Assembly (NCBI GenBank): GCA_965645245.1 | Contig: OZ287080.1 | Span: forward strand, 1,426,001 to 1,490,000 | Length of the DNA: 64,000 nt | From: Massalongia carnosa | Taxonomy: Eukaryota | Direction of reading: 5' to 3' | Part shown: piece after piece, positions 1 to 64,000 of the stretch | Position numbering within the stretch: position 1 is the stretch's first letter | How the letters are laid out: each line of letters opens with the position of its first letter | The notes under the pieces: generated by a model | Database searches by the model: none | The model's input: the letters and a program-made list of their open reading frames with translations, nothing else | Told to the model about the DNA's origin: nothing | Program-made: the position numbers and the translations under genes

Positions 1-1108
1 GCAAGCTCTCTGCGAGATTCCGAGTTTGTCGACCCGTTTGAAGTACATTGATGAGTTTTCGTAAGAAGTTTTGTTGTTTGCGTGAGATCTAAGCACGAAG
101 CGTACAAATCTGTGGCGCCATGATTGTCATCTTGCGAACCCTCTCTTTCTCCAATGAAACCAATGTCCGGTCTAGCTTTGCTATTCTGCCCTCCCTTGGT
201 CTTATGCTTCATCCTCAGCGTTTGCACCAGCATCAAGTTCAGCCAAAAACCGAAGAAAAGCTCTCCGATTCCCATCATCTTCCCGAGCTGTTTCAATCCA
301 AACAACTAAATCAATCCTCTCCTTCGTCTTCATTCCCAGCCAACCCCATCCCACCCAGATTTGGGGGCGGATGGGAATTGTTGCGCCAACTAAATGAGGA
401 GCCAACCAACTAGAAGAGGATCAGTGATAGATGGATCTCGAAGAATGCAATACAGAGGATCGGGAGAAGGATCAATGGTGTAGGCTTAGCTTATAGGGTT
501 TAGGGGGCTTGAGGGTTGAAAGGATTGGGGATTTGGCGAGGAAGGGATTGCGAAGAGCGGAAAACCCGATGGATTTGGCGGGATACGACGGCATCTAAAG
601 GGCGGGCGAGGGAGGATTTATTGGAATGGAGAATGTGTAGCTTACAGGTAAGTACTTAAACAAGAGACAGAACTATGAGTAGACCATTTTCTGTAGCTGC
701 AAATGGTTTTACATCGTGATAAAGATTTCTATCATCAGCGCAGCGGTGGGGATGTATTTAGAAAGATGTCATTGCACCAATCGAATGAGAATAACATGAA
801 CATTGGCCCTTCCCCGGACCTTTCCATCCACATCCGTTAGAGAAAAAGAGCTTCGCCCCCCGTATGTAGCGGGATTTAGAAAAGAGGGCTTAGGTTCTGG
901 GTATTATATGGCGTGGCGTTTTGCTCATTAACTTGCTAAAACAGCGAACCACGCTCGATGTACAATGTTGCATGCAAAACCGAAAAGTAATCGGAAAAAG
1001 AGACTCCTCCCGTGTGTGTGCATGCTCGCAACAAATGGGAGTTACTCCGATACCGCTAACAAGGAGTCGAAAGAAGATTGGATGGGACCAAGCAAACTTA
1101 GCTACTTA

Positions 1109-3863
1109 TCAGAAAAAATGTGTATACACCTTGGATTGCTCGTGGACTTCCATTTCCTGCTATCATGTCAGCTGTCATCCAGCCCGAATCTCACGAACAG
1201 GCCAGACGTACCATCTTAAATGTGTTCAACTCCTCTTTGATTTGCTGGGCAAGCATAGGGGTGAGACGGTTACAGGTTGCAATCTCGCCCCTGCGATCGT
1301 ACTCTCCGCTCGGCCAGGTGTCATGGAATTGTAAACGTGGGCTGAAGCTAATGTTACGGGCCGCAATACTCTGCGGGGTGCCTGGTACACTCTTCGATTC
1401 TCCGCTGGCATAGTTTGCCAATGAAAGGAAGTAGTCCTCGCCCTCGATGGTAACGGAGTCAGTCCTCCGATGCCCAAGACGTGGGGCTTCGTCTGACGGA
1501 GTGCTTGGCGAACTAGAACGTGGGGTGTCGGTAAATGGATTGAGCTGGGGGATGGAGATGTCGGTAGCCTTTATATCGTCCGGCTTTGTGACTGGTGAAG
1601 AGTTCCCTGATTCGGTGCCGGTACCGGTACCTACGTAGAGTCAGCGTGTGCCCGTAAATATAGCAACGGTGAATATACGTTTCAAAATGCCTTTTTTGAC
1701 TGCCGCCAAAACCTCAGCACGCTCCTTTTCTCCTCCAATGATGCTACGTCTTTGGCGAGTATTATCGTTTACAAGTTCCTGGGTGATAATCTGTGGTTCG
1801 TTGGCTAAGCTCGCCGCGTCGATCGAGTTCCGCTCCAGCTTCGGAAACCCAGTACCACCACCCGCTTTTTCGTGGGGATTGGCATTCACATTAACTTTCT
1901 CTCGCTCGGCCTCGACGGTTACCATCGAGACCTGAGCAATACTCGGTTCGGGAATGGCAGAGTCGGCAGGAGGAACTCCTACAACTGATTTGGGTCGGAA
2001 TAACCCCACCAAAGAACGAGAACCTTTCTTCATTCCCTTGCCCATCTTTCGAATCATGATAGACGCAGAAGAGGCGGTTGAAGAAATGGAGAGATTATCA
2101 GTCGAGCCAGTGAAGAAATGCCCTTGCCCAGAATAAATGCCCTCTCCTAAACCCGCAGCTTCTTGCTTCTGCGCAATTGCTGCTTGCACAGCATCCTGTT
2201 CATCATGATACCTTTCCTTTCGTAACTTGGCCCGCTCATTTGATAGATTGTTATTCATGTTATTCTCCGCCGACGCCTTCCTTAGTTCCGCTGCACTTCC
2301 AAATGAGAATGCCCTCCGTAAACGTGAGGGCTTTCCCTCTTTCTTCATATCTTTTTTATTGAGAGCGGCCAAATGCTGAGCAGCAGGGCTTTCTGGTGTT
2401 TGGGGAGTTGGCTCTAGTGTGGGAATTGGCAGCTTATGGGGTGCAAATGAATCTTTTATTCGTGTGTTCTCGGGGCTCATGGTTATCGGTTTGGACAGAG
2501 GGGATGGGTTAGTAAGCCTCTTATTCATTTCCGAGGAAGTTCGAGGTGGGATGTTTATAATTCTGGCTTCGTTCTTGGCAATGGATGTAGCTTGCAACCC
2601 AGCAGAACTGGATGTCGGTATAGCGGTGGCTCTATCTTGCTTGGACTGCCAACGCGCAATTAGTACAAGGACCAAACATTAATTCTCATTGCCAGTGAGT
2701 TGATTGGCTTATCGCCAGGGGCATGGAGTATTATCTGTGCTTACCGAAGATGGCCGCGAACCCGATCGACTAGAGCTTGCGCTTTCGGTGCTGTGGTTTC
2801 GGCCATGCGACGAGGTGGACCGCTGTAGAATCGGCAGTGTTTGATTCTCAGCTCGTTCCTGTGCTGCTGGACCCGGAAGAGTAGCGGCAGGTGCCCTCTG
2901 TTGAACATGGGGTTGGGCCTTGGATTCGGATAACTGGCCTGTATGCTCCTTCATTTCAAGGCTGCTGGTGCTTCGTCTCCTATACCTTTTCGCTAGGTCT
3001 ACAGCCGACTGCTTTGGGAGACTCATGTCATCCGAACTCAAAAGCCGTACCGTGGAGCTAGGGGCAGCATCATTGGAGGGTTGGGGTGATACCTGGGATC
3101 CATGAAATGATGGATATGATGTCAAAGTTGGGGTGCTACTGGATTGTGTTGGGTTGTTGTAGAGATGTCCAATTGTTGCCATGCCAGAACCAGATGGTGG
3201 AGCAGATCCACCTTGTGTAGAGGCACCTGTTGCCTGTGATCCGCCCGGCTCTGCCCGGCGGTGATTACGTCGATAGCGATCCGGAGATGGCTTTGGAGCA
3301 TTGGGGTGAGTTAAAGTCGTGGATAGCGAGGGAACGTTCAAGTCAATGGTCGAAAGTGGCCTGGGATGGTTTTGTTTCACGCCTGACTGAATCGACGTGT
3401 CATCTTTAGATCCCATTTGTTGAGGTAACGAAAGCGTGTTTGACGAATCAACAGGTAATGGTGGAGATAAGCTTTGTAGCAGGCGTTGTCGACTTTGAAC
3501 CGTAGAGATGGTTGGAGGGTTTTGTTGCGTGATCAGTAATGTAGGAGCAGACAAGGTCCGGTTCTCCTGCCGTAACAGTGGAACTGTCGGATGTTGACGA
3601 AGGGGATTAGTGGTGTTTGGAGTCACTTGTGCGTTTGTAAATGTATACGGTGCCCCTGGAGAAATCGAGGTGTGTCCCCGGTAATTACCTCCCGCCATGC
3701 TTCCTACCGAGGAGTGGTATATGTTGTTCCTAGGCATCTGAGGGTTTCGTTGATGTTGTTGGCTCTGAGGGCCGTTCTGGAATGCTTCGGCTGACGAAGG
3801 ACGGGTTTGAAGCATTGTAAGAGTTGAGGTTGGTGAAGGAAATGACTGCACCAAAGCAGCCAT
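1109..3863 (-). CDS. BNI4: Bni4-like protein (PP1/Glc7-targeting septation scaffold), 4 exons
   Basis: ORFs 2709-3890, 1641-2675 and 1191-1421 join through GT-AG introns (~2648-2744, ~1633-1679, 1157-1211). ATG at 3863 (MAALVQSF). Motifs RLRRAFSFGSAAELRK and KGILK, and the C-terminal RNISFSPRLQFHDTWPSGEYDRRGEIATCNRLTPMLAQQIKEELNTFKM-EMEVHEQSKVYTHFF* match the Bni4/phactr-like PP1-binding tail. Confidence 0.85.
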
Positions 3864-6800
3864 GGTGGAACGTGGGAGGTAGGTGATCACTCCAAGCGTG
3901 TATTTTTGAGCAATGGGGATGTTGTGTTAATGGAAGGTATCAGAACAGTTCGAGAAAGATTGTAATTGTCCGTTGCCTAGATGAAGATTCACTATTAGCA
4001 TGAGTTGTGAGCATACGTGAATTTGTGCGTTCGACCTGGAATGTGCAGGTCCATCAAGCGAGTTGAATCAAGCTGATAGGTGGGCCGTGGAGGGGAACAC
4101 GCAGGATTAGATCCAGCTGCACGTACGGAAGTTGATAGCTGAACGACTTGCCAAATGAAACCGGGTGTGAAGTGAAAGGCTGCTACTAATACAATGATGG
4201 AATCGAAGTGATGGTTGTTGCGTCGGCTGTGGAGGTTGTTGAATTCATGAATGAAGGCTCGACTGCATCTCAGTCGTTAGTGGTTTACAGCACTCCAGGC
4301 GAGCCGAGCAACGTCTCAGCCAGCGAAGGAATGGATGGGGAAGTGTTGTAGGTGAGTACACACACTCAGACACACACATACACACAGCCAACTCAACACC
4401 ACAGGCCTTTATAGGCCAGGTCACAGAGTCGCTGGGGGGGAGACAATGAGGGAGGAAGGGCGAGGGCAAAAGGTTCGATCGGATCACATTAGCCCACCCC
4501 TGGATTACGATACCGCTTTGGAAGCGAGCAACTCGGAACACAAGAATGCTATGACGAGGTGATTGGAATGCGAAAGGAAACCCGAGCACCATGAGACCGC
4601 AGAAAACGACGACGAAGGAAGTAGAGAAGAGGTGCTCGAGGGAGGAAGCTGTGTGACAGACTGAACGTGTGGATGGATAACACGAAGTTTGAATTGGGAT
4701 GGATGTGTGGGTAACCAGGAGAGCCATTGACAGGCCCCTAAATGGCTCTGATGCTACCAACTCACTAGTGTGGTGCTGCGAGTCAAAGGATAAGCCCAAC
4801 ACAGTTAGGTCGAGTGGGTGATTAAGTAAAGACGCGTTCTTTGGCGCAAGGCGCAGGCAGGGTCATTCATTTATTATTTCCCTTTGAGCCTTCATTCGCC
4901 CATTCACCATTTACCACTCATGCCCACCAGGGAAGACACGTTCAGATGGCTGCGTATGATTGGATGGGTGGTCTCGTCGGCTTTCACAACTGGCACCTGT
5001 GCAGACTGGGTTCTGAATTCTGCATTCTGTGTTCTGTGTTCTGTACTCAGTAACTCGAGCTGTCTACAAATCGGTCGAGCAGAGATTGAAGGCGATTTTT
5101 CCTGTTGAAGGAAATCTATGGTTGTTTCTAGGTTTGGTCGGCCAGGCGTAGCTGAGCCGCACAGACCGAATGCTTCCTAAGGCATTGCATGCGTGTAAAT
5201 GGTTGTACAATAAAGCAGAGGTGCAGAGTGGAAAGCATCTCTTGCAGTCCAGAGAAGTCATCATGCCGTACCGATGCAGCTAACCCCCACTGTCCTATCG
5301 ATCCATTGCAACGAGCCCTCCATAATCACAAAAATTAGCCACCCCGTTAAGGTTAACATTTTGGAAACACACAGTTACACATGAAGCAATCAGCATGGAA
5401 TTTTGAAGTATTTCCAACTCGACAGCAAGGCTTTCCTACTCCCTTCCGCTTCGATACCGCCGTTCATCAATTGAGTTTGACTTTAGGCTTTTCATTACTC
5501 TGTATCCTCCTCTAGATGCGATGCGAAGCGATCGATACACTGTGATGCTACCTTCCCCGTCGCTTCTAGGCTAAACTCTAGATCCAGGAAAGTTTCACGC
5601 ACAGCTGTCATTATGTGCTGAAGCATCGTCAACGCTCATTTTACCCGGGTTGATGGTTTATAGCGCCAGGAACGAAAAGACGAGTAGAATTTCAACCGCT
5701 GCATTATTAGCTTCAACTAAATAATACCTACTTAACCAGAGCATTCAAGCAAGCAATGACGAGGGTGATATTGAAGAAAATAGTTTGACCAGGTGGTTGG
5801 AAAGGATAACTCCTTGATGTAGGCATTCAGACGCACTCGATGCTACAGAGTGGTGGGTGAAAGGGTTTTTAGCATCATTTGGCTTGAAATATTTGATCCA
5901 AGAACATAAAGCTGTACATGACATGACGCATCTTGCTGAGAGCCACTCACCCAAAGTTGGATTTTTTCGTAAACTACAAAGGGGTAAGAGAGCATGAAAA
6001 GCCAACGCTGAGTTCAAAACGTCATGAAGCCCACCAAGATAGGTAGCTTCGGAAGGGGGGTTGTAGCGCGGTTTAGGAAAACTTAACGTTTTGTGATTGG
6101 TAATACAGATTGAGGAACCCGCTGGGCTCGAGTACCCTCTGCTTTTTGGCAATTCTCGGGCCTATCACTACTGATGATGACGATACACCAGGCCACACGG
6201 TATTTCGTCCAGCCTGAGTCGGTAACCGCTAAACATCCTCGGCAGCTATGTTTTACCACCCATCTCCCATCACCCACCCCCTTGAACCGCTTTTCCGTCT
6301 TCTGGCGGGACACGATTGGGTACGATTGGCAGCGACTTCTGGGCTTAACCCCTTCAAGTGGCTTTCCTTTTCCTTTTATTGCTCATACCGAGACCTTAAT
6401 GATTGCTACCCTATCGTTCGGGCCTGGGTCGCGGTCTGGCAGAAGCATTGCCCATGCGCTTCTACTCCGGACGGACATCGCTGCCTGCGCCAATTCCTGT
6501 TGGACTCTGTATGGCCCCTAAGATAAGCTGAGGCGAGCGCACGCTTTCCGGGAGCACTCAGCATGGGCCCGCATGTTGCAAAAAGAAAGCTGATCGAATC
6601 CCTACTGGGTAGTCGGGAATATCTCCAAAACAAAATCCACAAGGCGTTTTCTTCCCCACAATCGGAAGAGGAAGAACGATGAAGATGGGGTGGGCCGATG
6701 GACGAAGTGGACTGGGATACCCATCCCGACCTCCATCCTACATCGTTACATGGTTGTCACACAATCCTCGCTTATCTTGATTCGAATCCGCCACCAGTTC

Positions 6801-8489
6801 TCATCCTCAAAACGGATGGGGATGAAGCTTGTCATGCGCCCGGGTCTTGGCATGTCCCTGGAACGAGTTTCCTGGACCGATTACTCTGTAAGGATTAAGC
6901 TGGCACGATGGTTGAAAAGTCGACGATAATGACTCAGCCATCTGAACGATGAGATTTTTTGTGGGTACCGTTCCCCGCCTTTTGGCTCGTCGATCACGGA
7001 CTACGGCAGCTAGTGAGCCCGTTGGATGACAACTTCCCAGACCTCCGAAGTGGAGAATACGGATAGACACATGAATCACGTAGACGGCATTTGTGCCAGT
7101 CGTCAGCTCCATGACTTTAGTACTCGATAAATTCCATTCTCTTCCGGTTGTTCTCGGCATGTCTCCAACCATCCACGCATACGCTACTCATGACATCGTC
7201 CGCTCTACGATTTACGATGCCTCTAAAGCCGAGTCTATGGTACGCATGGGTATACAGTGAAAATTTAGATCCCCCACCGATCTTCGAGTTTGACGTTTCT
7301 CTCCAGACGCTGGCCCTTGCATATAAGATGGAACCTTGAATGGGACGAGTTCATTCTCGGGATCGTACTCTACAGATCAAACGCAATTCCTTTAGCTAGG
7401 AAACAACACTTGCCTCCTGTTCCGATTCCTGAAGGTATGGTGCAGAGCTTTTTCGTTTCCGAGTCTGGTTTCTCAAACCCACCAAAGATATTTATACATC
7501 TTGCGGTCGTCTCAAATATTCCGTGATCTAAGCTTGAAACTGTTAGTTCAGAGCAATAGCAGCGTCTGACTTCATTTCGTTTCTGCTCCGTACCTTATCA
7601 CCGGGAGACCTTGCTTTGCGGGGCAAAAGGGGTCAAAATGGTATCCAACAAAAGAGCAAAATATTTGAATTTAAACAGGTTGTCAACGAGTCACTAGGAC
7701 AGATCTCGAGATCAAGCCCACAGCCTTGCAATCCTCGACGAGTTCTTAGTTAAACGGGGGTAAGCATCTAGGTAGAAGCAACGGTCTTCCTTAGCAGTGA
7801 ATGGGAAGCCCATTGATAATTTGCCTATCGAATTCCAGCCTCAAACGTGGGTTCAAATTAAGGGAGTTGCCTTCTCTAAGCCAATCCAAAATGTTCGTTT
7901 TTCTACTCTCATCCAAAACCCCACCCTTTGTGATTCCGCGTCGAGGGCCGAGTCTACGATATCCTCGAGAAGGCCATATCAAGAGAACAAGTAAGAGACT
8001 AAACAAGGTTGGTTGGATGTGCGATTCAGTTACCCACATGAAATTAAAGAAAGAAAACTTAAGCTGTGAGATATTAAATGTATCTACAATGTCTCTTTTT
8101 GTATATAGTCCGAGGCTTCTGAGGCTTTCCAAATAGATGATGAATGTATCATTAGTATATAATTCTTCACATAACTGTTTCCTTGAATGTTGCCTTTTGG
8201 ATCCATATGGCTTTTCGGAAACGAAGATTTGGCTTTGAGTTAGGGCAAGTGATCGGGATGGAAGAACAAATCTCCATTTAGATAGAGTAGTTAACTCCGA
8301 TCTTCCGCGATAAAGAACCCAAAACTGTCGTCAGCAATCACGTTTTCCAGAAACCTTTCCATCGATACGCCTTCATGTTGAGAATATATTTCCCTCGTTT
8401 GGGTCGTTGCGATACCAAGTGATGCTGACTTACTCTCCGCCTCATCTGCAGCTGCCCCCGCGCAAGCTTGCCATTCCAAAACCTTTACT

Positions 8490-9345
8490 ATGTATCACCT
8501 CGCCAAATCCCTCTACCTCCATGCTACCAGCAAAGAAGGTCATCTCAGCTCCCCCTCCTTTACTTTCTCTAAAACCCTTCCTCTTCCTCCTCCATACTCT
8601 CATCCCTCAATCTCACTCTCCTGATTAAGCAAGAAAAACTAAACCAACCCCAGAATACTCCATCCTCCTTCTTGGCCTAGACAATGCCGGTAAAACCACC
8701 CTTCTCTCGAGCATCAAATCCCTCTATCACCCCTCTCATCCCGCGCCCGCGCACAAAACAGTTCCCACTGTCGGCCAGAATGTCACTACCGTCGCGCTAC
8801 CCGATATGTACCTCAAGCTCTGGGACGTGGGCGGCCAGCACGCGCTGCGGAATCTCTGGGCGGGATACTACGCCAGTTGTCACGCCATCGTGTTCGTCAT
8901 CGATAGCTGCGACGTCGGGGACGGGGAACTCGAACCGACGGAGCTCAATGGCGCTTCGACGGACGAAAACGTCCCTGGCGAATCCACGACCGGAGCAGGC
9001 GGAGGAATCAAAAGCGCCAACGGCATGGCAATGACAGACGCGCACGCCGGCCGACTTGCCGAGTGCCGGCTGATCCTCGAATCCGTGCTGGCGTCTTCGG
9101 CCACGGCAGGGGTGCCGATCCTGGTGCTGGCCAACAAGCAGGACCGCGAAGACTGCGTTGAGACGGTGCGCATCAAGGAGGGGCTCGTGCGCCGCGTGTT
9201 CGAGGGCGAGAAGGGGGGCGGGGTGCGGGACAGTCGGGTTTTGCCGGTGAGCGCGTTGAAGGGGACGGGTGTGAGGGAGGCGGTGGAGTGGGTGCGGAGT
9301 CGGGTCAAGTGGAACCGGGAGGGGAGACCGCCTGTTATGCGGTAG
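8490..9345 (+). CDS. ARL3: ARF-related small GTPase (Arl3/ARFRP1), 2 exons
   Basis: ATG 8490 MYHLAKSLYLHATSKE, intron 8539-8653, then EYSILLLGLDNAGKTT (P-loop), PTVGQN, LWDVGGQ, ILVLANKQD, VSALKG. Confidence 0.93.
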
Positions 9346-9463
9346 CCTGAGTCGTTGGATAAAAGAGTTTGATTTTTTCGGGAAAGGATAGCGTGCAGGA
9401 GTAATCGGATCGTTTACATAAACCACCACCACTATCTACATATCCACCCCCCCCCCCCCCCCA

Positions 9464-9585
9464 CAAGAAAAAAACCAAGCCTTATGCACTATTCCCCTCC
9501 ACTTGCGTCCTTCCCCCCCCCAAGAAAAATACCAAGCCTTATGCACTATTCCCCTCCACTTGCGTCCTTCCCCCCCCCCCCCCCC
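9464..9585. repeat. Tandem duplication of a ~57-bp unit bounded by poly-C runs
   Basis: caagaaaa(a/t)accaagccttatgcactattcccctccacttgcgtcctt(c)n occurs at 9464-9520 and 9521-9585. Confidence 0.9.
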
Positions 9586-10228
9586 TCCCCGCCTTAAGGC
9601 GAAGTTGCAGTTTGCAGTTTTGCAGACAAGTCCACTAGATAATTAAATGTCGCGCGGGGAGTTGGTGATCGATAGACAGATACACACGCAGAGCCAATCT
9701 CGTATCCCGGATCCAGATGCATACCCAAAGTCCCCAAAGTCTCGAGCCCGTGGCTCACGCTCGTTTTTTCCCCCCACTCTCACTCTCACTCGCTCACAAC
9801 ACTTCTCTTCGAAACCCCCTATTTTTTTTTAAAAAAGTTTCTTTTATTTCTCTTTTTTTTTTCAGAATTCTCTCGTATATCACTGGCTTCGCTCCCACTC
9901 GTTGATGTTCCGTTGGGTACTTTGCCGGATGGGGTTCTTTCTTGGTGGTGGTGGTGGTGGTGGTTGGTTTGGTTGGTTTGGTTGGTTTGGTTTTACTTAT
10001 CTGGTCCGAGGATTTTATTTACGATTTTTTTTTAATAAAAAAAGATCGTCTCGGGTTGTGGAAAGGAGGGGAGGTAGGAGAACAGAAGATATCGCGACGG
10101 ATTTGTCAACATCAAGTTCCAAAAGGCGGATCAGGCGAATGTTGGGACGGACTACAAAAACCGGCATTTGGAAGGAGTGGGAACGAGTTCCTCGACGAAA
10201 TGTATTGGAAACCAAGCGACCATTACCT

Positions 10229-12667
10229 TTACAGGACCCACGGCTGGTCATCAAGCGTCGATTCGGTAGGCCGCATCTTCTTTCTCTCAAAAATCCTCCC
10301 CATTCCTAACACTCGCCTCCACCACCCCCGCCTCTCCACCATACCATCACTCTCCCCCTCACTCTCCGTTCCCACCCTCCCGCTCAACCCCAACAGCACT
10401 GCCGGGTTCAGTAGCGCGTAGAGCGTCACATACCACTCTGACGGCTTTGGGTTCTCATGCTTGGGGCGAAACGCATCGAAGCATGTCCCGCGTCGCCGCC
10501 ACGCTACCGCACAGTCCGCCTTCATGGCGCGGACGACGGGGCGTTTTTGAGCCTCGTAGAGGCGGCTAAGGTTGTGTACGAGGCTGTTGACGTTGAACAT
10601 GGTTAGGTAGGTGAGGAGGGCAACGACAAGGATGACGATGATGAGGGATGTGGAGGAGAATTTGTCGTTGATGCTCCAAAGGGACTATATGGTTGTTAGT
10701 GGTTCTCAGGGTCTTTGTCATGCTACGAGAAGCAAGATAACGGTAGGCTCAAGGAATGGGCATTTTAGAACAGATTGAAGGAAGCTGCACTTACGGTACA
10801 GAAAGCTAGCGGGAGGAAGAAGATGCTCACAAAGGTCAGAAGCTTGACGTTTTCACCGAGTCTCGTGGAGGCTCGGCTTTCAATGACAGCGCTTGCGTTG
10901 AATAGCTATGGCATGTTTCAGCTTCATCAGCCACGCCACAAGCTGAAGAACCTACGGCATCTCTCAAAGCTTTGGTGGATGCAAGCTTCCGCCTGAAGTA
11001 TTCACGTTGGTTTTGCAGAACTTGATATTGCCGGTCGGCATTCCTCAATTGGACAACGTCAAGTTCGAGAAATCCATTTAGGTTGAGCGAGGGTAGAATG
11101 CGGGCTTCCTTATATAGCTCCCATTGAGTGATGTTGTCTGAAACGCAAGCTTCGAATTCGGATAGGCAATCGATTGCCCAGAAATAACGTCGTGACCTTG
11201 AAAAAGCCCCATCATCGAAGAGAAGAGTGTCATGCTCCGAGGGGTTCATAAGGGAGTCTCCTCCATCCAGAATAAATTCGAAAAACGACTGGAATGATGC
11301 CCACCGTTCGCTGATCCTTTCCAGCCCTTGACCTATTAGATTCATCTCGGCTCCTTGCTGTGTAAGCCTGCCCAAGCAGTGACCAAGAGCTTGCGCCCTA
11401 CCAGGAGGAAGAGCTTTCATGGGGAATGAAGTGTTGTTCTCGTTAAAAAAATAGTCAGGCGCAAGCAGCAGCAAAGTCCAGTGTCTAGACAAACTCTCAG
11501 AACTGGTCGGTTCATCCGCAGGTTTGTTTGAATTCGGAGGAGCGTAGAGCTGGTATTAATCAGTCATGAATGGGTTAAAAGAAAACAGTAAATTTTACTG
11601 TATATGCACTTTTCCGAAAGTACCATCCCAAAGGATGATCGTACAAAGGCCCCTGCTTCCATAGTTCATTTATATGCAGATGTTCGCTCTTGCGTATCTC
11701 ATAAAACGTGGTATGGAAACCTGCGCTGGGGTCCCAATAAGGATTCATCGTGGTATCCCGGCGCTTCAATCGTAGATGAAAGAACAAATGAGTCCAAAGC
11801 CCAGTACTCGTATCCCCCCTCGCAAAATAGGGAATCGGCTCGGGTAAGGCTTCGTTGAAGTGTTTCTTGTCTGGTTTGATGCTTTCACCGGTTGTCATTC
11901 CTTGATAGACTCTAGCAAGCCGTTAGAGGTGAATGTATTGCGTCATAGGAGAAATACATGAGTCTCGACCATGGAGCATTATCCAACTGCCTTGGATTTA
12001 CCATCAACTCGCTTCCAATTGCTATCTCTCCAACTCTATAAATCCTGGTATTGTTCGTCGAATCGTAGTCGACAATAAAAAAGTCATTGCCTTGCTCCGT
12101 TCTTAATGTAGCATCAAATCGATGGAGTAGATCTAGCCTGTTTAAAACGGTCGACTTGGCCCCATTATACATGGCAATCTGCGATCCCCAGTAGTCTTCG
12201 GGATCATCCATTGTGCTCTTGAAGATCTTCAAAGACAACCGTCTATCATAGGGAATCTGCCAATAACCGCCGACCTTTTTGTTGAGCAGCTTCACAAAGC
12301 CCTCGTCCCCGTCCCAATTACGCTGATTGATGCTCCACTTGCTATACCGCACTCTAATACCGCCAGGGTTTTTATTCGACGAAATGTCCACAAAACGATT
12401 TTCTCTCGAAAGGGTATAAGTGGACGCAGGACCATCATATTCCCTTTGCTGCCAAACATATTCCGGCCTTTCTCCTCCATTCGCTACATTTTCAAGCGTT
12501 GCAGGCGACCTGGCAAATACCTGCGGCTCCGTAGAACCATTGCTTGGTAGAGTGTCATTTTCGAGATGTTCCAAACGCCGATCCTGCTTTTCCAGCTTCT
12601 CCTCGATACGCTCTAACACCCGAAGTATATTGACCAATATTGCACTCGATTGTTGGACGTCTGTCAT
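10229..12667 (-). CDS. Fungal protein with C-terminal CorA-like two-TM domain, 5 exons
   Basis: ORFs 11912-12667, 11575-11898, 10836-11492 and 10229-10600 splice in frame. The product contains RSRRYFWAIDCL...ALRDA-LFNASAVIESRASTRLGENVKLLTFVSIFFLPLAFCT-SLWSIND followed by a second TM helix, as in fungal CorA-like-domain proteins. Confidence 0.75.
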
Positions 12668-13524
12668 AATAATCTGATGGTGCGGGCGTGAAAAATTTTA
12701 GTGGATGGGAGGATGCCCAACATGGTGCCAGAGGAAAGAAGTGTTCCATAGGAGAGGACAAACGGGTGGAATAAATAAAATCTTTAGGACACAGGCGTCT
12801 CTGCCTGATTATTGACCGTATTCGAGCATGCCACAGGATTTCGAAGCTGCACAGCCACACGAAACACGAAGACTCGGACAAATCCTAAATGGGTTAGCTA
12901 TGTACATTAAGGTAGCCAATCCTTTCTACCTATTTGTAATTAGCGTCTAGCATCTGCATTTGTGAGGAAAATCTCATGCAAGAGATGGAGTTCTTCGGGT
13001 GACGGAGGATAATACGTCTTTTCCCAAGCCTTTTCAACGAGCATCGAAAGACGAATGTACTCATTTCACCAGTCGGCCAACTTAAAAAGCGTGTGTGACG
13101 ATTCCCTTTTGCAAGTTAAACGCGGCCGTTAAATTAGCTTCCTTGATTACTAATTTCAAGAATATAGTTAACTGCGACAATGATGATGATGATGATGAAC
13201 AGGAAATAAAGTTTTTCAAGAGGTTGGGCAATTGGATTTGGAGCTATACTAATCGGTGATTTGGCCTTTTTATTTTTAACGTTGGTGTAAAAGGTGGAAC
13301 ATCTTGGCTTACCCCGAGCGGAGCTTGGGGTAACGTCCATCGGATTTACCTCGGTCGCACGGTTAACCCTAAAGTCTAATTTATTTAGTGGAAGAACGCA
13401 TTTCTTCAAAGCTCATCTTTACACATTTCATACAACTTGACTACGCCACACCGCAGCATAAATGTACAACCCAAACTCCATCACTGTAGACCCAAAAAAC
13501 AATATCACCGCTCACCCGCCCCTG

Positions 13525-15944
13525 TCAATTCCCCCTTCCCCTCCCATCGTTCAAACCCTTCGCAATTCTTCGGCTGATCCAATCGCTGATAGCCATAATT
13601 GTCACCATCGGATTGACCCCGCTCGCACTTGGAAATATGCTCGCGTCCGCGATATACAAGCCTTCGACGCCCCATGCCTTCCCGTTAGGGTCCACGACTC
13701 CCTTCCCCGCGCTATCGCTCATCCGACATGTACCCATCTGGTGCGCGCTGCCCCATGAAGTTTCAGGGGAAGGTAAGCCACGTTTTTTAATTTCGTCGAG
13801 CCAGGCTTTGAAGCGAACGTCGTTGATACTTTCTTCCTCTTTTTCAGCAGTATCCCTTTCCTCGTTTTGGTCCTGCGGCACCGAGTTCCGCACAAAAGGG
13901 CGCACACCTGCGTGTCCGAGGAATATCTCGTGCGCACCCGCCACGTAAGCGATACGTGCGCAGGCCAGGAGACCCTCCATCGCGTGGACCTTGTCGAAGG
14001 CGCTGGGCGTGTAGGCGATGCGACAACGCCCGTCTACTGGATCGGCGAACACGCGGCCTGTGTCTCGATCGCGGACGAGTGATAGATGGCCGCTCATGTA
14101 GGGTAATTTAGCACCAAGAAGTTTGAAGTCCAGGCCACTTGTCCAGGGAAAGGTAGGAAGCACCCAAGAGGGGAGCATGGTCATGGCTTCGATCTGGTTT
14201 CTTGTTAGGGGAAGATATAACAGGAAGGTTGGGATAGCGTACCTTAGTACCATGGCCGTGGCCATCAAGATTCTGAAACTCATCGACAACGCTGGTGAGG
14301 ATGCTACCTTCCCATGGATTCGTAGGGCGAGGGTAGGTCGCGCCCACTATAGTCACTATACACGGATAAAATGTCAGTAGGCCGCTAGCGTGGGTATGAG
14401 GAGCATCGAACCTGGGTGAAGATGGAGATTCCGTCCAATTTGGGCATTTTTCAGGCCGCTTCGTAACAACAGAAGAGGACTTTGCAACGTCCCACATGAG
14501 ACGATCACTCGTTTGGCTTTAATGATAACTTCACGAGTGGTTCTATCGGCGTTGCTAACTCCGCCATTGCTATCACGCGATTTCCACAGCCCTTTAACCC
14601 CAATAGCAGTTTTCTTGCCATCAACCTCGTCGAAAAGAATTCTCTGAGTATCAAATCCCTCGATAAACTTTGCCCCTGCTTTTTCGGCGTCTGGAAGAAA
14701 TGACATTACAGGACCCTGCTTCTCGGCAGCCCCGCATCCAAGGGTGCAGTATCCGCAGTAGTGTTTCTTGCCAGCAGTGTTCTGAGGTATGAGCTTCACG
14801 CTATAGCCCAGTTTTCTCGCTCCCTCACAGAGAATCTGGTTGTTCGCAGAGTGTTCGAGATGATCCCCCGAGACCCCCATGCGCTGGCAAACACGATCTA
14901 GCGAGGTTTGAAATTCGGCGGATGTAAAGAATGGAAGTCCAGCGTTGGCCCATTCTTCCCGAACGAATCTTTGGGTTTGTAATGACGCTGACCAATTTAC
15001 CGTTCCACCTCCCCCAAAAGTCTGGCCGGCAAGAACAACAACACTCCCGTCGTCTGACTGCATGAGCCCTCCGCCCATGAAGAGATGAACCGCCGCATCG
15101 GCTTCTGACATTGGAAAATGCTCGGTTGGGAAATGATAACCCTTTTCAACTACAGTGACTTGATTTCCACTTTCCGCAAGATTTTTGGCGCAAACACCGC
15201 CGCCACACCCACTGCCCACCACCACGACATCAGTTTCGAGGAGTTCAGGTTCCGGACCAGGGGGAAACTGAATAAAACTATAGTCAAAACCTTTGCCGGG
15301 CTTGCCATGCACTGGGGCTCGCGGGAACCCAAGAGCCGGTCCAAGAGTGGGGCTATGCCTCGTCCACGTCACAGCGATAATCGAACCAAGAGCTTTAACA
15401 GCCTTTCTTAGGGGCGGAAGATATGATTGCGTCCAGTTCTGCAAAATCTGCTGACGTATGTGAATAGGCTGTAGGTGGAAGGAAGTGGTGTAACCAGTCG
15501 TCAGGAAGCATCCAGCTCGAGTGCTGCCATGATCGTCAATAGCGGTTTCTTGAAATATAGAGACATACAACCTTACTCCAGGGCTGAGAGGATCACTCTC
15601 ATTCCTTTCAGATCCTCCTCCCTTACATATTCTCCTAATGTTCTTTGCAAGGCGTCCCTGAAACCTGGTATGGAACTCGCGTTCTCCTCAAGATACCTTT
15701 GAGGTATCTCTACTTCGTTCCTGGCGGGTATTTGTTTAAGCCTATTAATAGCTGAAGTGTATTCGGCCTCTGGAAGGGAGATTCTGCCGGTGGAAGAGGT
15801 CGCTGAGGTTTCAATAGAGGGGATGAATGTGTCTCCTAATGCCATCAAAGTTGTCCATTGAGACGCCGTCAAGACTTCACCAGGGAAGGGCGGCGGGAGA
15901 GGACTGTCCAAGGGTGCAATAAGGCCTAGCTCTTGGGAGGCCAT
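13525..15944 (-). CDS. FAO1: Long-chain fatty alcohol oxidase (GMC oxidoreductase), ~4 exons
   Basis: FAD motif DVVVVGSGCGGG, LAGQTFGGGGTVNWSASLQT, HYCGYCTLGC, IGRNLHLHP, and C-terminal SAHQMGTCRM and IADASIFPSASGVNPMVTIMA. Confidence 0.92.
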
Positions 15945-16414
15945 ATTGAAGTATCGCGAGAGATCTCTCTGGTTTCTAGCTGACGAGAAACTTTAAACCG
16001 CTTGACTGTATGTATAGAAGAAGTCGTAGCTCTCAAGAACATAGAATTAACACTGCCTCCGCTAGATAAAGTCTATTGTGACGTAGAACATACAGGCTTT
16101 ACAAAAGCGGGGTTGAAGCTTCCTTTGTCACACACTTGTGTTTGAAGCGGAGATGAGAAAAATACAAAGCATAGACTAGCTAACGCGCAGACATAAGACT
16201 ATAAGAGAAGCGGGTATAATTATGAAATAGAGTTATATAGGAAGGCAAAGGATGTCTAGATCTCCTACGAGTATGTATTGTACATGCCATCCAGCGGAGG
16301 GTAAAAGAGAGGATTGCAACATGAATATAGATAGCCGAGTTAAACTCTTCCCGCCTTCTTGGACTGGAATGTTGAGAAAGTGCACCAGGGATGTCATCCC
16401 TAAGTCTGGATGCG

Positions 16415-17483
16415 GCACGCAGGTGACCAAAAAACGCGAAAATTTTTCGCTTACTACTCAACCTTTCTAACTTATGCTTAAAAACACTCATAACGCTACG
16501 CTGATGAGTCGAAGTCTCGTGATCCTCATTATAAGCTTTCAGACGAAAATATTGATCGTATGAATGAAATATTATAAACGTGAAGCTTGAAGAAAAGAGC
16601 AATGATCTGAATCCAATTGACTGCAGCAGCTGAGGTTTTCTTCGTTTTATGACGTACGCTTCAGAGAATAGTGAACAAGCGAAATTATTGAGAATTTAAT
16701 GAACACACGTTGTAAATTGCTTGGCGCTTCGGGAGTTGGTTTTTCCGGCTGAGTCATGGCAAAGGTAGTGTAGAAGTCAGGTGACAGTCTTTCATTTAGT
16801 TATTGATAGTTCAGCAAGCATGCTCGTAGCATAGCTATAACACATAACATCAACACATACAGTTCACATGCACGAGGCACAGGCACGAGGCATACAGTGA
16901 CTAGTCTAGCTTTTGTTCCCATTCTATTGTTCTTATTCTATTGTTCCTATTCTATTGTTCCTATTTTGTTGTTCTGTTCTTCTCTTGTTTGTTTGTTCTC
17001 CTGTACTTCCAGCTATAGTGGAGTATGCACACCACCTAGTTTATCCTTCCATGATCAAGTAATGACTGAAAAGAGATGATGATTTTATAATGAAAGTGAA
17101 TAAAGATTTCGAACATGATCCAGGAAAAGACAACGTCGTACGAAGATGAAAAGACGAGCATCATTGAAATACTATTTCAACTGCTTTCATTCTCTCGATC
17201 TTTCGTCAATTGAGAACTGCTGACAGATTCTCTAGCAAATCGTTGATCGTCAATCTCATTGAAATGATCAAATCACAATAGCTGCAAACAGAAAGAAGTG
17301 AACGAAGCTCTCTCAGATCAAGATCAACGAATGAATAGTATCAATGCTCAAAAGAATTGATGATGTGCTTGATATGAGAGGTAAAATAACTGAAGAATAA
17401 ATTGTTTGATGTAAATAAGATGTAAGGTGATTAGATAGCAAGCGAAAATTTTGGTGTTAGCGTTTTTTTGTCACCCGCAGTGC
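16415..17483 (+). mobile_element. Degenerate Tc1/mariner DNA transposon relic (about DD37E type), internally deleted and interrupted
   Basis: Imperfect inverted ends: gcacgcaggtgaccaaaaaacgcgaaaatttttcgctt (16415-16452) versus the reverse complement of aagcgaaaattttggtgttagcgtttttttgtcacccgcagtgc (17440-17483). Stop-ridden fragments read RDPHYKLSDENIDRMNEIL*T*SLKKRAMI*IQL (~16518-16690) and DFEHDPGKDNVVRR*KDEH..KYYFNCFHSLDLSSIENC*QIL...INE*IVSMLKRIDDVLDMRGKITEE* (~17077-17400), a decayed SPDLSPIEN transposase C-terminus. Confidence 0.8.
16921..16975. repeat. 14-bp minisatellite x~4 (attctattgttc(c/t)t)
   Basis: attctattgttctt attctattgttcct attctattgttcct attttgttgttct, read directly. Confidence 0.85.
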
Positions 17484-17783
17484 TCGATAAAAGGGCCCGA
17501 TCATCGGCCTGTCTCTAATCCGAAAAAGATACGAATATGAATAGTAAGTGTCATGATTAAAGCCCCCAAAAAGGCACAAAAGCGTAGCGGGAAACCTAAG
17601 GATAATCAGAGAACACCGTTACAAGAACCCCCTACAAGAGGACGGACTCGTCCAAAAAGGACTGACTCCTAAAAAGTTCAGAATCGCCAGGATGACAGAA
17701 CAAAGGTCGGAAAAGAAAAACGTCGGCTATGTACAAATCTGTTGATACAAAGCATCCCCGTTATGACAGAATCAATCGCAGAT

Positions 17784-19373
17784 TTACCGGCTGCTTTCCA
17801 TCCCTAGGATACCTCCAGCCCGACCATGCATGCTACCAGCGATGCGATCCCGCAAGCCTTTGAAGTTATCCGCTTGCGAGACCGCGCTAGTCGTCCTCCG
17901 TCGCGGGCTTCGCTTCAGCGTCGTCTGCGCTTCTCGCTCTTCCCGAGCTTCATCTTTTAGAACTTCGAAGCCGCCATCCTTCGTATCGTCCAATACCTGT
18001 TGCCGCGATCCTGCCGCTTGATACTGGGCTTTCCCCCCCGGTGGGGCAGGTTGTTGGTGTACGGCAGGAATGCATTGCACCGTAGTCGCATTTTGGGTCT
18101 CGTCGTTGTAAGGCTGAGAATTTTGCGTAGTGTTTTGGCTGGCGTCGGTATGTGTAATTTTTGTGCAGGCTTTATCCTGAGTGACCTTCTGTTCTGCCGC
18201 CCTACGAGAACGCTCATAACGAGCCGAGATATCTCCTCCGGTCCACATAGTTCCAAGGAACCAATCCCAGAATGTAGAACATGGCTGTGAGAAATTCGTC
18301 TAAAACAGTCAGCTATGTAACGCAAAGCGGAAGATCATCGCATACCTTTATACCCCAAGCCTGATGATGTACGTCATGATACCCAGCGTTGTTGGAGGAT
18401 GTATATTGAATCGGATCCCAAGGCAAAGAGTACCCACAATGATCATCGACAGTTTTAAGTGTCAAACCAGTGAAAAACCACATTGCTTGTCGAGTACTCA
18501 TATTGGCCACTTTATAACCAATGGTAGCTCCCAAAGTGTCGAGAAGGAATCCTTCAACAGGGTGGTTGTACAATGCCCCGTACGCATACGGAACATATAA
18601 ACGATGGTGTCGGGAGTGAAAAGTATCTATGGTTCAGTCAATCAATTAGAAGCGTCGTTGCAACCAGAGGATAAAAACTAACTGTATAGCCATTTGTTCA
18701 TGTGCATTGCGCGATGAAGAAAGTATTGCCACGTATCCACAATCATTATACCCAAGGCGAATTGAAGTATAGGTATGATGTACCAGTAAATTCCACTCGC
18801 AACCGAGACCTCCCACACGGCGAAGCTTGGAATGGTTGTTTGATCGCCATTGCCAGTTGCAATTACTTTTAACGAGGAATACTGGCCTCCAAGAATTGCA
18901 CCGGAAAGCACAGGATATGATAGCGCCAGGTTATCTGCTAAGCCGTTCGGGTTCACACCCACACTCGCTAGAAGCCCAGGGATGAATCTTTGCGCAAATC
19001 TTATTCTTCTAGCCCACACTGCAATATCGTAGTTCTCCTTACCAGATGTTGCTTCTGGCTCCGTCAACCCTATGATAATTCCGACGACAGTCTGTACAGC
19101 TTGTTGGATCAAGACATCCCGTATCACCTCCCAGCGCGTAACCCGGTTCCTTTTTGAGACTTCGGCGGGCGTGTGTAGCCGATACTGGGGAAAGTAATCC
19201 ATGGTGTCAATCCAGTGAAATAACATCGACAAACCCCAGTACGCGATGATCGGCAGGAATAAAATCACAAGGTTGTCGGAAATAGGCGCAATGAGTTTCG
19301 GGAGAGGAGTGAGATAGTATTCAGGAAGCGGCGGAAGGCTCCACGGATCGAGCTGGATTGAGGAATTCGCCAT
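17784..19373 (-). CDS. SUR2: Sphinganine C4-hydroxylase (fatty acid hydroxylase family), 3 exons
   Basis: His boxes DTWQYFLHRAMH, FHSRHHRLYVPYAYGALYNHPVEG, KTVDDHCGYSLPWDP and YHDVHHQAWGIK-TNFSQP. Introns near 18628-18683 and 18300-18346. Confidence 0.93.
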
Positions 19374-19952
19374 TGCGAGCAGTTTCCCAAATCGTTATGT
19401 TTGTAAAATGCGCCAGTTCTCCGCAAAGGAGGGTGAGAGCCTGACGGCCAGATCCTACAACGGAAAAATTGCTAGACAGGTATGGAATGACAACATTAGC
19501 GGAAAGACAAGTAACACGGAAACTGTGAGGATCAGGGAGAACAAGCTCTGCTTTTGACAGGCACAGAAGGAGTGGAAGAGAGCAAGAGAAGAGAGTAATG
19601 GGAGAGATTGGATGATGCTTTTCCAATCTGGAAATTTGGCTTGCTGACGGAACAATATCAATTGCGTCGCCACTCAGCCTAACAAGTTACGCTATACTAC
19701 AAATGGCCTCCATTGCCGGACTTCCCCACCATCTTGCATGTGAAAATGAACCGCGCAGCAGCACCTGAAAGTCTGCCGTGATATTTTCATGAGTATATGA
19801 CTATTCTGTTCCTTCTTCCCTAAATTAAAAAGAGGAAGAATATAAAAAGCCACACGTCTTGCGCAGCCTTCATAGTTATCTTTGGTTAAAGGAAAGTCTC
19901 AAGCTCTTGCGCTCTCAACTTCACAACCCATCAGCGAATATTAGATTCCAAT
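19374..19952. promoter_or_regulatory. Short divergent (probably bidirectional) promoter between SUR2 and TCTP, TATA-like TATAAAAA at 19841
   Basis: Head-to-head ATGs at 19373 (-) and 19953 (+). TATAAAAAG lies ~110 bp upstream of the TCTP ATG. Confidence 0.45.
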
Positions 19953-20857
19953 ATGATTATCTATAAGGTTGGTGGCTCCACGAGTCGCATAATACCCCGC
20001 CTCCACATCAGAGCTCTAGGGCTCAAATTTGCATGGCGGAACATTGACTAACAAATTTGGCTGTAGGACCTCGTCAGCGGTGATGAGATTATCTCCGACA
20101 CCTGGGAGTTAAAGACTATCGATGATGTTGTCTATGAGGTTGATTGCAAGAAGGTAACCCGCGGGGTCGATCAGATCAGTCAGTGAATCCGCCGCCGGTG
20201 CTCGTAGATCGATTACGCACGCCTTGGAATTTTGACCTAATTTTGTCATGTAGACACTGGAGCCAACCCTTCAGCAGAAGAGGGAGAGGAAGCCCTCGAA
20301 GATGGAGGCAAGCAAGTAATTGACGTCGTCGACGGCTTTAGATTAAACTTCCTCGGAGATGAAGCCTCGGGGACCCGAGCATTTAACACGAAGAAGGAGT
20401 ACACGAGCCAGTTGAAAGGTAACATACCATCCTTTAACTAGGATCTCGTCGTACCAATCATATTCCATATTTCAAGAAATGTCAAGAATGCAGGCCGCTA
20501 ACCAAAAGACTTACATAGGATATCTAAAGAAAGTTATTGAGAAGCTCAAGGAAGACGGCGCCGACGAGGAAAAGGTTAAGGCCTTCCAAACGAGCGTGCA
20601 GAATTACTTCACCAAAAAAATTGCGCCCAATTTCAAGGACTTTGACTTTTACGCTGGAGAATCGATGGATCCGGACGGAATGTAAGCGGTCCCACCTTCC
20701 TTGCTCTCCCTTTGCATCCGATCAGATACTCTACAACTATAAACCTCCACCTCGTTAACTCACGCACAACAGGGTCGTGCTGCTCAACTACCGCGAAGAC
20801 GGCGTCACCCCTTATGTGACGATCTGGAAACACGCCCTGAAGGGGATGAAAGTTTAA
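19953..20857 (+). CDS. TMA19: Translationally controlled tumour protein (TCTP), 5 exons
   Basis: [35 protein letters not shown]...[18 protein letters not shown]...|[12 protein letters not shown]...[44 protein letters not shown]. Confidence 0.95.
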
Positions 20858-21452
20858 ACACCATGGTTCACATTGACATCGAAAAGAAGACGGGTGCGAA
20901 GTGAGGCTCGTATGGAGCCCGGGAATAGTAGGAAGGGGGGGGGGTACGACAGTGCTCCAGAATTTTAGGTACACGCCATGATAGAAACGACGAATTTCAT
21001 TTTTAAAAAAACCCTCCCAAAATCCACACCTTTTGCTAGGGAACCCGTGCCTCCGTGTATGTGTTTTTCTCCCTCCCCTCCAATTCCGGGAAATTTAGCC
21101 CCCGTACCCCCCTAAACCAAATCGGGTTGATGCGTATTCGGAAGAATAGGGAATAATAACCAAGAGATTAATCTTTAAGCGGGGTTAGGATTCGTTCATT
21201 TAGGTATGTATACTTACATACAGGGAGGAGAGGAAGGAAGGGGATGGGGGAGGGGCAATGGCTGCAGAAAGATAGTTGATGAAGTGGATTGTTCTTTATT
21301 ACAAGGAGAAAATAAAAACAACAACTGAGAGAGAATCGAACTTTTCCGTGTATATATTCACCCTTTCCTTGTCCTCATTTCCTCCGTCGGTGTATTCCTC
21401 CCAAGCACTCATCCACCTATCCTCGTGATCATCAAAATCCCCAGCGTTCTCT

Positions 21453-24400
21453 TCAGTACGCCGCGGCAACAAAAGTATGCAAGCCGCTCGCTACCCTTTG
21501 GACACCCCTTCCCTTAGCTCCGCTTTCCCACCGTCGCGACCCACTTATCCTCCTCAAGTTATTCAGATGCTCCCTAACTCCTCCTTCCGGTACGATAAGC
21601 TCCCATTTGCTGGGCGCCTTGAACGCGCCGAAGCCGTCGTTGGCGCTGGCCTTGCTGTTGCTCGACCACTTCCCGATCGGCAGGAAGCCAGCGAAGGATT
21701 TCTCGTCGTGGAATGTGTCCACTACCTGCTCGACCAGATCCGAGTACTCGCTTGGGTCTTTTTCCCACCTTCCTAGACGCTGGTGTGCGCGCCTTAAAAG
21801 CTCAAGGTGAAGGTGCGCATGGCTGCTAGCGCTCTCAACGCTACCGCTATAGCTGTCGTCGCTGACAATGTGTTTAAGGATCTTTTCGTGCACGCCCATA
21901 GCTTTCTGAAATTGAGCTGCGCTGGTATAGAGTTCCGCCAGGAGTGTGTGCATCTCGTACGTGATTCTGTCATGTGTGAACCATACGCGGCGTAGATTGT
22001 AGCAAATGTCTTCAAGAACGTGTATAGCGCTTTCACGGGATCCATGGCTGAAGCGCACTTCGACGAGGCGGCGGCCAATTTGAATGATCGTCGGAAAAGA
22101 CCAGGAGGATTGAGTGTGGCGTGACTCCCAGAGTTGGGTGAGGATCCACTGCAGAAATCTAAGGTTAGCGCTGTAAATGGAGAATAAAAGAGGGAGGGAA
22201 GGCTTACTTCGAGATCAGCAAAATCCTGAACTTCGCCCAGCAAGGTAACAAGCTCGTTCAGTTGAGTAATGGGCGTCTTGGTAAAGTCAACCTTAATCTG
22301 TCTACTAGCCTCGAGAATTTCTTTTAGGAAAGTACGAGACAATCCTAGCATCTGCTGCTGACTTTTCTGATCCGGGCATTTTTTGGCCCCACGATTGGCT
22401 AGGTAGAGCGCTAGTTTGAACCCGGTACTAATGTTTTCCTGGTCATGGAAACCATGATGGGATTGAGTGAATTGCCAGATGCAATTGGCTAGGTCAACGG
22501 CTTCTTGGAACTTAGATTGTTCGAGGAGAATGTGCACAGCGGTGGTGCCGGAGCCACACCCCGCCTGGACCAGATGAACTTCGTGCTGGGATTTTCCAAT
22601 TTCCTCGAGGAGTATGTTGAAAAAGTAGCGTGTTGTAGTCTTGTTAGTCTTGATTGAGGAGCCCAGGCTTTTCAGAAATGCCTCGAAGAGCTCTTCGTCA
22701 ATCTTCGAGTCCTGCACGTCGTGATATTTGCTCCTTCGGAAGTATCGAAGGCGGGCACCTTGCACCATCGTCGTTTCGAAACGTGTCTTTTGAGCTAATG
22801 ATCGAGTATAGGCATCGTATAGTGCGGTTTCTGTCAAGAACGACGCCATGATCTCAGAAATACTCGCATCTTTTGCGCCTCGTAATGTTTCCTGGTAAGC
22901 GGCTAGGAATATGAAGCATCGACGATCAGCTTGTTGGTCGATTTTGAAACCAAAGCTGTCACACGACCTAGTGTCCCGGGACACAATTTGGCGACGCAAC
23001 TCTTCAAGAAGTTTGTAAGCTTCATTTGTGTAACCCTGCGCCCCATAAATTCTAGCCAGGCTCCTTGAAGAATTGCATAATCTTCTAGAGTCCTTCTCTT
23101 TCACCACGATTTCAATAACGGCACTTTGAAGCGTTCGTAGGAGAACACTTTCGAGCTTTTGATCCTTTCGACTCTTGTAAAAAACTGCAAGCTCTTCAAG
23201 ACTGAGAAGTGTCCTTTCGTGGGAGCAGCCTAATTGGGCTTTGTAACTTTCGAACTCCTCCATGCAGAGAGTTACAGCCTTGGAGGTATATGTAGTGGAC
23301 GTGTGGCTGTGCGTAACATAGAGACGAGTTAAGCGCGACTTTGCGGTAGTTATGATCGTGGTAATAGTAGTGGTCTTTGTGAACGTCTGTGTTTCTTTGA
23401 ATGTCTCTTCGTAGATCTCAATGGCCTCATGAATATGCTTCTCACTTCGCTCGTTAATCTCGGCTAGTCGCAGAGTTGCTCTCAATGTGATCTCTGCTCG
23501 AGCACCAAAGACATGAATGCACACTTCGCGGAATTCGATTGTGGTCTGTCGTAATACTGTGTATGCCACCTTCACTTCCTTCTCCAAAATATAGAAATAT
23601 CGCCGGTATATTTCATCCACCCGTTCAGAACTTATCTTGTACTCCCGGGTACGTACCAGAATAGTCCTCCACAGATGGGCGTATATCTTCTGTGCATCCG
23701 TCCAGCGTTTCTCCGACTCGTAGATCCTGGTAAGAGCAAGTGCTGCTTCTATCGCCCCATGATGGCACATATCGAAATCATGATCGAGGTTCACATAGAT
23801 CTTGAGATAATAGCCCTCGGCGTCCTTTTGTCTATGTTTGATAGATAGTTCTCCCAAGCGATATAGGGTCTCTATCGTCAAGGTATGAGTCGCCCCTAAC
23901 GTACAAGAGTAGTCTTCCCAAAGTTCTCGATATACTTCAATGGCTCTTTCAGACCTCTTTGTACTTTCGTAAAAAAGTATCAACTCCCTGGCGCTTCGAG
24001 CCACCAATTCATCCTGAATGTGGAGGCTGGATTTTGTTGCTCGAAAAAGACGGATGAATATTTTTTCTGCCTTTTCGATTTGGTGTTCGTGAGAGTAACA
24101 GTGCGCAATGCGTATAGCCATCTCAATGGCCTCGACAGTAAAGTCTTTCGGGAGTATGACATTCTTTTCATCCGAAACAAGAGATAGCCAGAGACGGGTT
24201 AGCACTCGGTGGCAAATAGCAATGGCCTCTGAATAGCGCTCCTTGCGTAAATAGAAAGAGCTAAGCGTTTCACAGCTTCGAATGGTCGAGGTCGTTATTG
24301 TGGTGGTTGTTATAGTGGATATACATGACTCATATACCTCCTTTAGAATGGTCTCCTCAAAGTAAGTTGTTTCTTCTATGTAATGTTCCTCTTGAGTCCG

Positions 24401-27400
24401 GATCTCCAAAGTGAGCTCAGCTATTAAAATAGCGACAGACGTAGCTTCTACAGTATGCTGCTTGTGGATTCTTTTGAAGAATCCCCACACAGTCTTGAAG
24501 ACCTTCACAGCAACATCAAGGATCCGCAGCTCGTTCATTTCCTCACCAATGGCCTTGATCCATATGATTAAACTCTCGGAGTGGATTTCTTCGATTTCAT
24601 ACTCAATCCACAAACCGCGAAGAATGTTCTCCGCTTCAACATAGCGTGATTGTCGTCTCAAGAACCTTACATATGCAAGCGTTACTTCTATCTTCCGCGC
24701 ATGGATTTCGGCACTGCCCTTTATGTGACAAGCTACGATGATACGTCGCCACAAAGTGATAATGAGCTCCTCAGCTGCAACGAGCTCTTTTTGAGCCTCG
24801 TATACCTCGAGCAAACGGAGCTAAGGGTACACGTTAGAGAGCCATCAGTAGAGGGGTTTTGTAACTTACGGTAACTTGAATACGGCGAATGTCGATCACG
24901 TCCATGCTTTCTTCGGCTTTCTCGTATAATGATCTGATATATATCAATATATCTTCGTATCTGGACTCTTTTTGAAGAACTATAACAAGGCTCCGAGACA
25001 CGACTGTGGTTTCGGAATGGAATTCCCCATAGTGCTCAACACATGCCTCGTAGACTTCTCTATAGATCTTGGTCGCTAAGACAATCTCTTCGATTTCGGT
25101 GTAAAGTTGTGCAAGTAGTTTGCTATATCGTATCATCTCTTCGCTGCTGTGGCCGTGATGGTGTTTATGCGACTTGATAACGACTTTGAGCATCTCCTCT
25201 CTACGGTTGGTGATCTCAGTTCTTGTAGTAGTGGTTATCGAGCTAGTGCAGGTAATATATCTTTCAGCGCAGGTAGTTGTGATGATGCCATATATTCCTA
25301 AAATGGTTTGGCTAAGTATAGAGGCTTGATAGTAGTAGTTGCTGGCCTCCATAGTCCTGAAAACCCTCTCATACGTGCGAGCTATTGTGATGAGACTCTG
25401 AAGCACAGCCTCGTGTGTTTCGCCGAGTATAGTTTTACGAATGTTCAATGCGAGTTGATGCATCTGTAAAACTTCGCTTGGGGGGAATTGGGATTCCCAG
25501 CACGCATCTTCAATCTGTACAAGAAATACGGAGCGGGTAAAGTAACGACGAAACTCGGCAGTCAAGTCGTGCTTTTCGCTTGATTGATGCATAGAAGAAG
25601 AGCGAAAATGGCTTATCCAATATCTTGTCGTGTACTCTAACAGGTGATGTGTTTCAAATAAGTGATCGATAGTTCCCGAGTCCAGCACATTCAGCTTGCA
25701 TTCTGTCCTCTTCGTCAGATGACTGTTTGCATAAGCCAAGCACCGATATGTCAAGTCACGGTGAGCATCTTGTAGCGATATCAGAGCTTTGCCGTTCTTC
25801 GACAAATCAATCAAGTGCTGACGGATGGCGGTATTGCGAAAGCGTATTATGCCATCTCGTATCTCGATCAATGATCCGCAGCTCTGATGAACTTGATCTT
25901 TGATATCGATGGTCCTGAGAATCCGCTTGCTACCTTGGACGTCTGTTTCCAAAAGAGACTGGATTTCCTTCAAAGTCAGCGGTCTCTCAGAGATAAGGAG
26001 CCACGACAGGACGAGCTTGGTATCGGGTTGCGTTAGATCCACCTGAGACACCAGTTTTTGGGTAGCCTCGAAGGTTGATTTGGGGGCGTTGTTAAGAGCT
26101 TGGTTAAAGCCGGTATGAGTTTTCTCGTTTTTGAGTAACTGAACGATATACTCTGCTAGAACGAAGCTCCCGTTAGCACCATCGACGATCCGGTGCACTA
26201 TATTCTTCTTCTCCTCCTCCTTCCGATCATGAAAGTGGTGTAAAGAAGCCAAGGATCGGTAGACGAAGCGCTCAAGGTCGTCATGCATATATTTAGGTTG
26301 CAGCGAGATCGATTTTGTTGGTTTGGAGAACGGTTTGCTTAGTGGATGGGAAAACACAACGCACTTTGTCGTCATATGCTTCTTAGACATTCCATACAGA
26401 CGATCCAAGAACTCGAGTCTCACGGTTTCACCCCCGAGCATTTGGTCTAAGCCGTCGATAACCAAGATAGTATCATTGCCCACATCGAGGGCTTTATCAA
26501 ATGCTCTCCATAACGCATTCTCGATTTGGCCGGGGGTATTTGATCTGGTAGACATTTCTACAGCTGCACACAAGAGCTTATAAAACGAGACGTTGCCGAC
26601 GGTTTGTTCCAACGATTGAAGCAAGAGGCGCTTGATTACACTCAAGGAAGTCGATTCGCTCCTCATAGTAGAATCTGTTCTCGATTATCAGCTTTGTTCC
26701 TGACAATGGCGAACATTGCGTACCAATCATGACCGAGTTTACATCATACGACTTCCTGCCCAAGGATTTTTCTAGCCGTTCCATTGTCCAGCTGGCTAAG
26801 GTACTCTTGCCAGACCCGGGGCCCCCAGTAATAAGAAACATGTCCTCGGAACTGCGGCAAAATTCCAGAAGGTGAGGTTGGAACCATTCACATGTAAAGT
26901 CTGCGCGGTCGCTTCTTGAGTTCATCGTGTCGGTAGATAACAGCCGCAAAGTGCGATCTTGAGGAGTAAGCCACCGTCGTATGGTGCTCATATCCACGAT
27001 GATACCTGATACAATCTGTTAGCGCACGTCTGTTTGGCAGTTGCTCTATTTTCCAGGACGAAGTACTTCGCAGCTCCACGTTGCGCTCCAGTTGGCATTC
27101 CCAAATAGTGTTTGAAACTTTGTCGCGATGGCTGAAAAAATGGTCTATTTTTTGACCAAAAAGACTATGAAGATCTTCAGCGTCGAAGGACGAGTTGGCT
27201 AAATCAAATTAGCTTGGAGCTCGAAAAGGCTAAGAAAACCCTACATCTACTTTTCTTTTGATATGTGACTGTTATTTCAACCACCAACAATAGCAGTTCT
27301 GAGTAAACTCCCACCAACTGGTCTTGGGTAGCATCATTTTCGGTGAAAAGTGTGCGATTCCGGAGTATGGAGGTCAACACCAGGCTCATTTTGTAGAACA

Positions 27401-27947
27401 CACCGAAGATTTTGTCCAGCGCATCAATATATTGAGGGCCCATCTAATCATCGTCAGAAGAGGTAAGATGGGGGAAACAAAAGTAGGGACTAACCTGTAA
27501 AAGAATACGAGAGCTTGCCCAAACAAGTTGAGCTGTCTCTTCGCTGTTTGGCACAAATACACCAACAGATTCGTGAAACATTGAAACATGTGTGGTGAAA
27601 TACTCTGCCCATAACAGAATCTTGTCCCAGCGACTCCCCTTGTGGGGCATGCGTCTTAAGCGGTCGGCCGCAACGAAGTCTAAGAATGACTCCACAGATC
27701 CAGGCGTGGACAAAGCACCTGAGCTCAGGACAGTGAGTTCCTTGTGGCATTTAGATGTGACTTGAACAGGACGCTTTCGAATGATATTTTGCGCCACAGA
27801 AAAGTTGGAAAGCTCTTCATGAATCCCATTAGTTGTAGCTGTCGAGGGTGATTTCATCTGACCATTAGGAACCACATCGGCATTAGTGCTGGATTTGCCC
27901 TTGGCCACCGCTTGGCCGTTCGGGCCAGCGCCGTTGACATGTGCCAT
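21453..27947 (-). CDS. Large NACHT-domain STAND/NLR-like protein with C-terminal TPR-like repeats (~2,050 aa, 7 exons)
   Basis: N-terminal helical domain (FVAADRLRRMPHKGSRWDKILLWAE), Walker A LITGGPGSGKSTLA, Walker B ILVIDGLDQ, winged-helix-type SERPLTLKEI, and kinesin-light-chain-like TPR motifs (LGETHEAVLQSL, LGATHTLTIETLYRLG, LGCSHERTLLSL). Six GT-AG introns restore one frame. Confidence 0.88.
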
Positions 27948-30900
27948 GCCGTCCTCTTTTGGTATTGGTGGATTCACGTGGTTCGCGTGTGGAGACTGAG
28001 GACGTTCTCTTGGTTTTCTCCAAAAAAAAACACTGCTAAATGAATGTGGTCTACAAAAGAGAGAGCAAGATCTTGATGTGCGAGCAATGACGAGGATTAG
28101 ATATCAGTGATAGAGTGTGCTGTTCAATGACAGAACCTTACCCAGAGACTTGTACTTCTTAGCTTTACATTATATAGAAGGGACTTGGGCTCGACCAAGC
28201 CCATAATCCGGTGCAAACCCATGCATGGCAAAATATGCCATTTTGTTGTAGGGGAATCTATATGAAGGGAGCTCCAAGCGGGGATGCACGAGCTTAATTG
28301 GCTGACAGTTTTGATTGAATGCATTATTTACAACGCCAGAAGCTGAATAGACACACTCAGTGTTAGGAGGTGATCTGAATATTGAATGTGGCGTATCGTC
28401 GTAGATGCCGCAGTTTCGGCATTAATTGATGTCAAGGTATTCTGTTTCGAGTTAGATTCATATATTCATACGGCCTCGAACGCACTTTTTGGGACCACCA
28501 GCCAGCCACAATTTTTGTAACTGCTCTGTATCCATGTCCAGAGGAGGTTACTGTTGGATTCTAGGGTAATTATCCTGCGACTTCAGGTGTCAAATTTGCG
28601 CCATATCAAACTATTAAAGAGGATTAATGATCCCCTTTACTTACTCGTAGAAGAGCGAGGTAAGGATAAGATATGGTACTAATCTAATATTTAGGGTTTA
28701 ATACCGTCTAACCCGGTATAGCATCAACTCTATTGGCCGGCAGGGCTAAGTAGCTGATACTTTCATCTGATAATGATCATAGCCCTCAATTGATGTATCA
28801 GACACTTTGGACCTTCAAACTGAACACTGTGTTCAATGCTTTGCTCTAGAGCTTGGGGAAATTTTGAGGAAAATCTGTTCATAACAAGCCCAATCAGCCC
28901 CCATATTTTTCAGTACTAAGCTATGTATTTTAGATACGTTGGTGATGATGTCGCATCTTATTAAAACGATTTTGATTTACCTTATAGTATAGTGTTGATA
29001 GGGGGATTTGGCTGAGATCTAGGCTTGCTACGTTGTTAAGATAGATCTCCGTAGGTTTGGGTCATCTAATCACATCCTGCACCGAATATCCTCGATTACC
29101 GAGGCGCGCTCTTCCTGGACCAGTAATGGTAGGTCTAGCTTAAGATAAGAATTTTCACTTCAAATCACAGTTTAGCTCAGTGACGTGATCCGAGATATCC
29201 ATAGGGCCGGGAATGATCAGATGCTGATCATTGTCTTCCTCTTTAGTCTTCAAATCTCGGTACACTATTTGAAACTAGGAGATATTGAATCGTCAACACC
29301 ATACCCTTTAGTGATCAACAGCATTAGTTTGATGAAGCCACAAACTCCGTTGGCGCAAGCTTAGGCGAGTTCGGAGAGGTTGCTTGTCGGTTGCCACTGA
29401 TGTCACACAGGCCTTACTCCGCTCCGTGGAACCGTGTCCTGGCGGGGATTGCGGCATTTTTAGGTCCGATAGGAAAGAGGGAAAGAGGGTCTACTAATCC
29501 TCTGCGCAGAAGAACTCAATGTTCTTGCCGCAATCTACCAGTTTAACCAATCATGAGCCGAATCGGTATATGTTCACTGGTTCAACGAGAATGCAGCAGG
29601 ACCACATAATTACCGTTGTTTTTGGTAGTGCCTTTTTCACGTTCAACACACCTCAAACCGTCGACAGAGAGCCATGCTCTACAAGAAAGAAAGTAGCACT
29701 CAGGCTCAGAATGTCAAAGGTACCCATGTTCCTCCGTAGGCTGACCAGAGGACACTTTGTGTGCGAAAAACAATCGGGATTCAGTCCTGGTCTTATCGGA
29801 TTAGGAAGACATGCTCTGTACTTATGAACAGATAGGTACCTGTGCTCCATTCTAGCTCCATTTCCTAGCTTCACTTGTCACCTGGTCTCTTCAATTGACG
29901 CTGCATAAAGGCTGCCGTCTAATCGCGCTAATGCAACAAGCTTGGGCGACTCGAGGCCCGTCCCGTCCTTTGTCAACGAACAGATTTACCTAAGTTACCC
30001 TCGGGATCAATGACAGTCGAAATGCTTGCGGCGCATTGCAAAAGGTTCTCTCTCTACCGCTGGAGGGTCTTAGTTGCGCTAAATTACCGCTGACGGGCAT
30101 TTTGGTTCTGGGGGAGGATTATTGGTGAAAAATGTGGCTATATCCAAACTCTTGCGTAGGAAAGCATTAGATATCCTTGTACATTACGATATAATTTCCC
30201 TTCATATAACAGTGGCTTCTGCACATCGTTCAAAGAACACCCATCTACAGAATAGTGATGACAACATTGCCAGAATACCAGCAACGGAATAACTCGGTAA
30301 CTTCTGGCATAACAGTACCGCAATTACGCGACAGACCCAGCAATGCAACGTGGCCAGGATTAAGCATCAATTAGTAGCTTTGGAACAAAACCCCATCAGT
30401 TGTTGCAGAGATCAAGGGTCTGAAACCATACGGAGTACATCTGCGTTGCAGCACCGGATGGTGGGATGAACCACACTCTGTAAGATCGATAGCTACAGAG
30501 TACTTCGGAGCGCTTGAAGACTTTGGCGCGAGTTATTGGCTAGTTGACGAGAAATGATGCAAGGGAGGTAAACAGTCGCCGATATCACGGATCCGATTCT
30601 ACCTGCGGTGAAGCTTCCAGAAAAGGCCATCCCTCCAGTGATGGCACCCACTTGCTGTACCGTCGATCAGAAGTCAAATTCCTTGCATGGTGTGTGGGGA
30701 GTTGGTATGGAGTAAGCTCGGTGTCCGAGTGTCGCCGACAGCCTTTCCACATGTGCAGAGCATTGCGATAGTAAGGACAACGACTCGAAAGCAAATGATG
30801 CAAAACAGTTGATTTCGAAAGCAGCCTGAGAGTGGAGGCAAAACAACAGCGGGGGACTGGCAGCGCAATACAAATAGATTAGAGCCTCTTCAAGTCATGC

Positions 30901-31688
30901 TAGCAAGGTCATTGATAGGGAACGTCCTCTCAACCTTCGGACTGCAGCAAGCAGCAGGTTTCTGAACAGAAACAAGTTCACGGTTTATAAGCTGCAACCA
31001 GTGTTCCAGCTAAAGTACTCTATACCAGTATTTTATAATATAGTATCCAGTCAAGGTAGGTAGTAAGCTATCTCGCATTGAGGGCGATGCATGTAGGGGT
31101 ACTTCTGTCCCTGTGCAGCATTGTAGAGCACGTGGGACGGCAAAAGCAAAGTGAACCGGTGTTGAACTCCCTTGCTTAGTTAGAGTTCATCAGATAAGAG
31201 TGCCTCCCGCCATAGATCAGTTCGTAAGTTCGGGCATTGAGCAAAAGGGTTTGTATGGAGTGTAGAGCAATGCGGTACAGAGTACCGATATAATTACTCC
31301 ATACGGGTAGCGGTATTGTACTCTGTGGTCCAGGTAACTACTCTGATCGTTTACGGAGTACTCGTACTCTGTACAGAGGGACTAGGTATCTCATCCTGAT
31401 TCCTTCGACGAGCCGATCAAGTAAGTCTCAGCGCCACATTCCTAAAATCTGTTAGTGCTAGTCTGCGGAGACAGCCAGCGGTCAGGGGTCAAGCGAATGA
31501 TCGACCGTTTTTCCATGGGCTCACCCTGGGCTTGAACTGTCTTCATGCACTCTAACCTGAATCTCCGAATGCTTCACCTGCAAACCTGCAAAAGCAGTCT
31601 CGCAACCCTGAAGGGCCTAACGCAACCACGTCCCAACACAGCCTTGAGCCCATGGCACGAGTAACTAACAAATAACGAGCTGAAGGAG

Positions 31689-31722
31689 CTCGTCAGACTC
31701 GTCAGACTCGTCAGACTCGTCA
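31689..31722. repeat. 9-bp tandem repeat (ctcgtcaga)x3.8
   Basis: ctcgtcagactcgtcagactcgtcagactcgtca, read directly. Confidence 0.9.
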
Positions 31723-32585
31723 CTATGCTTCAAGCAGCGCGTGCGGGGAGACGCTCCGACGATAATTCGTCCGGAGTGACCACGATCCTGCACCATTGAG
31801 TAAAGTCAATAATCCATGTCTAACCTAGCTGGTCATAATCTCCAATTAACAGGTTGTTGCGACTTGCTAGTGCTGAAAGGTTCCAATTAGGCTGAACCTC
31901 ACATAATCGCAAAATACACTCTTTCCCCATCCCCCCCAATGCTTCATACCTGGTTAAAATGTCTTCTCCCCCCACGTACGCCGCGTTTGACTCGGCGTCA
32001 TCCAAACCCTACCTAAGCCGTCACAAAGTATCCTCTGATATCTGGGCACCCACCTTTAAAGCTGGATCCCGGTGGAATAACATTGGAAGACTGTTCTCCA
32101 GCACGGGTAGTTCTTGGACCTCACTGGACAGCGGCGAATGTCCTCTCGGATGGCAACATTCATTTGTTCGAGGTAACATATTCGTTGTATCACCTTCGTA
32201 AACGTCCAACGAGTTGCGACTTGGGAGAATCGCAAGACCTTAAGATTTCCGAGGTGCGGTCGTTGGAGTGTTTGCAAGGGAATCGAATGCTGTGCAATTG
32301 TCAATCAACGACGCTAAAAGTATAAAAATCCCCAGTGTGCCGGCTCTTGACTTATACAAATACGTTCAAACCTGTACGTACATCGTTCCTTCCATTTTCT
32401 CTACTGCGCTGTGAGAGGGTTTCTCTAGCAAATAAGACTGCTAATCATCCACAGTGTATGATATGTGATACCACACCTGACACTACATAATCGTTCGGGC
32501 TGGCCCTGAACGGCCTTGGGGTTTGAATCTTCCTATATTGCGCTCTGCCGACCAATGGATACGTACCGGCATCATCTGACTCACA

Positions 32586-34540
32586 ATGATCGATACAACT
32601 CTCATAACATTTTTGTTGTAAGTAATGGGGAAGATCCTTTCGTCATGGGTGGCATGCTAAAGACTCCCAGCGAAGCTCCTACCTCTGCCCTCACCGTCGA
32701 GTTAATCGGGTCATGGGACAAATTTACCCAATCCTATCCATTGGAAAGGGATAAAAGAACTGGCCCGGGGCATTGGCGAGGCTGCCATACATTTACAAAT
32801 ATCACCTGTGACGGTGACTCTTTGGATCTATCCCAGAGTCGGGATGGCGGTCTCAAAATGGGTGGGAAGTATTGGTATTTTGTACGATCTTCACGTTATG
32901 TGATGCTTCAACGCTAGGTACTTCGCTGATCCAAGGTATTACAGTATCGGCTTGATGGCGATGGCGAGTATCACAATCCCGTGGAACCTTCGACAACTTC
33001 ATGCCCACTTCTTCCAGGTCAAACGGTCAACGTTTTGGATGTGCCCATTGAAGCCATTGAGATTCACGCTCGGAATGAGTCGTTCAGCTATATTGGATCG
33101 GAAGTGTACACCATGGACCCCAAGGCCAAGTATGTTAAATTGAAGCCTCGTACCCGACACAATGCAGTAAACACGCCGCCCGCTAGACTACTTTCTATGC
33201 CTGCCCGAGTAGTAGCCAATGACGCTCTTAAAGCGACAATCCAGAACACACCGTTACATACGCGCTCGAGTGATGTTCATCAAGAGATGACTACTCCAAC
33301 CGCCACACGGGTCTTAAGACCAAAGCCAAAATCCTCCGGTTCACCCACGAAACGTATGTTCTTAGCGGCATTATATAAAATGAGAGGGATTAGATCTGCA
33401 GGAACCACCCCAAGTCAAGAATTGAACGATGAAGCGATTGACGTACCAGTAATGCTCAGGCAGACTTTGGACAAGTCGCTTTCAGTACGACAAGCCAAGC
33501 TAATCCCAGAAGCCTACACTTCTAAGGTGTCTATTGCCTCAAAGAATATGTTGCAGACAACCCCAGAACCGCTGGCTAGGGTGAAGCCTGCCTTGCCACC
33601 ATGCGAGCATCGTTTTTCAAATGAAAGGATGTCTCCGCTTAGCTTAGAACCTGCTGAGAACGAGGTTACTCTCAGCTTTGAACCCCTTGTTAGAATGAAG
33701 CCTGCGTTGCGACTCCTCGAGCATCGTTCTTCAGAAGAAAGGATATCCCCGCTCACTTTAGGACCTACTGAGGACGAAGCCACTTTTAACTTTTTCAGCG
33801 GCGAGAGCTCCAGAGGCTCAAGTTCATCCTACTTCGTTCCCCTCGAGAAGCTCCAAACGCAGAAAGCTGTTTTCGAGAACTCCAAGCATAGCCAATGCCC
33901 GTTTTCGATACTTGCAACCGTTGAACTGACGTCAGTATCGGCTACGCAGCAGACGGATGCTCTTGCTATCGGGGCTAGTCGAGCGGGCAAAGAGGAATCC
34001 AAGATGTACTGCGACAATGCCCAGAGCGCTGTCCACAGCGCTACCCCTAGCTACTACGGTTCCGTCTCGTCTTATGTGACCAACAAAATGTTCTCGCCAG
34101 GTCTTGCCGCCAGCACAATCGAAACGGACGGAATGTCTCCATATCATCTTGCGCAGCCTGATACACCTTCCATCAGTGAATTTGAAGGTGATCCGTTGGG
34201 GGCCAAACCAACGTCAAACCTAGAGCCAAATGTGGATTCGTCCCATATACAGGTCTTGGAAGATGTCCGGATTAGTCCCATGGCGAACCTCCACACCAGG
34301 GTCCATCCTTCCAAAGGAACCTTTCAAGGTTACAGCTTGCCAGAAACTGAGCAAGCATCCGCCCTAACCCTACGGAAACTACCCAGCCTTACCTTGGAGT
34401 CCCAAGGTGTTGATTCACCTTTTCGGAAACCCGGCAGTCAGGCCCTTGTGCACTCTTGGAATGATGGGTCGGAGCACCGCATCACAGCCCTTGAGGAACT
34501 GGTCGACGATCTGGGATATCTCGGCGAGCTCATCGTTTGA
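32586..34540 (+). CDS. Hypothetical protein with N-terminal AMPK-beta/CBM48-like domain and long disordered tail, 3 exons
   Basis: MIDTTLITFLF (ATG 32586), intron 32618-32670, EAPTSALTVELIGSWDKFTQSYPLERD...GGLKMGGKYWYF, intron 32882-32944, YRLDGDGEYHNPVEPSTTSCPLLPGQTVNVLDVP. The V-x-L-x-GSWD-x-F and Y-x-LDG motifs resemble CBM48. Confidence 0.72.
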
Positions 34541-34979
34541 AATATTCGAACAGTTTCTTATTTTTGATTAGTCACTGCTATTTTCAATGTTCTCCAGCGG
34601 AGCATATATGTTTACTCGATGAAGATGTTATACGTTTTGTTTGGTCTGTTTATATTGGCGATGTACGGGCTTGGTCGCAACATATACCCCCTCGCATGGT
34701 GCGGCGCTTTTCCAAGATTTTTATATCCTTGTCATAAGATATCTGCGACTGCCGGTCTGGCGATGCCGTTAGCAAGGCGCAGGACGATAAACGTCGAGTA
34801 CACATAATTTTAGAGGTGATACATACATGAGAAAGTTTAGTAACGAAAGGCTTCTATACAATGCATATACATACACCTTACTCATGGCCTTTGCTTGACC
34901 TAACTACCAATTTTTCCGTAAAGTCTCTATATTCACCAAATGTCTTTGACACCTTTTTGAAACGGGAGAGCGGATTCCG

Positions 34980-36450
34980 ACGCACTCCCCCCCCCCCCCC
35001 TCTTTTTTTTTTAAACACTACCCTAAGTAAGACCCATTTATTTCCTCCTCCCCTACCCGCACCGGGGAACACGGAAGTAGCGCTTTCACCCGTTTCATTG
35101 CCTAAAGCACATGTCCATTGAAACTCATCCGGGTATATCTAGCTTTTGTGTTTCGGTCCCTGGTCCTTTGGACTTTGAGTTCCCTTACTTAGTCTTTCAT
35201 AATTGTTGTGATGAGGAGGAGGAGGAGGAGGAGGAGGAGGAGGAGGAGGAGGATGAAATCTAACTCTCCTCTTTGACGGTTTCGTCTTTTCTTTCTTTCG
35301 ATTGAAAGAGAAAGACGTGAATGGACGAGTTATAAAAGGGGGGAGGATGACCCTAGCCCTTTTGGGGTTTTCCTTCTTGTTTTGGTTTGTTCGATCCATC
35401 TATCCATCCATCCATCTCTCTCTCTCTCTCTCTCTCTCCACCCAACCAGCCAACCAACCTAATCCGAACAGTTTCATTCGCCATTTCTAAACTAGCGAGG
35501 TAGGGTGGTTAGGAAAGGGGGGGGGAAGTGTGAATAACAGATTGGCCTTTTTCTACTATAGTATCTATCGTATCTTTTATGTCCTTTATCCTTTAGCTCT
35601 ACTTCTGCCTCTTCCTCTTCCCCCCCCCTTTAAACCCGTATCTATTTCCTTCCTCCCTCCCTTCTCTCCTGCATGTCTATTTATCCCTTCCCCTCCCACG
35701 CCACTTTTAATTTTTTATATATATATATTTTTTTAAAAAAAAGCGAAGAGTAGGGGAAATCGAAAACAGGAACTCGTCAGAAATAAGGATCGTGGCGGGG
35801 TAGACATGTGAACAGGTAGAGTTGGCTAATTAGTTGGTGAGTAGAGATAGAGATAGGGATGGATGGATGGATGGATGGATTGATGAATAGGTACATGCTA
35901 GGATAAGCTACGTGGGAGAGGAGAAAGACAGAATGGTGACTGGATAGGGGGGTTGGCGGAGTGGGGATAGGGGATAGGGGAGAGAGAAGGGGAAAGAGAT
36001 GAAGCCGGGATTTGGGGGGAGGGGAGGGGATTTGATGGATGGTGGAGATGACGACGAACCTTGAGAAATTGAAAAGAGGAGAATGATAGCATAGCATTTG
36101 GAAAAGGAAATACTTAGAAAACAGAAGAAGAAGAAGAAAAAGAAGATTTCTTGGGGGAGAAAAAATATGAAAAAAAAATGAAAAAAAGGGAGGCGAGCGA
36201 TTGGCATATATATAATCCTATTATGCCAATTTACGTACACATTTAATGCTCTACGTCGCGGAACTATAAAGGAGGGGTGGGAGGCATAGGTATAGTTGAT
36301 GGGTTTCACGCATACTTCTTGTATTATGTAGTATAAAGTAAATTTCCACACACACATCATCATGGTTTTCTCTTACCCTAGTTACACACACAATCACCAA
36401 TCCACCCGTCTATAAACCACGCATACACACACCCGCGTTCGCATACAATA
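34980..36450. repeat. Low-complexity/microsatellite island: (GGA)13 at 35213-35253, (TCCA)n, (TC)n, (TA)n, poly-C/G/A/T
   Basis: Visible directly. The short ORFs here are repeat-derived. Confidence 0.85.
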
Positions 36451-36479
36451 TCCCGAAAGGTTAAAGAAACTCACTACTC

Positions 36480-37100
36480 CTAGGTAGGTGGGAAAGATAT
36501 TGTAGGTTCTGTATGTATGTTATGTATGCCCAGTCGGTTTGGATCGATAACTAAGCTAGCATCCTCGTGAGCCACCACAAAACAGTTGCTCTTCGGTTCC
36601 GGTGTAGGTGGTAGGGGGGTTCGATAGAGCTTACCTTGGCCATAATCTAGGGATTCTGATGCACCCACAAAGGATTGGAGGAGGGTATTGATGATATATG
36701 TGACTAACCAATTTTGTTAGCCCCCCCTCCCGCCGACGTTCAGGGGTTTTATGAGAGGAAATTGAGAGGGAAAAAAAAAGAACTTGCTCGCTGATCCGGC
36801 CTTAATGGTACATGTGTTATAATCATCGATTTCTTTGGAGGAAAATTCTCGCTCTTCCTCCGATAATTCCATCAACGCGTTCTTTTTGTGAACCATCGTG
36901 ATACAGTTCATGACGTGGACTCCACATCGGTGCGAAATATGCGAAAGCTGGCCCATACGCGCTTGTGCGTCGACCAGGCGCCCCACCTTGAGCTCTTCGA
37001 TTCTTTGCATCAAGACTTCGACCGGCTCAATCGTTGCAGGGTTGGCTGAGGTGCCTGCAGCATTTTGGGGTACATCATTACCGGATGGAGAAGAAGACAT
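36480..37100 (-). CDS. Probable small orphan gene (helical/coiled-coil-like protein) with a GC-AG intron
   Basis: ORF 36717-37100 joins ORF 36480-36668 in frame through intron 36704-36787 (GCAAGT donor, GCTAAC branch, TTAG acceptor), giving ...IKAGSA-ITYIINTLLQSFVGASESLDYGQ. A further GTAAGC donor follows, so the 3' end is uncertain. Confidence 0.5.
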
Positions 37101-37936
37101 GATGAATGGATAAAGCTGAAGGTATCAGTGGCTAGGGTTTTGGGGATCTGGTGGTGGAGCGTTCGGTGGTTTGTCTGAAGATGGCCTTGGAGGAGATAGG
37201 TTCTAGAAAGGAACAGAGGACGCAAGGATGTGTTTGAGCTATCTTGAAGAAGTTCTTTGTAATCGTCTGTGGACCTGTATGTTGGAATCTGCTCCCTGAG
37301 TAGAAGCAGAGCATTTTATGTCTATCCATCCTCCGTTGTGGCAAGCTCTGTCCCCACCTACTCATGGAGTGAATATTCCACCAGAGCTGGTTGCCAAAAA
37401 CCAACATATTCGCCAAAGCTGTGTGGCCAACGAAATCAACGCTCGAGCGAATTCGGAGGCCAACAGGATCATATATCCAGGGACCTTTGAGTCTAAGGTT
37501 CCGTTTCTTTGCTTCACTCTTCTACAACTGCCCTCAACAACTTCACTCTACACGGACTTCTGCGTAATGCTTCAACCCATATTGGCCAACACTCATTCCT
37601 CTGCGAGCGCAATGAGGCAGTTAAGGCTGGCTGAAGAAAATAAGAAAACAACCTAGTTGGTTAGGTATACACAATAGGTAAGGCTTGCGTAGGACGGGAT
37701 ATTTTTGAGATAACAGAGGTCGTTGGTGCAGAATATGAAAGTGATGAAAACCACACCCGTAGAGTGTGTGCACTTACGATGGCGTGTAAGCGATGCTTAA
37801 TGGTAAGAAGGATGTAGCTAAAGAAAGAAATGATTCCATGAATGAATGAACGATATAAAGTATGAGTCTCTTAAATAACGTGAAGACTGTTGTAACTCAA
37901 GCTAAGATCAAGGCGTCGGTTTGTCTATTACTTAAT

Positions 37937-40574
37937 GGGAACGGATAACAGGACACCACTTTGGTTAGATAAACACCACCTCCGGTTAGATAAACACCAT
38001 CTCCGGTTAGGTAAACACCGCTAGCCCAGGTAGGGTAGATTCCTCGGCCCCGTCCGCCTTCTTCCCCTTTTAGGTCTAGCAGTCCCCATCCCAACATTGA
38101 CACCTCAAGAAAAAATTCAATTCAGCTTTCAACCATCGATTACTAGACATTGGATTTGTCGATTGGCACTGTCTTCATGAATCGCACCCTTTATTTGAAG
38201 CTTAGTAATGCAAATCAGTTGATTGGAGCCGCATTCGCTGCATCCCCGCCAATTCCATCTGCTGCATCCCCGCCAATCCCGTCTCCCCTTCCTCGACCAG
38301 CTCTGCCTCGACTAGCCCTAGCCCTAGCTCGGCCAGTCCTTGTGTTTGTCTCAGCTCTTTCACCAATCCCCCCTCCCCCTCCTCTCCCTCCCCCTCGTCC
38401 TCGCCCTCGCCCTCGCCCCCGACGTCCTACCCTGCCTGGTGTAGTATTGGCTCGATGAATAGCTCGTTCCACCTCCGGAGCTATTGCATCAGCTGTTTCC
38501 ATTTCAACCCGTTCGAATTGAGATGGTAATCGATGAGTGGAATTGTCAAATGCCTCCGCTCGTCTGTTTTCCGCTCCCTGAGGGCGACCACGAGGTCGGG
38601 CTATCTCCGGTTCCTCACTAGAAGAAGAGGATTAATCAAAGCAATCGGAGGGGCGCGCTTTTCCAACCTTGAACTGTTGTTAGTAGCTGATCGCTGACCA
38701 TCGATCAGATGGCAATAACCTACTTCCAATGCGGGTGCACATCTTCCAATTTCAGACTTCCTTCATTCTCGAATAATCGTTGCTGAATCAGATGACTACA
38801 AGGCAAGCCAGTGATGGTAGTGAAGACGTTGGTACAAGCTGGAATAACAGTCGGTCTTCCTGTTAATAACTCGTATTGGTGTAGAATCTTTTTCAGGGCA
38901 TAGGGACTGATAAATGCTCTCAGTTGCTGAAAGATAACTTTGCGAAGATGAAGTGGAAAACGTGTTCTGGCTTCTTCAAAAGCAATCAGATGATCATGAT
39001 ACTGATTTGTTAGTAGCAGATTAATGCCGTCAACTACCAGCTTCAAATCTCCAGTCGATGATCCTAATTGACGTTTTAATACTGCATGTGCGCCTTCCCC
39101 TCGCGACGTTACCGTTGTCTCAAAATGCAGCACCTTGTTGGTGTAGCATGCCACGAAGCGATCGCGATGATTATCAATGTAGGTGGATTTCAAATATCGA
39201 ATACAATCTTCATGAGAAGTCATATAGGTAGCAGAAAACTGCTCCCATAGCTTCCAAAATTGAGGCTCGGTTGCTGCATAGATCACTGATTTCCAATCTG
39301 ACAAAAAGATCTTCCATTCCTCATTGTCGAAAGATTTTTTGCACTTTGTCAACACATTCTGATTGATGTGCCAGATGCATAGCAAATGATTGATATTTGG
39401 AAAGACTATGGAAGATGCCAACATTAATCCTTTCTCCATGTCGGACACGACAATAATCGAATCAGGAAGTTCCAATCGAGAATACACCTCCTTCAATTGC
39501 TGTAAAGCCCAGATGTAGTCCTCTGCTGTCTCCGTGATCAGAAAGCAAAAGGCGACATAAAAGGTAGTATGTAGCGCGGTTTGTCCGCTGATGACGAGAA
39601 GAGGCATTTTGTATCGATTGGTCTTGTACGTGCAATCCATAATGAGAACTTCATGATTATCTATCAGAAGAGTTTAGGAACAGCCCTTGATGAAGAAGAG
39701 ATGCGTAATCTGCTGATGAATGTCTTGTTGAAAGTTGTACACCCAATCCTTTTCGTCAAACTCACGAATCAATGCCTGAATAGGAGTCAATGGTCCCAAG
39801 ACATCACGTCTCATCTGCGCCTTTAAGTTGTAGATGTCCCGAGGTTTAAACATCGGATTCACAATGATCTCGGCATTGGGATCATGAGGACTGAGATCTG
39901 CATTCACATCGGGAACACGCAGACTAGACAACACCTTTGACGCCGACGTTTGTACTGTTAACTGTCTGGTAACGTCATCCTTTACACCGGTCAGAGCGAT
40001 TTTTCTCAAGGCAGGATGAGAGCCAGCAAGACTGGACGGATGATTGTGTGTCCCATTTACCACCTCCAAAAACCACACCTCGTCGTCCATTTTGGCTGTC
40101 AGGGCAAATGGACAAGCAATTAGTCGACTGCTGGTGTGCCGACGATCCTGACCCTGCGGTTCTCTGACTTTTCCACCTCGGTCGCATTTTAACCAAGCTT
40201 TATTTCTCACTCCCAGCTTGGTTTTCTTGGTTCGAAGAAGCACCACGGCGTAGGCTTCGGGGGCGGCATGCTCATTGACTCTAAGCAACAGGTCTTCTAG
40301 TGAGGCAAAGGATTGACTATCTTCGGGAGGTCGAAGCGGCATGACGACGTGGCGGCGGCAGGGTGCCTGCAGATCAAATGTGAAATATGAGTGCAAGGAT
40401 GAGGTGCAGGTAGAATGTGGGAGTTTCAACCGCTAGACCTAAAAGGGGAAGAGGCGGGCGGGGCCGAGGAATCTACCCTACCTGGGCTAGCGGTGTTTAC
40501 CTAATCGGAGGTGGTGTTTACCTAACCGGAGGTGGTGTTTATCTAACCAAAGTGGTGTCCTGTTATCCGTTCCC
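37937..40574 (-). mobile_element. Mutator-like (MULE) DNA transposon with ~144-bp TIRs and 8-bp TSD TACTTAAT
   Basis: TIRs 37937-38080 and 40432-40574 (gggaacggataacaggacaccactttggttagataaacacc...) carry few mismatches. TACTTAAT lies at 37929-37936 and 40575-40582. Confidence 0.95.
38215..40342 (-). pseudogene. MULE transposase with one in-frame stop and one frameshift
   Basis: FAR1/WRKY-like N-terminus (KCDRGG..CPF..HNH), DDE motifs MDCTYKTN, VVSDME, LLCIWH, SRGEGAH, then GLPCSH and AT-hook-like RPRGRP. A TAA at 39674-39676 splits the same frame. A -1 shift is needed near 38615 after the probable intron at ~38674-38723. Confidence 0.88.
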
Positions 40575-40969
40575 TACTTAATCCCCTAAAATATCTATTC
40601 ACGCACAGACGGCGTGCGAAAGCCGATATTCTGATAGCTGCCTTTGGTTAAGCATGAACGCCTTTGTGGCATATCTGCCATCTGCAAGATGATAAGACCT
40701 GAGTTGGAAAGGTGTGTTTCCAAAACGACGCCTAAATGAGAGGCTAGTAGGGCAAAAAATAACAAAAAAATGAGAGGGACAGGAATTATTTCTTGATTGC
40801 AGCTCAGAACTTCCTGAAAGATGACGCCTAGCTGCAGCCACTCAGTCTATTCAAGTTTCCCAACCCTTTGGTATATAACCTGATTGAAGTTAACTGCTCG
40901 TTTTTTAAAGCCTCGATTTTTAAGGGTCTAAGTTAAGCATGAGGCAGCAAAACACTTATCTCGAGCGCT

Positions 40970-41210
40970 CTTATATCCCCAGACGCTGAAGATCCGGTAG
41001 GAGCAAGCCTGGGCATTGTATCCTCGAGGAATAGATGAGGATGAATCGATCTTAATTCAAAGTCACTGGAAACGATACAAAAGGCTCCTCGGCGACCATT
41101 AGCTTAGGTCATTGATCAACCTGGCTACTATGTATCGACCGGAAGGTCGGTGATCTGAAGCTTAAACTTTGCAGCTTCAAGCCGTAGAACAAAGCAGACA
41201 CCTTTAGGCC
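40970..41210 (+). pseudogene. Relic of a kinesin-light-chain-type TPR repeat gene (NLR-like C-terminus)
   Basis: From ~41073: YKRLLGDH*LRSLINLATMYRPEGR*SEA*TLQLQAVEQSRHL*. This follows the pattern RKRVLGxxHPxTLxSMxNLAxTYxxQGRWxEAExL, with stops at consensus positions. Confidence 0.55.
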
Positions 41211-42674
41211 CCATCTTCAATAGCTGGTCTGGGCCAAATGCTTCATTCATGTTTTGCTTTGGCGATATGAGCCGCGTTCGATTCGGAAGAAGTGATGCTC
41301 ATAAAGAATTCATTCTTTTGAACATTCTCTTAAGGCTTAATTTGGTAAATATATACTAGCTATACAATTTTGTGTCAACAGCTTATTAGCTTACTCCTTG
41401 GATTCGCTGCAGCCGATCTTGCTTGAACTCACCACAGTGTAATCAAGCCAATCAAGAAAAGCAAAAGCAAAGACAGATTCAACAACTTAACAAAAAGGAT
41501 CACAGAGAACGATAGTGGTTCAGCATTCTTTCAAATCAACATCGAGAGCTAATCCGGCCAATATCGAGATGCCGCATGTAAGGGCGGTTAATGAAAGCTA
41601 GAGAATCGTTCACAGCATCTGAGAACTCTTACCGACAAGGTTTCCTGGCGGGGGAAATGTTTGGATAGAGACGCACACAGAAGAGCCATAGCAATTTTCG
41701 AGATCGTTCAGATTCTTCACATCAACATTATAACCTCCATGCAACCGGAAGCTAACAAAACCAATGTGATCATGATGAGGATGATTGAGTATGATAGATG
41801 AAAATGGGGAGATGTGAGCAAAGGGGAGAAAAACAAAGTAGAGGGCGATCCGAGGAAGGGGGGTTTTGAAAGCTTGTGATTCGCTTAATGATGTAACGCG
41901 CACGCTGAGACTGGCGAATCTCGTCAAGAGAGAAAATAGAAAATAGAAAACAAAAAATACGAAAACAAACGAGATCCCTCGCATGCTACAGAATACAGAG
42001 TTGACCCGCAGACGAGCGAGTCTAGAAGCGGAGAAATATAAATTTAGTGCTCCCTTACTTCTTGGGTCTAGACCCTGCTGTTAACGCTCATCTAAAAGCA
42101 CGGTTGATCTGGAAAAAAAACACAAAAACAAAAACTACCTGCATTCGCCGAAAACAAAGCTTACATACATGCACCGAGAAGCCTCGATCCCCGCTAAAAA
42201 GCACGCTCGCGTAATCTAAAGTCATAAGACCCAATGCCCATCGCTCAGAAAAATCTAAGTCATGACGTTGTACAGGAAACTTCGCTGGAACCCCCCCTCC
42301 CTACCGGAATCGGGTCGCTAAGACGTAAAGGAAAATCGTGGAAGAGGAGTTAAGATGAACGTTGTGGTCTCCTGGTGCGTGTAGACCTTGCAACTTGTAT
42401 TGTTGGAGAACTTCGGTAAGATCGTGGTGATGTAAGAGGGAAATGGTTTGCAGGGCGGAAATCGAGGATGGGGAGACTGAGAGCAAGCCATAAGAAGCCC
42501 GGTCAGGTTGGGATTCCATCGAGGTTTTTCGGTGTTTAGGCGTTTGGGAAGATGATGAGAAGTCGAGATCTCCGCTGTGGACCTTGTTGAGAGGCAGAAT
42601 ATTCCGAAATGGTAATGAGCAGGCCATTTCAGGCGAAAGCATCCATCGTACGTCCTTTACTTGACCATTCATCG

Positions 42675-43466
42675 CTAAAAAGTGCTCCAATTCCAATCCC
42701 TGGGCATGCTTCCCGCCAATCCACCTTTCGGCCCCTCCCTCTCCCTCCCTCTCCCCTCAATGTTCCTCCCCTCTGATACCCCGGCGATCTCACCCTCATT
42801 TCCCGCCTCCGCGGAACTAGATAGCCGCCGCGAATTCCACGCGCAATATCGATCCCAACAGTGCTTGCAGGCACGCGAACACGAACCTTCCGGGTGGAAC
42901 TCGGCGCGATGGTCTAGCGGGATGGTATACTGGGAGTGCGCGGCGCAGAAGACGTGGCCGCAGTGCCGGCAGTGGTGGCGGCGCTCAAAGAGCGTGAAGG
43001 TTTTTTGGCACGTGGGCGCGTCGCAAATGAGGGCGTGCGAATCGGGTTTCCAATGGGCACGGGTGGGGAGACCTTCGATGGGGCCGAGAGAGATGTCGTC
43101 ATCGGTGGTAACAGGAGCTTCGAAGGACGCGGATTCTCTGGTGGAGCGCCGGCTAGGCTGCCTTAAGCCTGAGCTACGATCGAGGCTGTCGGTGCTGTTG
43201 TTGGCACTGCGTGGCGGGGTGGGTGGGGACGGACGGTGAGGCCGTTCAGTGGGGCGAAGGACGGCGGGAACGTACATGGGGGATTTCAGCGGGCGAAGCT
43301 GGCGCGTGGCGTGAGGAAAGTTGGGAAACATGAAGGAGGAGCGAGGGGAGGATGGAGATAGATCGATGGGTGTGTCGGCCGTGGTTTTGGCGTGGGAAAA
43401 TTGCTGATTTCCTTGGGAGTTTGGAGGGGTGGTGTATGCCGGCTGGGCAGGGAAGTTGGTGGCCAT
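42675..43466 (-). CDS. FYVE zinc-finger protein (single exon)
   Basis: WKPDSHALICDAPTCQKTFTLFERRHHCRHCGHVFCAAHS...RACKHC contains the WxxD, RRHHCR and RxC motifs. C-terminus PRDWNWSTF. Confidence 0.9.
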   Translation of the reverse strand: MATNFPAQPAYTTPPNSQGNQQFSHAKTTADTPIDLSPSSPRSSFMFPNFPHATRQLRPLKSPMYVPAVLRPTERPHRPSPPTPPRSANNSTDSLDRSSGLRQPSRRSTRESASFEAPVTTDDDISLGPIEGLPTRAHWKPDSHALICDAPTCQKTFTLFERRHHCRHCGHVFCAAHSQYTIPLDHRAEFHPEGSCSRACKHCWDRYCAWNSRRLSSSAEAGNEGEIAGVSEGRNIEGRGREREGPKGGLAGSMPRDWNWSTF

Positions 43467-45434
43467 TTTGAACGACTCGCACAGATATATGTAGAAGAAG
43501 CTGTTATGTGGCGGGTATTGAAGAAGAAGCGTCTCGGAAGCGATATGTTATAATCACACGTGACGACGGATACGGGAGAGAGCGTTGCATATGTGGTGGG
43601 ACAAGATACCCAGGTTGACGAAGAGATAGCTATTATCGACAGTGACTGGTCGTCGGTGAACCAAAACACGGAATCGGTTGACGTCAATAGGCGAGATAAC
43701 GGGTATAGAAAAGCGTGAGGTCGGATGTAGATTATGAGTAGGGAAAGGGAGATGAAATATGCGGTTTGACTCTGTCGCTGTCAGGGACTGGCGGCGCACA
43801 AGACAGTAGAGAAGCGGTGAAGAGGAGAAGAAAGAAGAAAGGAGAAAAGTCGAGATGGATGATGAATAGATATGTACCGCACGGATAGAGCCAGAGAGGA
43901 GAGACGTGGACAGGAACGCACAGGGACGATAATATCCATTCTCGTCGTCGTATTATAATATCACTCTATGGAGATAGGTACTTTAGGGTATCCGACGTAT
44001 CGCGATACAGCGTAACTGTAGGGTTTCCGATGAGTTAATTACCCGCAGAGACCGGCAAGCTTTCCGGTCAGATCATCGGGTTTGCCTACGAGTATGGGTC
44101 AGTATTATTACCTAGTATTATACGGGAGTCGAACGTTGGAGTTTGGGTTGAGGGTTGGGACGACTAATATCGATCTTCACGACCAAATCTCAAGTTTTGT
44201 GGGCATCGCGATGTGAACCACACGGCCTGTCGTCCGCATTGGGGCTAAGAGCCATCAGGGGATAACGCTAGCATGCCCCTAAAGTGTTCCCGGGAAAGTT
44301 TAATTCGCTTTGGTCTCGCGAAGGAGGAGGATGAAGGAGGGGCGCTAGGGTCGTTTTGGGGCTTTGTGGCTATTAACTTTGAACTGCCGGGGGATCAATC
44401 GGAGTCGCGTGCAAATGATATTCGCGCATGCACGCTGTCTGTCTCTCGTTCATGTACGGGGTAATTGTTCATTATTATTAGAGTGTTATCATCAGCTCGA
44501 TTATCGTTGCGACTCTGATGCCTCTTGAGGTCAGGTCAAAGCTGAAGTCTTTCCCTCTGATCCGAGCCATCCCTTGGTCAAAGAGTCAAAGTGAATCCTT
44601 CATCACGATCACGAAACACCATGAACATTTCCATGCGACGGTGCTTGGAATCGGCCGTGGAACGCACCCCGGATCTCCCTTCCCCCCCAACCCCCCTAAA
44701 CCCTGGCCCGAAAAATAAAAACCATGGACTTCATATCGTCACCGGCTGCTCTTGTCGTTCTCGCGGCTTCCTCTCCCTTCACGCAGGGTCCATTCAACAT
44801 GCGACTCGATGTGTGGATGCCAACTTCGAATGAGAAGATGTGATCTGGCATCTGTATGATGATTATGCATCATAGCGCTCATGCAATAGATCTTGAAAGC
44901 TCAGAGCGCAGAGGACAGTGTTTGTGGGACGAGCCTGAAAACCCATCGGAAAACAAACTTGTTCCTTACACCGTATGAGGATGTAAAGTAACTTACCCGT
45001 TTCATCCGTCCTGACAAGATACACGATACATGGCGTACAGATGTGGTTAGAGCAGCGTATTCGGTACGTATCTAACTCCCCGATAAGAGATAAGGAAAGC
45101 CACTACCCACACAACGAGGCATCCTTGTTTGTACTTGTACCTTGTCCGTTGCCAATCGTTTCATAACGATCCTTGCCGAAATCCCCCCGGAACCCCGTCC
45201 GGAGCGCCTTCACGTGGATCCGGATCCTTTGCGGAATAACTAACTGAGGCTATCGCCCATCCATCACCTCAATCTGCCTTGACAACGTGGGCTCGGGGTT
45301 GGAAGGGCCTTCATGGTATGAAATAGGTGATTGACATGAAAACCTCCAAGCTTGGCCGTGGTCGTTTATCAAGATTTGACTACGTTCAATTTCTCGCTAC
45401 CCATCGATAATACGCTCGGTTTGCGACCGGGCTA

Positions 45435-46957
45435 CCCGTGCAGCTTAGGCGCACCCAGTCGTCCCGCCTGAGTGCTGCACAATCACCGAGCAGTTTCAAT
45501 CACCGAGCACTTTTTTCCCAACTTTTATTCCTTCACCTTTGAAATTTCCCCCCCCCACCATCATGTCTTCCAACTGTAAGGAAATTGAGACTCGAATTCA
45601 GGAGGCCATTCAGCATCTAAAAAAAATCTTCGTGCGAAACGCGCGAAAGTGGCGCGTGATTTTAACGTGCCCATAGGTCGGCTTCGTTCCAGGCTCGAAA
45701 ACAAGCCATCCGCGTCTTCTATTCGTGGAATACATAGAAGACGTTTAACACCCGAGCAAGACCTTACTTTAGATAAGCACTCCATTAGATCAAAAGATCC
45801 GGACAATCGTGAGAGTTTAACCTCCATTGAGTCCATCAATGGTGCAGGCGGCTCCATTCCATCTTTTCTCATTTTGACGGGAATGATGATCATGAATTCT
45901 TGGTCAAACAATAATCTAAACGAGGACGTGGTTTTGTCTACGGCCGAGACGGGTTATTCGAATGATTGGTTGTCATTGAAATGGCTGAAGCACTTTGATA
46001 CTCATTCAATCAAGACTCGAAAGGGGGCATACCGACTTCTTCTGATGGATGGATACGGATCGCATCATACCATTGAATTCATTGAATATTGCAATGAGGC
46101 CAAGATAATTCCATTTGGTCTGCCCGCCCATACCACGCATCTGCTACAGCCATTGGACGTCGTCGTTTTTCAGCCCCTGAAATATTGGCATTCTGAAGCG
46201 GTTAAAGAATCTATGGCTCAGGGGGATGAGACATTTACCAAAGTGGAATTTCTGAATGCATTTAACTCTTTTCGAAGGAAAACATTCAAAAGATCGACCG
46301 TTTTGTCTGCATGGAGACAGGTAGGGCTTATTCCATTTAATCCATCTATTGTATTGGACAAGCTGCCCAAGCGGAAACTCTTTTCGGAATTTTCTAGCCC
46401 ACCTCGTCATCCCGATGAGGCATACGAAGCTGCATTTAGTACTCCTCGAAATTTTCAGGAGTTAAAAGAGGCTTCGTACAACATTGAGTCCGTTTATCCT
46501 GATGCCATGAATTTACATAAATTCATGAAAGGGGCATTAGCTGTAGCTAGAAAAGACGAGCTTATTGTCGATCAACTAGCTCATACAAAGGCAGCTGAAA
46601 ATGCTCGTAGAATAAGGGCCAATCAGACAAAGCGTGTCATTCAAAAAGGGGTTATTCGCGTGGAAGACTGCAGAAAGATGACGTCGGAGCGAATGGAGGA
46701 GGAGAATCGATTGGAGACAACGCGCCAAAACAAGCTAATACTCAACCAACGAAAGAGATGGGGGCCAGTAATGAGGGAATTGACTCGAAAGACACCATAC
46801 TACATTCAGGGCGGGTCATATGCCTTTTCATGTAAATAAATCGTGATCAATTGATGGTTGTAGGTGAGATGGTGGAAAAAAGTGCTCGGTGATTGAAACT
46901 GCTCGGTGATTGTGCAGCACTCAGGCGGGACGACTGGGTGCGCCTAAGCTGCACGGG
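45435..46957 (+). mobile_element. pogo/Fot1-like (DD35D) DNA transposon, internally deleted, 84-bp perfect TIRs, TA TSD
   Basis: TIRs 45435-45518 and 46874-46957 are identical by eye, flanked by TA at 45433-34 and 46958-59. The transposase has NRESLTSIESI, LLLMDGYGSH and HTTHLLQPLDVVVFQPLK. Confidence 0.95.
45563..46839 (+). pseudogene. Truncated DDE_1 transposase (frameshift in an A8 run; CENP-B HTH and first catalytic Asp missing)
   Basis: ATG 45563 (MSSNCKEIETRIQEAIQHL) is out of frame with ORF 45649-46839 by one base at the A-run 45619-45626. The sequence jumps from RRLTPEQDLTL to DKHSIRSKDPDNRE with no NxDETG motif. Confidence 0.8.
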
Positions 46958-48272
46958 TATCGGAAAGGACCATAGGACATGTTTGCTTTACGATTGATGC
47001 AAAACCGGCTGTCTGATGGCAATTGGCCTTCAAGGAGTAGTTGAATTACTGCTGTATAGAGAGTATCGGCTTCTCTGCCGTTACACGTGGGGATTAAACC
47101 AGGCACACACAAGCCTCCAAGAGAACTCGGCCGGGCAGCCACGCAACTCCCGGGAAGCTTTGAAGTCAACAACCACGGATACCAACGCTCTTTTTTCATA
47201 AATCCCATTCAAAAGGTGTCGGCCGTTGCTCACCCGTCACCTCTTGAATCATGCCCGAAATGAGCCGTGAATGCTGGTAGTAGTCCAAGGTTGACCGCTG
47301 TTGGCCCTGGTTGATGGTGATTGCGTTTGCTCCAAGACGGAAAATTGTTGATTCTACCGCTTGAGACGGCAGGAAAAATGCTTACTGTCTCGCGGGCTTG
47401 CTTCTATCACGATAGTTTGGGCGCCGGGGTAAGGGATGTTTTGAAGGTTTTCGCTTTCGGCGATGCTTTTCTTGGAAGAAATAGACTAGCCAACCGGGTC
47501 CGCGATGACCCAACTTGTTATTTGCGGTGTAATGAAACAAATCAGATCTGTGTCCCATATTGGCCTTCTCATACCTTGAGTATGTGCTTGGAAAAACATT
47601 ATTGAAGGTGCATTGCATGTTTTTACACCTTCCTGCACATTTTCTGTCCTCTGTGCGATCGTTGCAGTTATTGTAGGCATTTTATTTCCCGAGATAGGAA
47701 TATATGATTTCGTTTCAAACACAATCCATGATCTACGCTCCTATATCTAGGGTAGTTAAACCCGCGAAAAGTGTTTACGACGGAAAGCTATTCGCGCTCG
47801 TCGCGGATGAAAGCATAGATTGCATTGCTTTCCCTGTTAACGATATGAGCCACTTTCTTCGTCCAGATGAGATTCATATGATCTAGATCTGATCGATCTG
47901 ATCTCACTACTGATCGGGTTCTGACTAATCACCGTGGTATTTTCGGTGCATCATGTTGCTTTTCATGTCATTTTCCGTGTTTGTTTTTTGCGGTTGCATT
48001 CCAAAGTAGCCGTGCCCAAGAAGAACTTCCGTGTCCTTGAAAAGCCTCTTGTAGTTTTCAAGGGTCTTATTTTACTGGCCGGGTCGTGATGTTAGGAATG
48101 AAAACTGTCTGCACACTTTCCACGCGTTCGTCCCCTTCAAGCCGACCTCCTTCCTACACCCGTTCTATTGAACTAGTATATATTAATGGCTCTATGGCTA
48201 TGTAACGCTCATGGTATGTGTGAGCGTGGTAACAAGGACGAAGAGTTACTCTATACATAGTACATACATATA

Positions 48273-49316
48273 CGGAGGATGACACAGGAAGTTCTGGCCG
48301 ACGCTAATATGCACGCTAAATAAGCCACCTACAAGGGCCTCAGCCCTACGAAGATAAACTCCTTTATTTACTCCTTTATTTACTCCTTTTTTACCTTCTT
48401 ATCCACCTCCTCATCAGTCTACATTGGCCCACTCCTCCTCATCTTCAGTAGGACCTCTCTTTGAACGCAGATATCGACTGCGCCGCTCCTCAGCATCGTA
48501 AGGTCGTACCATTCCTCCTGTTCTTCCTTCTCTGTACTCGTTTCCTCCTTCAAACTCAATGACAGTCTGTATTTGACGAGGCATTCTCTATATCCAGCTT
48601 TGTATTTGCTCCTGCGATAATTCGTCCCAACATTCAGTCTATGCTACTTCGGCCTCCCGTCTGCTTCGTGGAGCTCCGAGGAGGGTCGTACGTCTTTTCA
48701 TCCAAGGCCAGCATGGTTCAATCATATTGAGATCAGGTGAGTTGCCAGGCCACAAAAAGCGAAGCACTCGAAAGTCCATAAACACCATATCCTGATGTTT
48801 GGAGGTATGACAGGGGCCTTATCTTCTTGAACCACCGTGTTTGGACGATCTTCCCTTCCGTTTCGATCTTTGCGTACATCAGTCAATATAGCCTCCTCCA
48901 ATGCAGGTGTTACTTTAGAAGGTTGGCCTGAACGAGGTGCATCTTCTACATATTCTATCTTCAAGACTCGTGAGATCTCGGGATCATATCCTCTGCTTCT
49001 TGCTTTCTTCTTGATATGACTGATAGATCTCGTCGAGAATTCAGTGATTTCCTCTACTCTTTGGCTGATACTCCATGCTCTACGAGAGTCAAGGCCTGAA
49101 GTCTTTGAGCGAGAGTCAGTGTGTTATCTTGAGGACGAGTCATGATGATAGCTACAAAATATCAACTAAAATCAACTATAAATTACAAATAATGAAGCAT
49201 TTTATATCTTGATGCCCGGAGAACCTTTTTTTAAAATTTTTACCACCCCCTTGTCTAGTGGCGGAAGCTAATGCAAGCTAAAATACGCTAGCCAGAACTT
49301 CCTGTGTCATCCTCCG
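48273..49316 (-). mobile_element. Tc1-like (DD34E) DNA transposon derivative, 26-bp TIRs, TA TSD
   Basis: cggaggatgacacaggaagttctggc at 48273-48298 and its inverse at 49291-49316, flanked by TA. The minus strand from ATG 49143 gives ...ARSRGYDPEISRVLKIEYVEDAPRSGQP...RKDRNGRE|DRPNTVVQEDKAP(fs)CHTSKHQ...LWPGNSPDLNMIEPCWPWMKR. The middle, including the first Asp, is deleted, and there are stops in the tail. Confidence 0.92.
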
Positions 49317-50230
49317 TAAAGCACCTCCTGTTCTTCATCCAATCACTACTAAGCGAGAGGAGCTTGTCCACACAGGGACTAGCCTGGAAGCGTACTGTCG
49401 GTAGTTAAAGCCTTGAGTGCTTCTGATTGGTTATCCAGCGATCCGGTACAGAATACTCTGTAAGTACATAGGAGTTGGGATTGGGATTGGGATATTCCAT
49501 ATTCTACACGTTCGTTCCCCCTGACGGAAATCCTCTGAAGCTCAATTTCTGCAAACGAGCTTATGCATTGCAATTCGCACTTACCATTTCACTTCACTTC
49601 TATTGTTTCCTCGTGAAGAGAATGAATGGCGTGATCGATGCTTGACAGCCAGTTCCGGACTCTCATGGTGATGGGAATGCTGACTGCCGGATGGAATCAC
49701 ATTCAACTAACGAGCAAGCTACTGGACTTACTTCTAAGCTGCGCATTCGACTTCATAGCTCGTCCAATCAATGCCATCGTAAGCGATCCTTGGTGGCTTG
49801 GGGCTGACCTAAAAACGTATTCTGGGTTCAGGCATGCCTTGCAAGGCCAGGTGCATGTGCCCACATGCAGTCAACTCCCATCAGACGTGGCGATGCACCT
49901 TTTTGGGCAAAACTTGACGATCTATCTCTCTCTTCATTCGTTAGTCTGGCCTTTGGCTAGCAATGGAGCGAATGAACTGTGTAACCCTGGGCTTCCGTGG
50001 TGGCTGGTGTCAGACCAACCAGCTAAACAGCTTATTTTACTACCGAATCCGAAGACCACACGAGTAGTTACAACAAACTCGTGTGACCTCGTCCCGTTTG
50101 CTATATGTTCGTACATTTCCCGCCCATCTATTTGCAGTTCTGCTCAAATAACTACAACTGTTCTCGAAGAATTGTAGATATCGCTGCATTCCATCTCTGT
50201 CTTTCACAAGCCCCGGTTACTTTCCTCATA

Positions 50231-51439
50231 ATGGTGCACCCTAACTATGGGACAAATGCGACGAACTCCCTTAACTCCACTTCCCTGTTTGCCAGCAATG
50301 GGAGTCTAGTGTTGTCGGGTAGTCACTTCACAGACCCGTTGCTTGTAACCCCTATCGTCGTGTCAGGTATTTGCGCCATTGCGTTTATAGCGCTTGCGGT
50401 AATGTCATGGTTATACAAATCCACCACCGGATGGAGCCGACGAGGATTCGTCACTTTGTCATCCCTTTTGGTTACCATGATGGTGTTAGTTCTCTTCCAG
50501 TTTCTATCCTCTAGCGATCTTAAAAAAAGTCCAGCCGAAGACTAATATATTCGCATCTACAGAGGTTTCGTCCGGACGACGAGTGATGGCATCATCCATG
50601 AGTTTCGCCCCAAAGTGCCCAAAGCCTACCTCGCTCTGCCAGCGTTGAAACCGGTGTTCAACAACACCACGGATGTCCTCCTCATCGGCGTCATTTATTT
50701 CGTCGTTAAGAACCGCTTCCGCCACATCAAAAATGACGAGTTCGGCTATGATGTCTGGCAAATGATTCATAAGGGCATCATTTTCCTTCTCGCCCTCCTC
50801 GCCGCTGCAGACACCATCTTCTACATTTACGTTCAAGTAGCCACCCTTGGCCACACGCGCCCCGACGAGACGGTGATCGGCGTGGACAACTACTACCGAA
50901 AAATCCATTTAGCATATACCACCATATACTTTGCCGTCTCCGTCGAGATCATGACGTGCGCTGTATTCATCGCCAAGCGATCCGAGGTGGGACGCACGCG
51001 GAGCCGGGTGCGTAACGCAAAACTCCGCAGGATCCTCCAACAGGAGAAACTAACAAAAAGGTGCACCCAGATCGTAACCTACCTCCTCACCCTCGTCGCC
51101 CCCGCCCTCGCCCTGCGCGCCGCCATGATCTTCGCTATCGCCCTCGGCAACATCTACCTGCAGCACGCCGAGCCGCCCTGGGCCATTGTCATCACCACCG
51201 TGCTGTGGGGCTTCGGCTCCATCGCCATCTACCTTGGGCTCGTGCTCATCCAGAAGCAAAAGGACTGGCCGCTGGATATCGCCTGGTTGCCCGTCGCGCA
51301 GCAGGCGGCCGCGTGGGAGCGGGGCGACGTGGAGACGTTCAAGCAACCCATCGTTTCTTACGATCCGTACCCTTCGCCGCCGCCCGAGCATACCCTGCCG
51401 ATGAGCTACCACGGATACGACCATCGAGAGTATCATTAA
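50231..51439 (+). CDS. Uncharacterised seven-transmembrane integral membrane protein, 3 exons
   Basis: ATG 50231. Introns ~50485-50562 and ~51008-51070 join ORFs 50105-50545 and 50615-51439. Seven hydrophobic segments. The N-terminus carries NAT/NST/NGS sequons. Confidence 0.75.
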
Positions 51440-51864
51440 AGGTTGACGGATGGTACGAGATCCAATCGCTGCATCCTCCCGCCTGGCCGGCAACGGAACA
51501 GGGCATTTTAGAGTTAATTTTATCTTTTGCAATGGATGCCTAACAACGCCCATGGTATAGGAAATGTCAATTTGCCGCTACTCTAGATCCATCAAAACCC
51601 CCCCCCCCCACTCCCGGCAAAAGCAAACTCATCAGCGCTGCCCCCCCCCCGGGGGACAAAGTCTGGAAACCGGATACCACTCCCTCCGGTTCCGCACCGT
51701 CGATAAAACTGGACAAGAGTAAGAGTAAGTGTCAAGATGGCATAGATGGGCGGTAGGAAAGGGATTGATTGTTGGGAGGGGGGGGGGTTATGTCTGGGCT
51801 GTACCGTGGAAAGTTAGGAATGAGGAGCGATAGAGGAGAGTTGAGATTGGGACTTGGGGGTGTA

Positions 51865-52007
51865 GTAGTATAGGGAGGAAAAAGAAAGAGGGAGGGAGGG
51901 AAAAGGGGGTGGGAATAAAATTAATTAGTGATGGTGTAGTATAGGGAGGGAAAAGAAAGAGGGAGGGAGGGAAAAGGGGGGGGGAAATAAAATTAATTAG
52001 TGATGGT
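51865..52007. repeat. Tandem duplication of a ~71-bp purine-rich unit
   Basis: gtagtatagggagg(a/g)aaaagaaagagggagggagggaaaagggg..aataaaattaattagtgatggt at 51865-51935 and 51936-52007. Confidence 0.9.
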
Positions 52008-52290
52008 GAATAGTTTAAATCAACTTAATGAATCAATTTGATCGTGGTGTTTGTTATGTTATGCTATGCTATCGGAAAATAGAAGTTTGAGTATTGGATA
52101 GGGTTGGTAGGTGGTTATTGGTGTAGTGGATGGGAAGAAGGAACCAAGTAAATGATAACCAACCAATTAAAAAAAACAAACTAAAACTGGTTATTTCGCC
52201 AGTCGTTCATTCATATATTTCCGACTCTCTCGGACTAGTTTTCCTTTCCCCCCTTTTCCAGTTCACACCCATCCCACGCATTCCCCTCAT

Positions 52291-53159
52291 TTACTCCCCC
52301 TTTTCCGCCTCCGCCTCCACCTCTCCCTCCACCTCTCCCTCCGCCTCCCCCCACCCCCGACTCCTCCCGCCCCGTTTCCAAACCACGCGCACGCCATCCA
52401 CGCGCAACCCGCGATCGACGCTCTTGCACATATCCACGACCGTCAGCGCGGCGCCGACGACGCCCGCCAGGGCCTCCATCTCGACGCCTGTCTTGGCAGT
52501 CGTGTCTACGCGGACGGAGATGTGGACACCGCCGTGGGGGGGGATCGAGCGGTGGGGGGGTGAGGGAGGTGAGGTTGGGTGAACGGGTGAAGGGAAGGAC
52601 GATAGAGGGGCGGCGTTGTGGCCATCAATGGCCTCGACGGTCACGCTGATACCTTCGACTGGTATGCCGCTGTGGCAGAGCGGGATGAGGTCGCTGGTGC
52701 GCTTGACGGCCATGATGGCGGCGACGCGGGCGACGGCGAGGACGTCCCCTTTCTTGAGGGCGTGCGCGCGGACGAGGGGGAGGGGGGTGGGGTTAGAGAA
52801 GGCGACGTGACCGATTGCGAGGGCGGCGCGGGAGGTGCTGGGTTTGCTGGTGATGGGGATGACGTGGATTGTGGAGGTGGGGGTTAGGTGGGGAAGAGAG
52901 GATGGGAGGGGTTGTGAGGTGGCGGTTGGGGGAGACGGAGTGGGTTTGGATGGAGGCTTGCATGGGGAGGTGGTGGAGTGAGATCGGAGGGAATATGGTG
53001 AATGAGTCGAGGAGAAGACGTGGAACGGGATACTCGTGTGGCGCGATGGTTTAAGGTGGTATGCTAGATGCGTCGCTAGGACTCGTAAAGATGGGGAGGC
53101 TTTTTGGGTAGGAATGTTGAAAGGTGAGCATGCCGGTGGAAGATACGAACATGGTTCAT
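52291..53159 (-). CDS. cnxABC: MoaC-type cyclic pyranopterin monophosphate synthase exon (3' part of the cnxABC/MOCS1 locus)
   Basis: LPHLTP...KPSTSRAALAIG, KKGDVLAVARVAAIMAVKRTSDLIPLCH, TTAKTGVEMEAL, LTVVDMCKSVD, KRGGRS. No in-frame ATG precedes the domain; it is reachable through intron 53160-53266. Confidence 0.88.
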
Positions 53160-53258
53160 CTACTTCAACGATAGAATCAGTAATTAATTCATTGCCAAAC
53201 AATGAACTATTTTCATCATCTCATCAACTAGTACAAATTCAATCTTTTTTAAATAAAC

Positions 53259-54596
53259 CTACCCACCAATCAAGATCATCGGCCGGTTCTTCATATTCTC
53301 TAACTGACCCATCCCTGCATGCTTCTCCTTTTTCCTCTTCACAGCCATGCCGATGACTTCGAGCAGCTCGTGCTCTCTTTGCCCGTACCCCAAAGGGCCC
53401 GTACTGGCCGGCATTGCATGTCGTCGGTCCATTTCAACTCTTTTCATCGCGTCCATTGTAGCTTCGTCAATCGGTTCTCCTCCATTGTCCCTCCGCATCA
53501 GATCTCTCAAGCTGACTTCGGCGTTTCCGAATAAACAGACTTTAAGGTTCCCATCGCTTGTGATTCGTAGTCGATTGCAACTTCCGCAAAAGTTATGCGT
53601 CATACTTGTAATGAATCCAATTTTACCCGCGAAGCCAGGAACTTGAAAAGTTTTGCTGGTATTGTTCTTATGATCATGGACCTTTTGCAGCCCCGGGTAT
53701 TTCACCCGAATCATGTCCAGCATTTCCTGATAACCCAGCATCTTTTCTCGCCTCCATCGGTTCCCTTCAAAAGGCATATATTCGATAAATCGTACTTCAA
53801 TCTCCTTTTCCCTTCCCATTTCTACGAATGGTATAATTTCTCGGTCGTTGTTCCCTCGCATGACCACGCAATTGATTTTTAACTTGATGTTTGCACCGAG
53901 CTTGTTCATCTCCAAGATCCGATCTATACTTTTCACCACAACCTCGAAACCCTTACGTCGAGTCATGAGCTGAAATTGAAAAGGGTCAAGGGTGTCCAGA
54001 CTAATGTTCACTCCCGTCAAGCCCGCGTCAACCATGCTATCGAGCTTTCGATAAAGGGCAATGCCGTTGGTTGTGAGGCATAGCTCTCGAAGACCACTTT
54101 GCCGAAGCTCCCCAAGCGAGTGCATCAAAGGGAGGATGTCTCGCCGTATGGTAGGTTCGCCTCCGGTGAGTCGGATCTTGGTGACGCCTTGGGATACGAA
54201 GAGAGCGGAAAGATAAGAGATCTCCGGAGTGGTGAGAAGATGGGAGGCCGGAGATAGCGGCACACCTTCTTCTGGCATGCAATACGTACAGCGAAGATTG
54301 CAACGTTCTGTGATGCTGATACGGAGATAGTCATGCTGACGGGAGAATGTATCGGTCAGGAAAGAGGAAAACGGTTTGGCTGCGTGAAAGTTCTCTTGAC
54401 GGGTAGGCACCGGAATGTATTGGACGGATCGCGTGTTATTGTGCCGGATGGATGAATTTTCTTCTACAGGCTTGACATTTTGACTCGCCACAGCAGAGTT
54501 CATACGATGGCCGCATTGACCAGATCGACACAATGGAGCCACAAATTTTAGAGCTGCATGTTTCTTGCTGAACGAGTGAGACAGCAAAAGCGCCAT
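53259..54596 (-). CDS. cnxABC: MoaA-type radical-SAM GTP 3',8-cyclase (molybdenum cofactor biosynthesis step 1)
   Basis: YLRISITERCNLRCTYCMP (CxxxCxxC), KIRLTGGEPT, RFIEYMPF, NFCGSCNRLRITSDGNLKVCLF, terminal NRPMILIGG*. The basic, acid-free N-terminus resembles a mitochondrial presequence. Confidence 0.95.
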   Translation of the reverse strand: MALLLSHSFSKKHAALKFVAPLCRSGQCGHRMNSAVASQNVKPVEENSSIRHNNTRSVQYIPVPTRQENFHAAKPFSSFLTDTFSRQHDYLRISITERCNLRCTYCMPEEGVPLSPASHLLTTPEISYLSALFVSQGVTKIRLTGGEPTIRRDILPLMHSLGELRQSGLRELCLTTNGIALYRKLDSMVDAGLTGVNISLDTLDPFQFQLMTRRKGFEVVVKSIDRILEMNKLGANIKLKINCVVMRGNNDREIIPFVEMGREKEIEVRFIEYMPFEGNRWRREKMLGYQEMLDMIRVKYPGLQKVHDHKNNTSKTFQVPGFAGKIGFITSMTHNFCGSCNRLRITSDGNLKVCLFGNAEVSLRDLMRRDNGGEPIDEATMDAMKRVEMDRRHAMPASTGPLGYGQREHELLEVIGMAVKRKKEKHAGMGQLENMKNRPMILIGG

Positions 54597-55233
54597 GATG
54601 CAATGATGGTGGCCAACGGATTGAGCAAATCATGGCTCAAATTTAGAAGACAGAAGACAGGAGTGTTTTCAAGAGAAAGGAGCATTTGGGAGCAACTGAG
54701 ACTTGTACTCCGTACAGTCACAATATTTACTTTACCTTTACCGCTTGCATTCGCTTTGTCATTCCACACCTTATAAAAAGTATCTCCGACATCTCTGACG
54801 ACATCGATCACGTGGAAGAAATTCTGCATGGATAGCTACCCATTTGAGGTTTTTAGATGTTCATTGAGTTGCCGCCTGCAGAAGGACTTCATGATTGCCA
54901 AATTGGCTCTAGTTGGTCATGTTCAATGAAGGTCACGTGAACACAGAATACTCTACGCGCATGGTCACACTTCATGCTTCGCGTACTGCATGGTGCGACT
55001 CCATTGACATGCAAAAACTCACGAGCATGTGCGGAGCATATTTTTCGAATGATGTTATTTATTTAACGAGTGTGCTCGTTAAGCAACACCCTTTGAGTGG
55101 AGTCCAGATCCCCATCACAACTCTGCTGGATATATCAACGGAACGTCTATATGTACATCATTAAGAATTCATCATTGGGAACCCAGCAAGTTAACAAGAA
55201 AGCCATTCTCCCGATAACGCCACGGGGAATATG

Positions 55234-57168
55234 TTAGAAACATGACGTCATAGCAGTGATTCGTTCCGAAGCTGCTTCGAGAATTAAACACAAACGTTCG
55301 AACCTTCCAATATCGGCAACAGAAATCATCCCGCTACCGCTAATTTCATCGTCAACAACGAGCTCAAGGCGACAGAAAGCCTTTTCAGGCGAGATGGTAC
55401 CGAACAACCGTTCTTCCGCTCGAACTGTAGGGGCTGCAGACGGGGTTGGGCAGTTGGCAAAGAGAGCAAATGCAGGATCCATCTCATCCAAGTCATCATC
55501 GTCGTGGGCATCTTCAAGATCCGAGTTAACTTCAACCTTTGTGGAGACCGGCATACATTCAATTACGGGGGTTTCGTTTTTGGATTCCCAAACCGAACCC
55601 ACAAGATTCGAAGATTTACCCGAGAGAATACCGGGGTTGAATTGGTCAACAGCAGGACCTTGAGGAACTTCCGTCACGGTGAAGACTTGGGCCTCATAAA
55701 GGCTAAGATCCATGTTATCTACCCAAGCATTGTTGGTTGAGTCGAAGGCTGAGTAATTGAGGTTGGTCTCGGGCAACAATGCTATTCCAATTTGTGGATC
55801 GGCTTGATGATTTTGTGAATGTGGGGTACTCGAGGAGTGGGGGTTGATATCTTTGCGGGGTTTTATTTGCGGCTCGGATTTAATCGTCGATGATGTTGAC
55901 GATGCAGGCGCCGGCCCAGATGTCGTGACGCCATTGCCGCTCAAATCATTAAGGAAAGTCGAAAAGGCAGGTGATGAGAGAAGCATCCGGGTAAGGTCGG
56001 TAAGGCGAGTGTTTTCGGCCATTAGTTCTTCGTTTTTCACCCTCAAGTCATCTGCTTCTGATGACTTTGCGGCAATTTCTCCCTCCAGTTGTCCAATATA
56101 TTCTACGACAAAATTAGCAAATGGCTATAGCAAAACTACAAAGTGCTTACCCTTTCGTCGAGAACGGAATGCTCTCGCAGAGACTTTGTTCCTCAGCTGG
56201 CGGCGTTCCTTGCTGCTCAACTTTTTCCCTTCTTCGCTTGCAAGCAACCTTTCGTCTTCATCCATATCTTCTTCTTCTTTCCTTATACGTGCGCTATGAG
56301 ACGAACCTCCGTTGGCAAGCGGAGTGGCTCTCTCATCATCGTTTGACGACGCTACGCTGCTGTGTCGCATCTGATTAAGAAGGCGAGATATGCGCTCCTC
56401 AACAATTGGATCTGTCGGAGGACGCGAAGTGCTTCCATTTGAGCGTCGCGATGGTTGAGAGGTCAGCTTCTGCGACTGCTGTGCCAATGCTTGCTGCTTT
56501 TGCTGCTCAGCTTGAGCCTTGGCTATCGCAGCTTGCTGCTGATGAATTCCCGGCCAGACCCGAGCGGTACTACCCTGAAGAGGTTGAATAGGCGTGAGAA
56601 GATCCTCTTGACCGCCTATAGCAGCTGGATCAACATAATCGGTACTCGACGAGTCGATTGACTGCAGGAACATGTCGTGGACTGGAGAACCAAAGTCCAG
56701 ATCCATATCTGAATTGGCACCAAGGGCGGGATTAAGGGTTGGAGCCGTCCCGAAATCAAGGTAATCATCCGTCGTATTCATGCCAAAATAACCATCGACT
56801 GGTGAGACGCCATAGTATTGCTGGCCCCGGCTAAAGGACAAGGAGTCGGCTTGGTTAACAGCCAAAGTGTTAGCCAGGGCCCCGACGGGCAAACCTGCTT
56901 GTTGCTTGTGAAGCTCATACTGATGACTAGGGCCGGCAAAGACCTGTTGACCGCTGGGCTGGCTTGGGAGAAGGGTATTGTTGGAGCTTCCCAATGATGA
57001 ATGCGATGATAGGATGGATTTTGACCGGGTGGAGCTGGGTGAGATCGATGTTGATGATGGAAAGAGAGTTTGATCATAGTTGATGTAACATTCCAGATCC
57101 AGACCCTCCAAGCAACTCGATTGAGATGCCGGCGAGGTTGTCGAACTCTGCGCGGTTGACGCGGCCAT
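55234..57168 (-). CDS. bZIP transcription factor (possible extra 5' micro-exon at 57555-57579)
   Basis: EDERLLASEEGKKLSSKERRQLRNKVSARAFRSRRK|EYIGQLEGEIAAK...LRVKNEELMAENTRLTDLTRMLL. Intron 56103-56150 lies at the end of the basic region. Confidence 0.9.
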
Positions 57169-60100
57169 TATGTGCCTGCTCAAAGTTGACTCAGACACGC
57201 GATGGGGTTGCGTAGGAACTGATCAGGTGTCGAATGTCCACGTCAAGAGTGTTTGCCCACGAGCACGAGGAGCTATGCTTTGGTTTGTATGTTGGAGGGT
57301 CTTTGGGTGTTGCCTGATTTTCTTGCTTTACGGGAGGTTCTCGGCTTTCGGGGTAATATCAAGGCCGCAGCTGAAAACCGGTAAAATTGCGTTACGAGCG
57401 AGTCCACCAGCAATACCACCAATGTCGATGATGATGATGATGATGATGACGATGATGACAATGATGACGAGGAGAGTTGTGGCGATGTCTAATGGTAGAT
57501 GGAGACGTCTTCTTGGTATGGAGTGGAAAGTGTTCAAAAAGAACAGGAGGGAACCCTCAGGCAATATCTGGGTCAACATGGCTCAGCTCCCAAAGAAGGG
57601 TGATAGAGGGAAGGTGTCTCGGTACCTATCTGGAGCTGATTGGGGGGAAGGGGGGGGCTGTGTACGCGGCCCATTTTGCGATGACACCAATCAAAAGGAT
57701 CAGACGGTCCCGCATTGCGTTAACCTCGGACGTCCCCTTGAACGCTCTAACCTAAAGAGGTAGTAAGACCACGAGAGGATTAGCAGTTAGCGTCTGATAT
57801 TCGTCACGGCTTTCTATTCTTTCCGTTTCCTTGGCACTCTCCACGTTTCTAATTCCCAAGTAATCACGAGCACTGTACTCCGTGTAGTACACATAATATG
57901 TATGCTTCTCCGAGGGGCAGTGGGCGTGGCTCTGGTGGCTCAATGCCTTCGCTGCACGTTCCACCGCCACATGGGATGTGGTGAGAAGTATAGCGCATTG
58001 CACACGTACGGACTACAAAGTATCCGTCCACGAGAAAGGGGTGTAATAGAATGCGAATACGTGATGGCTGCTTCATCCTTGGTCGGGGGTGTGCTCATCT
58101 GTCAAGGAGCCACGGTTGCAATGCAAGTCATGACGGAAATGAGACCACGGCAAATCAACCTCTGGGAGTCTCGACAGCGTTCAAGTTGCTGGTTCCCGCC
58201 GATTTCCCGGCATCTTTTCCTGGAATCAAACCGCCCCATCCCTTGAACAAAAGGCCGATTAGATACATCAAGGGTATGAACCAAAACAGCCACCTAGTTG
58301 TAGACATCCCGAGACAACATCAGGCCCGAACATCATGCAAAGCAAAGGCAGTTCAATGAAAGAACGAGCTGGTTGTGCGACCCATTCTGTCGACAAACAT
58401 GCTTGAAGGCAGATGTCTTCTGCACGCACAGCAGGAAACCACCAGAATGAATGAGGCTAGATGAATCCATTTTACGAGCTTGACAGCTGTGGTGGAATAT
58501 TCTGGACGCCTACAAGTGTACGCACCTTGTCCCAGTGGTCGGTTGCTGTCCAGACCCCGTCCAGATCTGTCCAGATGAGAACTTTCAGGCCATTGCTCTG
58601 AGACAAAAAGCACAGCCGCCAACCCGTCGTGGAGACTAGCGCTGAAACCTTATTTCCTCCCATACGTGCATGTACTTTGTAGAAACGGCAGTGTCTCGTG
58701 AAAACCGTTGGAAGCCCACAAAGGCCACAGAATGGAAGTATATCAGCTCTTTGGGGTGAATCCAAACCGCACTTATGGAGACACTCACACGATGCTCACA
58801 CCCGGGTCAGCTCAGTCGAGCGCGGTACGAATACGTAACAGCGGCTTTTTCGCTTTAGCGCCACACCCTTCGGATTTTCATTCTTCCTTGGCTGTGGCTT
58901 TATGATGGCTTGGAGTATGTCCTTGATCACCTAATCTGTACTTCGTATATGTGCGTTGAAAAGATGTAAAGATATGCCGATTCGAAGCACCACTTGTTAC
59001 CTTGTAGTATGGGCTTTCTTTCAGGATCCATCTTGTTCGTATTTCCTTTGCTGCTTTCCGAAGTGGAAGGCAACTCTTACACCAGAGGTCCCACAGGTTC
59101 ATTTGACTGCAGCCCAACTTCACCAATATCCCTGGGCTCAGCAGCTTCTACCGATACGACGTCTGATAAGCAGTTGCTTAGCCCTGTTGAGTCCTGAATT
59201 CATATAGATATGAACACTACTTCATTGTTGCCTGGAGGCTGGAGGAAACACTAACCAGGAGCCTCAATACTACCCTGCGTTTTGTGATTGCTGCAATTAG
59301 ATACAGTCTCGAAGAGAAATCCATCACTATCACGCTAATGAGCCAATTCAATCCTGATAAGGATGTGTTGCCCGTGGCATGCTTAGAGAGTCGGTGTTGA
59401 GCTAATTTAGGCAACATTATTGAATATTCGCATTGCATATTTCTGCATAAGCCGTTCGATGTCTCCTGGATCGAGTATTAAACCAGTTCTAAACTTTACC
59501 AACACAGTTACCCAGGTCTCGGTATGCTAGGAAGCGTTTGACGAAATAATTAGGGGCATGATCCCAGCACATGGATAGAAGGATGGATGTTGTCTGACTC
59601 CTTCTGCCTTCACTTCGATCCACAGAGTGCACGACGTACAAATTTACCTTTGGAACCATTCTGCTATTTTTCAGAGCACAGCATGGTTTATAGCATCATC
59701 TTGAGCTGCATCTTGGCTTCATTCCTGTTAGATGCTCCCACGATGGGGATCATTTTTTTATGCATTGTGATTGGCCTGTTTGCGCTTGATAATCTTCGGT
59801 CAATTTGATAAGCTTAAGTAAAGAAGGGTTCTTTGATAAAAACGAGTGATAGCCTTGAGAGTTATTTGTACAAGAGGCTTTGACGTTTAGACTTCAAACC
59901 TATCTCTCTCTTCATTTCCTTCAAAGTTCTATACTGAACTTATAACAGTAGGTAAGCTATAACTTGTAGGTCGTCGACCTTGTTTGTTATTTCTTTATTT
60001 GAATACGCGTCTGTCCTACATTCGCAGTCTCATTCTCCTTCGTTTCACCTTTTTGATCTACTCATTCTTCCCATTCTACTTGTCCGACCTACTATTTCAA

Positions 60101-60639
60101 ATATTCCGAACCCGCGAAATGCTAGTTCAAGACATATTAAGTCCATCGCTTAGCACTGTTTATGAATAACCCAGTAGCTGCTCTGATTAAGGTTTCTTTT
60201 GACGTCCCTCTAATAAATGACAAGTTAGAGGCGCATGGACGGTCAGCGGTCCATATATAAATAGTCTGGATCCTCCGAGACCAAGAATCCGATGGACAAA
60301 ACGATCATCTACACTCGCCATGTTGCGAAGTCGGCGTCTTGAAAGCCACTTCCATTTCTTTCCGCATTGGGAGCGACCGGAAACCAAATCATTCCACTCT
60401 CGAAAACTCCGTTCTGCTTCCCCTCAACGATCTTCCGCCTCTCCCATTATTCTTTATCATTTGCAAAGCTACTATCGACAATACCAAAAAAGAATTCGTG
60501 GGCTTGCCGATTATATTTCCTACCAACAGCTGCACTTTATTTTCTTTTTGTTTTCTCAAATACTCTTCTTCGCGCCGTGAACAGCCAATAGGGGCCCCAA
60601 CGCGCGACCAAGAGACTTGAGTTTCCTTTCCGTTCTAGG

Positions 60640-61560
60640 TCTACATACCTCCCCACCCATCCACCCATCCACCCATCTATCATCATCATCATCATCATCA
60701 CCGGATCCGTTCCCGTCCGGGACGAGGCTGCCAGACCACTACAGATAGATACTTAAGAGTCTTCCATCCCCCACCTCCCTATCTATTGATCTAGGGGAAT
60801 CCCTTAGCTGACACAGCTACCTAGCCAGCAGCCCTGGAGACTGAGCCAATTTCGGAACCATTCCCCTTCCTTCCTCCCTCTCTCCATCCCACCCTATCGT
60901 TCCCAAAATCGAAAATCCCCTACCTACCTACCTACCTACCTACCTAGCAACCAACTACCGCCGAGCATAACCAATCCCTTCTTTCCTCTCTTCAAGGTGC
61001 GATGTGCTTGTTTGCTTGCTTACTTACTAGCTTGCTAGGCCGTCTGTCCAGTCGGTCGGTCGATCGGTCTATGTATCTTGGGGACAAGGACAGCAAACAG
61101 CAAACAGCAAAGCAAAAGAACAGCACAAGAGCATCCCAAGAACCCCTAATTTCCCAGCTCTCCTAAGCGGGGGTATAAAATACCCACCACCGCATTCTCC
61201 GTCTATGTTCCTACCAGGTATTTAGTTATCCGGCCCGTGCCTGTTTTCCCTCCTCCTCTCCTCTCCCTCCCTCTCTGGAGCACGCTCTCTCTCAGATTCC
61301 TTCCACAGCGCAGTCTAGATGCATGGATGCATGAATGGATTACTCTTCTCCTACCTGCCTACATAGATCATCCATGATACCCTTGTGTGTATATATATGG
61401 AAAACATTGCGTGACTGGTCATGTTTGGGCGTCTTTTGGGCGGTTACGAGAAGGTTTTTAGGTTTTGGGGGGTTGGGGTTGCTGGTTTGTTAGTGGACGG
61501 AACATGGGGCTAAGTGCGCAAATGGTGGATGATTGGTTTGGAGAGGGAGAGAGGGAAATA
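60640..61560. repeat. Low-complexity/microsatellite island ((CCAT)n, (CAT)n, (CCTA)n, (CAGCAAA)n, polypyrimidine)
   Basis: Visible directly. Confidence 0.8.
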
Positions 61561-61654
61561 ATGTTGTTGCATATCAATACTTTCATTTTGCCATTTCATT
61601 TGCTGTCTCCTTTGCTATTTGTCGAACTTTCTAAAATTTACAATTTGCGTATTA

Positions 61655-62280
61655 TCAAAGCGTTCTGGAGAGAAGAGTTAAGCTGCTTTTAAGATCTATC
61701 CGTTCATCAGCACAGTATGTTCCCCAGCCCTGGTGCTCCCAGCCTGCCCTTGAATGGGCTTCCCCCGCACCTTCAGAAACCGCCCTACCAGCGTAGTTAT
61801 TCTCTGCTCTGCTAATCCGAACATGGCTCATCATGCCTGCTAACCTAGGATCCTCGGAGGAATCGTTCTGAACTCGCCATTCCTTAATGACACTGATTCC
61901 GGGCTTTCGCATCCCCTTGCCGTTCCTTTCGGTACTATGATGGCTGTTGGAGCTGGGGGGCAGGCCATTGTGGTCGGTTTCTGGAAGCTCGTAGGATGTA
62001 TCAGAGGCCCGCATGAAGGTGGATAGCTTTCTGCTGTACTTGCCCACGTAGGACTAGAAGGGCGCTTTAACGTGTTGATAGAAAACTGTCCTTGTCGCCA
62101 TGCAGGGAACAACCAGGCCGGCGGATATCTCAACCATGCTTATTCGGGTATTAGCGGACCACGGGCAACCAAGGATGTCGGGAACCCACATGACTATCCA
62201 GAGAGGTACGACGCTCCAGATATTATCCACATTATTGTTGATAGATAAAACCTAGTATGCTACTCATACAACCCCCAGAG
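61655..62280 (-). pseudogene. 3' half of a PTH11-like (fungal rhodopsin-domain) receptor gene, decayed
   Basis: GCMSSILGFIY(fs)NNNVDNIWSVVPLWIV|intron|MVEISAGLVVPCMATRTVFYQHVKAPF*SYVGKYSRK...GISVIKEWRV fits the TM6-TM7 pattern (A-C-x-x-S-I, E-x-x-x-G-x-x-x-x-C-M/L-P) plus a cytoplasmic tail. One frameshift and one premature TAG. Confidence 0.6.
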
Positions 62281-62343
62281 CAAGGTTAGCGGACATTTCA
62301 GCACATTGGACTTCATAACCCCTACACAAACCCAGTAAGGAAA

Positions 62344-63438
62344 ATGGCTGAGACTTCCAAGCTGGTTTTCTGGGGACGGTTCCTCGCTCTGCGATATTGG
62401 TCTTTGTCAAAGATTCTAGGTCCTAAGTGGGCAGCCTGTACAAGATTTTGGCTTGTAAAGACCCTCGCATCAGGGTATACTGCAGAAAGGTTTGTTGACC
62501 TACACAAGCAATTTGATAAGTTTCGTCGGTTGATTATCGACCTAGCTTATCTTTTTTGTAGGCTCATTGGTTCGCATCGGGCTAAACTACCATTTAACCA
62601 ATGATCCTGACCTAGCCCATAGGATCCTGGCCACCGGATCCCGATATACAAGAGCACCGTGGTTTGAAGCCCTTAAAATCGATCCTCAGGCTCCAAATAT
62701 AGTCTCCGAAAGGGACCCAAAGAAGCACAATAGCTTACGGCATACTTTATCTACTGGGGTTAGAGGCCTGCATCAATGGAGTCTGAAGTACCCTACTAAC
62801 CTATTTCACAGTACGGCAGCAAGGCTCTCCAAGGTATAGAGCATGTCATCGACGAGCGTTTGTTAGACTGGTTGGCGCGAATAGACGAGGTGTGGGTATC
62901 GCAACCCAAAATCTCGAAGGTATTCGACATAGGGAGAAGGATACAGTTTCTTACAGTAGATATCATCACCCAGCTATGCCTTGGAGAAGCTTTCAGATGC
63001 GTCGAAAGCGATAGTAATCAGCATAACTTTCTGGAGACGATTTGAACCGGAATGGCACTTAGCCTCCAGTTGTCAGTCTTGCACGAATTCACAGATATAT
63101 TATTCAATCTGACCAAGATCTCATTCATGCACCGCCTGTTAGTGCCCACAGCAAAGGATAAGACAAGTGTTGGCAAAATCATGGCGGTATGTTCTCCAAA
63201 CATGACAACTATGCGCCTGACCGCTCATACGAGTGTCATTAGATCGTTCATTGAGCCGTGGATCAGCGGTTTGAACTAGACGCTGTTCCGAGAAAAAACA
63301 TGCTAGACTCTTTCCTTGAGCGGGGCGTTGCAAGAAACCAGGCAGATGCGGAACTTATTATCTCCCTATAAGCTATTACCCTCAACTTTAGAGGCCTAGC
63401 GATTCGATTCGACTCATGCTCATGAATATGCAGCATTA
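62344..63438 (+). pseudogene. Cytochrome P450 pseudogene (pisatin-demethylase-like N-terminal two-thirds), interrupted by a transposon
   Basis: SLSKILGPKWAACTRFWLVK...LHKQFG|SLVRIGLNY..TNDPD...SERDPKKHNSLR...FLTVDIITQLCLGEAF...NMLDSFLERG..ADAELII. Premature stops, two intron donors mutated to ATAAG (~62516, ~63368), and the conserved IPGP and IGPN read ILGP and IGLN. Confidence 0.85.
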
Positions 63439-64000
63439 CAGTCAGATCGGGTTATAAGAAACTGCTGATTAAGAAACCTCGGCTAGTAAGAAACTCGGAC
63501 GAAAAGACCGGTTTTTTTCTGGTGAGGAATAAGAAACCTCGCTCTATTAGAAAGTTTCTTAACTTTCTCTAAAAATTTTGCGGTGATTTCTTATAGTAAA
63601 TATGACTTCTCCTTCGACTTCTTTGAGATATAATAGTCAAAATCCGGAGACTTCATCTCGAAATCCTCGAAAACGTCCTACATCCCGGCTTTCTCTCAGA
63701 GAGAGAAGCAGAAAAAAGCGTGACGCCTTTACCGACGACCAACGACGAGCATTACGACATCGTTACCAAGATCCTGCTGTATCTGGAGATGACAAGAAAT
63801 ACGAAAAACTGGCCGTTTGGTTTGACAATCTTTATCGTCATAAAATTGACAAAGGACAAGTTTCCAAAATCCTCTCACATAAATGGGCTCAGCTGGATAC
63901 ATCTCACGCATTGCTACGCCCGAATCCGAAGAAAACTCGAACTGCACATTGGCCTGAATAAGAAACGACCTTATTTGAGTGGCAACAGCGCATGCAACGC
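63439..64000 (+). mobile_element. 5' end of a pogo/Tigger-like (CENP-B/Abp1-type HTH) DNA transposon, running off the window
   Basis: TA|CAGTCAGATCGGGTTATAAGAAAC start with four TAAGAAAC subterminal repeats. ORF 63602-63961 reads RKKRDAFTDDQRRALRH...LAVWFDNLYRHKIDKGQVSKILS...RTAHWPE*ETTLFEWQQRMQR (Abp1-N HTH, then Tc5 HTH, with a premature stop). Confidence 0.85.

What the first reader, a model, noticed from the sequence alone, without database searches (positions are those of the whole stretch)
16415..17483. Transposon relic hypermutated in a CpC->TpC context: a candidate non-canonical RIP-like defence
Seen: in the transposase-derived stretches (~16518-16695 and ~17050-17400) CC and GG dinucleotides are almost absent (about one CC and two GG in 17050-17400), while CA/TG remain abundant. 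Every inferred Trp codon reads TGA (RR*K, NC*Q, SH*N, KK*T, NE*I, MI*I). Conserved Pro/Gly codons are hit at the first C of CC or second G of GG (SPDLSPIEN->SLDLSSIEN, SGHGPG->FEHDPG). Established: canonical Neurospora-type RIP mutates CpA->TpA, which would give TGG->TAG and deplete CA/TG. Inference: this lineage has, or had, a repeat-targeted C->T system acting on both strands with CpC preference, perhaps through a RID/Masc1- or DIM-2-family methyltransferase with altered specificity. A few CpA-type hits (CAA->TAA) are also present. The younger elements at 37937 and 45435 look essentially untouched.
Basis: partly seen in the sequence, partly recalled or inferred. Interest (0 to 1): 0.75.

Follow-up and report, generated by a model that had tools for sequence, protein, structure and literature searches.

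The report
CC-targeted repeat mutation in lichen fungi
Some dead transposons in this lichen fungus have been riddled with C-to-T changes aimed at the first C of CC pairs, a variant of the fungal repeat-killing process RIP that the usual RIP tests cannot see, and a candidate enzyme gene for it lies decayed in the same genome.

Summary
Confirmed. Window 16416-17482 is an internally deleted Tc1/mariner copy in a lichen-forming ascomycete. Against its family, 46 of 63 CpC cytosines became T on both strands versus 16 of 234 other cytosines; all 8 alignable Trp codons read TGA. The signature recurs in other Tc1, pogo and LTR relics (9 of 133 copies examined, 4 of them picked for CC-poverty), prefers CCA, resists CCT, spares element ends, and is invisible to standard RIP indices. 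Short-read contigs carry the same letters. A distant second fungus in metagenome contigs shows the same rule at saturation (7 CC/GG in 8 kb). The genome holds apparently intact DIM-2, DNMT5 and RID plus a second RID-like gene from a divergent lichen clade, with an in-frame stop and 7 of 57 clade-invariant residues lost. Best reading: a RIP-like, repeat-directed mutator with CpC specificity; the enzyme, the premeiotic timing and whether it still runs are not shown. My ten literature searches found CpA, CpT and CpG signatures only, but the key 2011 survey was unavailable. The scan noted this signature before in two other lichen-type genomes (unchecked notes).

The parts
16416..17482 (+). Non-autonomous, internally deleted Tc1/mariner (DDE_3 transposase family) copy, hypermutated CpC>TpC
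   Evidence: 84-87% identical in parts to L002, L003, L004, L006; intact L004 ORF matches Pfam DDE_3; CpC 46/63 mutated
16416..16456 (+). Left terminal inverted repeat; its CC/GG are largely spared
   Evidence: inverted arms 16419-16456 / 17436-17478; 0 of 21 CpC sites hit within 60 bp of alignment ends in four hit copies
16477..16713 (+). 5' transposase remnant (DNA-binding region), 3 of 3 Trp codons TGA, one CAA>TAA
   Evidence: alignment, codon table
16714..17051 (.). Nested high-copy short repeat with a 14-bp tandem tract, sitting where about 370 bp of transposase is missing; keeps CC/GG, so probably inserted after the burst (inference)
   Evidence: hits in L043, L054, L122, L123, L139 at 69-85%; summed contig depth up to about 290 times the flanks; 22 CC+GG in 338 bp versus 14 in 732 bp of Tc1 parts
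17055..17435 (+). 3' transposase remnant (DDE region) and 3' untranslated part, 5 of 5 Trp codons TGA
   Evidence: CpC 29/39 in 17055-17483; codon table
17436..17482 (+). Right terminal inverted repeat
37937..40574 (-). Young Mutator-like element, un-hit internal control (family label from ORF resemblance, recalled)
   Evidence: 20 copies at 95-100%; this copy CpC 3/317
45433..46959 (+). Young pogo/Fot1-like element, un-hit internal control (family label recalled)
   Evidence: 5 close copies at 98-100%; this copy CpC 1/166

Best explanation
A RIP-like genome defence with a shifted target. Shown: individual repeat copies received dense C>T changes on both strands at cytosines whose 3' neighbour is another C (CCA most, CCT least), which turns TGG into TGA and Pro/Gly codons into Ser/Asp/Glu and kills the transposase. 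Inferred from Neurospora RIP: two copies are recognised by homologous pairing in the premeiotic nucleus and a C5-cytosine-methyltransferase-family protein of the RID/Masc1 kind flips and deaminates (or methylates for deamination) the target C; here its +1 preference is C instead of A. Dispersed copies are hit rarely, some blocks to saturation. The leading candidate enzyme is the divergent RID-like paralogue on contig C17, now apparently decayed, but the intact RID or DIM-2 fit the data almost as well; I put about 0.3 on the paralogue.
For: Directional, context-specific excess: pooled over 9 hit copies CpC 279/753, CpA 47/1095, CpG 22/746, CpT 43/824. All-or-little distribution: 102 of 133 copies have under 2% of CpC changed, 7 have 20-74%. 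Both strands: window copy 9/15 C and 33/43 G; L002 is one-stranded, 0/29 and 12/69 (p=0.016, one of 11 copies tested). Isolated CC became TC 142 times, CT 8, TT 9; the 5' neighbour hardly matters, 32-41%. Ends are spared: 0/21 within 60 bp, 10/39 at 60-150 bp, 159/368 further in (four copies). Element classes: Tc1, pogo, and an LTR-retroelement relic of at least 3.5 kb on C1 with CC o/e 0.04-0.14 and 15 of 17 aligned Trp read as stops. Two same-family fragments 16 kb apart are both saturated. Surviving CC is CCT in this genome (22/26) and in the second fungus (7/7, 35/62, 99/200, 65/119; background 26-27%). RID-family genes are present.
Against: No cross, methylome or enzyme assay exists here; pairing dependence and premeiotic timing rest on indirect signs. 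Most copies of large near-identical families are untouched, including 11 of 18 unselected copies with at least 1.5% other divergence beyond the hit ones (12 of 18 un-hit at p<0.005). Four of the nine hit copies were chosen because they were CC-poor. 0 of 68 young copies are hit against 7 of 61 older unselected ones (Fisher p=0.004), but a constant low rate would give that with P=0.18, so extinction of the process is not shown. I could not show that the second fungus carries the divergent RID. About ten mildly CC-poor windows (o/e 0.44-0.61) in 260 kb had no hit in my partial repeat set.
Confidence: 0.7

Rival explanations
1. Vegetative heterochromatin mutagenesis: DIM-2 with a CpC preference methylates some repeats and mutates them during growth, without pairing or sex.
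For: DIM-2 looks intact, 1166-aa open frame with BAH and methylase domains. In Zymoseptoria Dim2 methylates CC as well as CA and raises C>T in repeats (PMC8016269, passages).
Against: In that paper the mutations fell at CA. A slow vegetative process should scale with age across copies; here CpG and CpT do (dispersion 1.3, 1.2) while CpC is the most overdispersed (3.9; CpA 2.5). DIM-2 is a better fit for the mild CpA excess of older un-hit copies (386/10162 versus 132/7460 at CpC).
Confidence: 0.13
2. A non-methyltransferase cytidine deaminase (APOBEC/AID-like) acting on single-stranded transposition intermediates.
For: Copy-specific bursts; one copy is strand-asymmetric (L002).
Against: APOBEC/AID specificity is set by the 5' neighbours and APOBEC3G edits the second C of CC (recalled); here the first C changes (142 versus 8) and the 5' base is neutral. 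Cut-and-paste elements and 8-kb mixed blocks are hit on both strands. I did not search the genome for deaminases.
Confidence: 0.07
3. The hit copies were mutated in another lineage with an active CpC system and entered by introgression or on large mobile elements.
For: A distant fungus has the same signature at saturation; most resident copies are clean.
Against: Hit copies belong to resident families at 84-92% identity and sit in ordinary gene-rich flanks; an independent sample has the same mutated insertion. This moves the process but does not remove it.
Confidence: 0.05
4. By-product of ordinary CpA RIP, UV damage, or an assembly error.
For: CpC>TpT double changes are reported under CpA RIP (PMC8959702, passage); lichens are UV-exposed (general knowledge).
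Against: The product is TC, not TT or CT; CA/TG is intact; no copy of 133 exceeds 16% at CpA; 7 Tc1 copies found by a TAG-stop pattern have normal CA and CC. UV favours the 3' pyrimidine and CC>TT (recalled). Short-read contigs match the mutated letters.
Confidence: 0.02

Closest known systems
RIP of Neurospora crassa and other Pezizomycotina (RID pathway, CpA>TpA)
   Same: Dense, directional C>T on both strands, confined to repeat copies, copy-specific, nonsense codons in transposases, RID-family genes in the genome.
   Different: Target is CpC (TGG>TGA), CA/TG is spared, TpA is not enriched; standard indices are negative (0.42 and 1.90 against thresholds >0.89 and <1.03 quoted in PMC3897900). 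A 1,239-genome k-mer screen concluded that RIP-like defences share a CpA preference (PMC12543289, sections 9 and 11).
CpT and CpG signatures of Botrytis, Sclerotinia, Magnaporthe, Tuber, Microbotryum and rusts (Amselem et al. 2015, PMC4352252)
   Same: Non-CpA contexts linked by the authors to particular Dnmt1-family genes; Botrytis and Sclerotinia also carry two RID/Masc1-like genes and two signatures.
   Different: The term CpC does not occur in that text; the fourth dinucleotide was not listed as a signature.
Dim2-dependent mitotic C>T in Zymoseptoria tritici (PMC8016269)
   Same: Repeat-directed C>T tied to a methyltransferase; some CC methylation. Resembles the mild CpA excess in older un-hit copies here.
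   Different: Mutations at CA, gradual, not bursts at CC.
APOBEC3G hypermutation (recalled)
   Same: CC dinucleotide target, copy-specific bursts.
   Different: Edits the second C (TGG>TAG) on single-stranded cDNA of one strand; here the first C, on both strands, in DNA transposons too.

Membership tests
RIP (canonical) | Directional excess of C:G>T:A transitions over other changes | tested here: met
   64 versus 10 reverse transitions and 13 transversions in the window copy
RIP (canonical) | Both strands affected | tested here: met
   9/15 and 33/43
RIP (canonical) | Confined to repeated DNA | tested here: inconclusive
   Flanks and genes have CC o/e near 1 and the strongest depletions seen were all transposon relics, but under 2% of the genome was read and no outgroup for single-copy DNA was available
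RIP (canonical) | CpA (TpG) preference, TpA enrichment | tested here: not met
   CpA 47/1095 versus CpC 279/753; TpA/ApT 0.42
RIP (canonical) | Triggered by homologous pairing, strongest in linked repeats | tested here: inconclusive
   Ends spared; one linked pair saturated; no linked partner identified for most hit copies
RIP (canonical) | Occurs premeiotically in the sexual cycle | not testable with these tools
   needs ascospore progeny
RIP (canonical) | Depends on a RID/Masc1 methyltransferase | not testable with these tools
   one apparently intact RID (C15) and one decayed paralogue (C17) are present
RID/Masc1/DmtA protein family (C17 paralogue) | C5-methylase domain with PC catalytic motif, E[QE]T in place of ENV, RID N-terminal domain, no BAH | tested here: met
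   PF00145 E=2e-28; SPPC and EET, N-terminal match to RID-like homologues; motif rule recalled
RID/Masc1/DmtA protein family (C17 paralogue) | Intact, functional reading frame | tested here: not met
   in-frame TGA before the recognition domain and last motifs; 7 of 57 clade-invariant residues changed versus 0-2 in 28 relatives
APOBEC/AID hypermutation | Specificity set by 5' neighbour; 3' C of CC edited | tested here: not met
Tc1/mariner DNA transposon | Terminal inverted repeats and DDE transposase | tested here: met
   TA target duplication not evident in the alignment

The most novel reading that the evidence does not exclude
A divergent, lichen-associated RID subfamily (catalytic loop SP[AM]Q instead of SPAH) is a CpC-specific repeat mutator, in effect reading the classical CA motif one base out of register (C*CA). 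Species that keep it erase CC/GG from whole repeat blocks; this species let it decay, after which new transposon waves spread untouched. It would give the first natural specificity swap for mapping how RID chooses its target and would mean that CpA-based surveys miss a whole branch of RIP.
Probability: 0.3. Interest if true: 0.88.

Novelty: new variant of a known kind. Interest (0 to 1): 0.72.

Why it matters
RIP is scored almost everywhere by CpA loss and TpA gain, and a recent kingdom-wide screen concluded that RIP-like defences share the CpA preference. A CpC system scores negative on those indices, so lichen-associated fungi may be misclassified as lacking the defence. How RID produces mutations and picks its dinucleotide is an open question; two RID paralogues in one genome, one from a divergent clade, together with two distinct signatures, give a direct comparative and heterologous test.

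Tried and rejected
CpA RIP: searched symmetrically (CA-poor windows; TAG-stop pattern; per-copy tests); only a mild excess up to 16% was found. Assembly artefact: rejected. Extinction of the process by age classes: suggestive only, P=0.18 under a constant rate. Frame break between the N-terminal and catalytic parts of the C17 paralogue: not counted as a lesion, because a 52-nt intron with a weak donor and a good branch site would bridge it. An upstream TGA in that gene is also not counted, since the start is uncertain. The stop in the last exon alone is not proof of death: Fusarium rid needs stop-correcting A-to-I editing (PMC7306014, PMC10776026, passages), though the codon here is TGA and 8 relatives with that exon have Asn or Thr there, not Trp. 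Linking the second fungus to a RID gene set: cluster look-up gave no accessions or organism names and its contig is not searchable, so this stays open. No RNA holder listed for the locus. ESM Atlas returned only generic methyltransferase clusters. Of 50 metagenome pattern matches, 25 had no Tc1 hit and 14 Tc1 hits were not CC-poor. Scan notes: nothing for this genome, for the RID paralogue by words or by sequence. Pairwise spectra in the second fungus use a reference (L230) that is itself partly hit, so its CCN rates are not used.

Full report
Observation. CC/GG observed/expected is 0.27 and 0.14 against 1.05 for the window. None of 5000 shuffles of the second stretch fell below 7 (mean 20.7), and 16 GC-matched tiles from 260 kb around the locus held 12-35.

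Host and element. The genome is 52.2 Mb in 25 contigs. Named homologues of its proteins are lichen-forming Lecanoromycetes and an independent lichen metagenome run holds the locus; no closer name was obtained. The interval is a Tc1/mariner copy with terminal inverted repeats, two internal deletions and a nested 340-bp high-copy repeat. Near-intact relatives exist at 84-87% identity, one with a 399-aa open frame matching Pfam DDE_3. Contigs of runs X1 and X2 (one study, possibly the source of the assembly) carry identical letters over 15900-16802 and 16980-18000 in pieces; run X4, from another study, has the same insertion with 2 differences in 16536-16802 and 5 in 17163-18000 (no piece spans the whole stretch). 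The mutations are real and predate the split of those samples.

Spectrum. Against the majority of the other family members the window copy has 64 C>T/G>A changes, 10 reverse transitions and 13 transversions; by 3' neighbour CpC 46/63, CpA 9/95, CpG 2/69, CpT 5/70. All 8 alignable TGG codons read TGA. I then examined 133 copies in 14 DNA-transposon family sets (copies with under 200 comparable sites dropped; the genome search returns best-scoring copies, which under-samples damaged ones). Nine show a CpC excess at p<0.001; four of these (window, L121, L151, L171) were picked for CC-poverty, five were not. Pooled: CpC 279/753, CpA 47/1095, CpG 22/746, CpT 43/824. The other 124 copies have CpA 2.1%, CpG 1.4%, CpC 1.2%, CpT 0.8%; no copy exceeds 16% at CpA. 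In the nine, an isolated CC became TC 142 times, CT 8 and TT 9; rates are CCA 145/273, CCG 39/110, CCT 44/170, CCC 50/204, and the 5' base is nearly neutral. Both strands are hit (9/15 and 33/43 in the window copy). Ends are spared: 0/21, 10/39 and 159/368 at under 60, 60-150 and over 150 bp in four copies. A pattern for the double hit Pro>Ser plus Trp>TGA in the Tc1 motif found 4 places, two of them new, saturated and 16 kb apart; the TAG pattern found 7, none CA-poor. Beside that pair lies an LTR-retroelement relic of at least 3.5 kb with CC o/e 0.04-0.14, 15 of 17 aligned Trp as stops and 33 Pro>Ser. Standard RIP indices are negative for all of these (window parts TpA/ApT 0.42, substrate 1.90).

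A second organism. The double-hit pattern gave 50 metagenome loci; 25 have a Tc1 hit and 11 of these are CC-poor at the match (o/e 0-0.55). Ten come from one record series and collapse to five loci. L250 has 4 CC and 3 GG in 8033 bp. A flanking kinase has only unnamed close relatives and is 55% identical to this genome's orthologue; a FastTree tree puts it outside the clade holding this genome (weak placement). In both organisms the surviving CC is mostly CCT (22/26 here; 7/7, 35/62, 99/200, 65/119 there; 26-27% in ordinary DNA). A shared fine rule in distant hosts suggests homologous machinery (inference).

Candidate enzymes. PF00145 finds four loci: DIM-2 (C6), DNMT5 (C18), a canonical long RID (C15) and a short RID-like gene (C17) (names by domain content and tree, partly recalled). 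Two RID paralogues are common in Lecanoromycetes and some Leotiomycetes (PMC4352252), but the C17 gene falls in a separate clade of 30 rows with a changed catalytic loop (SP[AM]Q...EDKQ for SPAH...), whose only named member is Heterodermia aff. obscurata (FastTree, support 98; quick IQ-TREE support 100 for 22 rows). In this genome it has an in-frame TGA in the last exon, before the recognition domain and final motifs, and breaks 7 of 57 otherwise invariant catalytic-domain columns against 0-2 in 28 relatives, including the motif I Asp. No other copy was found. The stop was not checked against reads, and Fusarium rid is rescued by stop-correcting RNA editing (PMC7306014, PMC10776026), so decay is likely, not proven. 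Zero of 68 young copies versus 7 of 61 older unselected copies are hit at p<0.005, which fits a switch-off, but a constant low rate gives the same with P=0.18.

Mechanism. Shown: repeat-associated, copy-specific, two-stranded C>T at CpC. Inferred: pairing-triggered, premeiotic action of a RID-family enzyme with a +1 preference for C (0.7 overall; about 0.3 for the C17 clade, the rest for the C15 RID or DIM-2 acting in RIP). Rivals are vegetative DIM-2 mutagenesis (0.13), a free deaminase (0.07), import from another lineage (0.05) and CpA by-product, UV or artefact (0.02). It works like RIP but fails the CpA test of canonical RIP, so I do not file it as canonical RIP.

Literature. Ten searches found no report of CpC-dominant RIP. 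Seen: passages of PMC5555474, PMC2621366, PMC5602860, PMC5737583, PMC4352252, PMC3897900, PMC4522978, PMC8959702, PMC13535494, PMC8016269, PMC7882544, PMC7306014, PMC10776026; abstract, introduction, first results, sections 9 and 11 of PMC12543289. RIPCAL lists CpC>TpC as a formal category only; Amselem et al. found CpA, CpT and CpG; Badet and Croll concluded a shared CpA preference; the lichen Endocarpon shows CpA-type indices. Clutterbuck 2011 is not in the library; I recall that it reports varied contexts in 49 genomes, so a CpC case there cannot be excluded. No supplements were read; the k-mer tables of PMC12543289 may bear on novelty. Two unchecked scan notes (e1-7653497, e1-7653542) describe the same signature in other lichen-type genomes; I saw them after reaching this reading, did not check their DNA, and the plain title and sentence here run close to their wording.

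Verdict. Real, reproducible across element classes and in a second distant fungus, and at odds with the current generalisation about RIP. New variant of a known kind; interest 0.72.

Noticed in passing
G000:C17 about 565750-567475 (L038:3750-5476): Second RID-like gene from a divergent clade of 30 rows (support 98, only named member Heterodermia aff. obscurata); in-frame TGA and 7 of 57 invariant residues lost, including the motif I Asp (Asp in 215 of 216 RID-like proteins).
   Followed up: yes
L250 (8033 bp), also L203, L210, L213, L219, L226, L229, L234, L242: Second fungus with saturated CC/GG loss over multi-kilobase blocks that also hold non-transposon gene relics; five distinct loci.
   Followed up: partly
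G000:C1:1088001-1091600 (L252): Saturated LTR-retroelement relic next to an un-hit intact relative; younger insertions with 99.6-100% identical direct repeats nearby are clean.
   Followed up: partly
133 transposon copies: A separate mild CpA excess that grows with age in un-hit copies (3.8% at CpA versus 1.3-2.1% elsewhere in older copies).
   Followed up: partly
window 21453-26684: Long NACHT/TPR-like gene (label from appearance) with mildly low CC/GG (o/e 0.59-0.85 in several 500-bp windows); no second copy in the loci held.
   Followed up: no
window 16714-17051: Short, very high-copy repeat of unknown class nested in the Tc1; also found beside or inside other transposons (L043, L054, L122, L123, L139).
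   Followed up: partly
L243: A short metagenome contig from another record series with a Tc1 relic, CC o/e 0.24 near the match; organism unknown.
   Followed up: no
window 52291-54629: Adjacent MoaC-like and MoaA-like (molybdenum cofactor synthesis) genes, labels from appearance.
   Followed up: no
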